From a bacterium (GTDB lineage: Bacteria > Bacillota_I > Bacilli_A > Izemoplasmatales > UBA1188): DNA of 64,000 bases. Shown in pieces: positions 1 to 64,000 of this stretch; position 1 is the first letter of the stretch; the number at the start of each line of letters is the position of its first letter. The DNA lies in contig JAFXYB010000005.1 in the NCBI GenBank assembly GCA_017541975.1, positions 534 through 64,533 of the forward strand. The letters are read 5' to 3'. Below the pieces are notes generated by a model, which had not been told where the DNA came from, searched no databases, and saw only the letters and a program-made list of their open reading frames with translations. The position numbers were made by a program, and so were the translations under genes.

Positions 1-248
1 ATTAAATCTTTCTTGAGCGTACAACAGATACAACCATTTTGAAGGGCAACTAAGTTTTCATCTTTGCCACTTACAACGCCACCTTTTTCAATTAAATCAG
101 CATCAATATTTACTTCACCGATATCGTTAACGATAACGGCCATTTTATATCCTTGAGCATTTTTTAATAGATAGTTTATTAAGGTTGTTTTACCGCTTCC
201 AAGATAACCGGTAATAAGTGTAATTGGAATTGTTTTATAACTTGCCAT
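1..248 (-). CDS. CobW/COG0523-family G3E GTPase, N-terminal part; the gene runs off the window start
   Basis: Not in the ORF track because it is truncated. My reverse-strand translation from ATG 248..246 gives MASYKTIPITLITGYLGSGKTTLINYLLKNAQGYKMAVIVNDIGEVNIDADLIEKGGVVSGKDENLVALQNGCICCTLKKDL. It has the P-loop GYLGSGKTT and the CICC motif typical of COG0523. AAGGAGG lies upstream. Confidence 0.8.
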   Translation of the reverse strand, partial: MASYKTIPITLITGYLGSGKTTLINYLLKNAQGYKMAVIVNDIGEVNIDADLIEKGGVVSGKDENLVALQNGCICCTLKKDL

Positions 249-389
249 TGGTCAAAAATCCTCCTTGAATTTCTGCTCTTTAACAATACTATATTTTACA
301 TCAAAAATACTATTTTTAAACACTCAAAATGCAAAATTGAAAATAATATTTAATTTTCAAGTGTATAATAAAAATATGAGGTGATAGCA

Positions 390-1223
390 ATGCTTAATAT
401 CGGTTGTCATGTTTCTTCTTCAAATGGTTATGTGAAGATGCTTGAAGATACTATTTACATTGATGGTAATACCTTTCAGTGGTTCACAAGAAACCCAAGA
501 GGTGGCGCTGCCAAAGAATTAGATATGGATGATTTAAATGAATTTCTGAAACTCCGTGAAGAAAAAGTTTTTGGATTACTTCTTGCACATGCTCCATACA
601 CACTTAATGCAGCAAGTGATAAGGAAGAGACAAGAGAATTCGCTAAAGAAGTTTTTAAATATGATCTTGGAATTCTTGAAAAGATTCCTGGAAGTATGTA
701 TAACTTCCATCCAGGAAGTCATAAGGGTCAGGGAGTCGAAAAAGGAATCGAACTTGTTTCAGAGATTTTAAATGAAGTAATTGATGAAAATCAAAAAACC
801 ATCGTTTTACTTGAAACAATGGCTGGAAAAGGCACTGAAATTGGCTCTAATTTCAATGAAATTAGGAAAATTATCGATAATGTAAAATATAAAGACAAAA
901 TCGGTGTTTGTCTTGATACCTGCCATGTGAATGATGCTGGATATGATATTGTGAATGATCTAGATGGAGTTCTAAAAGAATTTGATAATGTTATAGGACT
1001 TAGGTATCTTAAAGCTATCCACTTAAATGATTCAATGAATGAAAGAGGGTCACATAAAGATAGACACGAAAAAATTGGTAAAGGTTTTATTGGTCTAGAA
1101 GCTATAGTAAGAATCATAAATCATCCACTTTTAAAGCACCTTCCATTCTTCCTCGAAACACCAAATGAACTTGATGGATATAAGGAAGAAATTGCATTAT
1201 TAAAGGAAAGTTATAACGAATAA
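390..1223 (+). CDS. nfo: Endonuclease IV (deoxyribonuclease IV, AP endonuclease family 2)
   Basis: The ORF 381..1223 carries Nfo signatures: [37 protein letters not shown]...[12 protein letters not shown] prefer ATG 390, with GAGGTGA 5 nt upstream, over GTG 381. Confidence 0.9.
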
Positions 1224-1256
1224 TAAAAAGGAAAACGTTTGCATAACTTCCCTTTT

Positions 1257-1721
1257 TTATATGATACAATCAATGTATTCAGCTTTAACAATTTCTTTTA
1301 ATTTTTCAGGATTAATCTCTATTTGAAGGCCTACTCTACCACCAGATACAAATATAGTATCAAATAGTATTGCGGTATCATTAATAAATGTTTTGAACTC
1401 CTTCTTCATTCCGATAGGTGAACATCCTCCATGGATATAGCCAGTTAAAGGCAATAGTTCTTTTTGTTTAATCATTTCTATAGATTTTACGTGAGCTGAT
1501 TTTGCAGCTTTCTTTAAATCTAATGTTTCATTGACTGGAATCACAAAAACGAAGTGTTCTTTAGTGTTTGATACTGTCACAAGTGTTTTGAAAACTTGTG
1601 ATGGGTCTTCTTTTAAAAGAGAGGCAACAATCTCTCCGTTTGTCTCACTATTATCGTATTCGTGATACTTATATTCAATTTTATTTTGATCTAAAATTCT
1701 TAAAACATTCGTTTTATCCAT
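1257..1721 (-). CDS. ybaK: Cys-tRNA(Pro)/Cys-tRNA(Cys) deacylase, YbaK/EbsC family
   Basis: 154 aa of typical size, with the motif TGYIHGGCSPIGMKK characteristic of YbaK trans-editing domains. Confidence 0.8.
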   Translation of the reverse strand: MDKTNVLRILDQNKIEYKYHEYDNSETNGEIVASLLKEDPSQVFKTLVTVSNTKEHFVFVIPVNETLDLKKAAKSAHVKSIEMIKQKELLPLTGYIHGGCSPIGMKKEFKTFINDTAILFDTIFVSGGRVGLQIEINPEKLKEIVKAEYIDCII

Positions 1722-1761
1722 ATATACACTTTATGCACACGTTTTTTGACTTAATTATAAC

Positions 1762-1788
1762 TAAAAAGGAGGCATAAATGCTTCCTTT
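1762..1788 (-). terminator. Candidate intrinsic terminator after the choline-kinase-like gene
   Basis: Minus-strand RNA forms AAAGGAAGCA-UUUA-UGCCUCCUUU (one G-U) followed by UUUAGUU. It overlaps the TAA stop at 1787..1789. Confidence 0.5.
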
Positions 1789-2653
1789 AAAGTGATTTTA
1801 TTATATCTCCATTGTGATTTAAGAAGAATAAAGCTACTTCTCTAAAATCCATTTTAAGTGGTTTATCATAGCCTAATTCTTTCTTCTTCATTGCGATTAA
1901 ATACCAGATACAGTTGATGGCGATTCTCCAAAGCTTAAGTGCTTTTAGTTCATCTTCTGTATAGTTTGGTTTATATATCTTAATGATATTTAATGAATCA
2001 TTGAAATCTAAATTTCCAAAAGATGCTAAATCAAATAGGTAGTCATTGTTCTTGGCAAACTCAAAATCTAATATGTAAACCTTGCCATCATTTAAGACTA
2101 GGTTACTAGGTTGAAGATCATTATGACAAGGTGACATTGGTCTTGATTCTAGGAAGTCTTTATTCTCTTTTAAAACATCATATTATTTGACGAATAAGTC
2201 ATCTAATTCGCAGTTTAATAATTTGATGTTTTCTTCAATAAACTCAAATGGTTTATAATCCTCTTTAAATAACTTATTTGAATCATGAAGTTTATGGAAG
2301 CATTCAGATATTTCTTTGTAGTAATCTTGATATTTTAGGTTGTTCATAGAACTGCCATCAATATATTCAAAAATTCTCAATTTTTCGCTTAAATATACAG
2401 GTTTTTGAATATTATCAAGTGCTTTTAATTTATCTAATGCATCAAGTTCTGTTTCCCTTTTTAAGAATAGATCATAACCCTTTGTGGAGATATGCACAAC
2501 ATACTTTTTATCGTTTGCTTCAAATAGATATGTTTTATTACTCATACCACCAAAAATAGATGATACATATTTGACATCTTTAAACTTTATATTTGTGCTT
2601 TTTGAAATTGCATTTTTTGCCTTAATTATATTCAATAATGATATGTCTTTCAT
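1787..2653 (-). pseudogene. Choline/ethanolamine-kinase-like phosphotransferase (APH/ChoK fold) interrupted by a single in-frame TAA
   Basis: ORFs 2183..2653 (N-lobe, FGGMSNKTYLF...YVVHI) and 1787..2137 (C-lobe, CHNDLQPSNLVL...ILDFEFA, the Brenner motif and DFE) are in the same frame, since 2653-2137=516=3x172. The read-through sequence is ...ELDDLFVK-TAA(2185..2183)-YDVLKENKDFLESRPMSPCHNDLQ. Confidence 0.75.
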
Positions 2654-2655
2654 AA

Positions 2656-3438
2656 TTACACCTCAATAAATTTAGTAGGTATTTTTTTATCAGAAACTGT
2701 AATTTTAGTGTTTATGATAGATTGATTTTTTTCTTTAAAATAGTATTTATATGTAAGTAATGCAAGATCTTTTGTATTACATTCGCTTGATAGGTGGAAA
2801 AGAACGAGAGATTGTGTCTTTTCTCCGACAAGTTCTGAAAAGAGTTTTGCACTATCTTGATTTGATAAATGGCCAGTATTAGATAGGATTCTATTAATTA
2901 AAACCCATGGTCTGCCACTCATCACAAGCATATCAGGTTCGTGATTAGATTCTAATATATAAGAATCTGCGTTTTTGAGATCATCACGAGGAATAAATAC
3001 TCCAGTATCAGTTAGATACACTAATACTTTATTATTATATTCAAATTTATAGCCTACAGGATCTTTTGCATCGTGTGATATTCTAAATGGAAGAATATGC
3101 AAATCATCAACATAAAAATCTTCTTCACATTTTATAAATTTGAATAATATTGGTGAAATCTTTTCTTTATCAGCGTCTGACAAAGATTTATAAGTGTTCT
3201 TGGTTAAATAGATTGTTGGAGAATACTTTTTTGCGATGCTCGCAAGACCATATATATGGTCAGTATGCTCATGAGTAACGAAGATTCCTTCAATATTATC
3301 TAAATCTTCGTTTAGATAATTTAATTTCTCTTTTAACCCTCTAGCACTGATCCCAGCATCCAATAAATAGTTCTTATTATTAACTTTAAGGAGAGTGCAG
3401 TTTCCACTCGAGGAACTGCAAAGAACACTAAATTTCAT
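2656..3438 (-). CDS. MBL-fold metallo-hydrolase (YycJ/WalJ-like)
   Basis: Has the HxHxDH motif FVTHEHTDHIYGL and a later TGHLSN, at 260 aa. Confidence 0.8.
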   Translation of the reverse strand: MKFSVLCSSSSGNCTLLKVNNKNYLLDAGISARGLKEKLNYLNEDLDNIEGIFVTHEHTDHIYGLASIAKKYSPTIYLTKNTYKSLSDADKEKISPILFKFIKCEEDFYVDDLHILPFRISHDAKDPVGYKFEYNNKVLVYLTDTGVFIPRDDLKNADSYILESNHEPDMLVMSGRPWVLINRILSNTGHLSNQDSAKLFSELVGEKTQSLVLFHLSSECNTKDLALLTYKYYFKEKNQSIINTKITVSDKKIPTKFIEV

Positions 3439-3581
3439 ACCTAAATTATAACATATCGTTAAACATATGTTTATTTTTTGTGAATTTTTGCTATATCTTG
3501 AAAAAACGATAAAATTTCTTGTTGTTTTTTATTATCATAAATGATAATATATATCTCGGACAAAAATAAGGAGATTTAATT

Positions 3582-6500
3582 ATGGGTAATTTTGGAAAAA
3601 GAATTCTGATCGTTTTCATTGTAGTACTAACTTTAGTCTGCCTAGTACTAGTAGGAAACGCAATTCAACAATCTGAAAAGATACACAAAGTCAACAACTC
3701 TAAGGAAGTCGTTTATGCATTAAACGATGACATTAAGATAACTAGAGGTGATTTGTGGCATACTATCGTAAATGGTGGTTCAATCGCAACTATCGTTGAA
3801 ATGTTGGATGGTAAGTTATTAGAATCAGTAGCAAATGATCTCAGCGCCGAAAAAATCGCTAAAAAGAGATTAATGTTAAAATACGGAGTTGCTAATGATG
3901 AAGAATTAGCAAAACTCGATGAGCAGACAAAAACTGAATTGGAGGAAACATACGCTAATAGACTAGCTGTTCTTAACATTACTGATGAAGAATATGTTAA
4001 AACAATGGCTGCTTACGACGAATATGCTAGAAGCTTGCTTGAAAATGCGGAAGATGGCAAAGTCACAATCGGCAGTAAGACTATTGATTTATCAGAACAA
4101 GCTTTAAAAGAAGAATGGCTAAAGGGCTATAACGATACAGAAGCTTTAATTATTAGATTCTATAGCGAAAAAGACGCTACAGATTATATGGATAAATACA
4201 ATGCAAACACTAAATACGTTCTTATTTCAGATAATAGCGCAAATGAAATTCGTTACTATGTAGGTGATTCTATGTATACACCTGAACGTGATGTATACGA
4301 TGAATATAAAGTTGTATTAAATGAAACTGGCGATTTAGTTACTGTTGATGAAGAAGTTGAAGTTACAGAAGGTAGATTTGAAAAAGTGCCTTTCGCATAT
4401 ATACTCAAGAACGATTCTGGTTATATTTGGGATTCAGAATACGAAGCATTCGTATCTGGCCAAGATGAAGAAACAGGAAAAGCTACAACAACTACAACAC
4501 TCTTAATTCCAACAAAAGCTGATGAAAAATACTATATCATTGAACCTTACACAGGAACAGGAGAATGTAAATGGCAAGCTAGACTTGTTAAAAAGTCAGT
4601 TTCTGATGGCGCTGATGGATTCGTATGGGAAGCTGTTGCTGATGGCGAAGTAATCGTTGACAACAAATATAAAACATATGAAGAAGCTAAAGAAAGCGAT
4701 TCAATGAGTTTATACAATACTGCAGCTTTAAGTTCTGAACAAATTTTCGACTATTATGTAGATTTATATAATACATATTATGCAAAACAAGGCAGAACTC
4801 AAATTATGACAACTGTAAATGAAGCTGATGTTATCGCTTTAGTAAGCAATCTTGATGAATTCAAAGCATATGGTTATGTTGTACAAGATGGTCATATTTA
4901 TCATTACGTAGGTAATGAAGAATATATTGTAGATTTCGAAAATTCAGTTAATGGTGAATTAGTATACAAAACTTATGGGAGCAACAATAGATACGTTCCT
5001 AACTATTTAATCTCGAGAGATGCTGATGGAAATCCTATCTTCGGTAACAATAATGACTTCGTTTATATCTTAGATGAAAATGGTGAATATCAATTCTTAG
5101 GTGTTAGCATTGATGAAGCTACTTCATTCGAAGTAGGTGTTAACTGTATCGAATCTTCAAGACAAGAATTATTCTCTTTATACAAACTCTTAAGTGTTGA
5201 AGAAAATAGCGAACTCAGAATTGTTTACGACGAACTTGTACAATCTATGCCTGCTCTTGCAACACAAATCTTCGTTAACAATACTGGTAGTTACTTCTTA
5301 AATGGACCAACTGAACTTAAAGAAACTTCTAAGAATTCAAATGATGAAGAAGTTACAACAAGCGATTATTGGTACATGGTTTATAAACTAACACCAACTG
5401 ATAGAAACGCAACTAAATGGAATGATGCACTCTATCAAGAACTAAAAGCTAAAGCAATCGAAGATTATGTTGCTAATACATCACTTGTAAATATGGCTCT
5501 CGCATCTTTAAGAAAAGAAGCTGGATTAAAGATCTACGATAAATTCTATTCAATTGATTACGTTCAAACACTTCTTTCTTCTACAGATGAATCTAATACT
5601 TATGGTTTATCTTCTGAAAGCACTGCAAAAGAATGGTTTGAAGCAGCTTCTTATAAGAATAATAAAGTTGCTGAATTAACTAAAGAAGTTACACTCAAAG
5701 CAAATGGAAAGGAATATACTACATTAAAATATAAAATTGATGGTGGCGCTATCGTTGACTACTGCTTAGTTCATAGCCCTGCAACATATATTTCGCGTGC
5801 CGTTCTTGAAAAGAAATTACTCACTATGGATGAATTTGAAGTTATTCATGGTGTTCCATATAATAAAGTAGATTACTTGACAAGTAAAAACTGGAAACAA
5901 GTTGAATATCGTGAAGCAACTGAAAACGTAGCCAACAACTATAACTACTATTCTCAAATGTATGCTTACTATGGATTACAATTCAACTATGATTCTGCAG
6001 AAGACTTCTTATATTCTTATGGCTCTAGAACATATGATGAATTAGTTCTCAACCTTGAAAAGAACACAATGAGAAATGTCTTCTTAGCAAATCACTTCCT
6101 TGGTAGTTACAATGTTAACTTAAATGAAACATTTACACCAAATGCTAATTTCACTGAATTAATGAATGATATTGAATCAATCACAACTAATTACTTCGAT
6201 GCTATTATCAACCATATCTTAGTATATGTTGACTTCAATTTAGATGGCACAGTTGATAATTTCTATGATAGTGCAACTGGCAAATACAACGTTACTAAAG
6301 AAACTGGTAAACCTGGTATCGATAACGAAAAGTGGAATGTTTTATTAGATGGTTTATATGACCGTATGGTTGAATTCATTGAAAGAGATGATTCACTAAC
6401 TGATGATAATGCTGATGTATTAGATGAATTAATCACTGAATTCAACAATGCTTCAAGAGAAGTTGATAATAATGGCGACTATGTAGATGTATTTGGTGAA

Positions 6501-7124
6501 GCTAAAGAATATGGTATTTGCTTAAAACATGAATCTCTTGGTGAAATTAACACTAACACTATTCAAAATTATGTTAAAGGATTCATTAAAGGTTTAACAG
6601 AAACTAAAGCTCATTATGATGCATCTGATAAAGATTTACGTCCTTATGGTTTAAGTACTGACTTCTATGATTCAGATTATGGTACACACTTAATCATTCT
6701 CCGTAAGGCAACTAACTACGAAACTAAGTTCAACTATTCTAATGAAGATGGCAGTTTAGATGGATACACTACTGCTGCAATCGTAAACGATAATGATACT
6801 GTAACTGCAGCTCAAATTGCATTATATATTCAAGTTCAATTATGCAACAACATCTTCGGTTCTACAGACTTACCAAGAGAAAAAGCTAAACAAGCTGGTT
6901 TCGAAAATTATTATCCAGCAATCACAGCTGAACTTTCTAACAAGATTACTGCAGTTTATGGAACTTATCTAAAGTTAGTATTAGATTTATCTAACACTTA
7001 CGACTCTTCTTATCTAATCTTAAAAGAAATGGCTACTAATCCTGGTGAATTTGGTGCTTGCATCAACGCAATGGCTAAGACATATGAAAATGCTGTTTAT
7101 GCAGGATTTAGGGATGGTGAATAA
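3582..7124 (+). CDS. Giant (1180 aa) N-terminally membrane-anchored extracytoplasmic protein, distantly PrsA/SurA-like
   Basis: AAGGAG SD and an N-terminal TM helix (ILIVFIVVLTLVCLVLVG). The following segment, KITRGDLWHTIVNGGSIATIVEMLDGKLLE, resembles the PrsA/SurA N-domain. Parvulin-like edge motifs (INHILV ... DYGTHLIILRK) are separated by a large insertion. It is a paralogue of the next gene. Confidence 0.5.
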   Translation: MGNFGKRILIVFIVVLTLVCLVLVGNAIQQSEKIHKVNNSKEVVYALNDDIKITRGDLWHTIVNGGSIATIVEMLDGKLLESVANDLSAEKIAKKRLMLKYGVANDEELAKLDEQTKTELEETYANRLAVLNITDEEYVKTMAAYDEYARSLLENAEDGKVTIGSKTIDLSEQALKEEWLKGYNDTEALIIRFYSEKDATDYMDKYNANTKYVLISDNSANEIRYYVGDSMYTPERDVYDEYKVVLNETGDLVTVDEEVEVTEGRFEKVPFAYILKNDSGYIWDSEYEAFVSGQDEETGKATTTTTLLIPTKADEKYYIIEPYTGTGECKWQARLVKKSVSDGADGFVWEAVADGEVIVDNKYKTYEEAKESDSMSLYNTAALSSEQIFDYYVDLYNTYYAKQGRTQIMTTVNEADVIALVSNLDEFKAYGYVVQDGHIYHYVGNEEYIVDFENSVNGELVYKTYGSNNRYVPNYLISRDADGNPIFGNNNDFVYILDENGEYQFLGVSIDEATSFEVGVNCIESSRQELFSLYKLLSVEENSELRIVYDELVQSMPALATQIFVNNTGSYFLNGPTELKETSKNSNDEEVTTSDYWYMVYKLTPTDRNATKWNDALYQELKAKAIEDYVANTSLVNMALASLRKEAGLKIYDKFYSIDYVQTLLSSTDESNTYGLSSESTAKEWFEAASYKNNKVAELTKEVTLKANGKEYTTLKYKIDGGAIVDYCLVHSPATYISRAVLEKKLLTMDEFEVIHGVPYNKVDYLTSKNWKQVEYREATENVANNYNYYSQMYAYYGLQFNYDSAEDFLYSYGSRTYDELVLNLEKNTMRNVFLANHFLGSYNVNLNETFTPNANFTELMNDIESITTNYFDAIINHILVYVDFNLDGTVDNFYDSATGKYNVTKETGKPGIDNEKWNVLLDGLYDRMVEFIERDDSLTDDNADVLDELITEFNNASREVDNNGDYVDVFGEAKEYGICLKHESLGEINTNTIQNYVKGFIKGLTETKAHYDASDKDLRPYGLSTDFYDSDYGTHLIILRKATNYETKFNYSNEDGSLDGYTTAAIVNDNDTVTAAQIALYIQVQLCNNIFGSTDLPREKAKQAGFENYYPAITAELSNKITAVYGTYLKLVLDLSNTYDSSYLILKEMATNPGEFGACINAMAKTYENAVYAGFRDGE

Positions 7125-7126
7125 TT

Positions 7127-9601
7127 ATGAAGATTAAAAGATTACTTCTTACTATTTGCCTAGCTATTTTATCAATCACATTAGTAGCTTGTGGTGGTAA
7201 CACTACAACTACTACTAATAGTGATGGAGATCCAGAATACGAATATACTCAACCAACAATTTCAAACCCTGAACAAGTAGTATATTCTAAAGATGGTCTT
7301 TCTATCACAAAAGCTGATATCTATAAAGTATTAAAACTCAATGGTGGTATGGATGAACTCTTACTTGCCATTGATGAAAAAATGCTAAGCGATAAAATCG
7401 CAGCTGTTTCAACTACCAGTGAAGAATACACTTCAAGATATAAAAGAGTTGTCTATGGAACAGATGACGATGATGAAATCGCTAAGTTAGAAGATAAAGA
7501 AGAAAAAGAAAACAATTTCAATACTTCTCTTAATCTTTTAGGTTTCACAACACAAGCTGATAAAGAAAAATATATCAAAATCTTAGTCGCAAGAGATCAA
7601 GCTGCATATGATTATATGAAGGTTGATGCTAAAGCTGACTCTCATGGTTCTTTCTACTACACTGTTTCTACTGTTGAAAACTTCTATGGAAGTACTAAGA
7701 ACGTTGATTCTAAAGCTAAAGCTATCGTAATTAACTACAAATCAGTGAATGAATTCTATGATGCTCTTGCAACTATCGATGGAAACATCGCTTTATATAA
7801 TGGTAAATTCTACAAGAATCCAAACAATGTTTCTAGAAGAAACTATAGTGAAGAAACTTTAACTGCAATCACTACTGATGAAGCTAAAACAATCTTCCAA
7901 ACTCTTTATACTAAACAATATGGCGCTTTCACTGAAGCTAAAGAATACGATTATAACAATCTTCAAAGTGCTGCACCAACATTCGCTAATATCCTCTTCT
8001 CTTTAAATCAAGATGAATATACATATGTAGCTACTAAGAGTAGCCTTGAATATGGTGATGCATTCTCTATTGCTTATAGAACTGAAGGACAAGCTAAAGG
8101 CGAATGGAAGACTTTAACTAGTGAAGAAAAGAATAGTGTTGAAAATGATTTCTGCGAATATATCACTAAATCAAGCCAATATGTTACAACTATTATGGGC
8201 TTAGTAAGAAGAGATAAAAACATCAAATTCAATGATATGAGTTTCGGTTATAAATACTATACTACTTACTGTGGCACATATAAATTTGATACAAATGGTG
8301 ATGCATCAGTTTTAGCTACATGGGATGGCGGACAGTTAACTGTAGATGAATATTATGAATATGCTACTAATAATAACCTTGCATATTACACTATCTATGC
8401 AGCAATGCCTAAGTTAATTGAAAAGACAGCTTATTTCAGCTTAGTATATGGTGCTAATACAGATGTTCAAACTAATGCTTCTTTAAGAAAAGCTGAATAC
8501 ACTAAGACAGTTAATACTGACTTAAATTCTAATTATGTAGAAAGCCAAATGCATTTTAAGAGTGTTTATCTATATGATAAATATGGTGTTGAAACTGTTG
8601 AAGATGCAGTAATCTACAACAAGATGATTCCTGATTTCCAATATTTAATTGGGCTTGAAGGAATGGGCACTGTTTTAGATGATGAATTAAATGTAAACGA
8701 TGCTACAGCTACAAAATTAGAAAACTTAATCAATAACGTTTATAACAACTACTACAATGTAAGAATATATGAATTAGTAGTATCGTTAGATGATGATTTA
8801 GATTTCCAACGTGATAATGGTTCTACATATGATCATAATAAAGTAGATGAATTCTTTACTTTAGTTAAAACTGAAATAAGTAAAGACGATGATGGCAATG
8901 ACAGTAGTGAAAATTTAACTGCTGCTCTACTTGAAACTAGAGTAAATAGATTAATATCTGTTTATAATGATCCTTATAAAGATACAAATGACACTTTCAA
9001 TGCTATAAGACAAAACAACTTCTACTTAAAATTTGGAGGAATCAACGCTGGTAATGCTCTTGATAGTATCAGTTATAAAGATAAATGTACAAAAGAAATG
9101 AATGCAGCTATTCTAGATGCATATCAAGAATTACTCACAAGTGACAATAAACCAAGTGAAACTGTTGCTTATACTTATAGTAAAGTTGTTTATGATGAGA
9201 ATGGCGCTCACATTCTCTTCCTCTTCCAACCAGTAGAAAAACCTTCTTATAAGTTAGAAGAAACTGGTGATTATAGTGAAAAATTCTTAAACGAAGAAAA
9301 CAAGATGACTGTTGAACAACTCTCACAGGCATATTATGTATACGTATTTAAGAAATTATTCACTGATGCTTCTAAAGCATCTGAAACATATGGAATTCAA
9401 AACTTCCCTGGTGCTCCAACTAGTCTGAATTTTGATAGTTATTCATCTGTAATCGCAAGTTATTATTCGAATGATTCATATGCAAATTTATACTATATTG
9501 ATAAATTATTAGGCTCTTCTAATGCTCAATTCGATGCTAAACTTCAATTAGTTAAGGATTACATTAATGTATTCCTACCAAAAGTAGATTATTTCGAATA
9601 A
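7127..9601 (+). CDS. 824-aa lipoprotein, PrsA/SurA-like paralogue of the upstream gene
   Basis: Signal peptide with lipobox LVAC-GG. LSITKADIYKVLKLNGGMDELLLAIDEKMLSDK resembles the PrsA N-domain, and the C-terminal NGAHILFLFQ aligns with GTHLIILRK of the neighbour. The gap to the upstream gene is 2 nt. Confidence 0.5.
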   Translation: MKIKRLLLTICLAILSITLVACGGNTTTTTNSDGDPEYEYTQPTISNPEQVVYSKDGLSITKADIYKVLKLNGGMDELLLAIDEKMLSDKIAAVSTTSEEYTSRYKRVVYGTDDDDEIAKLEDKEEKENNFNTSLNLLGFTTQADKEKYIKILVARDQAAYDYMKVDAKADSHGSFYYTVSTVENFYGSTKNVDSKAKAIVINYKSVNEFYDALATIDGNIALYNGKFYKNPNNVSRRNYSEETLTAITTDEAKTIFQTLYTKQYGAFTEAKEYDYNNLQSAAPTFANILFSLNQDEYTYVATKSSLEYGDAFSIAYRTEGQAKGEWKTLTSEEKNSVENDFCEYITKSSQYVTTIMGLVRRDKNIKFNDMSFGYKYYTTYCGTYKFDTNGDASVLATWDGGQLTVDEYYEYATNNNLAYYTIYAAMPKLIEKTAYFSLVYGANTDVQTNASLRKAEYTKTVNTDLNSNYVESQMHFKSVYLYDKYGVETVEDAVIYNKMIPDFQYLIGLEGMGTVLDDELNVNDATATKLENLINNVYNNYYNVRIYELVVSLDDDLDFQRDNGSTYDHNKVDEFFTLVKTEISKDDDGNDSSENLTAALLETRVNRLISVYNDPYKDTNDTFNAIRQNNFYLKFGGINAGNALDSISYKDKCTKEMNAAILDAYQELLTSDNKPSETVAYTYSKVVYDENGAHILFLFQPVEKPSYKLEETGDYSEKFLNEENKMTVEQLSQAYYVYVFKKLFTDASKASETYGIQNFPGAPTSLNFDSYSSVIASYYSNDSYANLYYIDKLLGSSNAQFDAKLQLVKDYINVFLPKVDYFE

Positions 9602-9619
9602 TATAGTAATAAAATTAAT

Positions 9620-9649
9620 AAACAGGTTGCGTTTCGCAACCTGTTTTTA
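9620..9649. terminator. Bidirectional intrinsic terminator between convergent genes
   Basis: AAACAGGTTGCG-TTT-CGCAACCTGTTT, a perfect 12-bp stem, flanked by an A-run on the left and a T-run on the right. Confidence 0.85.
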
Positions 9650-9660
9650 TATGGAAAAAT

Positions 9661-10587
9661 TTATTTTGATAATTTGTGTTTATAATATTTATCACGTTCA
9701 TTAACGTAAATTTGTTCGCTAAATTCACCAACTTTAGTCTTTTCTAACGCTTCAATTGTCGGCTGAATTTTTGCATCTGCGCTATCTACTAAATGAACAA
9801 TCAAAGCCTCAATTATTTGTGGACGCTTTGGCGAACCAAATTCACCATCTAAATGATGAGATAAAGTTACATGTTTTAATAAAAGAACTTCTTCTTCACC
9901 TTCGTAGCCAAGTTTATATGCAGTCTTTTCTATTTCTTGGCCTATTAAAGAAACGTGACCTAGTAGTTTTCCTTCTACTGAATATTCGTTTTCAAAGCCT
10001 TTAATTTCTTTGACTTTCATTATATCATGAAGGATTATTCCTGATTTGATTAAATCTAAATTGATATGTGAATAGATGTTTGTATATGCAATACCGAGTC
10101 TTAATGCATTATATGTGTGAAATAATAGACCATTTTTATAGGCATGATGAAATTTTGTGGCAGCTGGATAAGTAATAAATTTATCTTTATATCTTTCTAC
10201 TATATCTTTTGTGATATCTTTTAAAACCTTATTTTCAATTGATTCGATGGATTTCATAATATAATTCATAGAAATTTCTTCATCAACTTCAACATTTCCT
10301 AAGATTTTATTTTCGATTATATCTTTTTCTTTTGCCGATAATGATTCCATTTCTTTGAGTGGAGTTATTTCACTAACATAGATATGAATTTTTGTTTTAT
10401 ATTGATCACCAATTCCATTAATATGATAGATTGTTCCTTTTTCTACCTTGATATCATATTTTAGTCTTACGACAACTTTATCACCATTTTCAATCTGCAT
10501 TATCACAGGATATGTATCATGATTTGATGGAGTAAAATCAGTTACTATACCATAAAAATCATATTTTTCTTTTTCGTATACAATCAT
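9661..10587 (-). CDS. yhaM: 3'-5' exoribonuclease YhaM (OB-fold plus HD domain)
   Basis: N-terminal OB-like region followed by HD-domain motifs (FHHAYKNGLLFHT, ILHDIMK, LSHH). The ATG overlaps the pullulanase stop (ATGA), and AAGGAGGGA is the SD. Confidence 0.8.
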   Translation of the reverse strand: MIVYEKEKYDFYGIVTDFTPSNHDTYPVIMQIENGDKVVVRLKYDIKVEKGTIYHINGIGDQYKTKIHIYVSEITPLKEMESLSAKEKDIIENKILGNVEVDEEISMNYIMKSIESIENKVLKDITKDIVERYKDKFITYPAATKFHHAYKNGLLFHTYNALRLGIAYTNIYSHINLDLIKSGIILHDIMKVKEIKGFENEYSVEGKLLGHVSLIGQEIEKTAYKLGYEGEEEVLLLKHVTLSHHLDGEFGSPKRPQIIEALIVHLVDSADAKIQPTIEALEKTKVGEFSEQIYVNERDKYYKHKLSK

Positions 10588-12626
10588 AAATCCCTCCTTA
10601 AAACCATAGTTCCTATTCCTGATAGTTCATTATCTTTATATTCAATATTAGATGCAAGCATATCGTAATTTAAAGAATTAAATTCTTCTTTTCTTTCATC
10701 TGTCTTGAAGATAATTAATAATTCGTAATTATCATCTTTTAGTTTATAAATAATTGTATTAAGGCGATTATAATTAACATCAATTCTTTCAGTAATATCA
10801 GTTAATTTATCAATCTTAAATACATCATGTTTCTTCCTAATATCAATTAACTTTTTGGTGAAGGCAATTGATGTTTTATTATCATCGATTAAGTTCCAAT
10901 CAACTTTGTTTATTGAATCAGGCTTATTGTATGTATTATCAATCATCTTTTTAGTGTCGTTGAATTCCATTCCAACATGCATAAAAGGAATGCCAATAGA
11001 GAGAAGTGTCATAGAAAGAGCGAGCAATGTTCTTTTCTTAATGATTTCTTCTTTTTCATTTGGCAAATTCACTTTCATATAGTCATAGATGGTTAGATTA
11101 TCATGACATTCACAGTAGTTGATTGATTGATGAGGATATTTGAAAAGGAATCCTTTTTTGCATGAACCCTTAATTACCTCAACTACATCATTAATATTAG
11201 TATATTTATTCATAGAGTAGTGTTTAATTGCTTCTCTAAATTTATCATTAAAGAACCCGACATCAGAGATAACGGATTTGTTATACATATGTGCTAGATT
11301 GTCACTTTCATTTGAGGCGATCATTTTCCAGCCTTCACCGTATATTAATATATTTGGATTTGTTTCCTTTAAATCTAAGGTGATATCATTGATTGTTTCA
11401 AAATCGATTAATCCCATAAGGTCAAATCTAAAGCCATCAAGTTCATATTCACTATGCCAGTATTTAACCGAATCAAGAATATATTTTCTAACCATATTCT
11501 TTCTTGAATTGACATCGTTTTTGCATCCAGAATAAGCAGTTAACATGCCATCTTTGTATCTATACATATAGCCAGGGCACATTATTTCAAATGGGAATGT
11601 GTCGTAATTATACACATGGTTATAGACGACATCCATCACAACTTTAAAACCATTCTTATGGAGAATATCAATCATTTCTTTTAACTTATTGATTCTTTCA
11701 TATGGATCTTCTGGGTTTAAGGTATAGGCGCCAGATGGAACATTATATAATACTGGATTGTATCCCCAGTTATATTTAGCTTTAGGTTTTAATTCATCGA
11801 TGCCACCAAATAGGAACATAGGCATGATTTGAATATGAGTAACACCTAGACTCTTTAGATATTTGAGCCCAGCTGGAGTACCCTTCTTTGTCTTAAGATC
11901 TAATGATGTAAATAATTCATATGTCGATGATTTTTCATCATCTTTAAAAAGAGATGTGAAATCCCTGATTGATGTTTCATAAATGATGACATTGTCATCT
12001 ATCTTAGTGTGTTTAACTGAATATTTCATCTTGTAGAATTTATCTTTATCTACAATGTATGCGTATTTACCATTAGCGCTTGCACTAATTGCGTATGGGT
12101 CTACAGTCTTTTTTGTTTTTTCGTTTAAAGTGATAATGTATCGATATTTATATCCTTCAAGGTCTTTATCGATGATTGTACGCCAGATACCCTGAGCACG
12201 ATATTTAGCACCATAAACTGATTTTTCGCCATTTGGGCTTATGAGTTCAACACCTACATACTGTGCAGTTGGAGCCCAAATCTTGAATTTGGTTGTCTCT
12301 TTAGTATAGATGGCGCCTAAATCGTTCTTTTTATAGTAATAAATAGAATCAAAAAGAGAAGCTCTGTGGATCTTCCCCATTCTTAAAAGTGATTTATTAC
12401 CATTTGTATCCTTTACACTATATGATAGTTCTAATTTTAAATATGCATCAAAAGATACTACAACTTTTTCCTCATTACCTAAATCGTATCTTTCTTTAAT
12501 AATTAAATCTATTTCTTCTCCATTACCAAGGAGGAAATATTTTGCGTTTATATCGTATATTGATTTAGGAATAATGAGAGTGATTGTATCAAAACCATCA
12601 AGATATGAATAAAACTCGTTATTCAT
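10584..12626 (-). CDS. pulA: Type I pullulanase / debranching enzyme (GH13), apparently cytoplasmic with no signal peptide
   Basis: GH13 conserved regions are present: YNWGYNP, DVVYNHV, GFRFDLMG, YGEGW, YCECHDN. Confidence 0.85.
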   Translation of the reverse strand: MNNEFYSYLDGFDTITLIIPKSIYDINAKYFLLGNGEEIDLIIKERYDLGNEEKVVVSFDAYLKLELSYSVKDTNGNKSLLRMGKIHRASLFDSIYYYKKNDLGAIYTKETTKFKIWAPTAQYVGVELISPNGEKSVYGAKYRAQGIWRTIIDKDLEGYKYRYIITLNEKTKKTVDPYAISASANGKYAYIVDKDKFYKMKYSVKHTKIDDNVIIYETSIRDFTSLFKDDEKSSTYELFTSLDLKTKKGTPAGLKYLKSLGVTHIQIMPMFLFGGIDELKPKAKYNWGYNPVLYNVPSGAYTLNPEDPYERINKLKEMIDILHKNGFKVVMDVVYNHVYNYDTFPFEIMCPGYMYRYKDGMLTAYSGCKNDVNSRKNMVRKYILDSVKYWHSEYELDGFRFDLMGLIDFETINDITLDLKETNPNILIYGEGWKMIASNESDNLAHMYNKSVISDVGFFNDKFREAIKHYSMNKYTNINDVVEVIKGSCKKGFLFKYPHQSINYCECHDNLTIYDYMKVNLPNEKEEIIKKRTLLALSMTLLSIGIPFMHVGMEFNDTKKMIDNTYNKPDSINKVDWNLIDDNKTSIAFTKKLIDIRKKHDVFKIDKLTDITERIDVNYNRLNTIIYKLKDDNYELLIIFKTDERKEEFNSLNYDMLASNIEYKDNELSGIGTMVLRRDL

Positions 12627-13782
12627 CTATGCTTATTCCTTTTAAATATTTAGTTAGTTTTGCCTTTTTATTCTGACAAAGGCCTCCAAGTACTGCATCT
12701 AATGCAGCATCAAGATATTTTTTGATTAATGGTGAATCTTCTAATTTTAAAGATTTTTTGACATCATTTCCATCAAGATCTAATTCTTTCGCACTAGAAA
12801 TTGGCATATCTTTTAAGAGACCATCGATATCTTCTTTTGTATAAATAACATTATGAAAAATACTCATTATTTTAAGTGCACTAATGATTGATTTCTTATC
12901 GACATCGAGTAATAGTTTCTTAGAAAGATATCTATTTTCAAAAGCTTTGATATAATCAATAGTCTGATTGATTGTCTTTATTTCTTTCTTGCTTAATAAT
13001 ACTTCTTCAGTAACTGAACCTTTAAGATAAGAGGCAATAGTTGCGAATTCAATAATATCTACTTTATGGTAACTTCTATTTAATACCTTTGCAGCTTCAT
13101 TTAAATCTGGATATTCTTTAAAAAGATCATATTCCAACATTAAAGGCAGAACCTTTTCAAAATATGGTTCTTCAAAAGTCTTTGATAATTCAGTTCTAAC
13201 TCTTTCCTTAGAGATATGTTTAAGAAGTGAAACATTGAGCTTTATAGCATTTAATGTTTGAACATCTATTTCAAAATCAAGCCTTGAGGCAAATCTAAAG
13301 GCTCTAAATATTCTTAAGGCATCTTCATTTATCCTTCTCATTGGACTGCCGACGGTTCTAATTACTTTATTCTTTAAATCTAATAGACCTTCTACGTAGT
13401 CAATGACGTTTAAATCACTATCTAAACATAAGGCATTGATTGTGAAATCTCTTCTTTTTACATCGTGTTTAAGAGTTTTTGTGACTTTAGTATCTGGATG
13501 TCTGTGATCTTTGTATTTAGAGTCAGTTCTATAAGTTGTGACCTCATAGCGATATCCATCCATTGATACAGTCACAGTACGATATTTTTCACTTTGGACA
13601 AAGGAATTAGGGAATATTCTTTCCACCTCATTTGGAAGGCAGTTTGTGGTGATATCTATATCATATGCAGGTATGTCTAAAAGGTAGTCTCTAACGAAAC
13701 CACCGACGATATATGCTTGATAATTTTCCTCTTCAAATTTCTTTAAAACTTTTAGAGCTCCCTCTAACATTAACTTATCCAT
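12619..13782 (-). CDS. cca: CCA-adding tRNA nucleotidyltransferase
   Basis: GGFVRDYLL..YDIDITT and RRDFTINA motifs. The ORF track starts at TTG 13800. I prefer ATG 13782 (MDKLMLEG...) because TATAAT (13794..13789) lies 6 nt upstream and no SD is present. Confidence 0.85.
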   Translation of the reverse strand: MDKLMLEGALKVLKKFEEENYQAYIVGGFVRDYLLDIPAYDIDITTNCLPNEVERIFPNSFVQSEKYRTVTVSMDGYRYEVTTYRTDSKYKDHRHPDTKVTKTLKHDVKRRDFTINALCLDSDLNVIDYVEGLLDLKNKVIRTVGSPMRRINEDALRIFRAFRFASRLDFEIDVQTLNAIKLNVSLLKHISKERVRTELSKTFEEPYFEKVLPLMLEYDLFKEYPDLNEAAKVLNRSYHKVDIIEFATIASYLKGSVTEEVLLSKKEIKTINQTIDYIKAFENRYLSKKLLLDVDKKSIISALKIMSIFHNVIYTKEDIDGLLKDMPISSAKELDLDGNDVKKSLKLEDSPLIKKYLDAALDAVLGGLCQNKKAKLTKYLKGISIDE

Positions 13783-13841
13783 ATCTCTATTATACATCAA
13801 GACATCTTTTTTATAAATGAAAAAGATGATATAATAAAAAT

Positions 13842-14438
13842 ATGAATGCTATAAAGGACACTGTAGTAAATGAAATCATAATAGAAAAATCTAGGTTCAT
13901 AACCTATCTTTTTCATGTGGAAGATGCGATTAAAGCTAAAGAAATTATTACTGATTTAAATAAAAAATATGCCGATGCAACCCACGTTGTCTATGCATTT
14001 ATTACAGAAAATGATGTCAGAAGCAATGATAATGGCGAACCAAAAGGTACTGCAGGTATGCCTACGCTTGAGGTGCTTAGAAAAGAGAATATGATAAATG
14101 TCCTCGCAGTTACCATTAGATATTTTGGCGGTATTAAGCTTGGGGCAGGCGGTCTTGTGAGAGCTTATACCAAGGGTGTAAGTGAGTCATTAAAGCTTGC
14201 GACTATTACTCATGAAGAGGAAATAGTTGAATTCAATATAACTACTACATATAAAGATTCATTCTATCTAGATAAAAACTTAAGTCTTTCTCGAGAAACT
14301 AAAAAAACTTTTGATGATAAAGTAACGTATAATATTATTCTTCTCAAAAAAGATTTAGAAAAGTTTAAGGAATTATTTATTGGTCTAAAAGATGAATATG
14401 TGTTTAATATAACCCGTGAAAGGAAGGAATTTATATGA
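13842..14438 (+). CDS. yigZ: YigZ/IMPACT-family protein (UPF0029)
   Basis: DNGEPKGTAGMP and RYFGGIKLGAGGLVRAY motifs. TGATATAAT (13827..13835) lies 6 nt before the ATG and there is no SD. Confidence 0.8.
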   Translation: MNAIKDTVVNEIIIEKSRFITYLFHVEDAIKAKEIITDLNKKYADATHVVYAFITENDVRSNDNGEPKGTAGMPTLEVLRKENMINVLAVTIRYFGGIKLGAGGLVRAYTKGVSESLKLATITHEEEIVEFNITTTYKDSFYLDKNLSLSRETKKTFDDKVTYNIILLKKDLEKFKELFIGLKDEYVFNITRERKEFI

Positions 14439-15499
14439 GAAAACTGATGTCCTTCCTTCTTCTTATCATATTGGTACTCACTCTTTCATCTTGCAACACT
14501 TTAAAAGAATATAAGAAAACATATATTTATTTTTCCACCGAAATAGAAATAACTATTTACTCAAATGATAGTGAGGGTGCAAATAAAGCACTAAAATATG
14601 GAAGTGAGTTATTTGAAAAATACAATAACCTCACAGATAGGTATAACGACTATAGTGGTGTAAAGGGCATATATTATATCAACAATCATCCAAACGAAGA
14701 AATTGAAATCGATTTAGATTTATTTAAATTATTAGAATATTCAATTGAGAATAGTAAACTGATTAAAGATGAAAATAATCTACCATATTTCACAATAGGA
14801 ATTGGCAAATTATCTGATATCTATCATCCTCTATTTTTAGAATATGAAGGGCTTGAAATACCCGCCAACATGTTTGATAAAGAAACAATCAAAAACATGG
14901 CATTTGATACAGATGCATCAAAAATTATCCTTAGTGATGTCAATTATACCATTAGAATTCCTGATAGTATTTCTTTAGACCTTGGGGGAATTGCGAAAGG
15001 GTATGCAGTAGAAAAACTAGCTGAATATTACGAAAGAGAAAATATAAAATACATCATTAATGCTGGAGCATCCAATATCATCACAAACTTTGGAAATCCT
15101 AAGAGAATGAATAATGAATTTATCATTGGGCTTAAAGATCCAAATACTGGTATTGATGAGCCAATAAAAATATATGGAACCTTGTCGGTTCCAAAGAATA
15201 AAGCTGTGATTACTAGTGGAGATTATCAAAAATATTTTATTTATGATAATAAGAGATATTCACATATATTATCTCCTTCTACTAACCTCCCAGCTGATAC
15301 TGACATTAGATCAATCACACTCATCACAGATTCAAATGCCTATGGAGATATTCTATCAACTACTCTATTTATGATGGGAAGTGAAAAAGCGATAGAGTAT
15401 ATCGAAAATAATAGCAATGTTGAGGGAATAATATATCTTAGTAGCGATGAATTTTATGTCAGTGATGGACTTAAAACTTCTTTTAAAAATGTAAAATAA
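14435..15499 (+). CDS. apbE: FAD:protein FMN transferase ApbE, lipoprotein
   Basis: Lipobox LSSC. ApbE motifs are DLGGIAKGYA and TSGDYQKYF...RYSHILSP. It overlaps yigZ by 4 nt. Confidence 0.85.
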   Translation: MRKLMSFLLLIILVLTLSSCNTLKEYKKTYIYFSTEIEITIYSNDSEGANKALKYGSELFEKYNNLTDRYNDYSGVKGIYYINNHPNEEIEIDLDLFKLLEYSIENSKLIKDENNLPYFTIGIGKLSDIYHPLFLEYEGLEIPANMFDKETIKNMAFDTDASKIILSDVNYTIRIPDSISLDLGGIAKGYAVEKLAEYYERENIKYIINAGASNIITNFGNPKRMNNEFIIGLKDPNTGIDEPIKIYGTLSVPKNKAVITSGDYQKYFIYDNKRYSHILSPSTNLPADTDIRSITLITDSNAYGDILSTTLFMMGSEKAIEYIENNSNVEGIIYLSSDEFYVSDGLKTSFKNVK

Positions 15500-15566
15500 A
15501 AGGCACATTAGAGTAGGCTCCATATCAACGATTTCGCTCTAATAAAAATAATTTAATACTTTTATA

Positions 15567-15595
15567 TTGACTTTATAAATATTTCCGACTAAAAT
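15567..15595 (+). promoter_or_regulatory. Sigma-A-type promoter TTGACT-17-TAAAAT upstream of the AAA ATPase gene
   Basis: TTGACT at 15567..15572, a 17-nt spacer, and TAAAAT at 15590..15595. It is overlapped by the perfect 9-bp inverted repeat TCCGACTAA (15584..15592) / TTAGTCGGA (15612..15620). Confidence 0.55.
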
Positions 15596-15630
15596 GTAGT
15601 TGTAATTACGATTAGTCGGAGGTTTTTATT

Positions 15631-16863
15631 ATGAAATATATAAAAAGATTGATAGAAGATATATTAAATGATAGGTTTGAAAATAGTAAATGCGTACTTG
15701 TTTCGGGAACCAGACAAGTTGGTAAATCGACATTGTTAAAGCATCTTTATTCAAATATTAACTATGTTACATTTGATGATTTGTTATTTAAGAATTTAGC
15801 TAATGATGATCCGAAATTATTTATTTCTAATTTACCAAAACCATCTATATTAGATGAGGTTCAATATACACCTAACATTTTTCATTATATTAAGATGGAA
15901 TGTGATAATGCTAATGATAATGGTAATTATTTATTGACTGGTTCTCAACAAATGAAAATCATGAAAAAAGCTAAAGAATCATTAGCTGGAAGAGTCTCAA
16001 TTTTAGAACTTCAAACGCTATGTTTGCGAGAAATAAATAACATTGATTTTAACAAGCATTTTATACCTACTAATGAATATATTTTGTTAAGGGAACAAAA
16101 ATTAAAAAAATATAACAATATTTGGGGTATTATTCATCGTGGTATGTATCCTGAATTGTACCGTTCTAATCGTAATTGGATTGATTTTTATTCATCGTAT
16201 GTTAAGACATATGTAGAACGTGACGTTTCTGAAGAAATAAATATAAAAGATGAAATAACTTTTACTAAATTTTTAATTAGCATTGCTTCTAGAACGGGTC
16301 AATTATTAAATAAACAAAATATTGCCGATGAGGTTGGAGTTAGCGCAAAGACGATTGATTCATGGCTTTCAATACTAGAAAAGACAGGCCTTATCTACTT
16401 TCTTGAACCATATTATTCTAATCATTTAACTAGAGCTATAAAAACACCAAAAATTTATTTTAAAGACACTGGGTTAGCTTGCTACCTAACAAGATGGACG
16501 ACACCTGAAGCGCTTGAAAATGGAGCAATGGCTGGTCACATGTTTGAAACTTTTGTTGTGAATGAAATTATTAAATCATTTACAAATGAAGGAAAAGAAT
16601 ACCAATTTAATTTATTTTATTATCGTGGCAAAGATAATGATGTAAAGGAAAATGAAATTGATTTAATAATTGAAGAAAATGGAATTTTGTATCCAATTGA
16701 AATTAAGAAATCAGCTAATCCAACTCTTTCTATGGCTAAAGCTTTCAAGGTGTTAGATAAAGAAACAGAAAAGAAACGTGGCCAAGGTGCTATCGTTTGT
16801 TTATACGATAAAAAAGTATTATTGAGAGAAGATATTGTTGTATTGCCAATTGAGTATATCTAA
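15631..16863 (+). CDS. AAA+ ATPase with C-terminal DUF4143-type domain (AAA_14/DUF4143 family)
   Basis: Walker A GTRQVGKST and Walker B-like ILDEVQ. The size and C-terminal region (EIDLIIEE...IEIK) are typical of this family. GGAGG SD sits 8 nt upstream. Confidence 0.7.
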   Translation: MKYIKRLIEDILNDRFENSKCVLVSGTRQVGKSTLLKHLYSNINYVTFDDLLFKNLANDDPKLFISNLPKPSILDEVQYTPNIFHYIKMECDNANDNGNYLLTGSQQMKIMKKAKESLAGRVSILELQTLCLREINNIDFNKHFIPTNEYILLREQKLKKYNNIWGIIHRGMYPELYRSNRNWIDFYSSYVKTYVERDVSEEINIKDEITFTKFLISIASRTGQLLNKQNIADEVGVSAKTIDSWLSILEKTGLIYFLEPYYSNHLTRAIKTPKIYFKDTGLACYLTRWTTPEALENGAMAGHMFETFVVNEIIKSFTNEGKEYQFNLFYYRGKDNDVKENEIDLIIEENGILYPIEIKKSANPTLSMAKAFKVLDKETEKKRGQGAIVCLYDKKVLLREDIVVLPIEYI

Positions 16864-16890
16864 TGACGTACTGTGCTCATTGGTGCCGTT

Positions 16891-17829
16891 TTACATTATT
16901 AAATCTATTTCAGATAATTTTCTATCGTTTAATGATACTACAAAAGAATTAGGAAGGCATATTAAGCTTTCATATTTGCTTGATATATATCCTCTTCTTG
17001 AACAAATATGTTTCTTACATGTCTCTTCTTTTATTCTTATTTTTTCATTTACTACTTCGATAGTTAATGTAAAATAATCCTTTTCATCATTATTGTAAAC
17101 TTTATAGATGAAAAGATATGAATCACCATCTTTTTTAGTTTCAATTAAATCATTGGTATATTCTTTATATTTTTCGGGATTAGATAGTGGTATTTCTGTG
17201 ATGAGTTTATTCTGATATGTGATGGATGCGACTGTGCCTTCATCGCTTCTTTTTTGATAACTTAGGAATACGATTGAGATAATTGAAGATATTACGAATA
17301 TTCCAAGAAGAATTGATAGAGATATTCTTTTCGGTTTTATTACTTCATTTTTAAATGCTTTAAGTACTAGACTAGTAACTGATGCGGTGATAATTCCGCA
17401 TGGAATTGAAAGTGCGAGCATAAATGGAAGATAATATATAATTGATGAATCCTTAATATAGATATAGGCAACAAGTATTTGACCTAATGCATGGAATATT
17501 GAGCCCATTACACTCATAAAATATAATGAATCTCTTTTTATCCTATATATTAATATCATCACTATTAAACTTAATAGTCCACCGACAAGCGATAAGAAAA
17601 AAGAAATCGATAAGATTCCAGAATATATTAATCCTACTAAGAATATACGGAGTAATAAAACGAGGGATGCTTCTTTTTCAGAATAAAGATATAAAACTAT
17701 CATAGTAACTGCGTTCGCAAGGCCAAGTTTTACACCAGGTATTCCAGTAGGTATGAAAGATTCTAATATTGATAAGACTATTGCGATTGATGAAAGGATG
17801 GCAATAGCCACAAGTTTTCTCGTTCTCAT
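16891..17829 (-). CDS. Fusion of a Gx-transporter family membrane domain (Hpre_diP_synt_I-like) with a C-terminal NusG domain II-like (DUF1312) domain
   Basis: The N-terminus (LSSIAIVLSILESFIPTGIPGVKLGLANAVTMIVLY) plus about 6 TM segments matches the Gx family. The C-terminus (ITYQNKLITEIPL...TIEVVNEKIRIKEETCKKHIC...LICLPN) matches the NusG_II pattern. Confidence 0.6.
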   Translation of the reverse strand: MRTRKLVAIAILSSIAIVLSILESFIPTGIPGVKLGLANAVTMIVLYLYSEKEASLVLLLRIFLVGLIYSGILSISFFLSLVGGLLSLIVMILIYRIKRDSLYFMSVMGSIFHALGQILVAYIYIKDSSIIYYLPFMLALSIPCGIITASVTSLVLKAFKNEVIKPKRISLSILLGIFVISSIISIVFLSYQKRSDEGTVASITYQNKLITEIPLSNPEKYKEYTNDLIETKKDGDSYLFIYKVYNNDEKDYFTLTIEVVNEKIRIKEETCKKHICSRRGYISSKYESLICLPNSFVVSLNDRKLSEIDLIM

Positions 17830-18245
17830 CAGTCTATATAAATAAGTTCATAACCTTTTTCTTTTAATAATCTAGCGGTTAATCCCATTCTATCAATTCT
17901 TTTATGTGTGAATGTACCATCATAACTATAATTACCACAAGATGGCGATCCATTCTTTAGTATTACAGTCTTACAGTTATATGTCTCTAAGAAGTTAATG
18001 GTATTTAGTGCGCCAGCTTTAAACTTATCAGTTACATCTACTCCTTTACATGAATAGATTTTACCATCATCTCTTTCTTCTGATGGATCTCTTGGGATTG
18101 ATAGTCCACCAAAAACCTCAGGACAAATAGGAAGAACTGTCTTATTCTTAATTAGTTCTTCTATTTTAGGGTTGTAGTTGTTTTGCCCATCATACTTGGT
18201 ATCAAGACCAAGTAGACACGCACTTACTGCAATAACTTCTTTCAT
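17829..18245 (-). CDS. DUF523 family protein (2-thiouracil desulfurase TudS-like)
   Basis: SACLLG..KYDG and the CPEVFGGLSIPRDPSE motif. TATAAT (18258..18253) lies 7 nt upstream of the ATG with no SD. Confidence 0.7.
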   Translation of the reverse strand: MKEVIAVSACLLGLDTKYDGQNNYNPKIEELIKNKTVLPICPEVFGGLSIPRDPSEERDDGKIYSCKGVDVTDKFKAGALNTINFLETYNCKTVILKNGSPSCGNYSYDGTFTHKRIDRMGLTARLLKEKGYELIYID

Positions 18246-18269
18246 ACTTTATATTATAGATTATTAATC

Positions 18270-18295
18270 AAAAATAAAAAAGAGCAATTGCTCTT
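18270..18295 (-). terminator. Intrinsic terminator after the KH-domain gene
   Basis: Minus-strand RNA forms AAGAGC-AAUU-GCUCUU followed by UUUUAUUUUU. Confidence 0.7.
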
Positions 18296-18297
18296 CT

Positions 18298-18558
18298 TTA
18301 TTCATACGAATCGAATTCAATCTTAATCTTTTTGCCTGCTCTAGAGGCACTCGCATGAGCTACAGTTCTAATAGCGTTCGCAATTCTGCCGCCCTTTCCT
18401 ATAACTCTACCAAGATCTTCCTTACTCACAAGCACCTGTAGAACTACAGTTTCATCAACATCGACAAAAGAAGAAATTGAAACATCATCTGGGCTAGCTA
18501 CGATTGGAGTAACTAATGCTTTAAGAAGTTGTTCAAATTCTGTTTTCACTTTTGTCAC
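18298..18558 (-). CDS. ylqC: KH-domain RNA-binding protein (YlqC-like)
   Basis: GRVIGKGGRIANAIRTV is a KH GXXG loop. It lies immediately downstream of rpsP, as in Bacillus. Confidence 0.8.
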   Translation of the reverse strand: MTKVKTEFEQLLKALVTPIVASPDDVSISSFVDVDETVVLQVLVSKEDLGRVIGKGGRIANAIRTVAHASASRAGKKIKIEFDSYE

Positions 18559-18834
18559 CTACTTTGTTTGTTTGCTGTCGGCGTATTCCTTAAGAATTCC
18601 ATTCTTTCTAAAAATGCTTTTAACTGTATCTGTAGGTTGAGCACCAACACTTAACCAGTTAAAGATTTTTTCTTTATCAAGTTTAACTTGATTATCTTCC
18701 TTTTTGCAAGTTGGATCATATGTACCAACGATTTCTAAAAAACGACCATCACGTTTTGCAAGTGCGTCAGCAGCTACGATACGATAGAAAGGTTTCTTAG
18801 CTGATCCGAATCTTTGTAATCTTAATTTTACCAT
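18559..18834 (-). CDS. rpsP: 30S ribosomal protein S16
   Basis: [34 protein letters not shown] is a canonical S16 N-terminus, and GGAGG is the SD. Confidence 0.95.
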
Positions 18835-18862
18835 AATAATACCTCCATTTTTAACCTCTAAT

Positions 18863-18891
18863 ATTCTACTCTCTTAATAGATAGTTGTCAA
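18863..18891 (-). promoter_or_regulatory. rpsP promoter TTGACA-17-TAGAAT
   Basis: On the minus strand: TTGACA at 18891..18886, a 17-nt spacer, and TAGAAT at 18868..18863. The -35 is part of the inverted repeat TGTCAAG-N8-CTTGACA (18886..18907). Confidence 0.65.
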
Positions 18892-18925
18892 GTATTTTTT
18901 CTTGACAGTGATATTATTATTTTTA

Positions 18926-19423
18926 CTATTTTATAGTAACTTCTTTATTTGTATAATCTTCTATCCTTTTTACGATGGATAAAAGTTGTTTTTTATTCAT
19001 ATATGATACGAATATCCTTTTCTTTGAATCATCATTCATTATGAATTCAAGGTATTTCTTCTTTTTTGAATGGCCATTCATTTTTTCACCATTTGAATTT
19101 GATTCAGAAAGAATCACTTTGAATTCCTTCATATCGGTTAAATCTACTTCTACTTTACTTTGAACTCTATCTTCTTGAAATAGACCATAATCTTTACCTA
19201 TTTTAATTATCTTATCATTGAATATAATTCTATAGATTAAGAATATTTTTACGAAGAAATATATGGCAAAGGCAGATAGAAGAGATACTATTACTACTCT
19301 TAATGCATCATTATATCTAATAAGGATAAATATGAGAACACCGATAGATATCAAAGAAAAGGCTAAATACATGATTGAATCGAGACCAAATGGATAATAA
19401 GTTTTCTTATTTTTCATTATCAT
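18926..19423 (-). CDS. Hypothetical membrane protein (2 TM segments plus a soluble C-terminal domain); last gene of the aromatic operon
   Basis: Two hydrophobic helices (YLAFSLISIGVLIFILI and VIVSLLSAFAIYFFVKIFLIY). It overlaps the aminotransferase stop by 17 nt. I recognise no family. Confidence 0.5.
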   Translation of the reverse strand: MIMKNKKTYYPFGLDSIMYLAFSLISIGVLIFILIRYNDALRVVIVSLLSAFAIYFFVKIFLIYRIIFNDKIIKIGKDYGLFQEDRVQSKVEVDLTDMKEFKVILSESNSNGEKMNGHSKKKKYLEFIMNDDSKKRIFVSYMNKKQLLSIVKRIEDYTNKEVTIK

Positions 19424-20600
19424 AGTCCTCTTTTAGTTTTCTAAATGCATCAATAGATCTTTTAATCATTTCATAGTCAACACAGTATGCAATTCTAACA
19501 TATCCTTTTACGCCAAATGAATCGCTTGGGACAAGCAGTAAATCGTGCTTCATCGCTTTCTTAGAGAAAGCCTCTGAATCATCTTCAAGTGCTTTCATAA
19601 AGAGATAGAATGCGCCATCTGGATATACAAGGGTATATCCTAAATCTCTTAATGAATTATAGAGAAAGTCCCTATTTCTTTTATATTCATCAATGTTTGA
19701 TGTAAACCCTTGTGTTTCACCAATTAGATATTGGAAGATAGCTGGAGCGCAGACATAACCTAGTGCTCTTCCAGCGCCACAGACGGATTTATATAGTTCG
19801 AGTGAATTTGTGGCTGTACTTGATATGAGAATATACCCTATTCTCTCACCGGGAAGTGAAAGTGACTTACTATACGAGTAACAAACTATTGAATTATCAT
19901 AATAATTTGTGATGAATGGATATTTGATATCATCATAGATGATTTCACGGTATGGTTCATCTGAAATTATGTATATAGGGTGGTTAAATTCCTTTTCTTT
20001 GCGTTTTAAGTAAGAGGCAAGCTCTTTTATTGTGTTCTCTTTTAAAACGGCTCCAGAAGGATTATTTGGAGAATTTATGATTAATGCTTTAGTGTTTTTA
20101 TTGATGTGCTTATCAAGTTCAGTAAAATCAATCATAAAATCAAGGTTTGATTTTACTATATCTATTTTACCGCCTGCCTTTTCGATAAAGACTTTGTATT
20201 CCGGGAAGAAAGGCGCAAAGACGATTACTTCGTCTAGGTCGTTCAATATCGCATTAAATGATATTGTGAGTGATGCAGCTGCACCACAAGTAAGATAAAT
20301 TCTACCAGCACTAACATTTGCTTTATATGTTTTATTTAGATAATCTGCGATTTTATTTCTAACAACCTCATCACCAGGAGCGCTTGTGTAGCCATGAAGT
20401 TTTACGCTATTTGTCTCTTTTATGAGTTTAATTAATGACTCGTTAACGATATCTGGCGATGGAATGGAAGGATTACCGATAGAAAAATCGAAGACATTTT
20501 CTTCTCCTACTATTTTCTTTCTTTTTCTTCCGTATTCGAATAATTCTCTTATCGCTGAACCGTGGTTTCCAAGTTCAAACATTTTTTCATTATAATTCAT
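19407..20600 (-). CDS. Class I/II PLP-dependent aminotransferase
   Basis: YSYSKSLSLPGERIGY contains the PLP lysine motif, and INSPNNPSG is also present. AAGGAGG is the SD. Confidence 0.85.
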   Translation of the reverse strand: MNYNEKMFELGNHGSAIRELFEYGRKRKKIVGEENVFDFSIGNPSIPSPDIVNESLIKLIKETNSVKLHGYTSAPGDEVVRNKIADYLNKTYKANVSAGRIYLTCGAAASLTISFNAILNDLDEVIVFAPFFPEYKVFIEKAGGKIDIVKSNLDFMIDFTELDKHINKNTKALIINSPNNPSGAVLKENTIKELASYLKRKEKEFNHPIYIISDEPYREIIYDDIKYPFITNYYDNSIVCYSYSKSLSLPGERIGYILISSTATNSLELYKSVCGAGRALGYVCAPAIFQYLIGETQGFTSNIDEYKRNRDFLYNSLRDLGYTLVYPDGAFYLFMKALEDDSEAFSKKAMKHDLLLVPSDSFGVKGYVRIAYCVDYEMIKRSIDAFRKLKEDYDNEK

Positions 20601-20602
20601 CG

Positions 20603-21448
20603 TTATTCCTCCTTCATGGATAAGAGTTTACAAGCATTTTTAAATAGAATATTATCTTTTTCTTCTTGAGTTAGTGGAAGGCTATTTATAACATCCACCA
20701 TCGATTTCGCATCAATCCAAGGATTGTCGCTTCCGAATAATACTTTTTCACTTCCGTGTTTTTTAATCATTTTAATGATTAGTTCTCTATCTGTGATATC
20801 GACATAACCTTTTTCCATATGATGCACAGTTCCAAAACTCATGGCAGTATCGATATAGAGATTCTTCCCTAAAATATATTCATAAGATTCCTTGTGTTCA
20901 TCAAGTGAACCCATATGAGCGAGAACTAATGTTCCTTTATTTAAATCAATTTTATCCAAGAACGATAATATTTTTGTATAAGTTGAATATAGCCTTTCTG
21001 GAAAACCTGGATCGAGTCCTGCATGAAATACAACAATGAGTCCAAGTGAAAAAGCTTCGTTTACAATATCGACATATGAATCACTATCCATATCTACAAA
21101 TTGATATACTGGATGAAGTTTGATACCTTTTACACCATTATCTTTTAATCTTCTAAGTTCCTTTTTATAATCCTTATAATTAGGATGCATTGTGCCAAAA
21201 AAGATTATCTTTTTATTTTCTTTTTTGTTCATGAAGATGGTTTGATCGTTAACGATTTCAACCTGTTCGGGTTTAGTGGCAACTGGAAGGATAATAGAAT
21301 AATTGATACCAGTTCTTTCCATGTCTTTAAGGATGCCGATATCGGTTCCATCAAAATATGGAACAAAGCTTATAGCTTCAGATAGATTATGAAGCGCTTT
21401 TTCAACTATTACATCTGGAAAGATGTGGGTGTGGAAATCAATTATCAT
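20603..21448 (-). CDS. Amidohydrolase-2 (TIM-barrel metal-dependent hydrolase/decarboxylase) family protein
   Basis: IIDFHTHIFP at the N-terminus, with HPVYQ, HAG and GSDNPW later. The ORF track starts at TTG 21475 inside the upstream gene. I prefer ATG 21448, 4 nt after the upstream stop. Confidence 0.7.
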   Translation of the reverse strand: MIIDFHTHIFPDVIVEKALHNLSEAISFVPYFDGTDIGILKDMERTGINYSIILPVATKPEQVEIVNDQTIFMNKKENKKIIFFGTMHPNYKDYKKELRRLKDNGVKGIKLHPVYQFVDMDSDSYVDIVNEAFSLGLIVVFHAGLDPGFPERLYSTYTKILSFLDKIDLNKGTLVLAHMGSLDEHKESYEYILGKNLYIDTAMSFGTVHHMEKGYVDITDRELIIKMIKKHGSEKVLFGSDNPWIDAKSMVDVINSLPLTQEEKDNILFKNACKLLSMKEE

Positions 21449-21452
21449 ATTT

Positions 21453-23090
21453 TTACGCTGTTGTCTGTTCCTCAACGAGATTGAGTGTTGAGTACATCAT
21501 TCTTAATTTTGGTTTTTCAATTTTTCCTGTTGGGTTTCTTGGCACATCCGCAAAGATTATTTTTCTTGGACGTTTATATCTTGGAAGAGCTAGGCAGAAA
21601 TTATTTACTTCATCTTCTGTCATCTCTATATTTTCTTTCAAAGATATAATAGCAAGAGTAGCTTCACCAAGACGTTTATCTGGAATACCGATTACCGCAA
21701 CATCCTTAACTTTATTATTGGTTCTAAGGAAATCTTCAATTTGAACCGGATAGAGATTCTCTCCACCACTTATGATAACATCTTTCTTTCTATCTACTAA
21801 ATAAATAAAATAATCTTTATCATATTTTGCCATATCACCGGTATATAACCAGTCTCCATCTAGGATTTCTTTAGTCGCTTTTTCATTGTTGTAATAACAT
21901 TTCATAACGCCAGGTCCCTTAACCGCAAGTTCACCAACTTTATTTGGTTCATTTATTTCGTTATGGTTTTCATCAACAATCTTAGTTTCCCAGTTAAATC
22001 CAGCTTTACCGATTGAACCAACCTTATTAATATTCTCTACTCCGAGGTGAACGCAACCAGGACCTATCGATTCAGAAAGGCCATAGTTTGTATCATATTC
22101 GTGTGTTGGGAAGACTTTTAACCATCTGTGAATTAGCGATGGTGGAACTGGCTGTGCACCAACGTGCATTAGTCTCCACTGTTTGATTTCATAATCTTCT
22201 AGTTTTAATTCTCCTCTTTCAAGGGCATCTAATATATCTTGAACCCAAGGAACTAAGAGCCAAACGATTGTGCATTTTTCTAATGAAACAGTTTCTAAAA
22301 TCCATTCTGGTTTAACACCACGAAGGAGAACCGCTTTAGATCCACTATAAAGGCTTCCAAACCAGTGCATCTTCGCGCCAGTATGATAGAGTGGTGGGAT
22401 GCATAAGAAACAGTCATTCTTAGTTTGAGAATGGTGGTTTTGTTCAGTAATGGCACTATTAATTAGAGCTTTATGGGTATGGAGAATAGCTTTTGGAAAA
22501 CCTGTGGTTCCACTTGAAAAATAGATAGCTGCATCATCATCTTCATTTAATTCTATATTTGGTTTTCTTGATGTATAGAGGTTGATATATTCGTCATAAC
22601 TTTCTGCGAACGATGGTGTATCTTCTCCTACATAGATTATGTGCTTAATGTTTGTGAGCGTATCAAATATCGATTCAATACGTCCAATAAATTCAAATCC
22701 AAATACTAAAATACTACATTCAGCAAGTTCTAAACAATATTTAATCTCATCTTGAGTATATCTATAGTTTAGTGGTACGGCAAGAGCGCCAGTTTTAAGG
22801 ATACCAAAATAGATAGGTAGCCATTCAAGCGAATTCATAAGAAGTATTGCGACTTTATCTTTCTTCTTAACACCTTTCGATAGAAGCATGTTCGCAAAAC
22901 GGTTAGAACTCTTATTAAACTCTTCCCAGTTTATTTCTCTTCTGTATTCAGTCGCTTTAGATGGTTCTATTAAGCTGTATTCTTTCCACGTTACATACTT
23001 CTCTGGCTTTTTTAGTGGGTTTATTTCAACTAAAGCTGTGTCTTTAGGAAATTCACTGGCGTTTCGCTCTAATAAATCTGTAATAATCAT
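21453..23090 (-). CDS. AMP-dependent synthetase/ligase (acyl- or aryl-CoA ligase, ANL superfamily)
   Basis: AMP-binding motif YFSSGTTGFPKA, plus YTGDMAKYD, GGENLYP and PRNPTGKI. Confidence 0.85.
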   Translation of the reverse strand: MIITDLLERNASEFPKDTALVEINPLKKPEKYVTWKEYSLIEPSKATEYRREINWEEFNKSSNRFANMLLSKGVKKKDKVAILLMNSLEWLPIYFGILKTGALAVPLNYRYTQDEIKYCLELAECSILVFGFEFIGRIESIFDTLTNIKHIIYVGEDTPSFAESYDEYINLYTSRKPNIELNEDDDAAIYFSSGTTGFPKAILHTHKALINSAITEQNHHSQTKNDCFLCIPPLYHTGAKMHWFGSLYSGSKAVLLRGVKPEWILETVSLEKCTIVWLLVPWVQDILDALERGELKLEDYEIKQWRLMHVGAQPVPPSLIHRWLKVFPTHEYDTNYGLSESIGPGCVHLGVENINKVGSIGKAGFNWETKIVDENHNEINEPNKVGELAVKGPGVMKCYYNNEKATKEILDGDWLYTGDMAKYDKDYFIYLVDRKKDVIISGGENLYPVQIEDFLRTNNKVKDVAVIGIPDKRLGEATLAIISLKENIEMTEDEVNNFCLALPRYKRPRKIIFADVPRNPTGKIEKPKLRMMYSTLNLVEEQTTA

Positions 23091-23102
23091 ATAAACTCCC
23101 GT

Positions 23103-23537
23103 TTAATCTTTTTTTATTAAGTCCTCATCACTTAATAATTTAATGTTGTGTGTTTTAAATAATTCTATCGCTTTATCCTCGTCTTCTACCTTTAGCATTA
23201 CGGATGCATAGTTTCCATATGAACCGATGAAGGCATAAAGATAGGCAACATTTAAGTTTGCAGCATCTAATACCTTGAGGGCATCCTTTAGTCCTCCTGG
23301 TTCATTAGATATCTTTATTGCGATAACATCGTTGATTTTTACAACATATTTGTTTTCTTTTAAGAGAGATAGGGCTTCATTTGGTTTATCGACAATAAGC
23401 CTTAATACACCATAATCGACTGTATCAGCGATGCATAGAGCTTTTATATCGATGTTATTTTCACCAAGAATGGAAATAATATCTAGTAATGCACCTTTAT
23501 GATTTTCTACGAAAATCGAAACTTGTTTAACTTTCAT
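23103..23537 (-). CDS. ACT-domain protein (tandem ACT, the type usually paired with PaaK-like ligases)
   Basis: 144 aa with two beta-alpha-beta-beta-alpha-beta-like repeats (VSIFVENHKGALLDI; IAIKISNEPGGLKDA). Confidence 0.7.
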   Translation of the reverse strand: MKVKQVSIFVENHKGALLDIISILGENNIDIKALCIADTVDYGVLRLIVDKPNEALSLLKENKYVVKINDVIAIKISNEPGGLKDALKVLDAANLNVAYLYAFIGSYGNYASVMLKVEDEDKAIELFKTHNIKLLSDEDLIKKD

Positions 23538-23545
23538 AACTCCTC

Positions 23546-24847
23546 CTATCTTATTACTCTCTTATCGATTACTCTTTTAGCTTTTCCTTCGCTTCTTTCA
23601 ATTGTCTTTGGACCAACTAGAGTAACCTGTGCGCTTAAACCTAAGACACTTCTTAAGTTATCGCGAATCTTAGATGATATTAATTCGATTGATTTAACAT
23701 CATCAAAGAAGAAATCTTCATTCATCTCAACCTTAACTTCTAAGGTATCAGTATTATTAACTCTATCGACAATAATCTGATAATTTGGAGTAATGCCTTC
23801 TCCATATTTTAGTAATACTTCTTCTATTTGTGATGGGAAGACATTTACACCTCTAATAATTAACATATCATCAGTTCTGCCTTCAATTCTGCCCATCCTT
23901 TTGAAGGTTCTACCACAAGAACATTTTCCAGTTAAGATTCTACAAAGATCATGTGTTCTATATCTTATTACTGGGAATGCTTCTTTGGTAATTGATGTGA
24001 AGACGAGTTCACCAACTTCACCATCAGGAAGAACTTCTCCTGTGTCAGGATTAATGATTTCTGGGATAAACATATCTTCATTTATGTGAAGGCCTTTTTG
24101 ACATTCACATTCGTAAGATACGCCAGGGCCAAGAACTTCCGATAAGCCGTAGATATCATAGGCTTTGATACCAAGTTTTGATTCGATTTGTTTCCTCATC
24201 TCTTCTCCCCATGGTTCAGCGCCAAGGACAGCCTTTTTAACTTTTAGTTTATCTCTTAAATTATTTGATTCAAGTTCTTCCGCAAGATACATGCAGTAGG
24301 ATGGTGTTGCGCAGATAGCAGTTGCACCAAAATCTACCATCGTATTCATCTGTCTTACTGTATTTCCTGTCGAGGCAGGAATTACAGTGCAACCAAGATG
24401 AGATGCACCATCATGAAGACCTAGTCCACCGGTAAATAGTCCATATCCGTAGCAAACCTGCAAGATATCATTCTTATCGATACCATAGGAATTTAGGGCT
24501 CTTGAAACGCATAAAGCCCACATATCTAAGTCACCTTTAGTGTAGCCAACAACGATTTGTTTACCTGTGGTACCACTTGATGCGTGAATTCTAACTACAT
24601 TTTCTAAAGGTTCTGCGAATAGGCCATATGGGTAATTATCCCTTAAATCTTGTTTATTAGAAAATGGTAATTTAGGTAAATCTTTGATGGATTTGATATC
24701 GCTTGGTTTTAGATTTAAGTCATCCATTCTCTTTTTGAAGAGTGGAACTCTTTCATAAACTCTTTTTATTTGTTTAACGAGTCTTTCACTTTGAAGTGCT
24801 TCAAGTGATTCTCTATCCATACATTCAATGTTTTTATCGTATATCAT
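23546..24847 (-). CDS. paaK: Phenylacetate-CoA ligase family protein
   Basis: HASSGTTGKQIVVGYT, YGLSE and RYRTHD motifs, with a typical PaaK length of 433 aa. Confidence 0.85.
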   Translation of the reverse strand: MIYDKNIECMDRESLEALQSERLVKQIKRVYERVPLFKKRMDDLNLKPSDIKSIKDLPKLPFSNKQDLRDNYPYGLFAEPLENVVRIHASSGTTGKQIVVGYTKGDLDMWALCVSRALNSYGIDKNDILQVCYGYGLFTGGLGLHDGASHLGCTVIPASTGNTVRQMNTMVDFGATAICATPSYCMYLAEELESNNLRDKLKVKKAVLGAEPWGEEMRKQIESKLGIKAYDIYGLSEVLGPGVSYECECQKGLHINEDMFIPEIINPDTGEVLPDGEVGELVFTSITKEAFPVIRYRTHDLCRILTGKCSCGRTFKRMGRIEGRTDDMLIIRGVNVFPSQIEEVLLKYGEGITPNYQIIVDRVNNTDTLEVKVEMNEDFFFDDVKSIELISSKIRDNLRSVLGLSAQVTLVGPKTIERSEGKAKRVIDKRVIR

Positions 24848-25413
24848 TAGCTTTGAGTTCCCCTTTCAAATGCATTTATATTTAGTTCTACATACTTAGA
24901 TGGAACTGTGTTTTTGATAACTTCTATCCATTTTTCATATGGGATATCTAGCTCTCTCGCAAAAGCACCGATAAGCACGACATTTGCGCATTTAGGATTT
25001 CCAAGTTCTGTGGCTATTTTTGTCGAATCAAGTTCAATTACATTAACTTTTTCTTTTAATTTTTTAATAATATCCTTTGGATATTCCATCGCGCCTGTGA
25101 TAACTGGCATTGGATCTATTCTTGTCGAATTTATTACCATTACTCCATCCTTTTTAAGATATGGAAGTGCACGGTAAGCTTCTAAAGTTTCAAAGGCGAG
25201 GATGATATCAGCTTCACCTTTATCGATTATTGGTGAATAGATTTTATCGCCATATTTAACATAGGTGGTAACTGAACCACCTCTTTGACTCATGCCATGC
25301 ACCTCAGAGACTTTGGTGTCATAGCCAAGAGTGATTGCGAGATTTCCAATTATTCTTGATGCGAGGAGTGTACCTTGTCCACCAACACCGACAATCATAA
25401 TACTCTTATTCAT
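24847..25413 (-). CDS. iorB: Indolepyruvate:ferredoxin oxidoreductase, beta subunit
   Basis: IVGVGGQGTLLASRI and HGMSQRGGSV motifs. It sits directly after iorA. Confidence 0.85.
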   Translation of the reverse strand: MNKSIMIVGVGGQGTLLASRIIGNLAITLGYDTKVSEVHGMSQRGGSVTTYVKYGDKIYSPIIDKGEADIILAFETLEAYRALPYLKKDGVMVINSTRIDPMPVITGAMEYPKDIIKKLKEKVNVIELDSTKIATELGNPKCANVVLIGAFARELDIPYEKWIEVIKNTVPSKYVELNINAFERGTQS

Positions 25414-25416
25414 ATT

Positions 25417-27153
25417 TTATTCCTCCACCTTGATAATCGCTTTAAATGGACAGACATTTAAGCATAATGAACAACCATTGCATTGGTTCTTATCAATTAT
25501 TACTTTTGAATCTTTAATTGATATGGCAGAACAACCAAGTTTCATACACATCTTGCATTTCTTACAGTTGTCAGTGATGAAGGCTTTGCCTTCATATTTA
25601 ACTCCTTTTAGAAGTGCACAAGGTCTCTCAGCAATTATTAATGATGGTTCACTAACTTCTACCTCTTCCTTAACAATCCTTTCAAACTCTTTAATATTGA
25701 ACGGATCACATACGCTAATTCTTTCAATACCAATTGATTTCGCAAGAGCGATTAAGTTTAGCTGTTTGGTTTCCTCTTTTCTTATTGTATAGCCAGTGGT
25801 TGGGTTATCTTGATGTCCGGTCATACCAGTTATGGAATTATCTAGGATAATAACTGTGCTAATTCCTTTATTGTAGACAACATCAATTAAACCAGTTATA
25901 CCTGAATGGACGAATGTTGAATCTCCAATTACTGCCACTAACTTTTTATTAAATTCTTCGCCTCTAACCTTTGCCATGCCGTGTGCAACACCGATTGATG
26001 CACCCATACATACAACACTATCAACGGCATTTAATGGGTTTGTCGCTCCCAGTGTATAACAACCTATGTCGCCTGATACTGTTAAACCGAGTTTATTGAG
26101 GACATAGAATGTGCCTCTATGAGGGCATCCTGGGCACATGACAGGAGGTCTTCCTGGGAGAGTTTCTTCTATTTCAAAGTGAGGATACATATCTTCACCT
26201 AGGATAGCCTTTCTTATCATACTTGGTGTGTATTCATAAAGAAGTGAGAAGACTTCCTTACCGATGACAGGAATACCGATAGATTTACAGTGTTCTTCGA
26301 TGAAAGGATCTAATTCTTCTATTACATAGACTTTATCAAGGTCTTTAACGAATTCTTTAATCTTCTCAACTGGAAGCGGATATGATATACCGAGTTTTAG
26401 ATAGTTTACTTTATTACCTAGTGCTTCCCTCGAATATAGATATGATATGCCAGTAGTGATAACGCCTATTTTAGAATTATTATCAAATACTTCATTCAGT
26501 TCACTTGTCTCAGCTAACTCTTCTAGAGTTTTCATCCTATCTTCAACGATAACGTGACGCTTGATGGCATTGCCTGGCATCATCACATTCTTTGTCAGGT
26601 TCTTAATATATGGTTTTAAATCAACCAATTCTCTTTCTTCAAGTTCTACTAAGCTTTGCGAGTGAGAAACACGAGTTGAAAGCCTTAGTAGTACTGGAAC
26701 GTCGTATTTTTCTGATAATGAAAAAGCTATTTTAGTGTAGTCTTTGCATTCTTTACTATCCGCTGGTTCAAGCATGAGAAGTTTCGCAGCTTTGGCATAA
26801 TGCCTTGAGTCCTGTTCATTTTGTGATGAATGCATACCAGGATCATCCGCAACCGCAAACACTAAACCACCATTAACACCTATATAACTAATGGTAAAAA
26901 GTGGATCCGCCATAACGTTCATTCCGACATGTTTCATACAGGCCATGCTTCTTGCGCCGGCAAGCGATGCACCGATTGCCACTTCTGATGCGACCTTTTC
27001 ATTTGGAGCCCATTCACAGTATATATCCTCGTACTTTACAATCGATTCAGTTATCTCTGTAGAAGGAGTTCCAGGATATGATGATACGAGTCTTACCCCC
27101 GCTTCAAAACATCCTCTGGCGACCGCTTCATTTCCTAACATTAGTTTTTTCAT
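25417..27153 (-). CDS. iorA: Indolepyruvate:ferredoxin oxidoreductase, alpha subunit (TPP-binding, 2x[4Fe-4S])
   Basis: TPP-binding GDSTF...GxxG region. The C-terminus has CKKCKMCMKLGC and CNGCSLCLNVCP ferredoxin motifs. The SD is TGAGGTG. Confidence 0.9.
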   Translation of the reverse strand: MKKLMLGNEAVARGCFEAGVRLVSSYPGTPSTEITESIVKYEDIYCEWAPNEKVASEVAIGASLAGARSMACMKHVGMNVMADPLFTISYIGVNGGLVFAVADDPGMHSSQNEQDSRHYAKAAKLLMLEPADSKECKDYTKIAFSLSEKYDVPVLLRLSTRVSHSQSLVELEERELVDLKPYIKNLTKNVMMPGNAIKRHVIVEDRMKTLEELAETSELNEVFDNNSKIGVITTGISYLYSREALGNKVNYLKLGISYPLPVEKIKEFVKDLDKVYVIEELDPFIEEHCKSIGIPVIGKEVFSLLYEYTPSMIRKAILGEDMYPHFEIEETLPGRPPVMCPGCPHRGTFYVLNKLGLTVSGDIGCYTLGATNPLNAVDSVVCMGASIGVAHGMAKVRGEEFNKKLVAVIGDSTFVHSGITGLIDVVYNKGISTVIILDNSITGMTGHQDNPTTGYTIRKEETKQLNLIALAKSIGIERISVCDPFNIKEFERIVKEEVEVSEPSLIIAERPCALLKGVKYEGKAFITDNCKKCKMCMKLGCSAISIKDSKVIIDKNQCNGCSLCLNVCPFKAIIKVEE

Positions 27154-27202
27154 AAAGACACCTCATTTTATTTTATTATAATATATTTTATTCTATAAAT
27201 TA

Positions 27203-27236
27203 AAAGAAAAAATGCGCTTCTTACAGTAGCGCATTT
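27203..27236 (-). terminator. Intrinsic terminator / candidate attenuator 50 nt upstream of iorA
   Basis: Minus-strand RNA forms AAAUGCGCU-ACUGUAAGA-AGCGCAUUU (9-bp stem) followed by UUUCUUUUAAUUU. Confidence 0.8.
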
Positions 27237-27319
27237 AATTAACTTTTTATTACGTTACTGCTTAAATCTATTTGTTTTACTGCAATAACGTTAATTCTAA
27301 AATCAAAAGAACCAAATTA

Positions 27320-27382
27320 TCACAGATTGGTTAGATAAAAGTAATAAAAGTAATAAAAGCTAAAAGTATAATTGGTTCTCAT
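27320..27382 (-). CDS. Candidate leader-peptide sORF MRTNYTFSFYYFYYFYLTNL (10 of 20 residues Phe/Tyr)
   Basis: GAGGAG (27396..27391) lies 8 nt before ATG 27382, and the TGA stop is at 27322..27320. The ORF is too short for the ORF track. The aromatic run is built from the 9-nt repeat TTTTATTAC x3. Confidence 0.45.
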   Translation of the reverse strand: MRTNYTFSFYYFYYFYLTNL

Positions 27383-27431
27383 GGATATATCTCCTCATAA
27401 GATTTTATTGTATATTGCCACAACTCTATTT

Positions 27432-27923
27432 TTAATTCAAGAGGTTTTCAAAAATATTATTAAAATATTTTATTTTTTCTTCTATCTCTTTATCTTTTTC
27501 ATATTCAAAAGAAAAATAATACTCCATAAGAAAGATTGAGAACGCATCCGCATCAATTAAAAAATCATATTTCTTATTCTTAATTTTATGATAGTTTTGG
27601 TGTTCTACCTTCCATAAATCAATCTTTTCTGTATCATAATATTTAAAAAGATTTTTATAACTCTTGAGTTCTATCTCCATCGCTTGATAGATGATTCTTA
27701 CACTTTTGAAAATGATTCTATAGATGGAATGCTTATTGGCATTTAAAATAAAAATTGGGCTTAGATGTATGATAAATTTAGTTAAATCTAAGTCAAGTGC
27801 GCTAACTCTATCATCTATATCATATACGATAGATCCACTTATATTTAAGAACCTTTCGCACCTATCGATTGCGTCATTTATTATATCTATTTTTTCTCTT
27901 GTAAAATCTCTATTATCCAACAT
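27432..27923 (-). CDS. Hypothetical protein (163 aa, predicted helical, no family recognised)
   Basis: An intact ORF with GAAGGT 8 nt upstream of the ATG, divergent from the TetR gene. Confidence 0.5.
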   Translation of the reverse strand: MLDNRDFTREKIDIINDAIDRCERFLNISGSIVYDIDDRVSALDLDLTKFIIHLSPIFILNANKHSIYRIIFKSVRIIYQAMEIELKSYKNLFKYYDTEKIDLWKVEHQNYHKIKNKKYDFLIDADAFSIFLMEYYFSFEYEKDKEIEEKIKYFNNIFENLLN

Positions 27924-28030
27924 TTTTATATACCTTCAATATATAAATACTTGATAATATTAGGAATGTTTAATCTTTTGTAATATTTTTGATTATTTGT
28001 CAATATTTTTAAAAGATTTTTACTAAAATG

Positions 28031-28088
28031 TGTCAATTAAATTATTTTATAAAAGATAATTGACAAATGGTTATTGCTTCACTATAAT
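28031..28088 (+). promoter_or_regulatory. Perfect-consensus promoter TTGACA-17-TATAAT with an overlapping palindromic operator
   Basis: TTGACA at 28060..28065, a 17-nt spacer, and TATAAT at 28083..28088. The perfect 9-bp inverted repeat TGTCAATTA (28031..28039) / TAATTGACA (28057..28065) has its right arm covering the -35. A further TGTCAAT copy lies at 27999..28005. Confidence 0.7.
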
Positions 28089-28121
28089 GTAATTGATAAA
28101 AATGTATATGGAGAAATTATT

Positions 28122-28637
28122 ATGCCAAAAATAGTTTTTGAAAAAATATCAAAAGATAAACAATTCAAATTATTAAAGCCTGCAGTAAAAGAATTCGTTT
28201 CTAAACCATATAATAAAATTACAGTATCAAGTCTAACAGATAGAATGAGGATATTAAGAACCGATTTCTACTACTACTTCAGTGATAAAGATGATATCTA
28301 TGATGCACTACTTGATATCTTCTATCAAACATCAACTGAAGGTAAGGAAGGCTTGAGTTTTCATGATGCATTAAAAGCTTTCTTTGAAAAGATAATTGAA
28401 ATTGATGGATCAAGAATGAGACAATACATCATCGACATTACTGAAAGCTACCATCCACAATTCGCCTTTGAACTTGCGAAGAAGATTAAAAAGATGTTTA
28501 AGTGCTCATGTGATGGCGATAAACCTCAGGTTAAGATAATGACTAAGATATATCGTTTCATGACAATTGTGAATTTATACGAAAAAGGAAGTTTATCTGT
28601 GCAAAGCGCAAGAGAACTTCTAGATAGTAAAGAATAA
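28122..28637 (+). CDS. TetR/AcrR-family transcriptional regulator
   Basis: The N-terminal HTH (ITVSSLTDRMRILRTDFYYYFSDKDDIY) is typical of TetR. I prefer ATG 28122 (GGAG SD, downstream of the mapped promoter) over the track start at 28074. Confidence 0.8.
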   Translation: MPKIVFEKISKDKQFKLLKPAVKEFVSKPYNKITVSSLTDRMRILRTDFYYYFSDKDDIYDALLDIFYQTSTEGKEGLSFHDALKAFFEKIIEIDGSRMRQYIIDITESYHPQFAFELAKKIKKMFKCSCDGDKPQVKIMTKIYRFMTIVNLYEKGSLSVQSARELLDSKE

Positions 28638-28663
28638 GGTTTTGCCTTATTCTTTTATTTTTT
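28633..28663 (+). terminator. Intrinsic terminator after the TetR gene
   Basis: AATAAGG-TTTTG-CCTTATT followed by CTTTTATTTTTT. A second hairpin, TCTCTC-N8-GAGAGA plus TTTTTC, follows at about 28666..28693. Confidence 0.65.
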
Positions 28664-28759
28664 ATGAGTCTCTCTTATTATTAGAGAGATTTTTCTTATT
28701 ATTCTCATTGACTATTCTAATCGTGATTTATAATTGAAAGAGTAAAAAGAGGCGCTCTT

Positions 28760-29584
28760 ATGTATTATAGACACGAATTAGATATCAAATATCCAGAAAA
28801 ATCAGATGAACATATGATCACAGTTAAGCATCTAAGAGATGTTAATTTTGATGAAAACTATCCATTTAGGGATAGGACATTTTGGTATAAGGTAAAACGA
28901 GGATTATATTTTCTTTTACTTAATACGATTGTTTTCCCAGTCGCTAGGATCAAACATGGTTTAAGGATTTATGGAAGAAAGAATCTAAGAAAGAATAAAG
29001 AGTTATTAAAAGATGGCGCAATCACCATCTCTAATCACGTAATGATGTGGGATTTTCTATGCATATTAAGAGCAATCAGACCGCATCTTGTGTTCTTCCC
29101 TGCCTGGGCTACAAATTTTGAAGGCCCTAATGCAGGATGCATTAGAATTAGCGGTGGCATCCCGGTTCCAGATAAACATATAAGAGCGAAATTAAAATTT
29201 AAAGAAGCGATGGAAAGTGTATTAAAAGAAGGAAAATGGTTACACGTATTTCCTGAAGGGTCTATGTGGTGGTATTATCCAGATATTAGACCATTTAAAT
29301 CCACTACCTTTAAACTCGCGGTTAAATACAATAAGCCAATAATACCTATATCTATTTCATTTAGGCCACCTAAGGGAATCTATAAATTATTTGGCAAAAA
29401 ACCACAGGCAGATCTTCATATCGGAGAACCACTTCTTCCTGATCTAAGCCTTTCAAAGGGTGATGCAGCTTTAAAACTACAACTGGATGCTTCACGAATT
29501 ATGCAAGAGATGAATGGTATCAAGGAAGGAGATCCTACCTTCTCATTAAATCAAAATATTGATGAATATGTAAAGACAATGTAA
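28760..29584 (+). CDS. Lysophospholipid/1-acyl-sn-glycerol-3-phosphate acyltransferase family protein
   Basis: Has the HX4D motif (NHVMMWD) and FPEGS, the PlsC-family blocks. Confidence 0.75.
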   Translation: MYYRHELDIKYPEKSDEHMITVKHLRDVNFDENYPFRDRTFWYKVKRGLYFLLLNTIVFPVARIKHGLRIYGRKNLRKNKELLKDGAITISNHVMMWDFLCILRAIRPHLVFFPAWATNFEGPNAGCIRISGGIPVPDKHIRAKLKFKEAMESVLKEGKWLHVFPEGSMWWYYPDIRPFKSTTFKLAVKYNKPIIPISISFRPPKGIYKLFGKKPQADLHIGEPLLPDLSLSKGDAALKLQLDASRIMQEMNGIKEGDPTFSLNQNIDEYVKTM

Positions 29585-29617
29585 AAAAAAGAATCGATGG
29601 ATTCCTTTTTTTACTTG

Positions 29618-31561
29618 TTATTTCTGCCAGTTCTTTGTCTTATCGTCTACCTTATGTAGTTTGTAAGATGGATCTGGTTTATCAACGTGATTGATGGTGC
29701 AACTATCCTTAACGTTTCCACTTACTGCCTCAAGATTATTTACAGCTTCCATAGGTAGTGTGAAATTGAAGACTTTATCAGCTTTCTTTGTCTCAATTAG
29801 AGTACCATTATTGTATAATGATACTTCTTCTTGGTTTGAATATACTTTAACATTAAGTTTAGTACCAGTTCTATTTTCAAATCTCTTGCCGGTGATATGA
29901 ACCATTGGTTCTTTTGTCCAATAGGCTTTATAAAGATAGAATGAATCTTTCTTGGTCTTTCTATCATAGGTGACAAGGCCTTTATGGTTCATGCCTGGTT
30001 CACCACCCTGGTTTCTAGCATCTGCGGCAAAGTCATACATATTCCAAACATGGGTAGCCCATAGATATTTAGCCTTTTCATAGAACTTTAACATATATTC
30101 ATGGTATTTAATTTGATATTCTTCGGTGTTGTCACCACGTCTTGGATGAAGACTATGGAGATTTGGCATACCTTCTGCACCATATTCACTCATACCTATT
30201 ACGCGTTTTGGATAGAGGAGTTTAAAGAACCAGAACCAAACGTTATTTAGGAAGAATCCAGGAACGTACCAGCCAAGATATAGATTCCATGATACGACAT
30301 CGGTGATATGTGCGCTCTTGTTAAATGGTGCACATACAGAATAACATGCGAGGGTTGTGAGTCTTGTCGGATCGAGTTCATGACAAAGATCATTTAATTT
30401 CTTATGGTTTTCAAGCATATCTTTGATATCGTTATGGAACATAGTGATTTCATTAGATATTCCCCAGAAACAGATAGATGGGTGGTTATATTCTTGAACG
30501 ATGAGCTCTGTCATCTGACTAACGGTATTATCGTTTGCGTTTACCATATGTCTTGAGATATATGGTATTTCAGCCCATACAACGAAACCATATTTATCAC
30601 ATAGATCATAGAAATAGTCATCGTGTTGATAGTGTGCGAGTCTTATTGTGTTTGCGCCTATTTCTTTTATTATTTCAATATCTTCTTCGTGCTCAGCTTT
30701 GGTGATAGCATTACCCATATTTTTACGGTCTTGGTGACGACATACACCATGGAGTGGATATTTTCTTCCGTTTAAGAAGAAACCTTCTTTTGGATCGACA
30801 GAGAATGATCTAAAGCCGAAATAGTCAGATACTTCATCGATTACATCGCCATCTTTTATAAGTTTAGCTACAGTCCTATATAGATATGGATCATCTACTG
30901 AATCCCAAAGATGAATATTCTCTACTATTTTAGGGATACCATTTTCCAATGCAGTTACAATATTATTATCTCTATCGTAGATAGTGATATCAACTTTTAA
31001 TGATTCTTCACCTTTAGTAAAGCATTTAACAGTGAGTTCACCATTATTATCTATTACTTTTGGAGTAATCATTATACCTTCGCCACCAAAATATTCAAGG
31101 TCGAAATGGTCTTTTGCAACATAGATGACATTCACATCTCTATAGATACCACCATAGAAGGTAAAATCGGCTTTTTGAGGATATACTTTGTCAGTATATC
31201 TATTGTCAGCCGCAACATCTAATACATTTACTGATTCGATAAAATCAGTAATATCAAATCTAAATGTTGAATAACCACCATCGTGTCTGCCTACATACTT
31301 TTTATTTAGATATACCTCGCATGATGAATTGACACCCTTAAATTCTAGGAATACCTTTCCATCTTCATTTGGATTATCGAATGATATTTCTTTTCTATAC
31401 CAACATCTTCCACGGTAATAGTCATCACCACCATCTGATCCGTCAATCGCATTCCAGGTATGTGGAACATTTACATTTTCAAAATTGATATCATCTCTTT
31501 TGATATCGATATCTTCTTTAATAAACTTCCAGTCTTTATTTATGTTTACTATTTTTCTCAT
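29618..31561 (-). CDS. Glycoside hydrolase family 2 (beta-galactosidase/beta-glucuronidase-like), no signal peptide
   Basis: VPHTWN and CWYRK in the sugar-binding domain, NTIRLAHY, WGISNE (acid/base Glu) and MSEYGAEG (nucleophile Glu). Confidence 0.85.
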   Translation of the reverse strand: MRKIVNINKDWKFIKEDIDIKRDDINFENVNVPHTWNAIDGSDGGDDYYRGRCWYRKEISFDNPNEDGKVFLEFKGVNSSCEVYLNKKYVGRHDGGYSTFRFDITDFIESVNVLDVAADNRYTDKVYPQKADFTFYGGIYRDVNVIYVAKDHFDLEYFGGEGIMITPKVIDNNGELTVKCFTKGEESLKVDITIYDRDNNIVTALENGIPKIVENIHLWDSVDDPYLYRTVAKLIKDGDVIDEVSDYFGFRSFSVDPKEGFFLNGRKYPLHGVCRHQDRKNMGNAITKAEHEEDIEIIKEIGANTIRLAHYQHDDYFYDLCDKYGFVVWAEIPYISRHMVNANDNTVSQMTELIVQEYNHPSICFWGISNEITMFHNDIKDMLENHKKLNDLCHELDPTRLTTLACYSVCAPFNKSAHITDVVSWNLYLGWYVPGFFLNNVWFWFFKLLYPKRVIGMSEYGAEGMPNLHSLHPRRGDNTEEYQIKYHEYMLKFYEKAKYLWATHVWNMYDFAADARNQGGEPGMNHKGLVTYDRKTKKDSFYLYKAYWTKEPMVHITGKRFENRTGTKLNVKVYSNQEEVSLYNNGTLIETKKADKVFNFTLPMEAVNNLEAVSGNVKDSCTINHVDKPDPSYKLHKVDDKTKNWQK

Positions 31562-31687
31562 AATACCTCACATTTTTAGCGCAAAGAATATTTCTACTTT
31601 AATTATATAATATTTTTTCAATCATTAAAATGAGTAATTTATATTAAGCACTTATTGCAATATTATTACATATTATTAAAAAGACAA

Positions 31688-32587
31688 TTATTCAAAGAAT
31701 AATTGCCCTTGAATAATATCGTTTTCATTAAAATATTTAGAGATTGCATTTATTACTCTTTTTTTATCCATACTATAGAGTGGTGCAACTAAAAGTCTCT
31801 TTGGAGGGTCTCCAGTAAGCCTATGAACGACGATTTTTGGGTTTAGGTGAAGGATAGCTTTAGATAATAATCTTAGATATTCATCCATAGAAAGAGGTAC
31901 GTATTTACCTTCATTATACATTTTTTCTAATTCAGTATCTTTTAGAACATATAAAAGATGTAGCTTAACACCATCAGTTTTATCATTGATGAAATTGATA
32001 GAATCTAACAAGTTAGATTCAGTCTCACCTGGAAGACCGATGATAAGATGAGTGATGACGTTTATGCCTTCATCTCTCAATCTTTTTGAGATTTCTGTGT
32101 AAGTTTTGGTGAGGTAACCTCTTCTTAATACTCTAGCAGTATCATCACTTGCCGATTGAAGACCGAGTTCAACGAATACCTTCTTTTTGGCGTTTAACTC
32201 TTTTAGTAAACTTATGCATTCTTCACTTATACAATCGGGTCTTGTGGCAATCGAGATGGCTACTACTCTATCATCTTCTATTGTCTCAAAAAAGAGTTTT
32301 CTAAGGTAGTCTATACTTTGGTAGGTGTTGGTGTAGCTTTGATAGTAAGCGATATATTTAGTGGCTTTCTTCGCTTTAACGAGTTTTATTGCATCATCTA
32401 TCTGAGATTTGATGTCGGTTGATTTCTTGATAGAGAACTCACCAGAACCACCGCTACTGCAAAAAATACAACCGCCATTGCCATTCTTATCTCTTGTCGG
32501 ACAGGACATGTTGCCATCTAAAGATATCTTATATGTCTTTTCTTTAAAGATACTCTTAAAGTATTCGTTTGCTGAATAATATCTCAT
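31688..32587 (-). CDS. TIGR01212-family radical SAM protein
   Basis: CPTRDKNGNGGCIFCS cluster motif plus GLQS and GLPGET. I prefer ATG 32587 (MRYYSANEY...) because the upstream 20 codons span the neighbour's terminator hairpin. TGTTATAAT (32602..32594) lies 6 nt upstream. Confidence 0.8.
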   Translation of the reverse strand: MRYYSANEYFKSIFKEKTYKISLDGNMSCPTRDKNGNGGCIFCSSGGSGEFSIKKSTDIKSQIDDAIKLVKAKKATKYIAYYQSYTNTYQSIDYLRKLFFETIEDDRVVAISIATRPDCISEECISLLKELNAKKKVFVELGLQSASDDTARVLRRGYLTKTYTEISKRLRDEGINVITHLIIGLPGETESNLLDSINFINDKTDGVKLHLLYVLKDTELEKMYNEGKYVPLSMDEYLRLLSKAILHLNPKIVVHRLTGDPPKRLLVAPLYSMDKKRVINAISKYFNENDIIQGQLFFE

Positions 32588-32605
32588 ATATTTATTATAA
32601 CATAA

Positions 32606-32637
32606 TAAAAAGAAAACCACAGGGGGGGTGTGGTTTT
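32606..32637 (-). terminator. Intrinsic terminator after the 986-aa GH3 gene
   Basis: Minus-strand RNA forms AAAACCACA-CCCCCCC-UGUGGUUUU (9-bp stem) followed by CUUUUUAUUAU. Confidence 0.8.
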
Positions 32638-32659
32638 CTAAAGACAATACATTACAAAA

Positions 32660-35620
32660 TTATATTACCTTTTTTGATTTAATAATTACTATTGTTCCCC
32701 AAGCGGCAAGTCCAACGAATAAGACTGCATCAACAATATACATTGTGATAATCCACTTAGGTGTTGTGTAACCTACGATTTCACCTTTGAATGCATTTGA
32801 ATTTGCGATTGCATAGGCGATATTCTTACCAGCATTTAAGAGAACTGTCATATCGGCAACACTAGTAAGGTCAGCATTAAATGTACCGCCACCAGATGTT
32901 TGGAGGTTTAAATCGCCTCCAGCATAAGCCATCTGTTTACCATTCATATATTTAGGAACAGTGTTGAAGTCACAAATGATGCTTCCTCTAAAGCCCCATT
33001 CTTCTCTTAAGATTTCTGTACAGAGACGATAGTCACCACCAGTCCAAACAGCACCAACTCTGTTGAATGATGTCATAAGACCTCTACATTCGCCTTCTTT
33101 AACAGCGATTTCAAATGGCTTTAGATACAATTCACGAAGAGACTGTTCTGTAAGCCAGCTACAGTCACCAGATACTGATCTATGTGTTTCTTGTTCATTA
33201 GCAACGAAGTGCTTGAGAACTGGAATAACGCCTTTAGATTGTAAACCTCTTACTTCAGCAGCAGCAATCTTACCTGTTAAGAATGGATCTTCGCTCATAT
33301 ATTCAGAACATCTACCACCGAATTGGCTTCTATGGATGTTTACACCAGGAGCATACAGTGATGAATATGGTTGACTTGATAGATCATAACCCCAGAGTCC
33401 TTCTTCACCCATTGCTTCACCGAGTTTTTCGATTAGTTCAATATTCCAAGTTGAAGAGAATACTGGTTCACTTGCGTATTGTGTTGTACCACAAATTCTT
33501 TCTTTATTTAAGAAGCAGGTCCAACCAGAAGGTCCATCTGCTTGAAGAGTTGCAGGAAGTCCTACTTCTTGCATAGCTCTTGTTTGATAAGCTGCTTGGT
33601 TATAAGTTGTTACAAGTTCAGTAGTGATGATTGATTTAACGATATCATCCCATCTTGGATCATCATAATCAACAATTGCCTTATATGTCTTTTCAGGAGT
33701 TGTTTTAGGGAGTAGGTCTTTAACTTGAACAGTTGGGGTTTGGTCGTGGTCAGGCATTTGAACTTTTGACCAATCTGTAGGGTTGTTTGGCTCAATGTTT
33801 GTGAGTTCATCCCATACCATTGGGTCTAAGTTTCTATCATCATCTGTGATAGCTGTTGGCCATGTGCCTTCCCAGTCGCTTCTTCTAAGGATAGTATCTA
33901 ATCCTTGATCTGAGTCATTTAAGAATGATACATCAGTGATAACACCATCAGTTGTGAATCTATTACCAACTGGATTACCTGTTACAGGGTCGTTCTCATA
34001 GAAGATATTATCGTCTAATTCTAATTGGTAATTAGCTTGTTCATGGTGAGCATCTTTACCGATATAGAATGTATATGTACCTTGATCTAACTCATATCCA
34101 TAAAAATCATTTAAGTTTTCATCTTTATAGTCATATGATGCAAAACTATATGGATCTACTTCAATAGTAAGAGTTTCTGATGCACCAGGATTTAAGAGTT
34201 TTGTTTTAGCGAAACCTACAAGAACTTTATGAGCTTTTTCGATTTCATCTTCATAATATGGTGCACTTGCATAGATTTGTACAACATCTTTACCAGCTAC
34301 ACTTCCTGTGTTCTTTACTGTAACTTCAAAGGTAATCTTAGAGTCAATAGCGATTGAACCAGTTGGAGCTTTTGTAGTCCATTCAAATGTTGTATAAGAT
34401 AGACCATATCCGAATGGATAGATAACGTTTTCGTTATACCATGCTTCACCATCGGTATAGCCTCTTGTTTCATAATAACGATATCCTACATAGATACCTT
34501 CTTCGTAGTTTACAAAGTAATACATACCAGAATCAGTACGATATTGATCGAATGTCATACCTTTTTCTGGAGCTTGTTGAGTGATACTTGTACCAAAGTT
34601 TACAGATGATGGAGCAGCAAGTAAATCAGTTGCCCAAGTATCTACAGTCCTTCCTGAAGGGTTAACTTCACCTGTTAGGATAGGACCGAGAGCTTTAATA
34701 CCTTGTTTACCAGTATAACCAATCCATACGCAAGCATCAATCTTATCTGCGAACGGATATCTTTCTGTATCATATGGGAAATTAACTTCCATAGATGATG
34801 CGATATTGAGGATAACAATAACTTTATCGAAGTTAGCAGTAACTTCGTTAAACATATCGATTTCATTCTTATCAAGTTCAAGATAATGGTCATCTGGAGA
34901 ATTGGCACCAGGAGTTGATCCTTGATGTCTTGGAAGGTCAGCACCTTCACCACCAAGTCTTGTGATAACTACGAATGCTGCATCACTATATTCTGAATAT
35001 GATGCCTTAATATCATTTGTATAATTTGCAATTGGTGTTTCGCCAACAGAGAATTGTTTATCGTCACCCGAATCTAAATCTGTATTAGCATTACTTCTTG
35101 CCTCACCAGATTTCTTATCGTCTTTGTAGAAAGCTTCAAGTGTTGGATTTAAAGTGAAATAATCTTTTAATCCACCATAAATATCTATATAATCGAGGTC
35201 AATTCCCATACCAGCCATTCTACGATATAGTGATGAATCTGGGTCAACGACGAATGCACCAGAACCACCACCAGCGAAAGCCATCGCAACACTATTTTTA
35301 CCAAAGATACTTACCTTTTGGTTCTTTTGAATTGGAAGAGTGTTATTATCGTTTTTTAGTAAGACAAAGCCTTCTTCACATACTTCAATATTTGTTGCAT
35401 TTGCATTGTTATATGCATCTGTCTTGCTTGTGGTTTCTGGAACATACATTGGAGGGATTGAATCCTCTCCTTCTGCATATATTGGTTTACCAGAGTCAAG
35501 CACTAAGCTTAAAAATTCTCTTAAATTTGTTGCTTGAGTTACAACATTAATAACAATTCCCAATACAACTATTATTACAGTTGTAATAAACCAAGTTTTA
35601 AATGGTTTATGTTTAAACAT
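32660..35620 (-). CDS. GH3 beta-glucosidase/exo-glycosidase with permuted domain order and TM helices at both termini
   Basis: An N-terminal TM helix (WFITTVIIVVLGIVINVV) is followed by the GH3 C-domain (VLLKNDNNTLPI...GGGSG...GEVNPSGRT). Next come PFGYGLSYTTFEW and the Fn3-like domain (VTVKNTGSVAGKDVVQIY). The GH3 N-domain follows (GGRCSEYMSEDP, KHFVANEQE, GFRGSIICDF), then a C-terminal TM helix. Confidence 0.85.
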   Translation of the reverse strand: MFKHKPFKTWFITTVIIVVLGIVINVVTQATNLREFLSLVLDSGKPIYAEGEDSIPPMYVPETTSKTDAYNNANATNIEVCEEGFVLLKNDNNTLPIQKNQKVSIFGKNSVAMAFAGGGSGAFVVDPDSSLYRRMAGMGIDLDYIDIYGGLKDYFTLNPTLEAFYKDDKKSGEARSNANTDLDSGDDKQFSVGETPIANYTNDIKASYSEYSDAAFVVITRLGGEGADLPRHQGSTPGANSPDDHYLELDKNEIDMFNEVTANFDKVIVILNIASSMEVNFPYDTERYPFADKIDACVWIGYTGKQGIKALGPILTGEVNPSGRTVDTWATDLLAAPSSVNFGTSITQQAPEKGMTFDQYRTDSGMYYFVNYEEGIYVGYRYYETRGYTDGEAWYNENVIYPFGYGLSYTTFEWTTKAPTGSIAIDSKITFEVTVKNTGSVAGKDVVQIYASAPYYEDEIEKAHKVLVGFAKTKLLNPGASETLTIEVDPYSFASYDYKDENLNDFYGYELDQGTYTFYIGKDAHHEQANYQLELDDNIFYENDPVTGNPVGNRFTTDGVITDVSFLNDSDQGLDTILRRSDWEGTWPTAITDDDRNLDPMVWDELTNIEPNNPTDWSKVQMPDHDQTPTVQVKDLLPKTTPEKTYKAIVDYDDPRWDDIVKSIITTELVTTYNQAAYQTRAMQEVGLPATLQADGPSGWTCFLNKERICGTTQYASEPVFSSTWNIELIEKLGEAMGEEGLWGYDLSSQPYSSLYAPGVNIHRSQFGGRCSEYMSEDPFLTGKIAAAEVRGLQSKGVIPVLKHFVANEQETHRSVSGDCSWLTEQSLRELYLKPFEIAVKEGECRGLMTSFNRVGAVWTGGDYRLCTEILREEWGFRGSIICDFNTVPKYMNGKQMAYAGGDLNLQTSGGGTFNADLTSVADMTVLLNAGKNIAYAIANSNAFKGEIVGYTTPKWIITMYIVDAVLFVGLAAWGTIVIIKSKKVI

Positions 35621-35640
35621 ATGTTACCTCAAATTATTTT

Positions 35641-37161
35641 TTAATAATCAGCAGGATTACGTGGAGCATAATTAGTTGTAACAGGAAGTCCCATTACATG
35701 ATCCCATTGGAGAACTGCAGTTGTTTCAACTACGATTGCATCAACGATTGGTGCTGCAGCTTCAAGAGTTGAGCCTTCCATACCAACACTATTCTTTGTG
35801 ATTAATTGAACTAAGTTTTGGCCCTTCTTGAGTGTTAGATTAATTCCAAGGAGATAATTTTGGAATGGTAAGCAGTCGAGTTGAGCTGCTGGGTCGTCTA
35901 AATCATCTGGTGTTGGAACACCTGTGAATGATATTGGATCATAATCTAATGAGACACCATTTAATTCAATTCGATAATTAGATGGATCAAATGTATAGTC
36001 ACGAAGTTCAGCAGATAATCTTGCATAGATTGTTACATCGCTGATATCTTCATCACAAACAATGAAGAACTCTAGTGAATTTTCTTCTCTATATAGATAA
36101 CTTACAAAGTATCCATTTGAACAACCTCTATCTTTTGGAGCTGGAACAATCATACCTTCTTCTGAACATGTACCAGAGAAAGCAGGACCTACCTTCTTAG
36201 CAAGGCTTGTGTCTTCAGCTTCAAATGTATATGTTTGTTTACCAGATAAAGCTTTAATCCAAGTTGCAGTAAGAGATACTGCACCAGTTAGTGGAGCTGT
36301 AAAATCATAAGCAGTTCCATCATCTTTTACCCATTTATCGAAAGTATAGCCAAATCTTTCAGGATCAGTTGGTTTAGTTACAGTTTCACCTGATGCAACT
36401 TCGTAAGAATATGTTGCATAAAGATCACCATAATAACCTTTATTGAATGTTACAGCATAGTGTTCAACACCATCTTTTTTCCAAAGAGCGTATACAGTTG
36501 CATTTTCCTTAACAGGTGCTGTGAAGTCATATAAATACATATAATCTTTATTTGCATACCATTTAACGAATGTATATCCTTCTCTTATTGGAGTTGTTGG
36601 TTTAGCAACGTCACCTTGAACAACCCTTTCAGTTGTTGGAGTAGGAGCTCCATCATAGTTAAGGTTGTATGTTACAGTATACGATTTAGATCTATAATAG
36701 ATAGTTACTTTTGCTGATAATCTTCCATTTTTAACAGTAACAGCTTTTGTGCCTACTGCAAATGCTGGAACAGTGAAAGTAAAATCACTAGATGCCATAT
36801 CAACATAATCTACTGATTTATCTTTGTATGTAACTTTTACAACACCACCTGCAGGGTTAAAAGTATCACCTTCTAGATAATATTGGCATGTTGGGTTAGC
36901 AGCAATCTCAAGTTTTGATGCTTGTTTAGTTGAATCAATATTGGCTTTTACATCACCAATATCTTCACTTCCGCCACCAGTAGTTGTAATATCACCAGAT
37001 TTTGTTGTGGTATTACTTCCACTCTTTGTAGTAGTATCTGAATTAGATTTAGTAGTTGTAGTAATATTACTTGCAGTAGTTGTTGGGTTGTCTTTGTTTC
37101 CACAAGCAGCAAGTGCTACTATGCAAACTAAAGCGATGAATAATGTTAGTATTTTTTTCAT
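35641..37161 (-). CDS. Surface lipoprotein with Thr-rich linker, Ig-like domain, two Listeria-Bacteroides (Flg_new) repeats and a C-terminal CBM-like domain
   Basis: Lipobox LAAC-GN and a TTTKS(N/G)S repeat linker. The repeat motifs are EGYTFVKWY...VYALW and FGYTFDKWV...LTATW. The C-terminus (YTFEAEDT...) is CBM6/35-like. AGGAG is the SD. Confidence 0.7.
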   Translation of the reverse strand: MKKILTLFIALVCIVALAACGNKDNPTTTASNITTTTKSNSDTTTKSGSNTTTKSGDITTTGGGSEDIGDVKANIDSTKQASKLEIAANPTCQYYLEGDTFNPAGGVVKVTYKDKSVDYVDMASSDFTFTVPAFAVGTKAVTVKNGRLSAKVTIYYRSKSYTVTYNLNYDGAPTPTTERVVQGDVAKPTTPIREGYTFVKWYANKDYMYLYDFTAPVKENATVYALWKKDGVEHYAVTFNKGYYGDLYATYSYEVASGETVTKPTDPERFGYTFDKWVKDDGTAYDFTAPLTGAVSLTATWIKALSGKQTYTFEAEDTSLAKKVGPAFSGTCSEEGMIVPAPKDRGCSNGYFVSYLYREENSLEFFIVCDEDISDVTIYARLSAELRDYTFDPSNYRIELNGVSLDYDPISFTGVPTPDDLDDPAAQLDCLPFQNYLLGINLTLKKGQNLVQLITKNSVGMEGSTLEAAAPIVDAIVVETTAVLQWDHVMGLPVTTNYAPRNPADY

Positions 37162-37259
37162 TGTCAGTCTCCTTTTATATATTTTTTTATTAAAAACCCA
37201 TCTTAAAATACATTTTCATATATCGAAAAATCGATTTTTAATATCATTTTTTAGTTATT

Positions 37260-37285
37260 ATGGGACCCCAAAAAAGGGGCCCCAT
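37260..37285 (-). terminator. GC-rich hairpin after the 1391-aa GH3 gene (possible terminator, no clear U-tract)
   Basis: Minus-strand RNA forms AUGGGGCCCC-UUUUUU-GGGGUCCCAU (10 bp including one G-U). Confidence 0.45.
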
Positions 37286-37323
37286 AAAACATATAGTTTT
37301 AAAGTAAACTATCTATTAAGTTA

Positions 37324-40300
37324 TTAAGCAATAACTAAATTGATATTTAATGTTACTCTTACAGATGTGCCTTGACCAGCTCTAATCCAGTTACCACCAC
37401 TACCAGGGTTACCTAATGTGTAAGTTTGGAGAGTGATAGTGATTGGATATGTACCAGCAGCAGCTGTACCTGTGAGTTTGATACCATCAACGATTTGTGA
37501 TACATAAGTTAATCCGCAAAGTCCAACTGGAGTAATCATTACATTAGTAGCTGTGATTCCTTCAGGGAGTCCAGTGATAGTGTAAGATGGTTCATGAATT
37601 TGAACTTTAGATGGATCATATAAATCATTACCTTGAGTTAAGTATGGTGCGATTTCTTTAGCATAATCGTAAGTTACGATATCAGCTGCAGTTTCATCTT
37701 CTTTACGTTGCATCCAACCAGAGTTATTTACATTATAAGCAGCAGCTACAATAAATGATTTAGTCTTATTTTGATATGCATAGTAATTAGATGAGAATGT
37801 TAATCCGTCAGTATAGTTAACTGAATCGCTAGATACTTCTACGCCATCAGCAGTGATTGGGCTTACAGCTTTGATCTTGATAGTTGTTGGGAGGTTCTTA
37901 ATCCAGTGATCAGCAGTTGCAGTAGCAGTGATTTCAACTTCTTGACCTACTGTCATACTTGGAACTGATACAGCACCAGTAGAACCGTTTACAGATACAC
38001 CATTAGCAAATCTATAAGTTCTATCGCCTGTAGAAGCGTTAACTGTTAATGTTAGGTTAGGATTTGCATGAGTAGACTTAGTAACATATTGAGTTTGAGT
38101 TAATGCATCATTAGAATATGTTTCAGTGATTGTATAAGTTAGATAATTCCAAACAATTTTTGTAATAGAAGTCTTAGCTTGGTTCTTTGTTACAACTACT
38201 GTTTCAGCTGCAACAGCTTCATTAACATCTTCAGTTAGAGGATCGTCTTCAACAGCAGGAGTGATGATATAAGTGTAAGTGTAAGTAATAGTAGGTCTTC
38301 TACCACCTATACTATGTTCTTCTTCTACTGGATTTGGATCGAGTGTTTCATAGTTGTTAGCCTTTGGAAGTCTAGTCATATCAACTGGGAATGATACACC
38401 AGTGATTTGATAGTTAGCAGTTTCTGCACATGTTAATTCGACAGCTCCAGAAATACCAGCATAAGCTGTACCAGTGAGTGTTAACTCAGTCATACCATTG
38501 TTAATACACATAGAGTTAACTTCGTTGAAGATATCTCTAATAGCTGCAAGTCTCATTGCATAGTAATGAGATGGAGCAGCAACAGTACCATCTTTAACGT
38601 TTTGGTTTTGTGCATCTTCAGCTGGAACTAAACAGATACCTTTGCCATTACGAGCAGTGTTATCCCATTTACCCCAAGTGAATCCTGTAGGACCATATCC
38701 ATTCCAAGAACCCATGAGATATGTATCACCAGCACGTACTGATAAGTCTTGAGATACATATGATTTAGCCCATTGGTCGTTAACTGTACCACCTCTATAG
38801 CCCCATTGGTCATGCATTAACCATTGGTGAGATGCATAGTTATTAGTATTAACGATGAAACCAAGTCTGTTGAATGATGTCATAACGCCAGCCGTACCAT
38901 TCTTAACTACAGCTTCGAATGGTCTCATATAGATTTCACGGAAAGTTTGTTCTGTAGCGAATACAGATACACCACCTACGTTAGCACGACGATATTCTTG
39001 GTCATTACAGAAATAGTGTTTCCAGTAGCACATGATACCTTTAGAAGTAACACCTTTATCTACTGCAGTAGCAATCTTAGCAGCGAGTACGCCATCTTCT
39101 GAATAATATTCGAAGCAACGTCCATTGAAGCCAGTTCTATGAGTATCGATACCTCCACCTCTCCAACCAGTTGTTCCGTTGAGCATAGCTTGAGTACCGA
39201 GCATTTCGCCTTGTTGTTCAACGAGTTCAATGTTGAATGTAGAAGCTGTGATTGGGCAAGTTGACCAGTCAGCACCTTTACCAAATGTTACAGGGCCATC
39301 GTTACCAGTTAAACCTTTGTTGATAACTGGACCCTTAGCACTTGTATAGTAGCTTACTAATTGATCCCATGTTAAGCAGTTCATATAAGCATCCCACTTA
39401 TCATTTACAGCTTTTTCTTCAGCTGTCATAGTAGGATATTTAACTACGCCATTTTCAGTGTATGGTTCAACATAGTATGTACCAACGAGTTCATAGAATA
39501 AATCTTTTAGAGTCTTTCCTTCAGGAAGAGCTGCACCTTGAGTCCAAGTGTCTGGAATACCAGCTTCAGTTGCATACCAAGGTTGATCAGCATTATCCAT
39601 ATAAGGATAATAAGACCATTCAGCATCTAACATTTCTTTTTCATAGTCATTTAAAGTTCTATCTGCTAAATTAGTGTAAGCTGGTTGTTTAACACCACCT
39701 TCAACAGCACGACTTGACATATTTTTAAGTAAGTCAGCTCTTACTGTTCTGAAATCCATGAAGTCATCAATGAATACGTTCTTGATTTCTTGTCCACTTA
39801 CAGGGTCAATTGGGCATTTAATGTCAGCCTTAACGTTATAAGTAACAGAAAGTCTAGCATCATGAGAAGAATTTCTTAATGAGAGAACATAGTCACCAGC
39901 TTCAAGTTCCCAACCTTCGAAATTGTTTTTGTTAGCATCATTCCAGTCATAAGATGCTAGATCATGAGCGAGGATTTGAATTTCAACGATTTGAGATTCG
40001 CCTGGAGCTAAGAGTTTTGTCTTAGTGAAGCCAACTAATGCTGCAGAAGCTTTTTCAATTCCACCTTTAGTGTAAGGAGGGCAGTTGTAGAGTTGTACTA
40101 CATCTTTACCAGCTACGCTACCAGTATTAGTTACTTGAACTTTGATTGTGATATATTGTTGATCAGATTTGATTTCTAAATCTTTTGAACGACCAGCTAG
40201 TTGCCATTCAAATGTAGTGTAAGATAAACCACCACCAAATGGCATAGCTACAGTTTCAGCATAGAATTCTTCAGCTTCATCTTCTTTACCAGCTGCAACT

Positions 40301-41499
40301 AAATCATCGTATACAGTTTCATAATATCTATGACCCATGTAGATGCCTTCTCTATATTCAACGAGAGCGAACATAGATTGAGTTCCATCAGGATTACGGA
40401 AGAATGCATCAGCTCTGCCTTCGCCTTCAGCGTTTTGAGATTGTCTTGAAACGTTTGTGAAAGCTGGATCTTTGTTAACGTTTACCCACCAAGTGTCAGT
40501 AGATTTACCAGATGGATTTACTTTACCATCGATAATCTTAACAGCTGATAAGCAACCAACTTGTCCTACACCACCTACCCAGAGGATAGCGTCAGCGCCG
40601 AGTTCTTTCATTTCGCCTAAACTCATTGCATTTGAACTGTTTAAAACAACGATAACCTTATCAAAATATTGTTTAGCATGAGCGATTAAAGCTTTTTCAT
40701 TGTCTTGAAGATCGAGTTCAGTTTCGTCTTCGTCACTATGGCCAGGAGCAGCATGAGTTAATAAGTCATCGTTTTCAGTTCCAAATCTATGGAGAATAAC
40801 GATAGCTGCATCACTATAAGCACTATAAGTTGATACTACAGATGTTGAGAATGGTGCTAAATCTCCTTCTAAATATCTTTGAGAGACTTGTCCGCCAGCT
40901 GAAATAATTCTTTCATAAATGCTATGAACAGTAGGGTTCATAATAAATCCTTCTTCAGCGAAAGCGTTATCCCAATTGTATTGAGTGCCTTGATCATTTT
41001 GCTTAGCATTACCAGATCCACCACCAGAAACAACTATATCTTGAGATGCAATACCAAATACAGTGATCTTTCTATCAGCAGTGTCTAATGGAAGTACACC
41101 ATCATTGTATAGAAGTACTTGGCCTTCATCTGCAATTTGTCTGTTGATTAAATCTGCGATTGTGTCTGCTTCAGTCTTTGTTGCAGTTGCAGGATAGAAC
41201 TTACCAGCATTAGTCTTATAAAGACTAGTTTGAACACCAGGAACTGTGTAAGTAGGTTCATCAATAAGTTCTAATTCTGGAGTAGGGATTACGAATGCAT
41301 CCTTACCAGGGTCACCTTTGTCACCCTTTTCGCCTTTTTCACCTTGAGGACCTTGAGCGCCTGTTGCGCCTGGATCGCCTTTTTCACCTTTTTCACCAGC
41401 TGTGCCGCCACCGCAGCCTACTAATGTAGCGATTCCTAATACAAGAGCAAGAGTAAATAAAAGGCTAAGAAAAACTTTTAATGTGTTTCTTTTTTTCAT
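37324..41499 (-). CDS. Giant GH3 lipoprotein with N-terminal collagen-like stalk, permuted GH3 domains and a roughly 400-aa C-terminal extension
   Basis: I prefer ATG 41499 (MKKRNTLKVF..., AAGGAG 7 nt upstream) over the track start at 41541. Lipobox LVGC-GGG is followed by 11 G-X-Y triplets. GH3 C-domain motifs (QVLLYNDGVLPL, GGGSG, GKVNPSGKS) come next. These are followed by PFGGGLSYTTFEW, the Fn3-like domain (VQVTNTGSVAGKDVVQLY) and the GH3 N-domain (GFNGRCFEYYSEDG, KHYFCNDQE, MTSFNR). Confidence 0.85.
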   Translation of the reverse strand: MKKRNTLKVFLSLLFTLALVLGIATLVGCGGGTAGEKGEKGDPGATGAQGPQGEKGEKGDKGDPGKDAFVIPTPELELIDEPTYTVPGVQTSLYKTNAGKFYPATATKTEADTIADLINRQIADEGQVLLYNDGVLPLDTADRKITVFGIASQDIVVSGGGSGNAKQNDQGTQYNWDNAFAEEGFIMNPTVHSIYERIISAGGQVSQRYLEGDLAPFSTSVVSTYSAYSDAAIVILHRFGTENDDLLTHAAPGHSDEDETELDLQDNEKALIAHAKQYFDKVIVVLNSSNAMSLGEMKELGADAILWVGGVGQVGCLSAVKIIDGKVNPSGKSTDTWWVNVNKDPAFTNVSRQSQNAEGEGRADAFFRNPDGTQSMFALVEYREGIYMGHRYYETVYDDLVAAGKEDEAEEFYAETVAMPFGGGLSYTTFEWQLAGRSKDLEIKSDQQYITIKVQVTNTGSVAGKDVVQLYNCPPYTKGGIEKASAALVGFTKTKLLAPGESQIVEIQILAHDLASYDWNDANKNNFEGWELEAGDYVLSLRNSSHDARLSVTYNVKADIKCPIDPVSGQEIKNVFIDDFMDFRTVRADLLKNMSSRAVEGGVKQPAYTNLADRTLNDYEKEMLDAEWSYYPYMDNADQPWYATEAGIPDTWTQGAALPEGKTLKDLFYELVGTYYVEPYTENGVVKYPTMTAEEKAVNDKWDAYMNCLTWDQLVSYYTSAKGPVINKGLTGNDGPVTFGKGADWSTCPITASTFNIELVEQQGEMLGTQAMLNGTTGWRGGGIDTHRTGFNGRCFEYYSEDGVLAAKIATAVDKGVTSKGIMCYWKHYFCNDQEYRRANVGGVSVFATEQTFREIYMRPFEAVVKNGTAGVMTSFNRLGFIVNTNNYASHQWLMHDQWGYRGGTVNDQWAKSYVSQDLSVRAGDTYLMGSWNGYGPTGFTWGKWDNTARNGKGICLVPAEDAQNQNVKDGTVAAPSHYYAMRLAAIRDIFNEVNSMCINNGMTELTLTGTAYAGISGAVELTCAETANYQITGVSFPVDMTRLPKANNYETLDPNPVEEEHSIGGRRPTITYTYTYIITPAVEDDPLTEDVNEAVAAETVVVTKNQAKTSITKIVWNYLTYTITETYSNDALTQTQYVTKSTHANPNLTLTVNASTGDRTYRFANGVSVNGSTGAVSVPSMTVGQEVEITATATADHWIKNLPTTIKIKAVSPITADGVEVSSDSVNYTDGLTFSSNYYAYQNKTKSFIVAAAYNVNNSGWMQRKEDETAADIVTYDYAKEIAPYLTQGNDLYDPSKVQIHEPSYTITGLPEGITATNVMITPVGLCGLTYVSQIVDGIKLTGTAAAGTYPITITLQTYTLGNPGSGGNWIRAGQGTSVRVTLNINLVIA
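41299..41397 (-). repeat. Collagen-like G-X-Y x11 coding repeat
   Basis: Encodes GEKGEKGDPGATGAQGPQGEKGEKGDKGDPGKD immediately after the lipobox. Confidence 0.9.
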
Positions 41500-41544
41500 T
41501 TTTTTCTCCTTTTTGTATTTGTAGAATGTTTCTACCTTCAAGAT

Positions 41545-41553
41545 ATTCTATCA
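41545..41553 (-). promoter_or_regulatory. Candidate extended -10 (TGATAGAAT) for the collagen-GH3 gene
   Basis: It lies 30 nt downstream of the sense-oriented box CAGTTCGTGATG. This geometry matches box-29 nt-TAAAAT (within TGATAAAAT) at the LytTR operon. The palindrome GTAGAA-TGT-TTCTAC (41521..41535) follows in the 5' UTR. Confidence 0.4.
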
Positions 41554-41580
41554 ATTCTAAATACTTTAAAAAATAGAGCA

Positions 41581-41656
41581 CATCACGAACTGCATTTATA
41601 CAGCATAAAAAGAGTATCATCTTCAATTCGTGTTGTGAAATTAACATTTCATGATA
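41581..41656. promoter_or_regulatory. Three copies of a 12-bp box (CAnTTCGTGATG), a candidate LytTR regulator binding site, upstream of the collagen-GH3 gene
   Basis: Plus strand: CAATTCGTGTTG (41624..41635) and CATTTCATGATA (41645..41656), exactly 21 bp apart. Minus strand: CAGTTCGTGATG (41592..41581). Confidence 0.6.
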
Positions 41657-41680
41657 TTTAATTTTTGAATAATTTATGGA

Positions 41681-41722
41681 GAAAAATAAAAAAGAGAGCA
41701 TTCAAATGTGAATGCATCTCTT
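41681..41722 (-). terminator. Intrinsic terminator after the histidine kinase gene
   Basis: Minus-strand RNA forms AAGAGAUGCAUUCA-CAUU-UGAAUGCUCUCUU (one bulge) followed by UUUUAUUUUUC. Confidence 0.75.
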
Positions 41723-41739
41723 ATCTTTTTAGAAACGTT

Positions 41740-43024
41740 TTATTCGTTTAAAGGGAAGATTATATCGAGAATAAATCTATCATCTAAAGTCTTGAAACTA
41801 ACACTGCCTTTATATTTATTTACAATAGACTGAATACTCTTAACACCATATCCGTGAATGTTTTTATCCTTCTTGATTGTTTGTGGAACACCATCAAACA
41901 TTTTTATTACACCAGAAAAATAATTCTCTTCGTGAATATTTATAAAATAGTTCTTCTTTGTGATTCTGATATCTATTACTCTTTTCTCCGCATTGTCCAC
42001 TTTATCTACAGCTTCAATTGCATTATCAAGAATGTTCCCAAATAGAGAATATATATCAGTTTCTTTAAATGGAGATAAGCAATCATTATCTGCCATACAT
42101 GTATAATATATGTTTTTCTTTTTACAAATAAAGCTTGTCCTTGTGAGAACAACATCAAGAGCTGGATTATTGGTTCTTACTATCGCATCATAAGTCTCTA
42201 CAGCTTCACTTATTTCTTGCGATAAAAGTTCTTTTTGATCTGCCTCAAAGTTTTCAATTTGATGTTTCAAATCGTGGAATTTAATGTTCATTAAATCGAT
42301 AACCGATTTTTCATATGAATATTGTTCTTTGGATTTCTTAAGAATTTCTTTAATATTGTCTCTTTCTATCTCATTGTTTTTGGCTTTTAAAGTCGCCATT
42401 TCATAAAGAATAATAACTAATACAAGCAAGATTACAAAGATATTATAACAAACCCGAAGCATTTCACTGCCTTCTCTTAAGAACCTTGAGAAAACAAGAT
42501 TCAATATAATAGTGGCGATTATTGCAAAAATAGAAATTACAATCGTTGACCTTCTATTAACTAATTAAATAGCACAAATCAAACTTCTTGAGAGAAAAAT
42601 AAACAATGATGAATGCCAAAACTATTATTCCGAAATAAAGAAGATAATAAAAGACTGGCGATGTTCCTTCAGGAAATTTGCCAGATGAATATGAATAAAT
42701 CTTTTGGCAAATGAATTGTATACAGTAACCAAATGTTCCTGCAAATAAAGAGCTAAAGAAATCGCATTTATAGCATATTGGTATGGTCCCAACTACGAAG
42801 AATATTAGCAGTGTAAAACCTAACATTGCAAAATACAATCTAATATCTCTATCAAAGATAGTCAATAACTGATTGAAATATAAATATCTAAAAACGCATA
42901 CAAGGCCATAACAAGCAATGCATCTCAATAAAAAATATGATCTTTTTTCTTGTTCCTTGCAAATAAAATATGCAAAGAAAACTATTAGAAAGTTGTTTAT
43001 AAAATCTTGAGCTAAACTATTCAT
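41740..43024 (-). pseudogene. AgrC/HPK10-type sensor histidine kinase (polytopic membrane domain plus GHKL ATPase) split by a frameshift
   Basis: ORF 42557..43024 encodes only the TM helices. ORF 41740..42504 (TTG start inside a TM helix) carries the H-box FHDLKHQIENF, the N-box LFGNILDNAIEAV and the G-box GYGVKSIQSIV. The downstream frame stays open upstream to LVNRRSTIVISIFAIIATIILNLVF, right up to the stop of the first ORF. The frames differ by 1 nt. Confidence 0.65.
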
Positions 43025-43026
43025 AA

Positions 43027-43734
43027 TCAGTTACCACTTAATTCATAATTTTGGAGAGCATCTAAGAATTCTTTCTTTCTTGTTCTTCCAACCCATAATT
43101 TGTCTTTACCGACAACTATGTAATCATTTTCAATTTTAGAAACACTTCTCAAATTGACTAGATAACTTCTACTACATTTACAGAAAAGATCACTTGGAAG
43201 AATCTTTTCAACTGATTTCATTGTTCCGTATGCTTCATAGTTTCCTTCAGATGTATGATAAATGATTTTGTGTACATCAATTTCAACATAATTGAGTGAA
43301 TGAACATCAATTCTTAATAAACCAGTATTTACTGGAATTGTAATGTGTTTTTTTGAACTTTTTTCTCTTTCGGCAATAATCTTATCAAGCTTTATTTTTA
43401 AAGAACCATAAACAATTGGTTTTAGAATATAATCAAAAGCATTAAATTCATATCCTCTTATTGCATATTTTGCAAGCAAGGTAATGAAAATGAGGGTTAC
43501 ATCCTTATCTATCTCTCTCAACTTTTTAGATGCCTCGAATCCATTCATCTTAGGCATATCAACATCCATAAACACAATGTCAAAAATAGGTTTATATTCT
43601 AGCACAAATTCTGCACCATTTTTAAACCTCGTGGTATGATATTCAAACTTTTTTTCTTTTGAATATTTTTCTAAGTACTCTTCAAGTTGCTCAACAAAAG
43701 TATCTTCATCTTCAACTATAGCAATATTATACAT
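43027..43734 (-). CDS. LytTR/AlgR-family response regulator (REC plus LytTR DNA-binding domain)
   Basis: The REC domain has DIVFMDVDMPKMNG. The C-terminal LytTR domain has YVEIDVHKIIYHT...CSRSYLVNL. Confidence 0.9.
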   Translation of the reverse strand: MYNIAIVEDEDTFVEQLEEYLEKYSKEKKFEYHTTRFKNGAEFVLEYKPIFDIVFMDVDMPKMNGFEASKKLREIDKDVTLIFITLLAKYAIRGYEFNAFDYILKPIVYGSLKIKLDKIIAEREKSSKKHITIPVNTGLLRIDVHSLNYVEIDVHKIIYHTSEGNYEAYGTMKSVEKILPSDLFCKCSRSYLVNLRSVSKIENDYIVVGKDKLWVGRTRKKEFLDALQNYELSGN

Positions 43735-43760
43735 AAGAACCCCTTATAACATTTATTTAG

Positions 43761-43799
43761 GTTTTAAGTAAAAGTTTTAAGCAAAAGTTTTAAGTAAAA
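43761..43799. repeat. 13-bp tandem repeat x3 (GTTTTAAG[T/C]AAAA) in the leader of the LytTR operon
   Basis: GTTTTAAGTAAAA (43761..43773), GTTTTAAGCAAAA (43774..43786) and GTTTTAAGTAAAA (43787..43799). Confidence 0.9.
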
Positions 43800-43818
43800 A
43801 TATTACCATCTATAAATT

Positions 43819-43827
43819 ATTTTATCA
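43819..43827 (-). promoter_or_regulatory. Candidate extended -10 (TGATAAAAT) of the LytTR operon
   Basis: On the minus strand, TGATAAAAT spans 43827..43819. Its TAAAAT hexamer begins 29 nt downstream of the promoter-proximal box, which ends at 43854. Confidence 0.4.
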
Positions 43828-43853
43828 TTTTAAATAATTTAAAACACAATATG

Positions 43854-43929
43854 TATCATGAAACGAGTGTTTTACAACACGAATGAATAATTTACGCATT
43901 TCGTGATGCAAAAATGACATTTCGTGATG
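43854..43929. promoter_or_regulatory. Four copies of the same 12-bp box arranged as two divergent 21-bp-phased pairs upstream of the LytTR operon
   Basis: Plus strand: CATTTCGTGATG at 43897..43908 and again at 43918..43929. Minus strand: TCATTCGTGTTG (43886..43875) and CGTTTCATGATA (43865..43854). The minus-strand pair TTCGTGTTGT-N10-TTTCATGATA is identical in both half-sites and spacing to 41627..41656. Confidence 0.65.
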
Positions 43930-43995
43930 TGAAATGACAAAATTTGAATAAGATTTTGAAAATTAATAATTTAGAATAATGAACTATTGATATTT

Positions 43996-44610
43996 TTAGA
44001 AAGGAAAGGTATAAAGTATTCTTCCAAGTCTTATGAAAGTTGTACCACATTTAAGAGCAATTTTATAGTCATCACTCATACCCATAGAAAGTTCAGAAAG
44101 ATGATATTTTTCTTTCAAATAATTAGCTCTCTCAAAAACGGTTGTTGTCTCTTCTACTGTGTATGTGGCATCACTCATTGCCATAAAACCTATGACGTTT
44201 ATATTTTTGAACTCTTTTATTTTTTCCATAAAAGAATCTAATTCTTCTTCTCTAACACCGTTCTTTGTGGTGGAAGTTGTTAAGTGAAGTTCTACAAAAC
44301 ACTTAAGTGGAGCTTTTCTTTTTTCATTGATGATTTTTGCAAGCTCTATTGAATCAAGAGAATGCAGATAATCGATTTCATTAATTACTTTTGATGCTTT
44401 ATTCTTTTGTAGGTGCCCAATAAAATGCCAAGTTATATTTAAATCCTTTAATTCATTTTTCTTTTTTAAGAATGAATCTACTCTATTTTCACCAAAGTTG
44501 TTTATTCCATAGTTAAAAAGAGAACGCATCTTCTCACAATCAATATATTTGGTTGCAGCAACAAGCACCACACCCTTTGTTTCTTCTCTAATTTTTTCAA
44601 TATTATTCAT
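43996..44610 (-). CDS. yggS: YggS-family PLP-binding homeostasis protein
   Basis: VAATKY (PLP lysine), FGENRV, WHFIGHLQKNK and SMGMSDDYKIA..GTTFIRLG. Confidence 0.85.
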   Translation of the reverse strand: MNNIEKIREETKGVVLVAATKYIDCEKMRSLFNYGINNFGENRVDSFLKKKNELKDLNITWHFIGHLQKNKASKVINEIDYLHSLDSIELAKIINEKRKAPLKCFVELHLTTSTTKNGVREEELDSFMEKIKEFKNINVIGFMAMSDATYTVEETTTVFERANYLKEKYHLSELSMGMSDDYKIALKCGTTFIRLGRILYTFPF

Positions 44611-45016
44611 TTAATATTTCGTCAATTTTTTTAAATATTTCATTCTCATCAGTATATCCGTAGATTTTGAAGAATGAATCACCAGTCAGCATTGCCGATA
44701 ACTGAGTTTTAGATTTATTGTAGAAGATATATGATTTGATGTTTAATTTTTCCGCAAAGGCAAGCTCATAGCCAACACCAAGGGATGGACATGTGCATTC
44801 AGCAATTAAGATATCTGATTGTTTCATAAATTCGATATCTCTCTCATAAATCTCTTTATCTTTATCTCTACCATTTTTAAGGATGCTTAAGGATATATCT
44901 CCAACATGTTCAGTGAGGACAATATGACCTTTTTCTTTTAAATAATTGATTATTTTTTTATAGAGATTGGCATCTACTCTTCCACCTCTAATCGATCCTG
45001 CAAAATAAATATTCAT
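44603..45016 (-). CDS. DNPH1/Rcl-like 2'-deoxynucleoside 5'-phosphate N-hydrolase (nucleoside 2-deoxyribosyltransferase superfamily)
   Basis: IYFAGSIRGGR, VLTEHV, PSLGVGYEL and LSAM match the Rcl/DNPH1 signature blocks. Confidence 0.75.
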   Translation of the reverse strand: MNIYFAGSIRGGRVDANLYKKIINYLKEKGHIVLTEHVGDISLSILKNGRDKDKEIYERDIEFMKQSDILIAECTCPSLGVGYELAFAEKLNIKSYIFYNKSKTQLSAMLTGDSFFKIYGYTDENEIFKKIDEILNE

Positions 45017-45018
45017 GA

Positions 45019-45726
45019 TTACTCTTTAAAAATTTCTATCTCTTCATTAGTTAGAAGTCTTGCCTCTCCTTCCTTTAAGTTTTCATCAAGTTTGATATCT
45101 CCGAAAGATATTCTTTTTAAGGATGTAATAGTATTAGAAAAATATGCAAACATCCTTCTAATTTCGTGATATTTTCCTTCAGTTATTGTGATAATGCCTG
45201 TGGTTTTTGTGAAAAATTCAACTTTACATGGTTTTGTGGCTAGACCATCTTTTAAGGTAATTCCATTTTCTAGTTTTTCGATTGAAGATGTTTTAAAAGG
45301 TTCTTTGAGTTCAAAATAATACGATTTTTCTACATGGTTTTTTGGTGATAACCTTTTATGAGCTGAAGCACCATCATTTGTGATAATTAAGAGTCCAGTT
45401 GTATCCTTATCGAGTCTGCCACATGGGAATAAATCTTTTCTTATGAACTCTTTAGGCAGGATATCAATAACTGTTTTATTTTCTTTATCATCGGTTGATG
45501 ATACAACACCTAGAGGTTTATTTAGCATGATGTAGATATACTTTTCTAAAGAAACTTGGTTTCCTTTATACATAACGATATCATCTTCACTTACTTTGAT
45601 ATCTTGATCAGAAATAATATCACCATTTACTGTGACATCTTTAGCTTTAACAGCTTTTTTAAAATCCTTTCTAGATAGTATACAGTTATTTGAAAATATC
45701 TTATCTAATCTTTCCATAAACACCAT
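45019..45726 (-). CDS. rsuA: RsuA/RluB-family pseudouridine synthase (S4 domain plus catalytic Asp)
   Basis: An N-terminal S4-like domain, the catalytic motif GRLDKDTTGLLIITNDG, and GKYHEIRRMF. Confidence 0.8.
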   Translation of the reverse strand: MVFMERLDKIFSNNCILSRKDFKKAVKAKDVTVNGDIISDQDIKVSEDDIVMYKGNQVSLEKYIYIMLNKPLGVVSSTDDKENKTVIDILPKEFIRKDLFPCGRLDKDTTGLLIITNDGASAHKRLSPKNHVEKSYYFELKEPFKTSSIEKLENGITLKDGLATKPCKVEFFTKTTGIITITEGKYHEIRRMFAYFSNTITSLKRISFGDIKLDENLKEGEARLLTNEEIEIFKE

Positions 45727-45731
45727 GAAAT

Positions 45732-45752
45732 AAGTCCCTTAAAAAGGGACTT
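45732..45752 (-). terminator. Perfect 9-bp hairpin between thrS and rsuA (weak terminator or processing site, poor U-tract)
   Basis: AAGTCCCTT-AAA-AAGGGACTT. On the minus strand it is followed by AUUUCAUG and contains the only SD-like sequence (AAGGGA) for rsuA. Confidence 0.4.
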
Positions 45753-45760
45753 TTATTGTA

Positions 45761-47659
45761 TTATTTTAAAGCTTCGATATCCTTTTTAAGCATATCAATG
45801 AATTCATCAAGAGAAACAGTAACTTGGTTCTGTTCACCATATTTTCTGTATGTAACAGTACCATTTTCCTTTTCTTTATCGCCAAGAACGATTGAATATG
45901 GAATCTTTTGAACTTGGGCTTGACGAATCTTATAGCCAAGCTTTTCTTCTGATGCATCAAGATCAGTTCTAATCTTATTTAAATTGAGCTTAGCTTCAAC
46001 TTCTTTTGCATAATCTAGATGGTTATCTAGTGAAACTGGAATGATTTCAACTTGGTAAGGTGAGAGCCATAGAGGGAATGCACCAGCGTAGTTTTCAGTA
46101 ATAATACCGATAAATCTTTCAAGCGATCCGAAACAAGCTCTATGAATCATAACTGGAGTTTTCTTTGTGCCATCTTGAGCGATGTAAACGCAGTTAAATC
46201 TTCCTGGAAGTTGCATGTCGAGTTGAACAGTACCACATTGCCAGATTCTATTCATGGAATCTCTTAACTTAAAATCGAGTTTTGGTCCATAGAAAGCACC
46301 ATCACCAGGGTTAATCTTGAATTCATGACCAGTTGCGAGGCATGCTTTTTCAAGAGCTTTTTCAGCTTCATCCCAAACCTCAATAGTACCGATGAAATCA
46401 TCAGGTCTAGTAGATAGTTCTATTGAGTAATTTAGGCCAAATACTGAATAGATGTAGTCATAAATACCGATAATTCTTGATACTTCATCACCGACTTGTT
46501 CCTCTGTGAGGAGTGTATGGGCATCATCTTGAGTGAAGCCTCTTACTCTAAATAATCCATTTAAAGCACCACTTGCTTCGTATCTATGAACATTACCAAG
46601 TTCAGCATATCTGAGTGGGAGCTCTTTGTATGAATGAAGTGAGTTGTTGTAGATTTGGATTGCACCTGGGCAGTTCATTGGTTTAATAGCGTATGTTCCA
46701 TCTTCAACTTCAACGACGAACATATCATCTTTATAATGATCCCAGTGACCTGATGTTTCCCAAAGTTGTCTATTGAGCATAATTGGAGTATTGACAACGA
46801 GGTAACCATTCTTTCTATGATAATCTAGCCAGAAGTCTTCGAGTGTTCTTCTTAGAGTATAGCCTTTAGGTAACCAGAATGGTAGACCAGGTCCATATTC
46901 ACTGAACATAAATAAACCGAGATCTTTACCGATCTTCTTATGGTCTCTTTTCTTTCTTTCTTCAAGAATATTTAAATGGTTTTGAAGTTCTTCATCTGAG
47001 AAGAATGAAACACCATAAATACGCTCTAGTTGAGGGCGTTTTGAATCGCCTCTCCAGTATGCGCCAGCGATTGATAATAACTTAAAATGCTTGATGTATG
47101 AAGTTTTTGGAACGTGTGGACCTCTACATAGATCCATATAGTCGCCTTGAGAATAGATTGAAATAGTCTCATTCTCAGGTAGTTCATTAATGAGTTCAGT
47201 CTTATATGGATCATTTTTAAATAGAGCTAATGCTTCTTCTTTAGAAACTTCTTTTCTTGAGATGATTTCAGCTTTCTTTGAAAGCTCAAGCATCTTCTTT
47301 TCAATTATTGGGAAAGCTTCTTCTGATAGTTTTTTTCCAGCAATTTCAAAATCGTAATAGAATCCTTCTTCAATCGCAGGACCTACACCGAATGATACAT
47401 CTTGATATAATTCTTTGATAGCTTCTGCCATAAGATGGGCAGTTGAGTGATTTAATATTTCAAAAGCTTCTTTATCTTTTGAAGTGATAAATCTTACTTC
47501 GCTATCTTTATCAACTAGAGTTGACATATCTACTAGCTTATTATCTAAAGACATAGCGATAGATGCTTTAGCTAGAGATGGGGAGATTTTCGAGGCAATC
47601 TCATATCCTTTTAATGGAGAATCAAACTCCATGTAGTTATCTAATAATTTTATTTTCAT
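45761..47659 (-). CDS. thrS: Threonine--tRNA ligase
   Basis: 632 aa with an N-terminal TGS domain, HSTAHLMA in the editing domain, class II core motifs (RVRGFTQDDAH, GAFYGPK) and a C-terminal anticodon-binding domain. Confidence 0.95.
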   Translation of the reverse strand: MKIKLLDNYMEFDSPLKGYEIASKISPSLAKASIAMSLDNKLVDMSTLVDKDSEVRFITSKDKEAFEILNHSTAHLMAEAIKELYQDVSFGVGPAIEEGFYYDFEIAGKKLSEEAFPIIEKKMLELSKKAEIISRKEVSKEEALALFKNDPYKTELINELPENETISIYSQGDYMDLCRGPHVPKTSYIKHFKLLSIAGAYWRGDSKRPQLERIYGVSFFSDEELQNHLNILEERKKRDHKKIGKDLGLFMFSEYGPGLPFWLPKGYTLRRTLEDFWLDYHRKNGYLVVNTPIMLNRQLWETSGHWDHYKDDMFVVEVEDGTYAIKPMNCPGAIQIYNNSLHSYKELPLRYAELGNVHRYEASGALNGLFRVRGFTQDDAHTLLTEEQVGDEVSRIIGIYDYIYSVFGLNYSIELSTRPDDFIGTIEVWDEAEKALEKACLATGHEFKINPGDGAFYGPKLDFKLRDSMNRIWQCGTVQLDMQLPGRFNCVYIAQDGTKKTPVMIHRACFGSLERFIGIITENYAGAFPLWLSPYQVEIIPVSLDNHLDYAKEVEAKLNLNKIRTDLDASEEKLGYKIRQAQVQKIPYSIVLGDKEKENGTVTYRKYGEQNQVTVSLDEFIDMLKKDIEALK

Positions 47660-47676
47660 ATTAAAACCTTTCTTTC

Positions 47677-48588
47677 TTAAAAATCTTTGTACTGACTTTG
47701 ATATTTTCCTGTAATAGAAAATTCTTCAGTAATTTCCTTTATTCTTTCAAGGATGCGTTGGGCTTTTATTCTTTCACCACCGCTTCCATCTTTTCTTAAG
47801 TGCACATTCACAAGTTCAGATACATTGATATTAGAAGTGAAGATAACTGGTTTTTTCTTAACCATTCTATAGTTTAAAACAACGCCTAAAGCTTCATCTC
47901 TAATATATGGGTTGATGGCTTCGCCACCAAAATCATCTAGAACAAGCAAATCACAGTTCTTAAGTTCATCAACAATTTCTGTGAAGTTTTCTTCACTTTC
48001 TTCACTGAAAGTATTCTTTAATACTTGTGAAAGTTCTGGGTAATAGACAACGATTACTGAATAACCTTTGTCAGCAATCTCATTGGCTATCGCTGATGCG
48101 AGGTAGGTCTTTCCAGACCTAAATGTACCACCAAGATACATTCCTTTAAGATCGTTTCCCGTCTTGAAGTTATTTACAAACGTTCGTGCATAATTATATG
48201 CCTTTCTTCTTTCATCAGTTAAAAGCTGGAAATCTTCAAGTGATGCGTTTAAAAGTTCCGTTGGCATATTGAATAATTTGATTTTATTACTTTTAGGTTC
48301 GGGTTTAATTCTTACATAAGAAGATACGATTTTATTATCGACAAGAGATAGAGTTAAGACAAAGTCTTTAACTGTCCTTGATTCGAGTAGACCTTCTTGG
48401 TTTCTATAGGTATCTTTTGCGTAATCCATGAGTTTTAGTAAACCTTCTTCGATTTGAAGACGTGTTAAATCGTTATCCAAAACGAATTTTCTGATTTCTG
48501 GATTTAATAATAAATCATCGATTACTTCATCAGTAGAAACTTCAGTATCAACTATGTGTTTCATAAATAAATCTTTGGAATCTATCAT
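47677..48588 (-). CDS. dnaI: Primosomal helicase loader DnaI
   Basis: Walker A GGTFRSGKTYL and Walker B LLVLDDFGGE. I prefer ATG 48588 (GGAGGAG SD), whose ATG overlaps the dnaB TGA (ATGA). Confidence 0.85.
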   Translation of the reverse strand: MIDSKDLFMKHIVDTEVSTDEVIDDLLLNPEIRKFVLDNDLTRLQIEEGLLKLMDYAKDTYRNQEGLLESRTVKDFVLTLSLVDNKIVSSYVRIKPEPKSNKIKLFNMPTELLNASLEDFQLLTDERRKAYNYARTFVNNFKTGNDLKGMYLGGTFRSGKTYLASAIANEIADKGYSVIVVYYPELSQVLKNTFSEESEENFTEIVDELKNCDLLVLDDFGGEAINPYIRDEALGVVLNYRMVKKKPVIFTSNINVSELVNVHLRKDGSGGERIKAQRILERIKEITEEFSITGKYQSQYKDF

Positions 48589-49694
48589 TTGTTGATCTCC
48601 TCCTTTGCTTTTTTCCAGAAGTTTTCGAACCATTCTTCATTAGAGATTTCAGATGATTCTTTAGCCTTCTTGTTGCGGGTAGTTGAATATAATGAATTAA
48701 TATATAGATATGCATCCTCAACGGTAGTGATACCGTTATTTTGCCAGTCATCTTTTATTTTTGAATAAAAGACAAATGGATGCATCTTATTTTCGTTTGT
48801 TGATAATGAGTAACAGATTAGTAAGGTGATTATTGGATCACTTAGATTTAGTTCCGTTCTCATTCTTTCAAGTGTTTTATTATCGGCAGAAGATACTCTT
48901 CTTGTGCCATTTTTAATGATTGTTTCTGGAGAAGTCTTCTCAAAATATTCTATGTAGTCTTCATCTTTTTTAACTTTAGACTCCATCCTTTTTTCTTTTA
49001 AAAGCTTCTTTGCATATTTGTCATATGCAACTTTTAAAATTTTATCTTTATCATATGATGATTCATCAGTTGCATCATAATATATTGAAACCATTTCATC
49101 TAATGAATATGAATAAAGAGTTGCTAAAGAGGTGAAGAAATCTTTATCCTCTTCTTTAACTTCTAGGCAAGATGAAACGATTGATTTAAATCTTTCAAAA
49201 TCAAATAAAACTTTATTTTCTTTAGTTGCTGGACTAAGTTTTAATGATAAATCACCAAGGTTATTGTCTAGTGGTGATATAACTTTTATTTCTTTTCCAG
49301 TGAATATATTTGATAAGTGGTTAAAATGTTTTTTAGATGTATAGACAGATAGATAACTTGAAAGAGGGCTATCAAAGAATGCCTTACCACTATATGGTGG
49401 ATAGAGGATGAGTTCATTATTATTTAAAGATATGAGTTTAACATTTGATAGTTTATCTATTGATTCAGCTATTGATTCGTTTTTGATATCATCATCAGCC
49501 GTCATATCTTTAAATAATAAGCTTTTTAATTCAACATGATTTTCGTTTAATGAAATCATGTATAGTGTTGAATAAATATTTAATGAATTATGGTTGATTA
49601 ATGGTTTATAGAGCATCGACAAAACTTGGTAGTCATTACTATCAAGGATAAACATATTATTTCTTTTGACGATTAAACTCTCTTTGTTTTCCAT
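48585..49694 (-). CDS. dnaB: Replication initiation and membrane attachment protein (Bacillus-type DnaB, DnaD/DnaB_2 domains)
   Basis: The position immediately upstream of dnaI, the size (369 aa) and the C-terminal DnaB_2-like region (YFEKTSPETIIK...) support the call. Sequence similarity is weak by eye. Confidence 0.6.
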   Translation of the reverse strand: MENKESLIVKRNNMFILDSNDYQVLSMLYKPLINHNSLNIYSTLYMISLNENHVELKSLLFKDMTADDDIKNESIAESIDKLSNVKLISLNNNELILYPPYSGKAFFDSPLSSYLSVYTSKKHFNHLSNIFTGKEIKVISPLDNNLGDLSLKLSPATKENKVLFDFERFKSIVSSCLEVKEEDKDFFTSLATLYSYSLDEMVSIYYDATDESSYDKDKILKVAYDKYAKKLLKEKRMESKVKKDEDYIEYFEKTSPETIIKNGTRRVSSADNKTLERMRTELNLSDPIITLLICYSLSTNENKMHPFVFYSKIKDDWQNNGITTVEDAYLYINSLYSTTRNKKAKESSEISNEEWFENFWKKAKEEINK

Positions 49695-50050
49695 TATATT
49701 GTGTTTGTGGTTCCTTTAAATATTAATAAATTATCTAGTTTTTTGTATAGATTATAGATTATTCTCTTTGGGTTTTTGAACATAGAAGAAACGAAATAGT
49801 GAACAGATAAATCAACTGATGATTCCACAGATGATTCGCTTAAAACTTTGATGAATACTTCATATTCCTGAGTGCTTATATACATCTTTCCTTCGCTTTC
49901 ATCAGCTTGTCTTAAACTCTTATTCTCCTCAAAACAAATCTTTTCAAAAGCTTCTTTTATTTCTTTTAGACTGTTTCTATAGAATCTAGTTTTTAAGCGA
50001 TAGTTTCTATTATTTAAGGATGTGGAAACTTCTTTTCTAAGTACTCCCAT
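49694..50050 (-). CDS. Hypothetical protein (118 aa)
   Basis: An intact ORF, translationally coupled to dnaB with no gap: its stop ends at 49694, the dnaB start. I recognise no motif. Confidence 0.45.
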   Translation of the reverse strand: MGVLRKEVSTSLNNRNYRLKTRFYRNSLKEIKEAFEKICFEENKSLRQADESEGKMYISTQEYEVFIKVLSESSVESSVDLSVHYFVSSMFKNPKRIIYNLYKKLDNLLIFKGTTNTI

Positions 50051-50052
50051 TT

Positions 50053-51411
50053 TTATTCCTCCATGTTTTTTAGAAGGCCTTTTATTTTTACAAATAAATC
50101 CTTTTGTGTACCATCATTATATACTATATAATCGGCTTTTTGTCTTTTTTCTTCTTTAGAAAGTTGTGATTTTATTCTTTTTTGATATTCTTCAAAGGAA
50201 AATCCTTTATTTTTTAATATTTGTGATAATACTTCTTCGCTTTCATATACATCGATCACCTTATCAAAGGTCTTTTCTAATTTTCCTTCAAAGAGAAGTG
50301 GCGCTTCAACGAAGATTAATTTACTATTATCTTTTTCTATCTTCTTATAGAGTGCCTCCATCACATATTTATGTGTAGCATCCATTAGGAGTTTATTTTT
50401 AGATTCATCACTAAAAACTAAATCTCTTAATTCTTCTTTAGATGTTACGCCAAGGGCTTTTTTAATAGACCTAAGCATCTCTTTAGAATTCATAAATAGA
50501 TCATTATAGATTTCATCTAAAGAATACGTTGAATAATTTAATTCTTTTAAAATTTTTAAAACAGTTGATTTACCACTTGAGAAAGTTCCTGTGATGGCAA
50601 TTAGTTTTTGATTCTTATTTAATCTTTGGCATGTTGGGCAATAATATGTGCCTCTACCACCACATCTATTCTTTATGATATAACCATTACATGTATAGCA
50701 TCTTTCACCCTCTCTTAGGTGAACTAAGAGTTCAGTTTGAAAATGACCGATTTCATGGTTCAGTGATTCAAAAGATTTGATAGTTGAACCACCGAGTTTG
50801 ATGGCTTTATTTAAGGTTTTTATCGACGAATCGATAATGCTTTCAGTCTCTTCTAGTGTTATAGTATTCGCTTTTTGATAAGGGTTTATCTTTGATAAGA
50901 ATAACACTTCATCGACATAGATATTGCCAAGTCCTGCGATGATAGATTGATCTAAGAGAGCTGATTTAATTGGCTCACTTCTTTTATTTAATAGATTATA
51001 TAAGGTGTCTTTATCGATATCGAATGGTTCCATCCCAACTTCTACTAATGGGTAGATGTTGTAGATATCTTCATCTTTATTAAATAGATTAAAAGTACCA
51101 AATTTTCTAACATCGTTATATATGAGGTTAAAATCATCAAAGATGAATTTAACGAGATCGTGTTTATTTATTCTTTCTTGGCTTGTGATAAAATATTTTC
51201 CTTCCATTCTGAGATGTGAAACCATGAAGTAACTTTTAAGCACAAAAATTAGATACTTACCTTTTCTCTTAATATCTAAAATTTTTTCATCTTTAATTTG
51301 TCTTAAAGAGCTGTGCTTTTCATAATAGACTTCTACACTTTTTATTATCTTATTCTTTAGTGATGGTAGAAGTTTATTCTTCACAGTCTCAACTTCTGGA
51401 AGTTCTGGCAT
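50053..51411 (-). CDS. mutM: Fusion protein: formamidopyrimidine-DNA glycosylase (Fpg/MutM) N-terminal and dephospho-CoA kinase (CoaE) C-terminal
   Basis: MPELPEVETV at the N-terminus and the zinc finger CYTCNGYI...GRGTYYCPTCQ identify MutM. A linker RLNKNQK follows, then KLIAITGTFSSGKSTV (CoaE P-loop) and the rest of CoaE, in a single 452-aa ORF. Confidence 0.85.
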   Translation of the reverse strand: MPELPEVETVKNKLLPSLKNKIIKSVEVYYEKHSSLRQIKDEKILDIKRKGKYLIFVLKSYFMVSHLRMEGKYFITSQERINKHDLVKFIFDDFNLIYNDVRKFGTFNLFNKDEDIYNIYPLVEVGMEPFDIDKDTLYNLLNKRSEPIKSALLDQSIIAGLGNIYVDEVLFLSKINPYQKANTITLEETESIIDSSIKTLNKAIKLGGSTIKSFESLNHEIGHFQTELLVHLREGERCYTCNGYIIKNRCGGRGTYYCPTCQRLNKNQKLIAITGTFSSGKSTVLKILKELNYSTYSLDEIYNDLFMNSKEMLRSIKKALGVTSKEELRDLVFSDESKNKLLMDATHKYVMEALYKKIEKDNSKLIFVEAPLLFEGKLEKTFDKVIDVYESEEVLSQILKNKGFSFEEYQKRIKSQLSKEEKRQKADYIVYNDGTQKDLFVKIKGLLKNMEE

Positions 51412-51413
51412 AG

Positions 51414-54032
51414 TTATTTCGCCTCATATAATGTTTTACCAAAGCCTGAACCAACGGATAGAGGAACCTTAAGTGTAACGGTATTTATCATAACGTCTTC
51501 GGTTAATTCTTTGGTTTTTTCTAGTTCTTGGATTGGAACATTTAATACTATTTCATCGTGTATTGTGAGTATTAATTTGGCGTGAAGCCTATTTTTTGTG
51601 ATGGCATCACTTAGTTTTACCATCGCATATTTTAGAATATCAGCTGCACTCCCTTGGATTGGAGCATTCATCGCAGTACGTTTTGAGAATTCTCTTAGAT
51701 GGAAGTTTGCAGAATTGATATCTCTAATGTATCTTCTTCTATTGAAGATAGTTGAAACATAACCATCTTCTTTAGCTTTTTCAATTAGAGAATTTGTGAA
51801 AGGTTCTATTCTTGGGAATGATTCGTGATATGATTTTATGAATTCAGAGGCTTTTTGAATGCTGATTTTTGCATCTTGTGATAAACCCCATGTGCTCATT
51901 CCATAGATTATTCCAAAATTGATAGCTTTGGCACTTGAACGTTCTTCTTTGGTGACGATATCTTTTCTTAAGATTGCCTTAGCGGTAGCTTCATGGATAT
52001 CTTCTTTATTTTTGAATGCATTGATTAAGTTTTCTTCATCTGCCATATGGGCAAGAACTCTAAGTTCTATTTGTGAATAATCTGAACTTAGTAGATAACA
52101 ATTATCTTCTGAGATGAAGATCTTTCTAAATTCACTAGATTCTTTATTCCTAATTGGTAGATTTTGAAGATTTGGTTCAGTTGATGAGAGCCTTCCTGTA
52201 TCGGTTAGAGCTTGTTTATAGATGGTATGGATATGGCCATCTTTTGATTCTTTTAGAGCTTCTCTTACACCATTCACATAGGTACCTTCTAGTTTTGATA
52301 AAGTCCTATATCTTAAGATGAAACCAACAATTGGATGATACTCAATAATTTCTTCTAATACTGTTTGATCAGTTGAATAACCAGTTTTTGTCTTCTTACT
52401 ACATGGAAGCATGAGTTCCTCGAAGAGGACTGTACCTAGTTGTTTAGGAGAGAGGATATTGAATTTATGTCCGGCAAAATCATAGATGATTTTTTCTATA
52501 TCTGAGATTTCCTTTAAAATTTCAGTTTCATAGTTATCAAGAGCTTCTTCATCGACTCTAAGGCCTTCAATTTCCATATCACCAAGTACTCTTGAGAATG
52601 GAAGTTCGATGGTATTTAAAAGGAATTCTTGATTATTATCTTTGATTTCTTTTTGTTCCCTCTCATAAATCATACTTAAGGTGAATGCTTTTTTTGCGAT
52701 ATGAGCGCTATAGATTTCAAGGAAAGGTAGAGTTTCTCTATCTTTCTTTCCATAGATGGCTTCATCGCTTTCTAAATCTGAATAGCCAAAATAATTAGAG
52801 ATGATTGAAAGGTCATCTTTCGTTAAATCTGGGTTGATTAGATAGGATGAAAGTAGAGAATCAAAGATAACGCCATTTAAAATAATGTCATCTTTTCTTA
52901 AAGAGTAATAGATTTTCTTGTAGTCATATACGCTCTTCTTGATGTTTTCATCTGATAAAAAGAGTGTGAAATCAAATGAAGAGATAGCTACATCATATGG
53001 AATAAAGAAATTTCCATTTGAATTAGAAAGTCCAAAACCTATTTTTGGTGATGTATGATAATTCTCGTGAATGGTTTCTAATATTAGATAGTTGATTTCA
53101 TCTTCTTTGATAATATCTGAGAGTGAAAACGCATCATCTTTTATTTCATAGGTGAATTCCGCTTTGATTGTTGATTTTGGCATCTTTCTTAAGAAAGAGT
53201 TGAATTCAAGTTCAGTATATAATTCTTTTAGACTATCATAATCTGCCTCTTGAATTTTGAAATCATCTTCTTCTAAGTTGAATTCAAATGATGGATCAAG
53301 CGTTGCCATAGATTTAGTGAAGAAAGCAGTATTTTTATCACTAATTAATCTTTCTTTTACTTTTCCAGTTATTTCATCGATGTGCTCATATATACCATCG
53401 AGTGTTTTATATTTAGATAGGAGTTTTGAGGCAGTCACAGGACCAATGCCTTCAACTCCAATGAGATTATCACTTTTATCTCCGATTAAACCTTTATAAT
53501 CTGGGATTTGAAGAGGGGTGATACCTTTTTCTTCAAATAAGGTATTCTCTGAATATTTAATGGTTTCTTTTTGTTTAGAATAGAGTTGAAATGAATTTGG
53601 GGCAATGAGCTGGAAGAGGTCATTGTCGTTTGATAAAACATCGATTTCATCGAAGGTGTTTTTATATTTTTTATTGATTGCGCTGATGATGTCATCAGCT
53701 TCATAATCATCAGATAAGAAATAATGAACATTAATACATTCTAAGAATTTATGAATATATGGGATTTGTTCGATGAGTTCTTTTGGAGTTTCTGCCCTAC
53801 CAGCTTTGTAATCTTTATACATTTTATGTCTTCTAGTTTTAGAGCCCTTATCAAAAGCGACAGCTATATGGGTATAGCCATCTTCTATCACCTTTTGATA
53901 GATGTTTATAAAACCATAGATCATGTTTGTAGGGAAACCTTTTTTATTGCGCATGATGTTGCCCATTGCGGCTGTCGCAAAATAGGCTCTAAACATCACG
54001 TTGTTTCCATCGATTAAAAGAAATTTTTTCAT
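51414..54032 (-). CDS. polA: DNA polymerase I
   Basis: A 5'-nuclease N-terminus plus polymerase motifs DYSQIELRVLAH (A), KAINFGIIYGMS (B) and HDE (C). Confidence 0.95.
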   Translation of the reverse strand: MKKFLLIDGNNVMFRAYFATAAMGNIMRNKKGFPTNMIYGFINIYQKVIEDGYTHIAVAFDKGSKTRRHKMYKDYKAGRAETPKELIEQIPYIHKFLECINVHYFLSDDYEADDIISAINKKYKNTFDEIDVLSNDNDLFQLIAPNSFQLYSKQKETIKYSENTLFEEKGITPLQIPDYKGLIGDKSDNLIGVEGIGPVTASKLLSKYKTLDGIYEHIDEITGKVKERLISDKNTAFFTKSMATLDPSFEFNLEEDDFKIQEADYDSLKELYTELEFNSFLRKMPKSTIKAEFTYEIKDDAFSLSDIIKEDEINYLILETIHENYHTSPKIGFGLSNSNGNFFIPYDVAISSFDFTLFLSDENIKKSVYDYKKIYYSLRKDDIILNGVIFDSLLSSYLINPDLTKDDLSIISNYFGYSDLESDEAIYGKKDRETLPFLEIYSAHIAKKAFTLSMIYEREQKEIKDNNQEFLLNTIELPFSRVLGDMEIEGLRVDEEALDNYETEILKEISDIEKIIYDFAGHKFNILSPKQLGTVLFEELMLPCSKKTKTGYSTDQTVLEEIIEYHPIVGFILRYRTLSKLEGTYVNGVREALKESKDGHIHTIYKQALTDTGRLSSTEPNLQNLPIRNKESSEFRKIFISEDNCYLLSSDYSQIELRVLAHMADEENLINAFKNKEDIHEATAKAILRKDIVTKEERSSAKAINFGIIYGMSTWGLSQDAKISIQKASEFIKSYHESFPRIEPFTNSLIEKAKEDGYVSTIFNRRRYIRDINSANFHLREFSKRTAMNAPIQGSAADILKYAMVKLSDAITKNRLHAKLILTIHDEIVLNVPIQELEKTKELTEDVMINTVTLKVPLSVGSGFGKTLYEAK

Positions 54033-54041
54033 ATAATACTC

Positions 54042-54779
54042 TTATCTGTTTAATTTGTATATTTCATATAAACCGCTAAAGATTAAATCTTTATCGTATG
54101 ATATATTCTCGTTTTTAAGATTATTGATGATGGTATTTGAAAAACCACCAACCATGAATGTTTTCGCATCAATCATATCGTACTCTTCTTTGATTTTTGT
54201 GATATATCCATCAACCAAGAAAGAAAACCCATTCCATAGTCCACTCTTAAGTGAAGATTCGGTATCCATTCCAAGTAGTTCAAAGTCGCCACTTAGGTTG
54301 GTATCTTCAATTAAAGATGCACTATTAATTAGACCATTTAGAGATGTGAAAACACCAGGTGCGATTGCACAGCCAATAAACTTAAGATTTTTAACTACTA
54401 CAAATACTGTCGCAGTACCGAGGCTAACACCAATGAATGATTTATGCTTTTTAGATGCGCCTTCCATGATAGCGATTAAATCGCCACCAAGTTCGTTTTT
54501 ATCTTTTTCTGGATATTCACAATGGAATTTTAAATCATGTGTAAGAATCAAAGAATCAATATTATATTTTTTATCTAAATATTCTTTGAATATGTTTTCT
54601 TTATTTCTTACTACAGAACTGATGATAGCACCATTAATAGATTCTTCTATTGTATTTGAAAATGCGCTTTCTAATGATTCAGAATCATTATAAGATGACG
54701 ATAAAAACTGGTAGAAATGTTTTCTATCATCTGATGATATTTTTGTATATGTATTTCCAATATCAATTAAGAGAATCAT
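54042..54779 (-). CDS. coaX: Type III pantothenate kinase
   Basis: MILLIDIGNTYTK at the N-terminus and GTATV later, at 245 aa. Confidence 0.85.
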   Translation of the reverse strand: MILLIDIGNTYTKISSDDRKHFYQFLSSSYNDSESLESAFSNTIEESINGAIISSVVRNKENIFKEYLDKKYNIDSLILTHDLKFHCEYPEKDKNELGGDLIAIMEGASKKHKSFIGVSLGTATVFVVVKNLKFIGCAIAPGVFTSLNGLINSASLIEDTNLSGDFELLGMDTESSLKSGLWNGFSFLVDGYITKIKEEYDMIDAKTFMVGGFSNTIINNLKNENISYDKDLIFSGLYEIYKLNR

Positions 54780-54793
54780 TTTGCTCCTCCAGT

Positions 54794-55429
54794 TTATTTA
54801 AAACTACCTTCTATGAAATAGATAGGATTACCCATTTCTTTAAATTTTGATTCAAATTCAGTCATTATAGTGTCACTAGCATATTCCACTTCTCCGAATC
54901 TCTTATCATCTTTTAGAAGTGGGAGAATGATTTCCAGTGAATAATTGTATAAATCTAAATTGTCGGTTTTAAAACGAAGAATACCATCTTCTTTTAAAAT
55001 TGTTTTATATTTTTCTAAGAACCTAGGTGATGTGAGCCTTCTTTTTTCATGCCTTAATTTTGGCCAAGGATCTGGGAAATTGATATAGATTCTATCTACT
55101 TCCCCTTCTTTAAAATAATCAAGAATATGTTCGCAGTCTTTATTTAAAAGAAGACAGTTAGTTATTTCTTTTTCCTTAACCTTAGTTATAGCACGGCAGA
55201 TTACACTGCTCATCATCTCAAGGCCAATGAAAAGATCGTTTTTATTTTCCTCTGACATGGTTGATAGGAATTTTCCCTTTCCACAGCCGACTTCAACTGA
55301 GAGACTTGAGTCTTGAGGCTTATTAAAAGATTCTCTCCATCTACCCTTATATTCTTCAGGGTTCTCTATTGCGATATCTCTATTATTTTCGATTATCTCG
55401 AAAGCGTTCTTAACGTGTCTTAATCGCAT
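54794..55429 (-). CDS. trmB: tRNA (guanine46-N7)-methyltransferase
   Basis: VEVGCGKGKF (SAM-binding), FPDPWPK and HEKRRL motifs. Confidence 0.9.
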   Translation of the reverse strand: MRLRHVKNAFEIIENNRDIAIENPEEYKGRWRESFNKPQDSSLSVEVGCGKGKFLSTMSEENKNDLFIGLEMMSSVICRAITKVKEKEITNCLLLNKDCEHILDYFKEGEVDRIYINFPDPWPKLRHEKRRLTSPRFLEKYKTILKEDGILRFKTDNLDLYNYSLEIILPLLKDDKRFGEVEYASDTIMTEFESKFKEMGNPIYFIEGSFK

Positions 55430-56769
55430 ATATTCTTAACTGCTTCCTGAATAATATATATACTCTTGATGAGGTTTTCGATAGATGCGCTTTCATCTGG
55501 CATATGCATTGATTCAGTTTCTCCTGGGAAGATTACACCGAAAGCTACGGCATTTTCAAAATCACGGGCATATGTGCCACCACCAATTGACATTGGTTCA
55601 GTTAAATCACCAGTCATATCGCGGTAAGCTTTAAGGAGAGCTTGAACGAGATGCGAATACTTTGGAACATAATGGCATTTTGAATTTGATAATACAGTGA
55701 GTTTAGCATTGTATTTTTCTATATGCTTCTCAAGCACTTTCATCTTCTCATCGAAATCAAATCCTTTAGGATAACGAATATTTGTGACTACCTTGAATTC
55801 GTTATTTTTATATTTGAATACTGCGAGGTTATTAGATACCTTCCCCATTTCGGCGTCTATATATCCAATTCCTAGATTATCACCATAGAAATCACCGAAT
55901 TCTGATGAGAGGAAAGATAAAAATTCATTATCGATATATTTGTATAGGAATCTTCCAAGATGAAGAGCGGCATTGATGCCGGTTTCTGGAATTGAACCGT
56001 GTGCAGCTTTACCATAAACTGTATAGGTGTTCTCTTCTACTTTTCCATCTAGATTATTATTCTTTAGATATTCACTAAATTCTTTTTCAAGATTTAAGCT
56101 TTTTATTTCAGCCTTCGCAACATCTGGCACAACATTAGAAACAGTTCCAGAATCAAATGAAACGAGATTAGAATCTTTTGTAGTTCCGCTAATTAGTTCA
56201 CCTGAGATGCCTTTTTCTGCATAGATACATGGGAATCCAGCATCAGGGCTAAAGCCGTAATCACATTCTCCATATTTTTCGATATATCTTTCAAGGCATC
56301 TAGAACCCGATTCTTCATCACAACCAAAGAAAAATCTAATTTTCATATTTGGTTCAAAGCCATTATCTTTAAGCATCTTTAATGCATAGTAAGTTGCCAT
56401 AAGAGGACCTTTATCGTCGCTTGAACCTCTAGCGTAGATTCTACCATCCTTAATAACTGGTTCAAAAGGAGGGTTAGTCCAGTTACCAGTTGTAGGGACT
56501 ACATCTAGGTGGCAAAGGATGAGTAATACTTTGTCACCCTCACCGAATTCTAAGAATCCTGCGTAGTTATCAACATTTACAGCTTTAAAACCATCTTTTT
56601 CGCCAAGAGAAAGCATATAAAGAAGGGCATCTTTATTGCCTTTTCCAAATGGCGCATCTGAGTTTTCTTTGTATTCATCTAAAACGCTTGGAATACGAAG
56701 TAGGCCATCTAAATCTTTCATGAAATTATCATAGTATGGCCTAAAATTTTCCATAAAATTCTTTATCAT
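55420..56769 (-). CDS. pepV: M20-family dipeptidase (PepV/Sapep-like)
   Basis: HLDVVP, ARGSSDDKGP and CDEESG motifs, at 449 aa. Confidence 0.8.
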   Translation of the reverse strand: MIKNFMENFRPYYDNFMKDLDGLLRIPSVLDEYKENSDAPFGKGNKDALLYMLSLGEKDGFKAVNVDNYAGFLEFGEGDKVLLILCHLDVVPTTGNWTNPPFEPVIKDGRIYARGSSDDKGPLMATYYALKMLKDNGFEPNMKIRFFFGCDEESGSRCLERYIEKYGECDYGFSPDAGFPCIYAEKGISGELISGTTKDSNLVSFDSGTVSNVVPDVAKAEIKSLNLEKEFSEYLKNNNLDGKVEENTYTVYGKAAHGSIPETGINAALHLGRFLYKYIDNEFLSFLSSEFGDFYGDNLGIGYIDAEMGKVSNNLAVFKYKNNEFKVVTNIRYPKGFDFDEKMKVLEKHIEKYNAKLTVLSNSKCHYVPKYSHLVQALLKAYRDMTGDLTEPMSIGGGTYARDFENAVAFGVIFPGETESMHMPDESASIENLIKSIYIIQEAVKNICD

Positions 56770-56772
56770 AAA

Positions 56773-58008
56773 CTATGCCTCATGTTTTACAAGTGCGTGG
56801 TTCTTTTTACCTTTCTTTATGAAAGAATAGATTGAATCTATCGCATCAGCTTTTTTAACAGTGAAGGTGAAATCAGTGATCTTATTAGAGTTTACAGATA
56901 TACCACCACCTTGAACTAGTTTTCTTCCTTCGCTCTTTGATGGGGCAAGGCCAGTTAAAACTAAAAGGTCTACGATATTCATATCTTCATTTATTAAAGT
57001 AACTGCGTCTTCTTTGAATGCTTCTTCGATTTCTTTAGCTGAAAGACTAGATACATCACCAGTAAATACTGCGTTTGTGATCTTTAATGCCTCATTAAGG
57101 GCATTTTCACCATGAATCATTAATGTCATCTCTCTTGCGAGAGTCTTTTGTGCGAGTCTTAGATGAGGTTCACTGTTAAATGATTCTTCAATTTTTTCTA
57201 TTTCTTCTTTTTCAAGGAATGTGAATTGTTTGAGTTCTTTTATTACATCTGAATCTGGAGTATTAATCCAAAATTGATAGAAAGCATATGGGCTTGTCTT
57301 AGTTGGATCTAACCAGACTGCACCACCTTCAGTTTTACCAAATTTTGTGCCATCACTCTTTGTGAAGAGTGGAGCTGTGATACCACCAGCCCAAGTATCA
57401 GCACCATTTATTTTTCTTATTAGTTCAAGACCTGATGTGATATTGCCCCATTGGTCTTGTCCACCAACTTGAAGTATACAGTTCTTTTCAGTAAATAGAT
57501 GTTCAAAATCTAATGCTTGAAGGATTTGATAAGAGAATTCTGTATAAGATATTCCTGTATCAAGTCTTGATTTAACTGTCTCTTTATTGATCATATAGTT
57601 AACGTTAAACAACTTTCCATATTTTCTTAAGAAAGTGATTAAATCAAGGTTACTTATCCAATCGTAGTTATTTACCATTTCACAGTTAAAGAGATTCTTT
57701 ACCTGTGTATATAGTTTACTTGCGTTAGAATCTATTTCTTCTTTTGTGAGCATCTTTCTTTCGGCAGTTGGTTTTGGATCACCGATAAAACCAGTTGCGC
57801 CACCAATTAATAAAATTGGATGATGCCCATATTTTTCAAGTCTCTTGGCAAGAATAAATACTAGTAAATGTCCAACATGGAGACTATCTCCTGTTGGATC
57901 TGTGCCAAGATAGAATGTAACCTTTTCGTTATTTAATTTGTTGTATACTTCTTCGTCTGTGACGTTATATATTAGTCCTCTATATTTTAAATCTTCTATT
58001 AAATTCAT
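56773..58008 (-). CDS. tyrS: Tyrosine--tRNA ligase
   Basis: HIGH-type HVGHL, KMSKS-type KFGKT and a C-terminal S4-like domain. Confidence 0.95.
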   Translation of the reverse strand: MNLIEDLKYRGLIYNVTDEEVYNKLNNEKVTFYLGTDPTGDSLHVGHLLVFILAKRLEKYGHHPILLIGGATGFIGDPKPTAERKMLTKEEIDSNASKLYTQVKNLFNCEMVNNYDWISNLDLITFLRKYGKLFNVNYMINKETVKSRLDTGISYTEFSYQILQALDFEHLFTEKNCILQVGGQDQWGNITSGLELIRKINGADTWAGGITAPLFTKSDGTKFGKTEGGAVWLDPTKTSPYAFYQFWINTPDSDVIKELKQFTFLEKEEIEKIEESFNSEPHLRLAQKTLAREMTLMIHGENALNEALKITNAVFTGDVSSLSAKEIEEAFKEDAVTLINEDMNIVDLLVLTGLAPSKSEGRKLVQGGGISVNSNKITDFTFTVKKADAIDSIYSFIKKGKKNHALVKHEA

Positions 58009-58012
58009 ATAT

Positions 58013-59032
58013 TTACCTCTTTAGTGTTGTACCTCTATAGATAATTCCGTGTTTTAGAAGCACTCTTCCTTTTTTATTTATTTTTTCATCTTCCATCATC
58101 GATGTTAAAATCTTCATGGCTTTAGCACCAATTTCCGATACTGGAATATCAACTGATGATAGTTGTGGGTTTGTGAGAAGCCCATATCTTGTGTTTTGGA
58201 ATCCATAGAATGACACATCTTTTGGAACATCTTTTCCTGAATTCTTCATGATATTCATGCAGGCGATAGCGATTGAATCTCTTACACCAATTACACCATC
58301 TAAATCATTTGTCTTAAGGAAGGCAGTGATATCATCATAATTTGATGTAAGATTTCCTGATGTATAACATATTCTTGGAGTAAGATTCGCTTCATCCATC
58401 GCTTTAATATATCCATTTTCTTTTAGGATAGACACAGGATATCTTTTAAGAGTTGTAAGAAGAGCGATTTTCTTTCTTCCTTCTTTAATGAGTTCTTTAG
58501 TTACCTCATATCCAGCAGCTTCATAATCGATTTGGACTGAACAAATTGATTCATCGTTTTGAATACAAGTATTAACTAGAACTAGTGGGATGTTATATGT
58601 ATCATTGATTTCCTTTAAGAATTTTTCTCGTTTTTCAGTGATTTCATCCACCATATAAAGTACGCCATCTACACGCATTGATAAAATATCCGCAACTAGA
58701 TTTTCGGTTTTATCATCTTGTGGCGATGGCACGATAACGATTGAATATTTATATGCCTGAGCAACGGTTAATATTCCTTTTACCATCTCTGCAACTGAAC
58801 CTCTCGCAAGATCTGAACAAATCACAGCGACTTGAGTTGATTTGTTTGTGGCAAGGGCTTTCGCAAGGGTGTTAGCTTTGTAGCCTAATTCTTTGGCTAC
58901 TTTCATTACCTTTTTTCTTGTACCAGGTTTTACGAGTTCGCTTAATTTTGGGTTTAGTGCACGAGATACTGTGGCGTTAGAAACACCGGCTCTTTTTGCA
59001 ACATCGTAGATTGTGGGTCTATGGTCAGACAT
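58013..59032 (-). CDS. LacI/GalR-family transcriptional regulator
   Basis: HTH TIYDVAKRAGVSNATVSRAL followed by a periplasmic-binding-protein-like fold. I prefer ATG 59032 (GGAGGAG SD) over the track start at 59092. Confidence 0.85.
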   Translation of the reverse strand: MSDHRPTIYDVAKRAGVSNATVSRALNPKLSELVKPGTRKKVMKVAKELGYKANTLAKALATNKSTQVAVICSDLARGSVAEMVKGILTVAQAYKYSIVIVPSPQDDKTENLVADILSMRVDGVLYMVDEITEKREKFLKEINDTYNIPLVLVNTCIQNDESICSVQIDYEAAGYEVTKELIKEGRKKIALLTTLKRYPVSILKENGYIKAMDEANLTPRICYTSGNLTSNYDDITAFLKTNDLDGVIGVRDSIAIACMNIMKNSGKDVPKDVSFYGFQNTRYGLLTNPQLSSVDIPVSEIGAKAMKILTSMMEDEKINKKGRVLLKHGIIYRGTTLKR

Positions 59033-59142
59033 ATGAAACTCCTCCTCTCTTATGATTATTAAAATTATATAATAATCATATATCTTTTTCAAGATAAATG
59101 AAAATTTTATGAAATATTTTCATTGTTTTTCATTATTATTTC

Positions 59143-59171
59143 AAATAAAAAAGGACAAATAGTTTGCCCTT
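59143..59171 (-). terminator. Intrinsic terminator after the DnaB-C-like gene
   Basis: Minus-strand RNA forms AAGGGCAAA-CUA-UUUGUCCUU (one G-U) followed by UUUUAUUUGA. Confidence 0.7.
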
Positions 59172-59188
59172 CTTGTCTTTTAACAAAA

Positions 59189-59854
59189 TTAGTCTTTGTA
59201 GAGTTGCTTTACGTTTACAGATGCGAAGTGTTTTAAGTTATATCCTTCTACAAGCACAACATGTGATATATCATTACAATCTATCTTAGTTGAGAATAGA
59301 TTATCTCTTCCAATAAACATCTTGATGATATGATGTGAGTGTTCAATTGTGCTTGTGAGTAGATTTAATTCATCAATTGTATCTTCGAATGAACCTTGAC
59401 TACTCTCCTGCGATAATACAACTATACTTAATGATAGTTCATAAGCTAGAGCTGCAAGTTTAGATAGGAGTTCTTGGAAGTGAAGGATCTTTGTTGGGTC
59501 AACTGCTTCTTTCTTTTCGATATTATATGTATTCATTCTAAGCAAATCTAGATAATCAATATATACAATATCTATATCAGAAGCTTTCTTTCTTATGATG
59601 TTTTCAACATCATCATATGTTAGTTTAGCACTATCAACTACATCAACTCTAAATAGTTCTTGCCATCTAAGGCCAAAGTGAGATACAAACTTGTTGTAAA
59701 TCATTGATTGGCAATATTCAAATGAGAAGAATAGTGCACCTTCTCCTTCTCTTAGTTTTTCACTACAGTCGTATGTAGCAATGGTTGATTTACCCATATC
59801 TGTCTTTCCTGTAAGCAAAGATAGATATCTCTTTTTAGTCTTAATAACTTCCAT
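59189..59854 (-). CDS. Stand-alone DnaB-helicase C-terminal (RecA-fold) domain protein
   Basis: LLTGKTDMGKSTIA (Walker A), ALFFSFEY, IVYIDYLDLL (Walker B) and LSIVVLSQES align block-by-block with the DnaB C-domain. The N-terminal domain and linker are absent. It has its own AGGAGG SD, a TGATAAAAT -10 and a terminator. Confidence 0.65.
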   Translation of the reverse strand: MEVIKTKKRYLSLLTGKTDMGKSTIATYDCSEKLREGEGALFFSFEYCQSMIYNKFVSHFGLRWQELFRVDVVDSAKLTYDDVENIIRKKASDIDIVYIDYLDLLRMNTYNIEKKEAVDPTKILHFQELLSKLAALAYELSLSIVVLSQESSQGSFEDTIDELNLLTSTIEHSHHIIKMFIGRDNLFSTKIDCNDISHVVLVEGYNLKHFASVNVKQLYKD

Positions 59855-59902
59855 GAAAAGCCTCCTAAAAAAACATTTTATAATTCATTTTATCATAAAT
59901 TA

Positions 59903-60484
59903 TCAAATTACAAAACCAGAATAGATAAAATATAGTGCCATACCAAGTAGTCCAGAAATAATTAGTATTATGTATGGACTTATAGCCTTTTTCTTTATCT
60001 TTTTATAACCCCATCCTATAAATACTAGTAGAGTAAATATAATTAGGGCAATGAAATCAAAACTAAATGGTTCAACTGAATCGATAAGATTATTATAAAG
60101 GAATGAACAAGCGGTTGCGAGTATCAAACCAACGACTACTGCCTTAAAGCCATTGAGTATAGCTTTTACTATAGGTTTATCTATTAGTTTTGTGAGGATA
60201 GATGCGATTAAGAGAATGATGATAAATGAAGGAAGTACAACACCTATTGTTGAAACAGCTGAGCCTAAAACTCCACCTTGCATCTTGCCAACGAATGTGG
60301 CCATATTAACGGCAATTGGTCCTGGGGTTGATTCACTAATTGATACAACATTAAAGAATGTAGTTCTATCAAGCCAACCACGTGAGATGATTTCAGTTTC
60401 AAGTATTGAAATCATCGCATAACCACCACCGAATGTGAAGAGTCCTACTAAAAAGAAGACATAAAATAATTCAAGATAAATCAT
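59903..60484 (-). CDS. chrA: Chromate transporter (CHR) family, short-chain half 2
   Basis: GLFTFGGGYAMI and ESTPGPIAVN motifs. I prefer ATG 60484 (GGAGGA SD). Confidence 0.8.
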   Translation of the reverse strand: MIYLELFYVFFLVGLFTFGGGYAMISILETEIISRGWLDRTTFFNVVSISESTPGPIAVNMATFVGKMQGGVLGSAVSTIGVVLPSFIIILLIASILTKLIDKPIVKAILNGFKAVVVGLILATACSFLYNNLIDSVEPFSFDFIALIIFTLLVFIGWGYKKIKKKAISPYIILIISGLLGMALYFIYSGFVI

Positions 60485-61091
60485 TTTGTTCCTCCTTCTC
60501 TTCAATAGTCTCTTCTTTTACATTATTTTTGTATGTTAAAAGATAATGTATTAAGAATAATGCTCCACCAATTAGGATGATATAGATAGATGAGAAATTG
60601 ATATTAAAGATTTTAAATAAGAGAATAGCGACAAATGATAGTGCAATTATAATATATCCAAGCCAGTTCTTCTCATATGTTTTATATACTTTAAATCCAG
60701 CTCTAAAGAGTAGGTATGTAACACCTACTGCAAGGCCAGATATTAAATACTGTATTAGTTTTATTTCAATAAATGCATCATAAAAATAAGATATAATAAG
60801 TATTATTATAAATGATGGTAAGACAACACCGATAGTTGAAAATAAAGATCCAAAGAATCCTGCAACCTTATATCCAATGTAAGTTGCGGTGTTTACCGCA
60901 ATTACTCCAGGAGTTGATTCTGCGATTGCGGTAATAGATAAAAGTTCATCGTCAGTGATGAATTTTCTTTTTTCAACAAAGGTCTTTTGGATTAAGGAAA
61001 TCATTGATAATCCTCCACCAAATGTGAAAAGACCAATCTTGAAATAATCTATGAATAACTGTAGGATGAGTTTCAATCTATTATTCTTCAT
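60471..61091 (-). CDS. chrA: Chromate transporter (CHR) family, short-chain half 1
   Basis: GLFTFGGGLSMI and ESTPGVIAVN motifs. The paired short CHR genes resemble B. subtilis ywrA/ywrB. Confidence 0.8.
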   Translation of the reverse strand: MKNNRLKLILQLFIDYFKIGLFTFGGGLSMISLIQKTFVEKRKFITDDELLSITAIAESTPGVIAVNTATYIGYKVAGFFGSLFSTIGVVLPSFIIILIISYFYDAFIEIKLIQYLISGLAVGVTYLLFRAGFKVYKTYEKNWLGYIIIALSFVAILLFKIFNINFSSIYIILIGGALFLIHYLLTYKNNVKEETIEEKEEQNDLS

Positions 61092-61113
61092 TTGTATATA
61101 TTATATAATGAAT

Positions 61114-61151
61114 CTTAATAAAAGGAAAGAAGTCCAATTGGACTTCTTTCC
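61114..61151 (-). terminator. Intrinsic terminator after the ABC permease operon
   Basis: GGAAAGAAGTCC-AATT-GGACTTCTTTCC, a perfect 12-bp stem, followed on the minus strand by UUUUAUUAAG. Confidence 0.85.
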
Positions 61152-62149
61152 TATCTTTGTCCATGGTCGAATGGTTGACCTTCGGCCTTTGGAGCGTGAG
61201 AATTCTTAGATGTAAATGCGAGAATGATTAGTGTTATGGCATATGGAAGTATCATATAAACATATTTACTGATACCAAGGTTCGCAAGGGCATATATACC
61301 ATCACCATTGATATCAATATATTGATATCCAGATGCGATACACTTACATGCGCCAAATACGAATGCTGCACCAGCGATTGTGAGTGGGTTCCAGTTACCA
61401 AATATCATAACTGCGAGAGCGAGGAAACCCATACCGGCAACATCACCTGTAGATGCTCCTCCTGCGGCAGTTAGTGCGAAAAGGAATCCACCAAGACCTG
61501 CGAGTGTTCCTGAAATAGTAACACCAATATATCTCATTTTATTTACGTTGATACCAACTGAGTCTGCAGCTTGTGGGTGTTCACCACAAGAACGAAGCCT
61601 TAGACCGAATTTAGTGAAATATAGTATTACTGATAGGATTACGTATAATCCTAAAGCATACCAGTTTGAAAGATATACTTTATTCATAAAGATTTGTTCA
61701 AAGAGATTTAATTCTTTTCCTTCTGCGATACCAAAATCACCTCTATAAAGCATAAAATCAAGTGATGCTGGAGTATTAATAGTATTTGATCCAGTAATAA
61801 TGATAATTAAAAACATTACTAGTGCTGGAGCTAAAAGGTTTAATGCTGTACCACCGATTGTTTGATCGGCTTTTAAGTTAATTGCCGATACTGCAAGGAG
61901 GAGCGAGAAGATTCCGCCACCAATCATAGCCGCAAGTATACCAATAATTAGAAGGAGTTGTGCATGGTCCTGACCTAATCCTGCATCAGATATTATTTTG
62001 ATAAATAATACACCGATGAAAGCACCGAATATCATAATACCTTCAAGTGCTAAGTTTATTACACCACTTCTTTCAGAAAACGTTCCTGCGAGGGCAACTA
62101 TCATGAGTGGGATCATAAACACTAGGGTTTGTTGGATGAAAAATGCCAT
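61151..62149 (-). CDS. ABC transporter permease (BMP/nucleoside-type, YufQ-like)
   Basis: A polytopic membrane protein with the typical CGEHPQAADSVGINV loop. Confidence 0.8.
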   Translation of the reverse strand: MAFFIQQTLVFMIPLMIVALAGTFSERSGVINLALEGIMIFGAFIGVLFIKIISDAGLGQDHAQLLLIIGILAAMIGGGIFSLLLAVSAINLKADQTIGGTALNLLAPALVMFLIIIITGSNTINTPASLDFMLYRGDFGIAEGKELNLFEQIFMNKVYLSNWYALGLYVILSVILYFTKFGLRLRSCGEHPQAADSVGINVNKMRYIGVTISGTLAGLGGFLFALTAAGGASTGDVAGMGFLALAVMIFGNWNPLTIAGAAFVFGACKCIASGYQYIDINGDGIYALANLGISKYVYMILPYAITLIILAFTSKNSHAPKAEGQPFDHGQR

Positions 62150-63561
62150 TATTCAGTACCTCCTTCCTCAGTAGTTTCTACTTCTTTTGAATCTGTTTCT
62201 TCTTTCTTATCAACGTTGTAATCTTCTTCTTTAAATCTCGTATCTACTGCGTTACTAATATCTTCTTTTTTCTTTCTAAATAGTTTTATTTTTCCAGAAA
62301 GAATCTGTTTGAATATTAAGGCAAATGCACTAAAGTAAACGATTAAGGCTGATACGATGCTAGAAATATATTCGTTATACATTGTCATATTTCTAATCTG
62401 TAAGCCTGATATATCAAGATATGCCATAAAGGATGCGGAGAATATTATACCTATTGGATTACATGACGCAAGAAGCGCAACAGGTATTCCATTAAAGCCT
62501 ATTGCAGGAAGTGATTGATATGTTGACCAAGTAAATTCTGTATTACCACTTAGGTAGTAAAGTGCTGCACCGGCAGCCGCAAGACCACCAGCGATTGCCA
62601 TTGAAAGAGTGATATAGAGTTTTGAATTAATACCAGCGTATTGTGCTGCATGTTTATTACTTCCACAAGATTTTAAACTATAACCAAATGTAGTTTTATT
62701 GATGATAATAAACATTAGTATTGCAATAAGTATTGCGACAATAATACCAGCATTTATCTGTGAACCTGGGAATAGTTTATCGAGTCCAAGTTTGATTGTT
62801 TCAACACCATTATGAGCTGTTTTATAAACGAATTTATAGTTTTTATCTCCACTTGGGTCTAAGAGGAAATTGAATGGACCAGTTGTCTTATCAAAAAGTG
62901 ATGTAACAAGTATTGCTGCAATCCAGTTTGTCATAATACATGTGATTACTTCGTTGACATTTAGGAATGCTTTAAAGAGTCCTACTATTGATGCCCATAG
63001 TGCACCTGCGATAATTGCGCTTAAGAAGGCAATTATCCAAATAATAAATGGAGGTATTACATCTGATGGAATAGTAAGAGATACAATTAGTGCTGCAGCT
63101 GTACCCATTAGATACTGACCTGGTGCACCGATATTAAATAGTCCTGTCTTATAGGCAACACCAACTGATAGACCAGTTAGAATTAGTGGAGTTGCCCTAA
63201 ATAGCATATTGCCAAGGCTTACACCATTCCAACCATATATTAGGGAACCAAATTCATTTCTACCAGTATTGAATCCGCCAAAGAAAATGAGTTGTAGTGC
63301 ATCGATTAAATCAAATCCACTTATTGATCTTCCGCTCATCTCTGAGCCAACAAACATAATTAAGAATAAACATCCAACGAGGAGTCCAAGAAGGATGGCT
63401 GTGACAGATGATATAATTGTCTTAACTGAATCCTTGGCATAGAATTTCATAAGCCAAGTTTCATATCCATTAGCTTTAGCTTTTTTAGTTGTTAAGATAG
63501 CGTATACACTAAAACCACCAATTATAACTGCGAGGATAAGAAACAAAAATATGAATGTCAT
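62149..63561 (-). CDS. ABC transporter permease (BMP/nucleoside-type, YufP-like) with an acidic C-terminal tail
   Basis: Polytopic, with the SCGSNKHAAQYAGIN loop. I prefer ATG 63561 (GGAGGA SD, just after the ATPase stop). Confidence 0.8.
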   Translation of the reverse strand: MTFIFLFLILAVIIGGFSVYAILTTKKAKANGYETWLMKFYAKDSVKTIISSVTAILLGLLVGCLFLIMFVGSEMSGRSISGFDLIDALQLIFFGGFNTGRNEFGSLIYGWNGVSLGNMLFRATPLILTGLSVGVAYKTGLFNIGAPGQYLMGTAAALIVSLTIPSDVIPPFIIWIIAFLSAIIAGALWASIVGLFKAFLNVNEVITCIMTNWIAAILVTSLFDKTTGPFNFLLDPSGDKNYKFVYKTAHNGVETIKLGLDKLFPGSQINAGIIVAILIAILMFIIINKTTFGYSLKSCGSNKHAAQYAGINSKLYITLSMAIAGGLAAAGAALYYLSGNTEFTWSTYQSLPAIGFNGIPVALLASCNPIGIIFSASFMAYLDISGLQIRNMTMYNEYISSIVSALIVYFSAFALIFKQILSGKIKLFRKKKEDISNAVDTRFKEEDYNVDKKEETDSKEVETTEEGGTE

Positions 63562-63562
63562 A

Positions 63563-64000
63563 TTATTTAGATCCTCCTTCCATACGTTTTGCACCAGCCA
63601 TATAAAGACCTAATTCTTGTACTGTAGTAGTCTTTGGATCAAATTCACCAACGATTTCACCTTCATACATTACAAGGATTCTATCGGATAGGCTCATTAC
63701 TTCATCGAGTTCAAGAGATATTAGAAGCACTGCTTTACCTTCATCTCTTTCTTTTACAATTCTTTTATGAATGGTTTCAATTGCCCCAACATCAAGTCCT
63801 CTTGTTGGTTGAACTGCGATTAATAGATCGTGGTCTTTGTCCATTTCTCTTGCGATTATCGCTTTTTGTTGGTTACCACCAGACATACTTCTGACGATAG
63901 TAACTGATCCTTGTCCACTTCTGACATCGTATTCTTCTATTAGTTTGTCAGAATATTCTCTGACAGCCTTTGGTTTAATGAAACCGTGGTTTTGGAACAT
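63563..64000 (-). CDS. ABC transporter ATP-binding protein, C-terminal part (second NBD of a BMP-type importer); the gene runs off the window end
   Basis: ABC signature LSGGNQQK and Walker B LLIAVQPTRGLD. Confidence 0.85.
   Translation of the reverse strand: MFQNHGFIKPKAVREYSDKLIEEYDVRSGQGSVTIVRSMSGGNQQKAIIAREMDKDHDLLIAVQPTRGLDVGAIETIHKRIVKERDEGKAVLLISLELDEVMSLSDRILVMYEGEIVGEFDPKTTTVQELGLYMAGAKRMEGGSK

Follow-up and report, generated by a model that had tools for sequence, protein, structure and literature searches.

Directly upstream of an ior-paaK operon in the 64,000-nt stretch of DNA analysed here (the window) lies a short open reading frame dense in Phe and Tyr codons, followed by hairpins and an intrinsic terminator, which raises the question of whether these elements form a ribosome-mediated attenuator of the operon. 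The operon (19407..27153, minus strand, as are all features given below) was delineated from Pfam matches, gene order and homology to relatives and consists of iorA, iorB, paaK, an ACT-pair protein, a 545-aa AMP-forming ligase, an amidohydrolase and a class I/II aminotransferase. Its host, a rumen bacterium, has a low GC content (32.7%) and counts Bacilli MAGs as its nearest named relatives.

The leader ORF (27320..27382) reads MRTNYTFSFYYFYYFYLTNL and has 20 codons plus a TGA at 27322..27320, with an in-frame TAA directly behind it (27319..27317). A Shine-Dalgarno sequence, GAGGAG (27396..27391), lies 8 nt upstream of the ATG at 27382; the coordinates of these elements in the initial annotation were all correct when re-read on the minus strand. 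Our recount agrees that 10 of the 20 codons specify Phe or Tyr, the two being roughly equal in number, and an uninterrupted aromatic block occupies codons 9–16 (27358..27335). A 9-nt tandem repeat underlies this block as had been described, in 2.8 perfect copies rather than three. The run of eight aromatic residues is the longest among the 858 small ORFs (sORFs; 8–45 aa) in the window, where the runner-up has five, and it was reached in none of 30 Markov simulations; across 80 related loci, a run of at least six was present in 0 of 6821 sORFs. Reading UGA as Trp (code 4), which would give the leader an extra Trp codon, was rejected because code 11 leaves the long ORFs uninterrupted, and 6 of 51 long ORFs ending in TGA and a TGG share of 0.75% of codons also count against it.

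A second species-level lineage (loci L084–L086), with an IorA 85% identical to that of the window, has a leader ORF in the same frame and of the same length, 20 codons reading MRKNNSFAFYYYYYFFKTNL, with start and stop kept and 9 of 20 codons for Phe or Tyr. It has its own Shine-Dalgarno sequence, AAGGAG, 6 nt before the ATG in a different sequence context. Inside the aromatic block the two leaders differ only by exchanges of Phe and Tyr, and other codon changes include a synonymous Arg change (AGA to CGT) and Phe TTT versus TTC. The residues MR.N and TNL, which lie outside the block, are conserved too. A hairpin around the leader Shine-Dalgarno sequence and AUG (27377..27402) belongs to the minimum free energy (MFE) structure of both lineages, with different stem sequences, CUUAUG/CAUGAG in the window lineage and ACGCA/UGCGU in the second; the Arg codon, AGA in one and CGU in the other, contributes to both stems.

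Downstream of the aromatic block we find five RNA segments with overlapping pairing options. Segment 0 is the stop-codon region CUGUGAUAAUUUGGUUCU (27308..27325), and in the window it pairs over 18 bp with 27298..27280 (−13.0 kcal/mol), the partner being segment 1′ (27280..27298). In the second lineage the lower 10 bp of this helix are retained, with a U-G pair replaced by C-G, at −10.8 kcal/mol. Segment 1′ can instead pair with segment 2, GCAGUAACGUAAUAAA and its flank (27239..27264), in a middle hairpin (27291..27282 with 27261..27252) that forms 10 of 10 pairs in the window lineage and 9 of 10 in the second, while its loop is 53% identical between them. Segment 2 is the most conserved block of all (20 of 21 columns) and has two further partners. 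It contains GUAAUAAA, which is complementary to the UUU-UAU-UAC codons (UUUAUUAC) of the leader ORF, and it also pairs with segment 3 (27223..27236), which consists of the terminator 5′ arm AAAUGCGCU (27236..27228) and the first loop bases. This 2:3 antiterminator (27232..27223 with segment 2) has 9 of 10 pairs in each lineage, at −8.7 and −8.1 kcal/mol, and is the MFE structure of the sub-sequence that precedes synthesis of segment 4. Segment 4 (27202..27218) is the terminator 3′ arm AGCGCAUUU (27218..27210) plus the U tract; the terminator stem has 9 bp, contains GC pairs and reaches −11.3 kcal/mol. The antiterminator is thus the weaker of the two, as is likewise the case in the trp leader.

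The initial annotation had correctly placed the middle hairpin, the terminator and the complementarity of segments 2 and 3, and it also proposed comparing iorA upstream regions; in the second lineage the aromatic-rich sORF and all three of these pairings are conserved. Identity between the lineages is 92% for the aromatic block, 92% for segment 0, 85% for segment 1′, 95% for segment 2 and 92% for segment 3, against 25–57% for loops and spacers and 48% for four-fold degenerate sites of iorA; the blocks that stand at 85–95% are those able to pair with one another. In the terminator stem a C-G pair has become U-A, a compensatory change in which the same C-to-U substitution turns an A.C mismatch of the antiterminator into A-U. 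Conservation within the terminator loop is confined to its first three bases (ACU), the ones that join in the 2:3 pairing. The leader module is known from two independent lineages only, and true covariation amounts to this one pair in the terminator. The segments thus exist and are selectively conserved, and their complementarities are mutually exclusive.

One element of the earlier model did not survive this comparison. A stem enclosing the ORF, formed by codons 2–5 and 27320..27308, can form in the window (11 of 12 pairs), but only 6 of 12 pairs remain in the second lineage and the stem is missing from the unconstrained MFE structure, so it is probably a chance pairing. The initial annotation had been unable to derive how ribosome position would be transmitted downstream, and we propose that the conserved helix of 27325..27308 with 27298..27280 supplies this relay. 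A second correction suggested by the complementarity is that the Phe/Tyr codons themselves would pair with segment 2.

To ask which helices each ribosome position would allow, we folded the RNA preceding emergence of the terminator 3′ arm with a 29-nt ribosome mask. The same outcome was predicted for both lineages: 0:1′ together with the Phe/Tyr codons paired to segment 2 when there was no ribosome, 0:1′ together with 2:3 when a ribosome was stalled at codons 9–12, and 1′:2 when it stood at the stop codon. The helix energies are comparable (−13.0, −9.6, −8.7 and −11.3 kcal/mol). At equilibrium, the MFE structure of the full leader contained the terminator in every masked state and did not discriminate among them, and the modelled switch is visible only by prefix folding, a kinetic-style view. 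Dinucleotide shuffles did as well as or better than the native sequence by MFE-based scoring in 25 of 400 cases for the window and 60 of 400 for L084 (p ~0.06 and ~0.15, respectively), meaning that the energetic switch alone is not significant, and under a stricter shuffle criterion the native sequences themselves failed.

What such a switch would respond to depends partly on the direction of the pathway. The operon encodes two AMP-forming ligases and an aminotransferase. AMP-forming ligases adjoining IOR point to the anabolic direction, although the direction of IOR and aryl-acetate-CoA ligases is still debated from enzyme data (PMC13285125). Regulation of homologous operons bears on the same point. 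Of 80 more distant ior loci, 22 show a same-strand T-box motif upstream, and one more (L023) has a T-box inside the operon, before the homologue of the 545-aa ligase; the specifier is UAC (Tyr) in 21 of these 23. Five of the T-boxes were confirmed with Rfam (105–125 bits in related loci). They precede a symporter and a ligase 69% identical to the 545-aa ligase of the window, and the ligase-iorAB operons that bear them belong to Clostridia and one Bacilli MAG. Ligases of the AMP-forming type, an aminotransferase and Tyr T-boxes on relatives' operons lead us to favour a biosynthetic reading, in which gene content and T-boxes together suggest a route from aryl-acetate through aryl-acetyl-CoA and aryl-pyruvate to Phe and Tyr. 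The same three observations disfavour the catabolic alternative of the initial annotation, a tnaC-like sensor.

The window itself contains no match to the T-box (RF00230; Stem I with specifier loop, GGUGGUACCGCG), although the same search succeeds in relatives. Rfam gave no match at gathering score over the whole window, and an E-value search of 26900..27700 returned chance-level matches only, with E of at least 0.33. Phe_leader, the Rfam family for enterobacterial Phe attenuators, and other leader-peptide families had no match up to E = 10 in the same interval. Scans of the 80 more distant loci for the motifs and for Phe/Tyr-rich sORFs found no comparable leader, and five loci with IorA homologues at 75–78% identity all lack a leader and show a gene immediately upstream. 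A JGI metagenome scan with a pattern of segment 2 plus terminator recovered one chance match and a contig of the same species, and nothing else. Literature searches returned nothing relevant on ior operons controlled by a T-box or a leader peptide, and the Tyr T-boxes on homologous ior operons appear to be undescribed in the searchable literature.

Taken together, we consider it probable, with moderate confidence, that the leader is a ribosome-mediated attenuator, a new member of a known attenuator class, tying the iorAB-paaK-ACT-ligase-amidohydrolase-aminotransferase operon to the charging of tRNA-Phe and tRNA-Tyr. The core of the attenuator idea put forward in the initial annotation is therefore kept, supported by the conserved sORF, Shine-Dalgarno sequence and frame, by conservation of arms versus loops, by the compensatory change in the terminator and by the Tyr T-boxes, and the enclosing stem is given up. 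Transcription would begin at a promoter overlapping 27440..27412, and the leader ORF would be translated behind the moving RNA polymerase. When Phe or Tyr is scarce, a ribosome stalled on the aromatic block (about codons 7–14) would hide these codons from segment 2, and free segment 0 would capture segment 1′, leaving segment 2 with the terminator 5′ arm alone; 2:3 would then form, block the terminator and allow iorA to be transcribed. In replete cells the ribosome would reach UGA-UAA and cover segment 0, so that 1′:2 pairs and 3:4 terminates. With no translation at all, 0:1′ and the pairing of the Phe/Tyr codons with segment 2 would likewise leave 3:4 to terminate. Ribosome stalling and the order of folding are what we infer from these pairings.

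The finer version of this model, namely that interleaved codons read both Phe and Tyr, that the leader replaces the Tyr T-box of relatives on an anabolic operon and that the ribosome stays close to RNA polymerase in this lineage, we regard as having about an even chance of being right. Transcription outruns translation in B. subtilis (PMC9226507, PMC7858274), and for this reason amino-acid leader attenuation is a priori less expected in Bacilli. It is possible that the unusually long relay tolerates a lag of ~110–130 nt.

For this model to hold, leader and iorA should share a transcript. A candidate promoter, P1, consists of TTGAAT (27440..27435), a 17-nt spacer ending in TGG and CAATAT (27417..27412), implying a transcription start at ~27405 (a consensus-level match only), and its layout, TTGAAT-N14-TGN-(C/A)A(A/T)TAT, is kept in the second lineage despite a different upstream gene. 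The ATG of iorA at 27153 lies 50 nt past the terminator. Between the two, however, is a conserved palindrome, TATTATAATA (27174..27183), with a TATAAT inside at 27180..27175, a possible second promoter (P2) or operator. Ten of 11 columns in the TATTATAATA region are identical between the lineages where the surroundings have diverged, and the TATAAT is perfectly conserved. The conserved TATTATAAT between terminator and iorA may be iorA's own promoter, and this is the main caveat to the attenuator.

If so, the leader elements, from P1 through the sORF and structured RNA to the terminator, could make up an independent small-protein or sRNA gene that the terminator insulates from iorA, with iorA transcribed from TATTATAAT. 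This is the strongest of the competing explanations, though we think it unlikely. Besides the conservation of TATTATAATA past the terminator, a promoter scan of L084 returned TTAAGA-16-TATAAT at the palindrome site, and a 97%-identical relative (L081), in which an IS-type transposase gene has taken the place of everything upstream of the terminator loop, still has iorA with only the TATTATAATA-side region. Conservation of MR.N and TNL outside the aromatic block would also suit a functional peptide, but the TNL codons overlap RNA segment 0. A 20-aa peptide with no membrane-spanning stretch is unlike a type I toxin and the RNA has no Rfam match; a type I toxin or RiPP precursor was rejected, as the peptide is too short and no maturation genes lie nearby. 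A separate gene would also leave three things unexplained: the ability of segment 2 to pair with three further conserved blocks, the terminator 5′ arm included; the conservation of ACU at the start of the terminator loop; and the continued presence of the module next to iorA where the upstream surroundings differ. The 163-aa ORF upstream of the leader, whose stop is at 27432, is absent from the second lineage while the leader module is present, so we link the module to iorA and not to the upstream gene.

Less likely still is that the same RNA switch answers to another trigger, either tnaC-like nascent-peptide arrest induced by free Phe/Tyr or an aryl-acid, or an RNA-binding protein, for instance the ACT-pair protein. 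The conserved alternative helices would fit such a trigger, conservation extends to residues at both ends of the peptide, and the operon does encode an amino-acid-binding ACT protein. Yet the conserved run consists of codons for the predicted pathway products and tolerates swaps between Phe and Tyr, which fits codon sensing better than an arrest motif; relatives read tRNA-Tyr charging directly through T-boxes, and no repeated protein-binding motif, for example (G/U)AG repeats as bound by TRAP, was noticed in the leader on inspection of the sequence. Very improbable, finally, is that the ORF arose by chance and that the terminator merely serves the 163-aa gene: AT-rich DNA does favour TTT and TAT, the aromatic run does stem from a 9-nt tandem repeat and no other terminator is found between 27432 and 27236, but sORF, hairpins and terminator persist in the second lineage, which lacks that gene and so contradicts a terminator serving it alone, block conservation is far above neutral, the Shine-Dalgarno sequence is maintained with a different sequence and the 858 and 6821 control sORFs include none that is comparable.

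The attenuator we propose resembles enterobacterial pheA (pheL) and pheST in having a short ORF rich in codons for the presumed products of the operon, an intrinsic terminator that precedes the structural genes and mutually exclusive 1:2, 2:3 and 3:4 pairings that would be set by ribosome position. Unlike these, it mixes Phe and Tyr codons, occurs in a low-GC host and precedes a salvage operon of IOR and aryl-acetate-CoA ligases rather than shikimate-branch genes or a tRNA synthetase. The his, leu and thr attenuators of enterobacteria are multi-segment relays (A:B, C:D, E:F versus B:C, D:E), and the window leader is similar in that it has more than four segments and an extra helix that would relay ribosome position to a terminator ~85 nt from the stop; its sequence is unrelated, however, and its regulatory codons UUUAUUAC also pair with the central GUAAUAAA. 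With the Tyr T-boxes of relatives it would share an operon family, an uncharged-tRNA signal and read-through of an intrinsic terminator, but a T-box works by direct tRNA binding, independently of translation, whereas the leader in the window would depend on translation of its sORF and respond to Phe in addition to Tyr.

Leader-peptide attenuation of amino-acid genes is a textbook mechanism of Proteobacteria, T-boxes prevail in Firmicutes, and a leader-peptide switch for amino-acid genes would be rare in this bacterial group. Leader-peptide attenuators of amino-acid genes are known in Actinobacteria (PMC1262725), and in the vmlR and msrD leaders of Firmicutes a stalled ribosome prevents terminator formation, which makes the mechanism feasible there (PMC9226507; bioRxiv 10.1101/2021.11.29.470318); stalling in vmlR and msrD is drug-induced, whereas the signal here would be starvation for specific aminoacyl-tRNAs. 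If correct, the attenuator would provide a regulatory argument, independent of enzyme data, for biosynthetic IOR and AMP-forming ligases in gut and rumen Firmicutes, with phenylacetate and 4-hydroxyphenylacetate salvaged into Phe and Tyr, and the Tyr T-boxes on homologous operons argue alike. It would also be a clean non-homologous replacement in the control of one operon, a leader peptide having taken over from a T-box, and a natural test of how much transcription-translation coupling such a switch requires. Homologous iorAB genes also occur in the aminotransferase-iorAB-butK operon of Clostridioides difficile, which is catabolic, SigL (sigma-54) dependent and linked to an acyl kinase (PMC7438776), in contrast to the AMP-forming ligases and opposite metabolic direction predicted for the window.

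Directly in front of iorA, the minus strand of the window (G+C 32.7%) carries what is probably a leader-peptide attenuator of the Phe/Tyr type. The Shine-Dalgarno (SD) sequence GAGGAG (27396..27391), the start codon ATG at 27382, the middle hairpin (27291..27282 / 27261..27252), the terminator AAAUGCGCU-N9-AGCGCAUUU with its U tract (27236..27202) and the iorA ATG at 27153 match the minus-strand description in the initial annotation. The short ORF (sORF) encodes MRTNYTFSFYYFYYFYLTNL, contains 2.8 perfect copies of the 9-nt repeat TTTTATTAC and stops at TGA (27322..27320), followed by an in-frame TAA; a code-4 reading of this UGA was checked and rejected. The operon that follows on this strand runs iorA, iorB, then genes for a PaaK-type ligase, an ACT-pair protein, a 545-aa AMP-forming ligase, an amidohydrolase and a class I/II aminotransferase. 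Upstream, a 163-aa ORF without a Pfam match (27432-27923, minus) ends at 27432; it is confined to lineage A, the window's own (the L087 copy is 91% identical), and its last codons overlap the leader's conserved promoter-like region.

Searched at gathering score, the whole window had no Rfam match, and matches around the leader did not rise above chance level (E at least 0.33). The leader matches none of the Rfam leader families and is not a T-box; pheA/pheST and his-type leader-peptide attenuators are functionally the closest known systems, and as a probable new member of that class it is distinguished by its dual Phe and Tyr codons, low-GC Firmicute host and new kind of regulated operon. Of all 858 sORFs with lengths of 8-45 aa that the window contains, the leader sORF had the longest aromatic run (8, with a runner-up of 5), and it alone had a clear upstream SD among the 15 aromatic-rich sORFs listed. 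A run of 8 arose in 0/30 Markov simulations, and none of the 6821 sORFs of 80 related loci had a run of at least 6.

Within lineage A (the window, L083 and L087; IorA 95-97% identical) the leader is the same apart from Tyr16 changed to Phe. The informative comparison is with lineage B, a second species-level lineage (L084, L085 and L086; IorA identity 85%), in which the upstream gene differs and a homologue of the 163-aa ORF is absent. The initial annotation had proposed comparing relatives, and lineage B keeps the sORF, SD, middle hairpin and terminator: AAGGAG, 6 nt, ATG and a 20-codon ORF, MRKNNSFAFYYYYYFFKTNL, ending in TGA-TAA. Arg2 is AGA in lineage A and CGT in lineage B, Phe7 is TTT and TTC, respectively, and every change in the aromatic block exchanges F and Y. 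Against a neutral yardstick of 48% identity between lineages (77/161) at iorA 4-fold degenerate sites, the F/Y block and the stop-codon region (segment 0) are each 92% identical, segment 1′ 85%, segment 2 95%, and the terminator 5′ arm with the first three loop bases 92%, while the loops and spacers of the leader reach 25-57%. The conserved blocks are exactly the mutually complementary ones. In both lineages the SD and AUG can also be folded into a 5′-proximal hairpin of differing sequence (window 27377-27402, minus; L084:401-424), with the Arg2 codon (AGA or CGU) part of its stem in each.

No leader motifs were found in 80 species-representative loci (IorA identity 69-79%). Neither the 450 nt preceding iorA nor the iorA strand as a whole contained an aromatic sORF that was run-rich or had an SD in front of it; looser thresholds flagged a few aromatic-rich sORFs there, with runs of at most 5 and without an SD. 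Five more loci at 75-78% IorA identity each have a gene immediately upstream of iorA and no leader, and a metagenome scan for the leader returned only one lineage A contig and one chance match.

The middle hairpin (helix 1′:2) pairs at 10/10 positions in lineage A and 9/10 in lineage B (-9.6 and -9.4 kcal/mol), the alternative 2:3 pairing, or antiterminator, at 9/10 in both (-8.7 and -8.1 kcal/mol), and the terminator helix 3:4 (-11.3 and -12.2 kcal/mol) has a compensatory C-G to U-A change in lineage B. The same C to U change turns an A.C mismatch of 2:3 into A-U, and the mismatched position in 2:3 differs between the lineages. By pair counts and energies, these three previously proposed structures hold up in both lineages. 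A fourth, a stem of codons 2-5 with 27320..27308 that would enclose the ORF, was rejected, as it pairs at 11/12 positions in lineage A, 6/12 in lineage B, and is missing from the unconstrained MFE. Two pairings had been overlooked. Helix 0:1′ joins CUGUGAUAAUUUGGUUCU (27325..27308) to 27298..27280 over 18 bp (-13.0 kcal/mol) and is in the MFE; lineage B keeps the lower 10 bp with a U-G improved to C-G and has a different upper stem (-10.8 kcal/mol). The second pairing, also in the MFE, is between the F/Y codons (UUUAUUAC repeats) and the GUAAUAAA stretch of segment 2 with its flanks. RNAalifold on four sequences returned F/Y:2 stacked on 1′:2, a small hairpin around the stop codon, and the terminator. 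The covariation suggested earlier as a check was found for one terminator pair and for no pair elsewhere; with a single covarying pair the covariation statistics are weak, and the case for an attenuator rests on block-wise conservation.

The 0:1′ and F/Y:2 pairings may supply the link from ribosome position that the initial annotation could not derive. RNA was folded as it would be before the terminator 3′ arm emerges, with 29 nt masked for the ribosome, and the same three states were seen in lineages A and B. With no ribosome, 0:1′ and F/Y:2 form and segment 3 (the terminator 5′ arm and first loop bases) is free; an A site at codons 9-12 (range 7-12 for lineage A and 9-14 for lineage B) gives 0:1′ together with a 9-10 bp 2:3 antiterminator; once the ribosome has reached codon 16 or the stop, it covers segment 0, 1′:2 forms and segment 3 is free. 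In the proposed mechanism, F/Y:2 and 0:1′ would leave segment 3 of an untranslated leader free for the terminator, a ribosome with its A site on the F/Y codons would let 0:1′ form and segment 2 take segment 3, and one at codon 16 or the stop would hide segment 0, so that 1′:2 forms and segment 3 is freed. As modelled, this would be the logic of a biosynthetic attenuator with an extra relay helix, a feature of his-type leaders. Because full-leader equilibrium folding keeps the terminator in every masked state and dinucleotide shuffles of the spacer matched or exceeded the switch amplitude in 25/400 cases for the window and 60/400 for L084, the predicted energetics are consistent with the switch model and are not evidence on their own. 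A shuffle control judged by a stricter criterion proved invalid, since the native sequences did not pass it either.

A candidate promoter upstream of the sORF, the P1-like element TTGAAT-N14-TGN-CAATAT (27440..27412, minus), is conserved in both lineages. Between terminator and iorA lies a perfect palindrome, TATTATAATA (27183..27174, minus), which contains TATAAT and could be the -10 box of a second promoter or an operator; 10/11 columns of this region are conserved between lineages while its flanks have diverged, and a promoter scan of L084 at this position gave TTAAGA-16-TATAAT. Both observations suggest that iorA may have a promoter of its own (P2), as would be expected if the sORF and its RNA formed an independent unit and iorA, downstream of it, had its own promoter; this is the main rival explanation, which we consider rather unlikely. 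It also draws on L081 (IorA 97% identical; L081:1-560), where an IS-type transposase ORF on the opposite strand has taken the place of all sequence upstream of a breakpoint inside the terminator loop; the 5′ arm and entire leader are gone and iorA remains, so either P2 suffices or the insertion deregulated the operon. A chance sORF followed by the terminator of the upstream gene is effectively excluded, because lineage B keeps the sORF, hairpins and terminator without the 163-aa ORF. A TetR-family gene lies near the palindrome (28074..28637, plus). The lead ribosome of B. subtilis falls behind RNA polymerase (PMC9226507, PMC7858274); even so, vmlR is subject to ribosome-mediated attenuation in that species (PMC9226507).

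Related Clostridia have Rfam T-box leaders on the iorA strand (105-125 bits), and all of these have GAA-UAC-A (Tyr) in the specifier loop. The motif GGUGGUACCRCG, scanned for across 80 loci, is present in 23/80, five of them confirmed by the covariance model (L003:2029-2279, L004:2034-2272, L018:2029-2280, L062:1987-2261 and L023:8156-8396) and 18 by motif alone, with UAC at the expected offset in 21/23. In 22 loci the motif precedes iorA on the same strand; in L023 it is downstream of iorA, within the operon. Behind the Clostridia T-box come a sodium:solute symporter gene, an AMP-forming ligase gene or both, and then directly iorA-iorB; this ligase shares 69% identity with the window's 545-aa enzyme. 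L023, a low-GC Bacilli MAG, has the window's gene order, iorA-iorB-paaK-ACT-ligase, with a Tyr T-box immediately before the ligase. These T-boxes indicate that many relatives induce the homologous genes when tRNA-Tyr is uncharged; we found no description of Tyr T-box control of symporter / AMP-ligase / iorAB operons of uncultured Clostridia in the searchable literature.

The window operon encodes two AMP-forming ligases and an aminotransferase. AMP-forming ligases beside IOR have been argued to indicate biosynthesis (PMC13285125), whereas the C. difficile aminotransferase-iorAB-butK operon is catabolic, depends on sigma-54 and works with a kinase (PMC7438776). Together with the relatives' Tyr T-boxes, this favours the direction from aryl-acetate to Phe/Tyr, in which derepression on Phe/Tyr-tRNA shortage, as first reasoned, is sensible; the catabolic, tnaC-like alternative is disfavoured by the T-boxes, ligases and aminotransferase. 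PaaK may serve Phe and the 545-aa ligase Tyr.

In L089, L092 and L093 (IorA identity 75%) the full cluster is a symporter or oxidoreductase followed by ligase545-iorA-iorB-paaK-ACT; in the window lineage this ligase has been relocated to a position downstream of ACT, so that iorA comes first. Shortly before the T-box-controlled operon of L004, a Gut-1 RNA (RF01706, 69 bits; L004:1663-1847, minus) adjoins a tRNA gene, and in the Clostridia MAG L003 the usual iorA-iorB pair is split by an ORF of 448 aa (L003:5761-7107) that weakly matches GH26 / Ig domains.

What the first reader, a model, noticed from the sequence alone, without database searches (positions are those of the whole stretch)
41581..43929. 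Shared 21-bp-phased box motif (CAnTTCGTGATG) in front of both the LytTR operon and the collagen-GH3 gene: a candidate LytTR regulon
There are seven copies of a 12-bp box, all located in the two intergenic regions that flank the two-component operon.

**Upstream of the regulator gene:**
- CATTTCGTGATG occurs twice on the plus strand (43897 and 43918, exactly 21 bp apart).
- A divergent pair lies on the minus strand: TCATTCGTGTTG (43886) and CGTTTCATGATA (43865), also 21 bp apart.

**Upstream of the GH3 gene:**
- CAATTCGTGTTG (41624) and CATTTCATGATA (41645) lie on the plus strand, 21 bp apart.
- CAGTTCGTGATG lies on the minus strand (41592..41581).

**Composite element and geometry.** TTCGTGTTGT-N10-TTTCATGATA is identical in both half-sites and spacing at 41627..41656 (plus strand) and 43883..43854 (minus strand). 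Both promoter-proximal sense boxes sit 29-30 nt upstream of the -10 hexamer of an extended -10 element (TGATAAAAT and TGATAGAAT).

**Interpretation.** Direct repeats with 21-bp periodicity are the known binding architecture of LytTR regulators such as AgrA, ComE and PlnC. The box resembles the ComE-type CAnTTCAG and AlgR-type TTCGT cores, as far as I recall them. This links a LytTR system, which normally controls quorum sensing, bacteriocins or virulence, to surface glycosidase expression. I found no AgrB/AgrD-like or ComC-like peptide gene.
Basis: partly seen in the sequence, partly recalled or inferred. Interest (0 to 1): 0.7.

Follow-up and report, generated by a model that had tools for sequence, protein, structure and literature searches.

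The report
LytTR operator boxes controlling GH3 glycosidase
The repeated 12-bp boxes are real and are most likely the binding sites through which a two-component regulator switches on its own operon and a neighbouring surface sugar-cleaving enzyme, a gene pairing conserved in many rumen and gut bacteria but never characterised.

Summary
CANTTCRTGWTR occurs 5 times in 64 kb against 0.53 expected. With the two weaker copies, all seven boxes lie in the two intergenic regions flanking the LytTR response regulator / histidine kinase operon, 21 bp apart.

Comparison with a sister species shows an eighth, degenerate box. Each promoter therefore has four boxes: two antisense, then two sense, then 29-30 nt to an extended -10.

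Comparative evidence supports the regulon:
- In close strains the boxes are kept while the spacers change.
- A sister species (regulator 69% identical) lacks boxes at the regulator gene but has all four before the collagen-GH3 gene.
- Eight distinct loci from Lachnospiraceae-type bacteria (regulator about 50% identical) carry a regulator-kinase-large glycosidase module, six with an identified GH3.
- In those distant modules, related boxes sit at the same distances from the -10, and the box variant matches between the two promoters of a locus.

The geometry matches ComE and PlnC sites. No peptide-signal gene is present.

The LytTR-GH3 neighbourhood was noted in Butyrivibrio in 2010, so the link is not new. 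The operator sequence and its four-box head-to-head layout appear undescribed.

In this window the kinase gene carries a one-base frameshift absent from eight related contigs. Binding itself is untested.

The parts
43918..43929 (+). Regulator promoter, distal box 1 (CATTTCGTGATG). It is antisense to the regulator gene and starts at -102 from the TG of the extended -10.
   Evidence: identical in the related strains L020 and L070
43897..43908 (+). Regulator promoter, distal box 2 (CATTTCGTGATG). It is antisense and starts at -81, 21 bp from box 1.
   Evidence: (D11)
43875..43886 (-). Regulator promoter, proximal sense box 3 (TCATTCGTGTTG), starting at -59.
   Evidence: the core is conserved in related strains while the flanking spacers differ
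43854..43865 (-). Regulator promoter, proximal sense box 4 (CGTTTCATGATA), starting at -38. It ends 29 nt before the -10 hexamer.
43819..43827 (-). Extended -10 (TGATAAAAT) of the regulator-kinase operon. No good -35 hexamer is present.
   Evidence: read from sequence; conserved as TGCTAAAAT / TGTTAAAAT in related strains
43027..43734 (-). Response regulator gene (235 aa), with a receiver domain and a LytTR DNA-binding domain.
   Evidence: PF00072 1.3e-17, PF04397 1.2e-17; below every NCBIfam equivalog cut-off
41740..43024 (-). Histidine kinase gene. It encodes a polytopic membrane sensor (about 7 hydrophobic segments by eye, not computed) plus a HATPase_c_5 domain. It is broken by one extra T at about 42563/42564. 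Removing that base gives a 427-aa protein 93% identical to intact relatives.
41686..41722 (-). Intrinsic terminator of the regulator-kinase operon (hairpin plus U run). It separates that operon from the GH3 promoter.
   Evidence: (-15.7 kcal/mol, z -4.3)
41645..41656 (+). GH3 promoter, distal box 1 (CATTTCATGATA). It is antisense to the GH3 gene and starts at -103.
41624..41635 (+). GH3 promoter, distal box 2 (CAATTCGTGTTG). It is antisense and starts at -82.
41601..41612 (-). GH3 promoter, degenerate sense box 3 (CTTTTTATGCTG), starting at -59.
   Evidence: (9.9 bits); it aligns with CATTTTATGTTG in the sister species L027/L158
41581..41592 (-). GH3 promoter, proximal sense box 4 (CAGTTCGTGATG), starting at -39. 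It ends 30 nt before the -10 hexamer.
41545..41553 (-). Extended -10 (TGATAGAAT) of the GH3 gene.
   Evidence: TGATAGAAT or TGATAAAAT in relatives
37324..41499 (-). Predicted target gene. It encodes a lipoprotein (lipobox LVGC) with collagen-like Gly-X-Y repeats and a domain-permuted GH3 glycosidase.
32660..37161 (-). Probable co-transcribed genes: a Big_3/Flg_new surface lipoprotein (35641..37161) and a second permuted GH3 (32660..35620). Membership in the regulon is inferred only.
   Evidence: The same gene order occurs in L031 and L034. No box and no U-tailed terminator lies between them. A strong terminator lies at 32639..32611.

Best explanation
The boxes are operator half-sites for the LytTR response regulator encoded at 43027..43734.

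**Layout (shown).** Each of the two promoters carries four 12-bp boxes at fixed positions. Measured from the TG of an extended -10, they start at about -102, -81, -59 and -38. The two upstream boxes are inverted relative to the two downstream boxes.

**Mechanism (inferred).**
- The phosphorylated regulator binds each 21-bp-phased pair as a head-to-tail dimer.
- The proximal sense pair is oriented and spaced like a ComE box. It abuts the missing -35 and recruits RNA polymerase to the extended -10.
- The distal inverted pair is a higher-affinity upstream site that helps load the proximal pair.

**Outcome (inferred).** Positive autoregulation of the regulator-kinase operon. Induction of the collagen-GH3 lipoprotein gene, and probably of the Big_3/Flg_new gene and second GH3 behind it.

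**Signal (open).** The kinase is of the AgrC/ComD type but has no peptide partner. Its signal is unknown. The strict pairing with glycosidase genes suggests a carbohydrate-related cue. In this particular sequence the kinase is frameshifted, so the circuit may be signal-blind here, unless the extra base is an assembly error.
For: 1. **Enrichment and location.** There are 5 exact matches against 0.53 expected. Seven core matches lie in these two intergenic regions and none in the rest of the intergenic DNA of the window.
2. **Phasing.** Spacing is 21/22/21 bp, and the layout is the same at both promoters.
3. **Proteins.** A REC+LytTR regulator and a HATPase_c_5 kinase are encoded between the two box sets.
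4. **Fit to known LytTR sites.** The rule is repeats of 9-11 nt with 11-13 nt spacers directly upstream of -35/-10. The ComE box lies 31-32 nt from the -10. Here the equivalent 9-mer ends 33-34 nt from the -10.
5. **Footprint in close strains.** In strains whose regulator is 96-98% identical, the four regulator-promoter boxes are kept while the spacers and leader diverge.
6. **Sister species L027/L158.** Its ThrRS is 88% identical, its regulator 69% identical, and gene order is the same. It has no boxes before the regulator gene. It has the full four-box set before the collagen-GH3 gene, with 30 nt to TGATAGAAT.
7. **Module conservation.** Eight distinct loci with a regulator about 50% identical (L001, L029/L030, L031/L032, L033-L037) each carry a regulator-kinase-large glycosidase module. 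The downstream gene is an identified GH3 in six (L001, L029, L031/L032, L035-L037). In L034 the first gene has no Pfam hit and a GH3 follows two genes later. L033 pairs a GH2 with one module and a cut, unassigned gene with the other. A Big_3/Flg_new gene follows in L001, L029/L030, L031/L032 and L034; L037 has a Flg_new gene cut by the contig end.
8. **Transfer of the motif.** A PWM built only from the seven window boxes is enriched in the module intergenic regions of those distant loci. It gives 9 hits against 0.74 expected at 10 bits, P about 1e-7.
9. **Positional conservation.** In seven distant glycosidase promoters the best antisense positions in the whole -125..-12 region are -102 and -81 (0 of 2000 shuffles). 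The sense position near -38 is weaker (21 of 2000).
10. **Head-to-head symmetry.** The inner pair of boxes forms an inverted repeat in distant loci (0 of 1000 shuffles). The outer pair does so more weakly (15 of 1000).
11. **Co-variation.** The box variant matches between the two promoters of one locus. It is TTCGTGATG here, TTCGCGTTG in L001 and L033, and TTCACGTTG in L029 and L036.
12. **Independent promoter.** A terminator separates the kinase gene from the GH3 promoter.
Against: - No binding or expression data exist. Everything is sequence inference.
- The kinase is frameshifted in this window.
- In distant lineages the proximal sense boxes are weak. The -59 position is not significant with the window-derived matrix.
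- Some paralogous modules show no recognisable boxes: L029 module 1, L033 module 1 and L034 module 1. L031 is only marginal.
- Autoregulatory boxes are absent in L027/L158 and L028.
- Two distant promoters (L033, L034) have a consensus -35, which would reduce the need for an activator.
- A four-box head-to-head arrangement was not found described for a LytTR regulator in the papers searched. The role given to the distal pair is therefore conjecture.
- Only 64 kb of this genome could be scanned, so the size of the regulon is unknown.
Confidence: 0.75

Rival explanations
1. The regulator binds the boxes, but the distal inverted pairs are separate divergent promoters. As with agr P2/P3, they would drive short or antisense transcripts on the + strand. 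These would be antisense to the kinase 3' end and to the yggS-like gene.
For: The distal pairs are the best matches to the consensus and point away from the genes. A weak -10-like TGAATAAT follows the 41645 box (I2).
Against: No -10 lies at a conserved distance on the opposite strand in 11 promoters. In several loci the kinase terminator or coding sequence follows immediately. There is no conserved small ORF or Pfam or Rfam hit. The distal pair keeps a fixed distance (-102/-81) from the sense -10 across lineages, which ties it to the sense promoter.
Confidence: 0.06
2. The regulator binds the boxes but represses rather than activates. Alternatively, the two pairs act in opposition, with the distal pair sequestering or looping DNA to shut the promoter off.
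For: L029 and L035 regulator promoters have a third box lying over the -10 (CAATTCGTGTTATAAT). L033 and L034 glycosidase promoters have consensus TTGACA -35 elements. PlnD and AlgR show that LytTR proteins can repress.
Against: In the window both promoters lack a -35. All boxes lie upstream of position -27 from the TG, which is the position of activator sites (ComE, PlnC) and not of operators that block polymerase.
Confidence: 0.1
3. The boxes are recognised by a different transcription factor encoded elsewhere in the genome, and the neighbouring LytTR system is coincidental.
For: Binding has not been tested. Several module paralogues lack recognisable boxes.
Against: The boxes travel with the regulator-kinase module across lineages that differ in G+C and flanking gene context. 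The box variant changes with the regulator lineage and matches between the two promoters of each locus. The 21-bp direct-repeat layout and the CAnTTC core are typical of LytTR proteins.
Confidence: 0.05
4. The similarity between the two intergenic regions is a relic of a duplicated or inverted promoter segment and has no present regulatory role. The 31-nt inverted repeat flanking the operon could be, for example, the ends of an invertible or mobile segment.
For: The composites at 41626-41656 and 43854-43884 form an inverted repeat (81%) that brackets the 2.2-kb operon (I1).
Against: No recombinase is nearby. Similarity is confined to the boxes, while the spacers differ. The sister species has the boxes on one side only. 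Distant lineages keep box positions but not the surrounding sequence.
Confidence: 0.03

Closest known systems
ComE boxes of Streptococcus pneumoniae/mitis (ComD-ComE competence regulon)
   Same: The regulator is REC+LytTR and the kinase is of the HATPase_c_5 type. The sites are imperfect direct repeats with a 21-bp period and a CAnTTC core reading toward the promoter. The right repeat lies about 31-34 nt from an extended -10-type promoter. The regulator operon is autoregulated.
   Different: There is no peptide pheromone gene or exporter. The target is a surface glycosidase, not competence or bacteriocin genes. There are four boxes, with an additional inverted upstream pair. The box is longer (12 nt, ...GTGATG tail).
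LytTR regulators next to secreted GH3 enzymes in Butyrivibrio proteoclasticus B316 (PUL7, 21, 33; Kelly et al. 2010, PMC2914790) and the RR[LytTR]+HK of Roseburia gpPUL Ros-7 (PMC5320581)
   Same: It has the same gene neighbourhood of LytTR regulator, kinase and large secreted GH3. The homologues found here are mostly from rumen and gut Lachnospiraceae-type contigs.
   Different: Those papers report only the neighbourhood. They describe no binding motif, promoter architecture or regulon. The B316 enzymes have a C-terminal transmembrane helix. Here the enzyme has an N-terminal lipobox and a collagen-like repeat, and the host is an Acholeplasmatales-like member of the Bacilli. I could not examine the B316 sequences themselves.
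YpdA/YpdB (and BtsS/BtsR) of Escherichia coli
   Same: It is a LytTR regulator that binds a direct repeat of GGCATTTCAT, separated by the 11-13 nt spacers typical of LytTR sites. The core is nearly the same as CATTTCAT/CATTTCGT here. It senses a nutrient, not a peptide, and binding of the two sites is sequential and cooperative. BtsR is the best NCBIfam hit, at 74.7 bits against a cut-off of 246.
   Different: Its kinase is of the LytS type, with a different sensor and a different kinase domain family. It has only two sites. Its target is a transporter gene. The regulator here is far below the BtsR cut-off.
AlgR sites at algD/algC of Pseudomonas aeruginosa
   Same: The core CCGTTCGTC shares TTCGT. 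Multiple sites are used, one in inverted orientation, and all are needed for full activity. High-affinity distal sites and a weaker proximal site are combined.
   Different: AlgR sites are hundreds of bp apart and not 21-bp phased. The kinase type, the organism and the targets all differ.
AgrC-AgrA with the divergent P2/P3 promoters of Staphylococcus aureus
   Same: The kinase and regulator domain types are the same. Two oppositely oriented pairs of direct repeats lie in one intergenic region, and the operon is autoregulated (abstract; the remainder is from general knowledge).
   Different: In agr each pair serves its own divergent promoter. Here no divergent promoter or gene is detectable. 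There is no AgrB or AgrD.

Membership tests
LytTR-type response-regulator operator (ComE/PlnC/AgrA/YpdB style) | A REC+LytTR regulator is encoded at the locus. | tested here: met
   Pfam PF00072 and PF04397, both about 1e-17.
LytTR-type response-regulator operator (ComE/PlnC/AgrA/YpdB style) | Two imperfect repeats of 9-11 nt are separated by 11-13 nt, giving a period of about 21 bp. | tested here: met
   Start-to-start spacing is 21 bp in three of the four pairs and 20 bp in the degenerate pair. The 9-nt core with a 12-nt spacer is equivalent to the 12-nt box with a 9-nt spacer. The rule is taken from PMC4847170, PMC2714321 and PMC4005675.
LytTR-type response-regulator operator (ComE/PlnC/AgrA/YpdB style) | The repeats lie directly upstream of the -35/-10 of the regulated promoter. 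In ComE the right repeat is 31-32 nt from the -10. | tested here: met
   The sense pair ends 29-30 nt (12-mer) or 33-34 nt (9-mer equivalent) before TAAAAT and TAGAAT. Transcription starts are predicted, not mapped.
LytTR-type response-regulator operator (ComE/PlnC/AgrA/YpdB style) | A single pair of repeats is present per promoter. | tested here: not met
   Each promoter has four boxes: two antisense followed by two sense. This is a variant layout and does not contradict LytTR binding.
LytTR-type response-regulator operator (ComE/PlnC/AgrA/YpdB style) | The regulator physically binds the repeats, and binding is enhanced by phosphorylation. | not testable with these tools
   This needs EMSA, footprinting or DAP-seq.
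Peptide quorum-sensing cassette (agrBDCA, comCDE, plnABCD) | The kinase has a polytopic sensor and a HATPase_c_5 (HPK10-type) catalytic domain. | tested here: met
   PF14501, 1.6e-24. The gene is frameshifted in the window.
Peptide quorum-sensing cassette (agrBDCA, comCDE, plnABCD) | The locus encodes a peptide precursor gene (AgrD/ComC/PlnA) and a processing or export gene (AgrB, ComAB). | tested here: not met
   Neighbouring genes are yggS-like, Nuc_deoxyrib_tr, a pseudouridine synthase and GH3. Seven small ORFs in and around the two intergenic regions have no Pfam hit at E<=1. No small gene is conserved across the related loci.
GH3-associated LytTR systems of Lachnospiraceae (Kelly et al. 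2010) | A LytTR regulator is encoded close to a secreted GH3 enzyme. | tested here: met
   The window, the 98% strains and the sister species L027/L158 meet it. So do seven of eight distinct distant loci (L001, L029/L030, L031/L032, L034-L037). L033 has a GH2 and an unassigned gene instead.
GH3-associated LytTR systems of Lachnospiraceae (Kelly et al. 2010) | The GH3 enzyme carries a C-terminal transmembrane helix. | tested here: not met
   The window GH3 ends ...VRVTLNINLVIA with no hydrophobic helix. It has an N-terminal lipoprotein signal (LVGC) instead.
LytS/LytT-BtsS/BtsR-YpdA/YpdB nutrient-sensing systems | The kinase is of the LytS type, and the regulator passes the BtsR/LytR equivalog score. 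| tested here: not met
   The only Pfam domain hit above threshold in the kinase is HATPase_c_5. The regulator scores 74.7 bits against 246 for BtsR, and 61.5 against 375 for LytR.

The most novel reading that the evidence does not exclude
A widespread, uncharacterised family of peptide-less AgrC/AgrA-type two-component systems acts as a dedicated glycan or glycoside sensor in Gram-positive and wall-less rumen and gut bacteria. This would be a Firmicute counterpart to the hybrid two-component regulators of Bacteroides PULs. Each system switches on an adjacent surface GH3 (or GH2) enzyme cluster through a conserved four-box head-to-head operator. That operator loads two regulator dimers, a LytTR binding mode not described so far in the papers I searched.
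Probability: 0.35. Interest if true: 0.65.

Novelty: new variant of a known kind. Interest (0 to 1): 0.5.

Why it matters
How Gram-positive and wall-less rumen and gut bacteria decide when to make their large surface glycosidases is poorly understood. Only LacI- and AraC-type regulators and AraC-type two-component systems have been studied in any depth (my recollection, not checked here).

This locus gives a concrete, testable cis-element for a LytTR system whose association with GH3 enzymes was noticed in 2010 but never followed up:
- a consensus box, CA(A/T)TTC(G/A)(T/C)G(T/A)T(G/A)
- fixed box positions relative to the extended -10
- two target promoters.

It also shows an AgrC/ComD-type kinase family operating without any peptide gene. 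That widens what this kinase class may sense.

The four-box head-to-head operator would be a new arrangement for LytTR regulators if two dimers really bind it.

The motif can be used at once to predict regulons in Lachnospiraceae and Acholeplasmatales-like genomes, and to design EMSA or reporter experiments.

Tried and rejected
- **Genome collection.** The scan with the regulator did not recover the source genome. The best hit was 52% identical, in a Lachnospiraceae MAG. A whole-genome regulon scan was therefore impossible.
- **Metagenome scan.** It returned mostly unrelated 21/42-bp satellite-like repeats and palindromes. Only L070 is the same species, and no extra regulon member was found.
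- **Plasmid collection.** It holds no close homologue of the regulator, so no cultured, annotated example could be read.
- **Rfam.** There is no RNA family in either intergenic region, so a riboswitch or sRNA explanation was dropped.
- **Divergent promoter.** A search on the opposite strand found no conserved -10.
- **Small ORFs.** Candidate signal peptides, for example MEKNKKESIQM at 41677 (+), have no family hit, no ribosome-binding site and no conservation.
- **Invertible segment.** The 31-nt inverted repeat bracketing the operon was considered as the ends of an invertible segment. This was rejected because there is no recombinase and the sister species has the boxes on one side only.
- **Simple sigma-70 scan.** It did not exceed shuffles and did not call the extended -10 promoters. 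These were read directly and supported by conservation.
- **PDB sequence search with the regulator.** It matched receiver domains only and gave nothing useful for the LytTR domain.

Full report
**Layout of the region**

All genes between 32.6 and 50 kb are on the minus strand. Read in the sense direction, the order is:
- a yggS-like gene (43996..44610)
- a 261-nt intergenic region
- a 235-aa REC+LytTR response regulator (43027..43734)
- a histidine kinase (41740..43024), with a polytopic N-terminus and a HATPase_c_5 domain
- a hairpin-plus-U terminator (41686-41722)
- a promoter region
- a 1391-aa lipoprotein with Gly-X-Y collagen-like repeats and a domain-permuted GH3 (37324..41499)
- a Big_3/Flg_new lipoprotein
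- a second permuted GH3.

The kinase reading frame is broken by one extra T at about 42563/42564. Removing it restores a 427-aa protein 93% identical to intact relatives. The extra base is absent from eight related contigs.

**Checking the observation**

- CANTTCRTGWTR has 5 matches in 64 kb against 0.53 expected. None of 100 shuffles reached 5.
- The core TTCRTGWTR has 7 matches in the 501 nt of the two intergenic regions. It has none in the other ~2.5 kb of intergenic DNA and 7 in ~61 kb of coding DNA.
That test fails within this window.
- The two extended -10 elements and the 29- and 30-nt distances are as stated.

Alignment with a sister species revealed an eighth, degenerate box, CTTTTTATGCTG, at 41612..41601. 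Both promoters therefore share one layout on the sense strand:

[inverted box]-9-[inverted box]-about 10-[box]-8/9-[box]-29/30 nt-TGnTAnAAT

The box starts are at about -102, -81, -59 and -38 from the TG.

**Close relatives**

- **Strains with a 96-98% identical regulator (L020-L026, L070).** In those whose contig covers the upstream region, they keep all four regulator-promoter boxes at the same spacing, while the spacers and the leader differ. This is a classic footprint.
- **Sister species L027/L158.** It has the same gene order, ThrRS 88% identical and the regulator 69% identical. It has a plain promoter and no boxes before the regulator gene. It has the complete four-box set, with 30 nt to TGATAGAAT, before its collagen-GH3 lipoprotein gene.

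The glycosidase promoter is therefore the conserved target. Autoregulation is specific to the window's lineage.

**Distant relatives**

Regulators about 50% identical come from rumen and gut contigs of Lachnospiraceae type. I examined eight distinct loci: L001, L029/L030, L031/L032 and L033-L037.
- Each carries a regulator-kinase-large glycosidase module. An identified GH3 is the next gene in six. In L034 a GH3 lies two genes downstream. L033 has a GH2 and a cut, unassigned gene.
- A Big_3/Flg_new gene follows in four loci. A second GH3 follows, as in the window, in L031 and L034. L037 has a Flg_new gene cut by the contig end.
- Modules are sometimes tandemly duplicated.

A weight matrix built only from the seven window boxes is enriched in the module intergenic regions of these loci. 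At 10 bits it gives 9 hits against 0.74 expected from the rest of the same loci, P about 1e-7.

Seven of their glycosidase promoters were anchored on the extended -10.
- The best antisense positions in the whole upstream region are again -102 and -81 (0 of 2000 shuffles).
- The sense position near -38 is weaker (21 of 2000).
- The -59 position is not detected by the window-derived matrix.
- A locus-specific symmetry test shows that the inner boxes form an inverted repeat (0 of 1000 shuffles). Matches reach 11 of 12 positions in L033 and L034.

The box variant differs between lineages but matches between the regulator promoter and the glycosidase promoter of the same locus. This is what a locally encoded regulator predicts.

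Regulator promoters of the distant lineages carry only sense pairs, at -69/-48 or -58/-38. L029 and L035 have an extra box over the -10.

**Comparison with known systems**

The literature held here states the following.
- LytTR sites are two direct or inverse repeats of 9-11 nt with 11-13 nt spacers (PMC4847170).
- PlnC and PlnD repeats lie directly upstream of the -35/-10 (PMC2714321).
- The ComE box is aCAnTTcaG-12-aCAgTTgaG, 31-32 nt from the -10 (PMC6001120).
- The YpdB motif is GGCATTTCAT.
- The AlgR core is CCGTTCGTC, and one of its sites is inverted (PMC4064291).

The sense pair here has the same orientation as ComE boxes, a CAnTTC core and nearly the same distance from the -10.

The system is not a peptide quorum-sensing cassette. 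It has no AgrB/AgrD, ComC or ComAB genes, no conserved small gene, and no family hit for small ORFs.

It is also not a LytS/BtsS-type system.

The kinase family, sensor domain included, is conserved at 33-41% identity over its full length. Named members come from Roseburia and Oscillospiraceae and carry only generic names.

**Prior knowledge of the glycosidase link**

- Kelly et al. 2010 reported three LytTR regulators in Butyrivibrio proteoclasticus B316. [quoted passage not shown]
- Sheridan et al. 2016 list RR[LytTR]+HK in Roseburia gpPUL Ros-7 (PMC5320581).
- Seven full-text searches (one further search call was rejected for an invalid term) found no description of a binding motif, promoter layout or regulon for these systems.

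**Host organism**

ThrRS is 100% identical only to unnamed metagenome proteins. The nearest named relatives, at about 69%, are Acholeplasmatales, 'Firmicutes CAG:313' and Bacilli MAGs. Related contigs come from metagenome assemblies, and the nearest genome hit is a roe-deer rumen MAG.

The lipobox anchoring of the GH3 would suit a wall-less host, which is my inference. The Butyrivibrio enzymes use a C-terminal helix instead.

The closest solved enzymes are domain-permuted beta-glucosidases, 5wug and 5k6l. NCBIfam scores fall well below all equivalog cut-offs, so substrate specificity is open.

**Mechanism**

Shown:
- the boxes, their phasing and their positions
- their conservation and their co-variation with the regulator lineage
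- the domain make-up of the proteins
- the terminator that makes the GH3 promoter independent of the operon.

Inferred:
- The phosphorylated regulator binds each phased pair as a dimer.
- The proximal sense pair activates an extended -10 promoter that lacks a -35.
- The distal inverted pair nucleates or stabilises binding.
- The second and third genes of the cluster are co-transcribed. Only a -24 kcal/mol hairpin without a U tail lies after the first GH3. A strong terminator follows the second GH3.

Unknown:
- the signal
- whether the kinase is functional in this strain.

**Rival explanations**

The rivals, each rated low, are:
- divergent promoters driven by the distal pairs
- repression rather than activation
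- recognition by another factor
- a relic of duplication or inversion.

The evidence for and against each is given in the rival explanations section.

**Verdict**

It is a new variant of a known kind.
- It is a LytTR operator with the classical 21-bp phasing.
- Unlike known examples, it is arranged as four head-to-head boxes.
- It serves a peptide-less AgrC/AgrA-type system that is dedicated to surface glycosidase genes.
- It occurs here in an Acholeplasmatales-like rumen or gut bacterium.

Interest is moderate. The gene association was already noted, but the cis-element makes an uncharacterised, widespread regulatory family directly testable.

Noticed in passing
window 42563-42564 (within 41740..43024, minus strand): A single extra T (TTTAATTAG against TTTAATAG) splits the histidine kinase into 155-aa and 254-aa ORFs. 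Eight related contigs (L020-L025, L070, and L027/L158 at the protein level) have an intact 427-aa gene. It is either a strain-specific pseudogene or an assembly error.
   Followed up: yes
window 43761-43805: A 13-bp tandem repeat in three copies (GTTTTAAGTAAAA) lies in the 5' leader of the regulator gene. It is absent from related strains, whose leader is 26 nt shorter (19 nt shorter in L070).
   Followed up: partly
window 41521-41535 (minus strand): A small leader hairpin, GUAGAA-aca-UUCUAC, lies just after the predicted GH3 transcription start. It is conserved in the sister species L027/L158. Distant glycosidase promoters (L033, L034, L036) also have a leader hairpin, with a different sequence.
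   Followed up: partly
window 37259-37286 (minus strand): A G+C-rich hairpin (-24 kcal/mol, z -4.3) without a U tail follows the first GH3 gene. A similar hairpin sits between GH3 and the Flg_new gene in L031. It may be an attenuator or an mRNA-stability element inside the cluster.
   Followed up: partly
window 32660..41499 (minus strand): Both GH3 proteins have the permuted domain order: C-terminal domain, Fn3-like domain, then N-terminal catalytic domain. The first adds a lipobox and collagen-like Gly-X-Y repeats, whose length varies between strains (stronger Collagen match in L020). A GH2 gene (29618..31561) lies further downstream, beyond a radical SAM gene.
   Followed up: partly
L029 6950-7000 and L035 3110-3130 (regulator promoters): A third consensus box overlaps the -10 (CAATTCGTGTTATAAT) in these distant regulator promoters. 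This suggests autorepression at high regulator levels in those lineages.
   Followed up: no
L029, L033, L034: Two regulator-kinase modules sit within about 6 kb of each other. L029 pairs one with a GH3 and one with a 1394-aa protein without Pfam hits. L033 pairs one with a GH2. L034's first module is followed by toxin-antitoxin-like genes instead. The first module of each locus shows no recognisable boxes of this type.
   Followed up: partly
L066, L084, L087, L103, L108 and others (metagenome contigs): The box-pair pattern also matches unrelated tandem arrays with 42-bp spacing between matches, for example CAGTTCATGATGGCTATCTTTCAGTTCATGATG. These come from contigs of about 50% G+C. No homologue of the window's regulator, kinase or GH3 is encoded on them.
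   Followed up: partly
window 41626-41680 and 43809-43884: Beyond the boxes, a second inverted-repeat segment (I2, 30 nt, 70%) aligns in a register shifted by exactly 21 nt from the box repeat (I1). An 11-nt exact direct repeat, TGAATAATTTA, occurs at 41666 and 43884. The significance is unknown and it may be chance in A+T-rich DNA.
   Followed up: no
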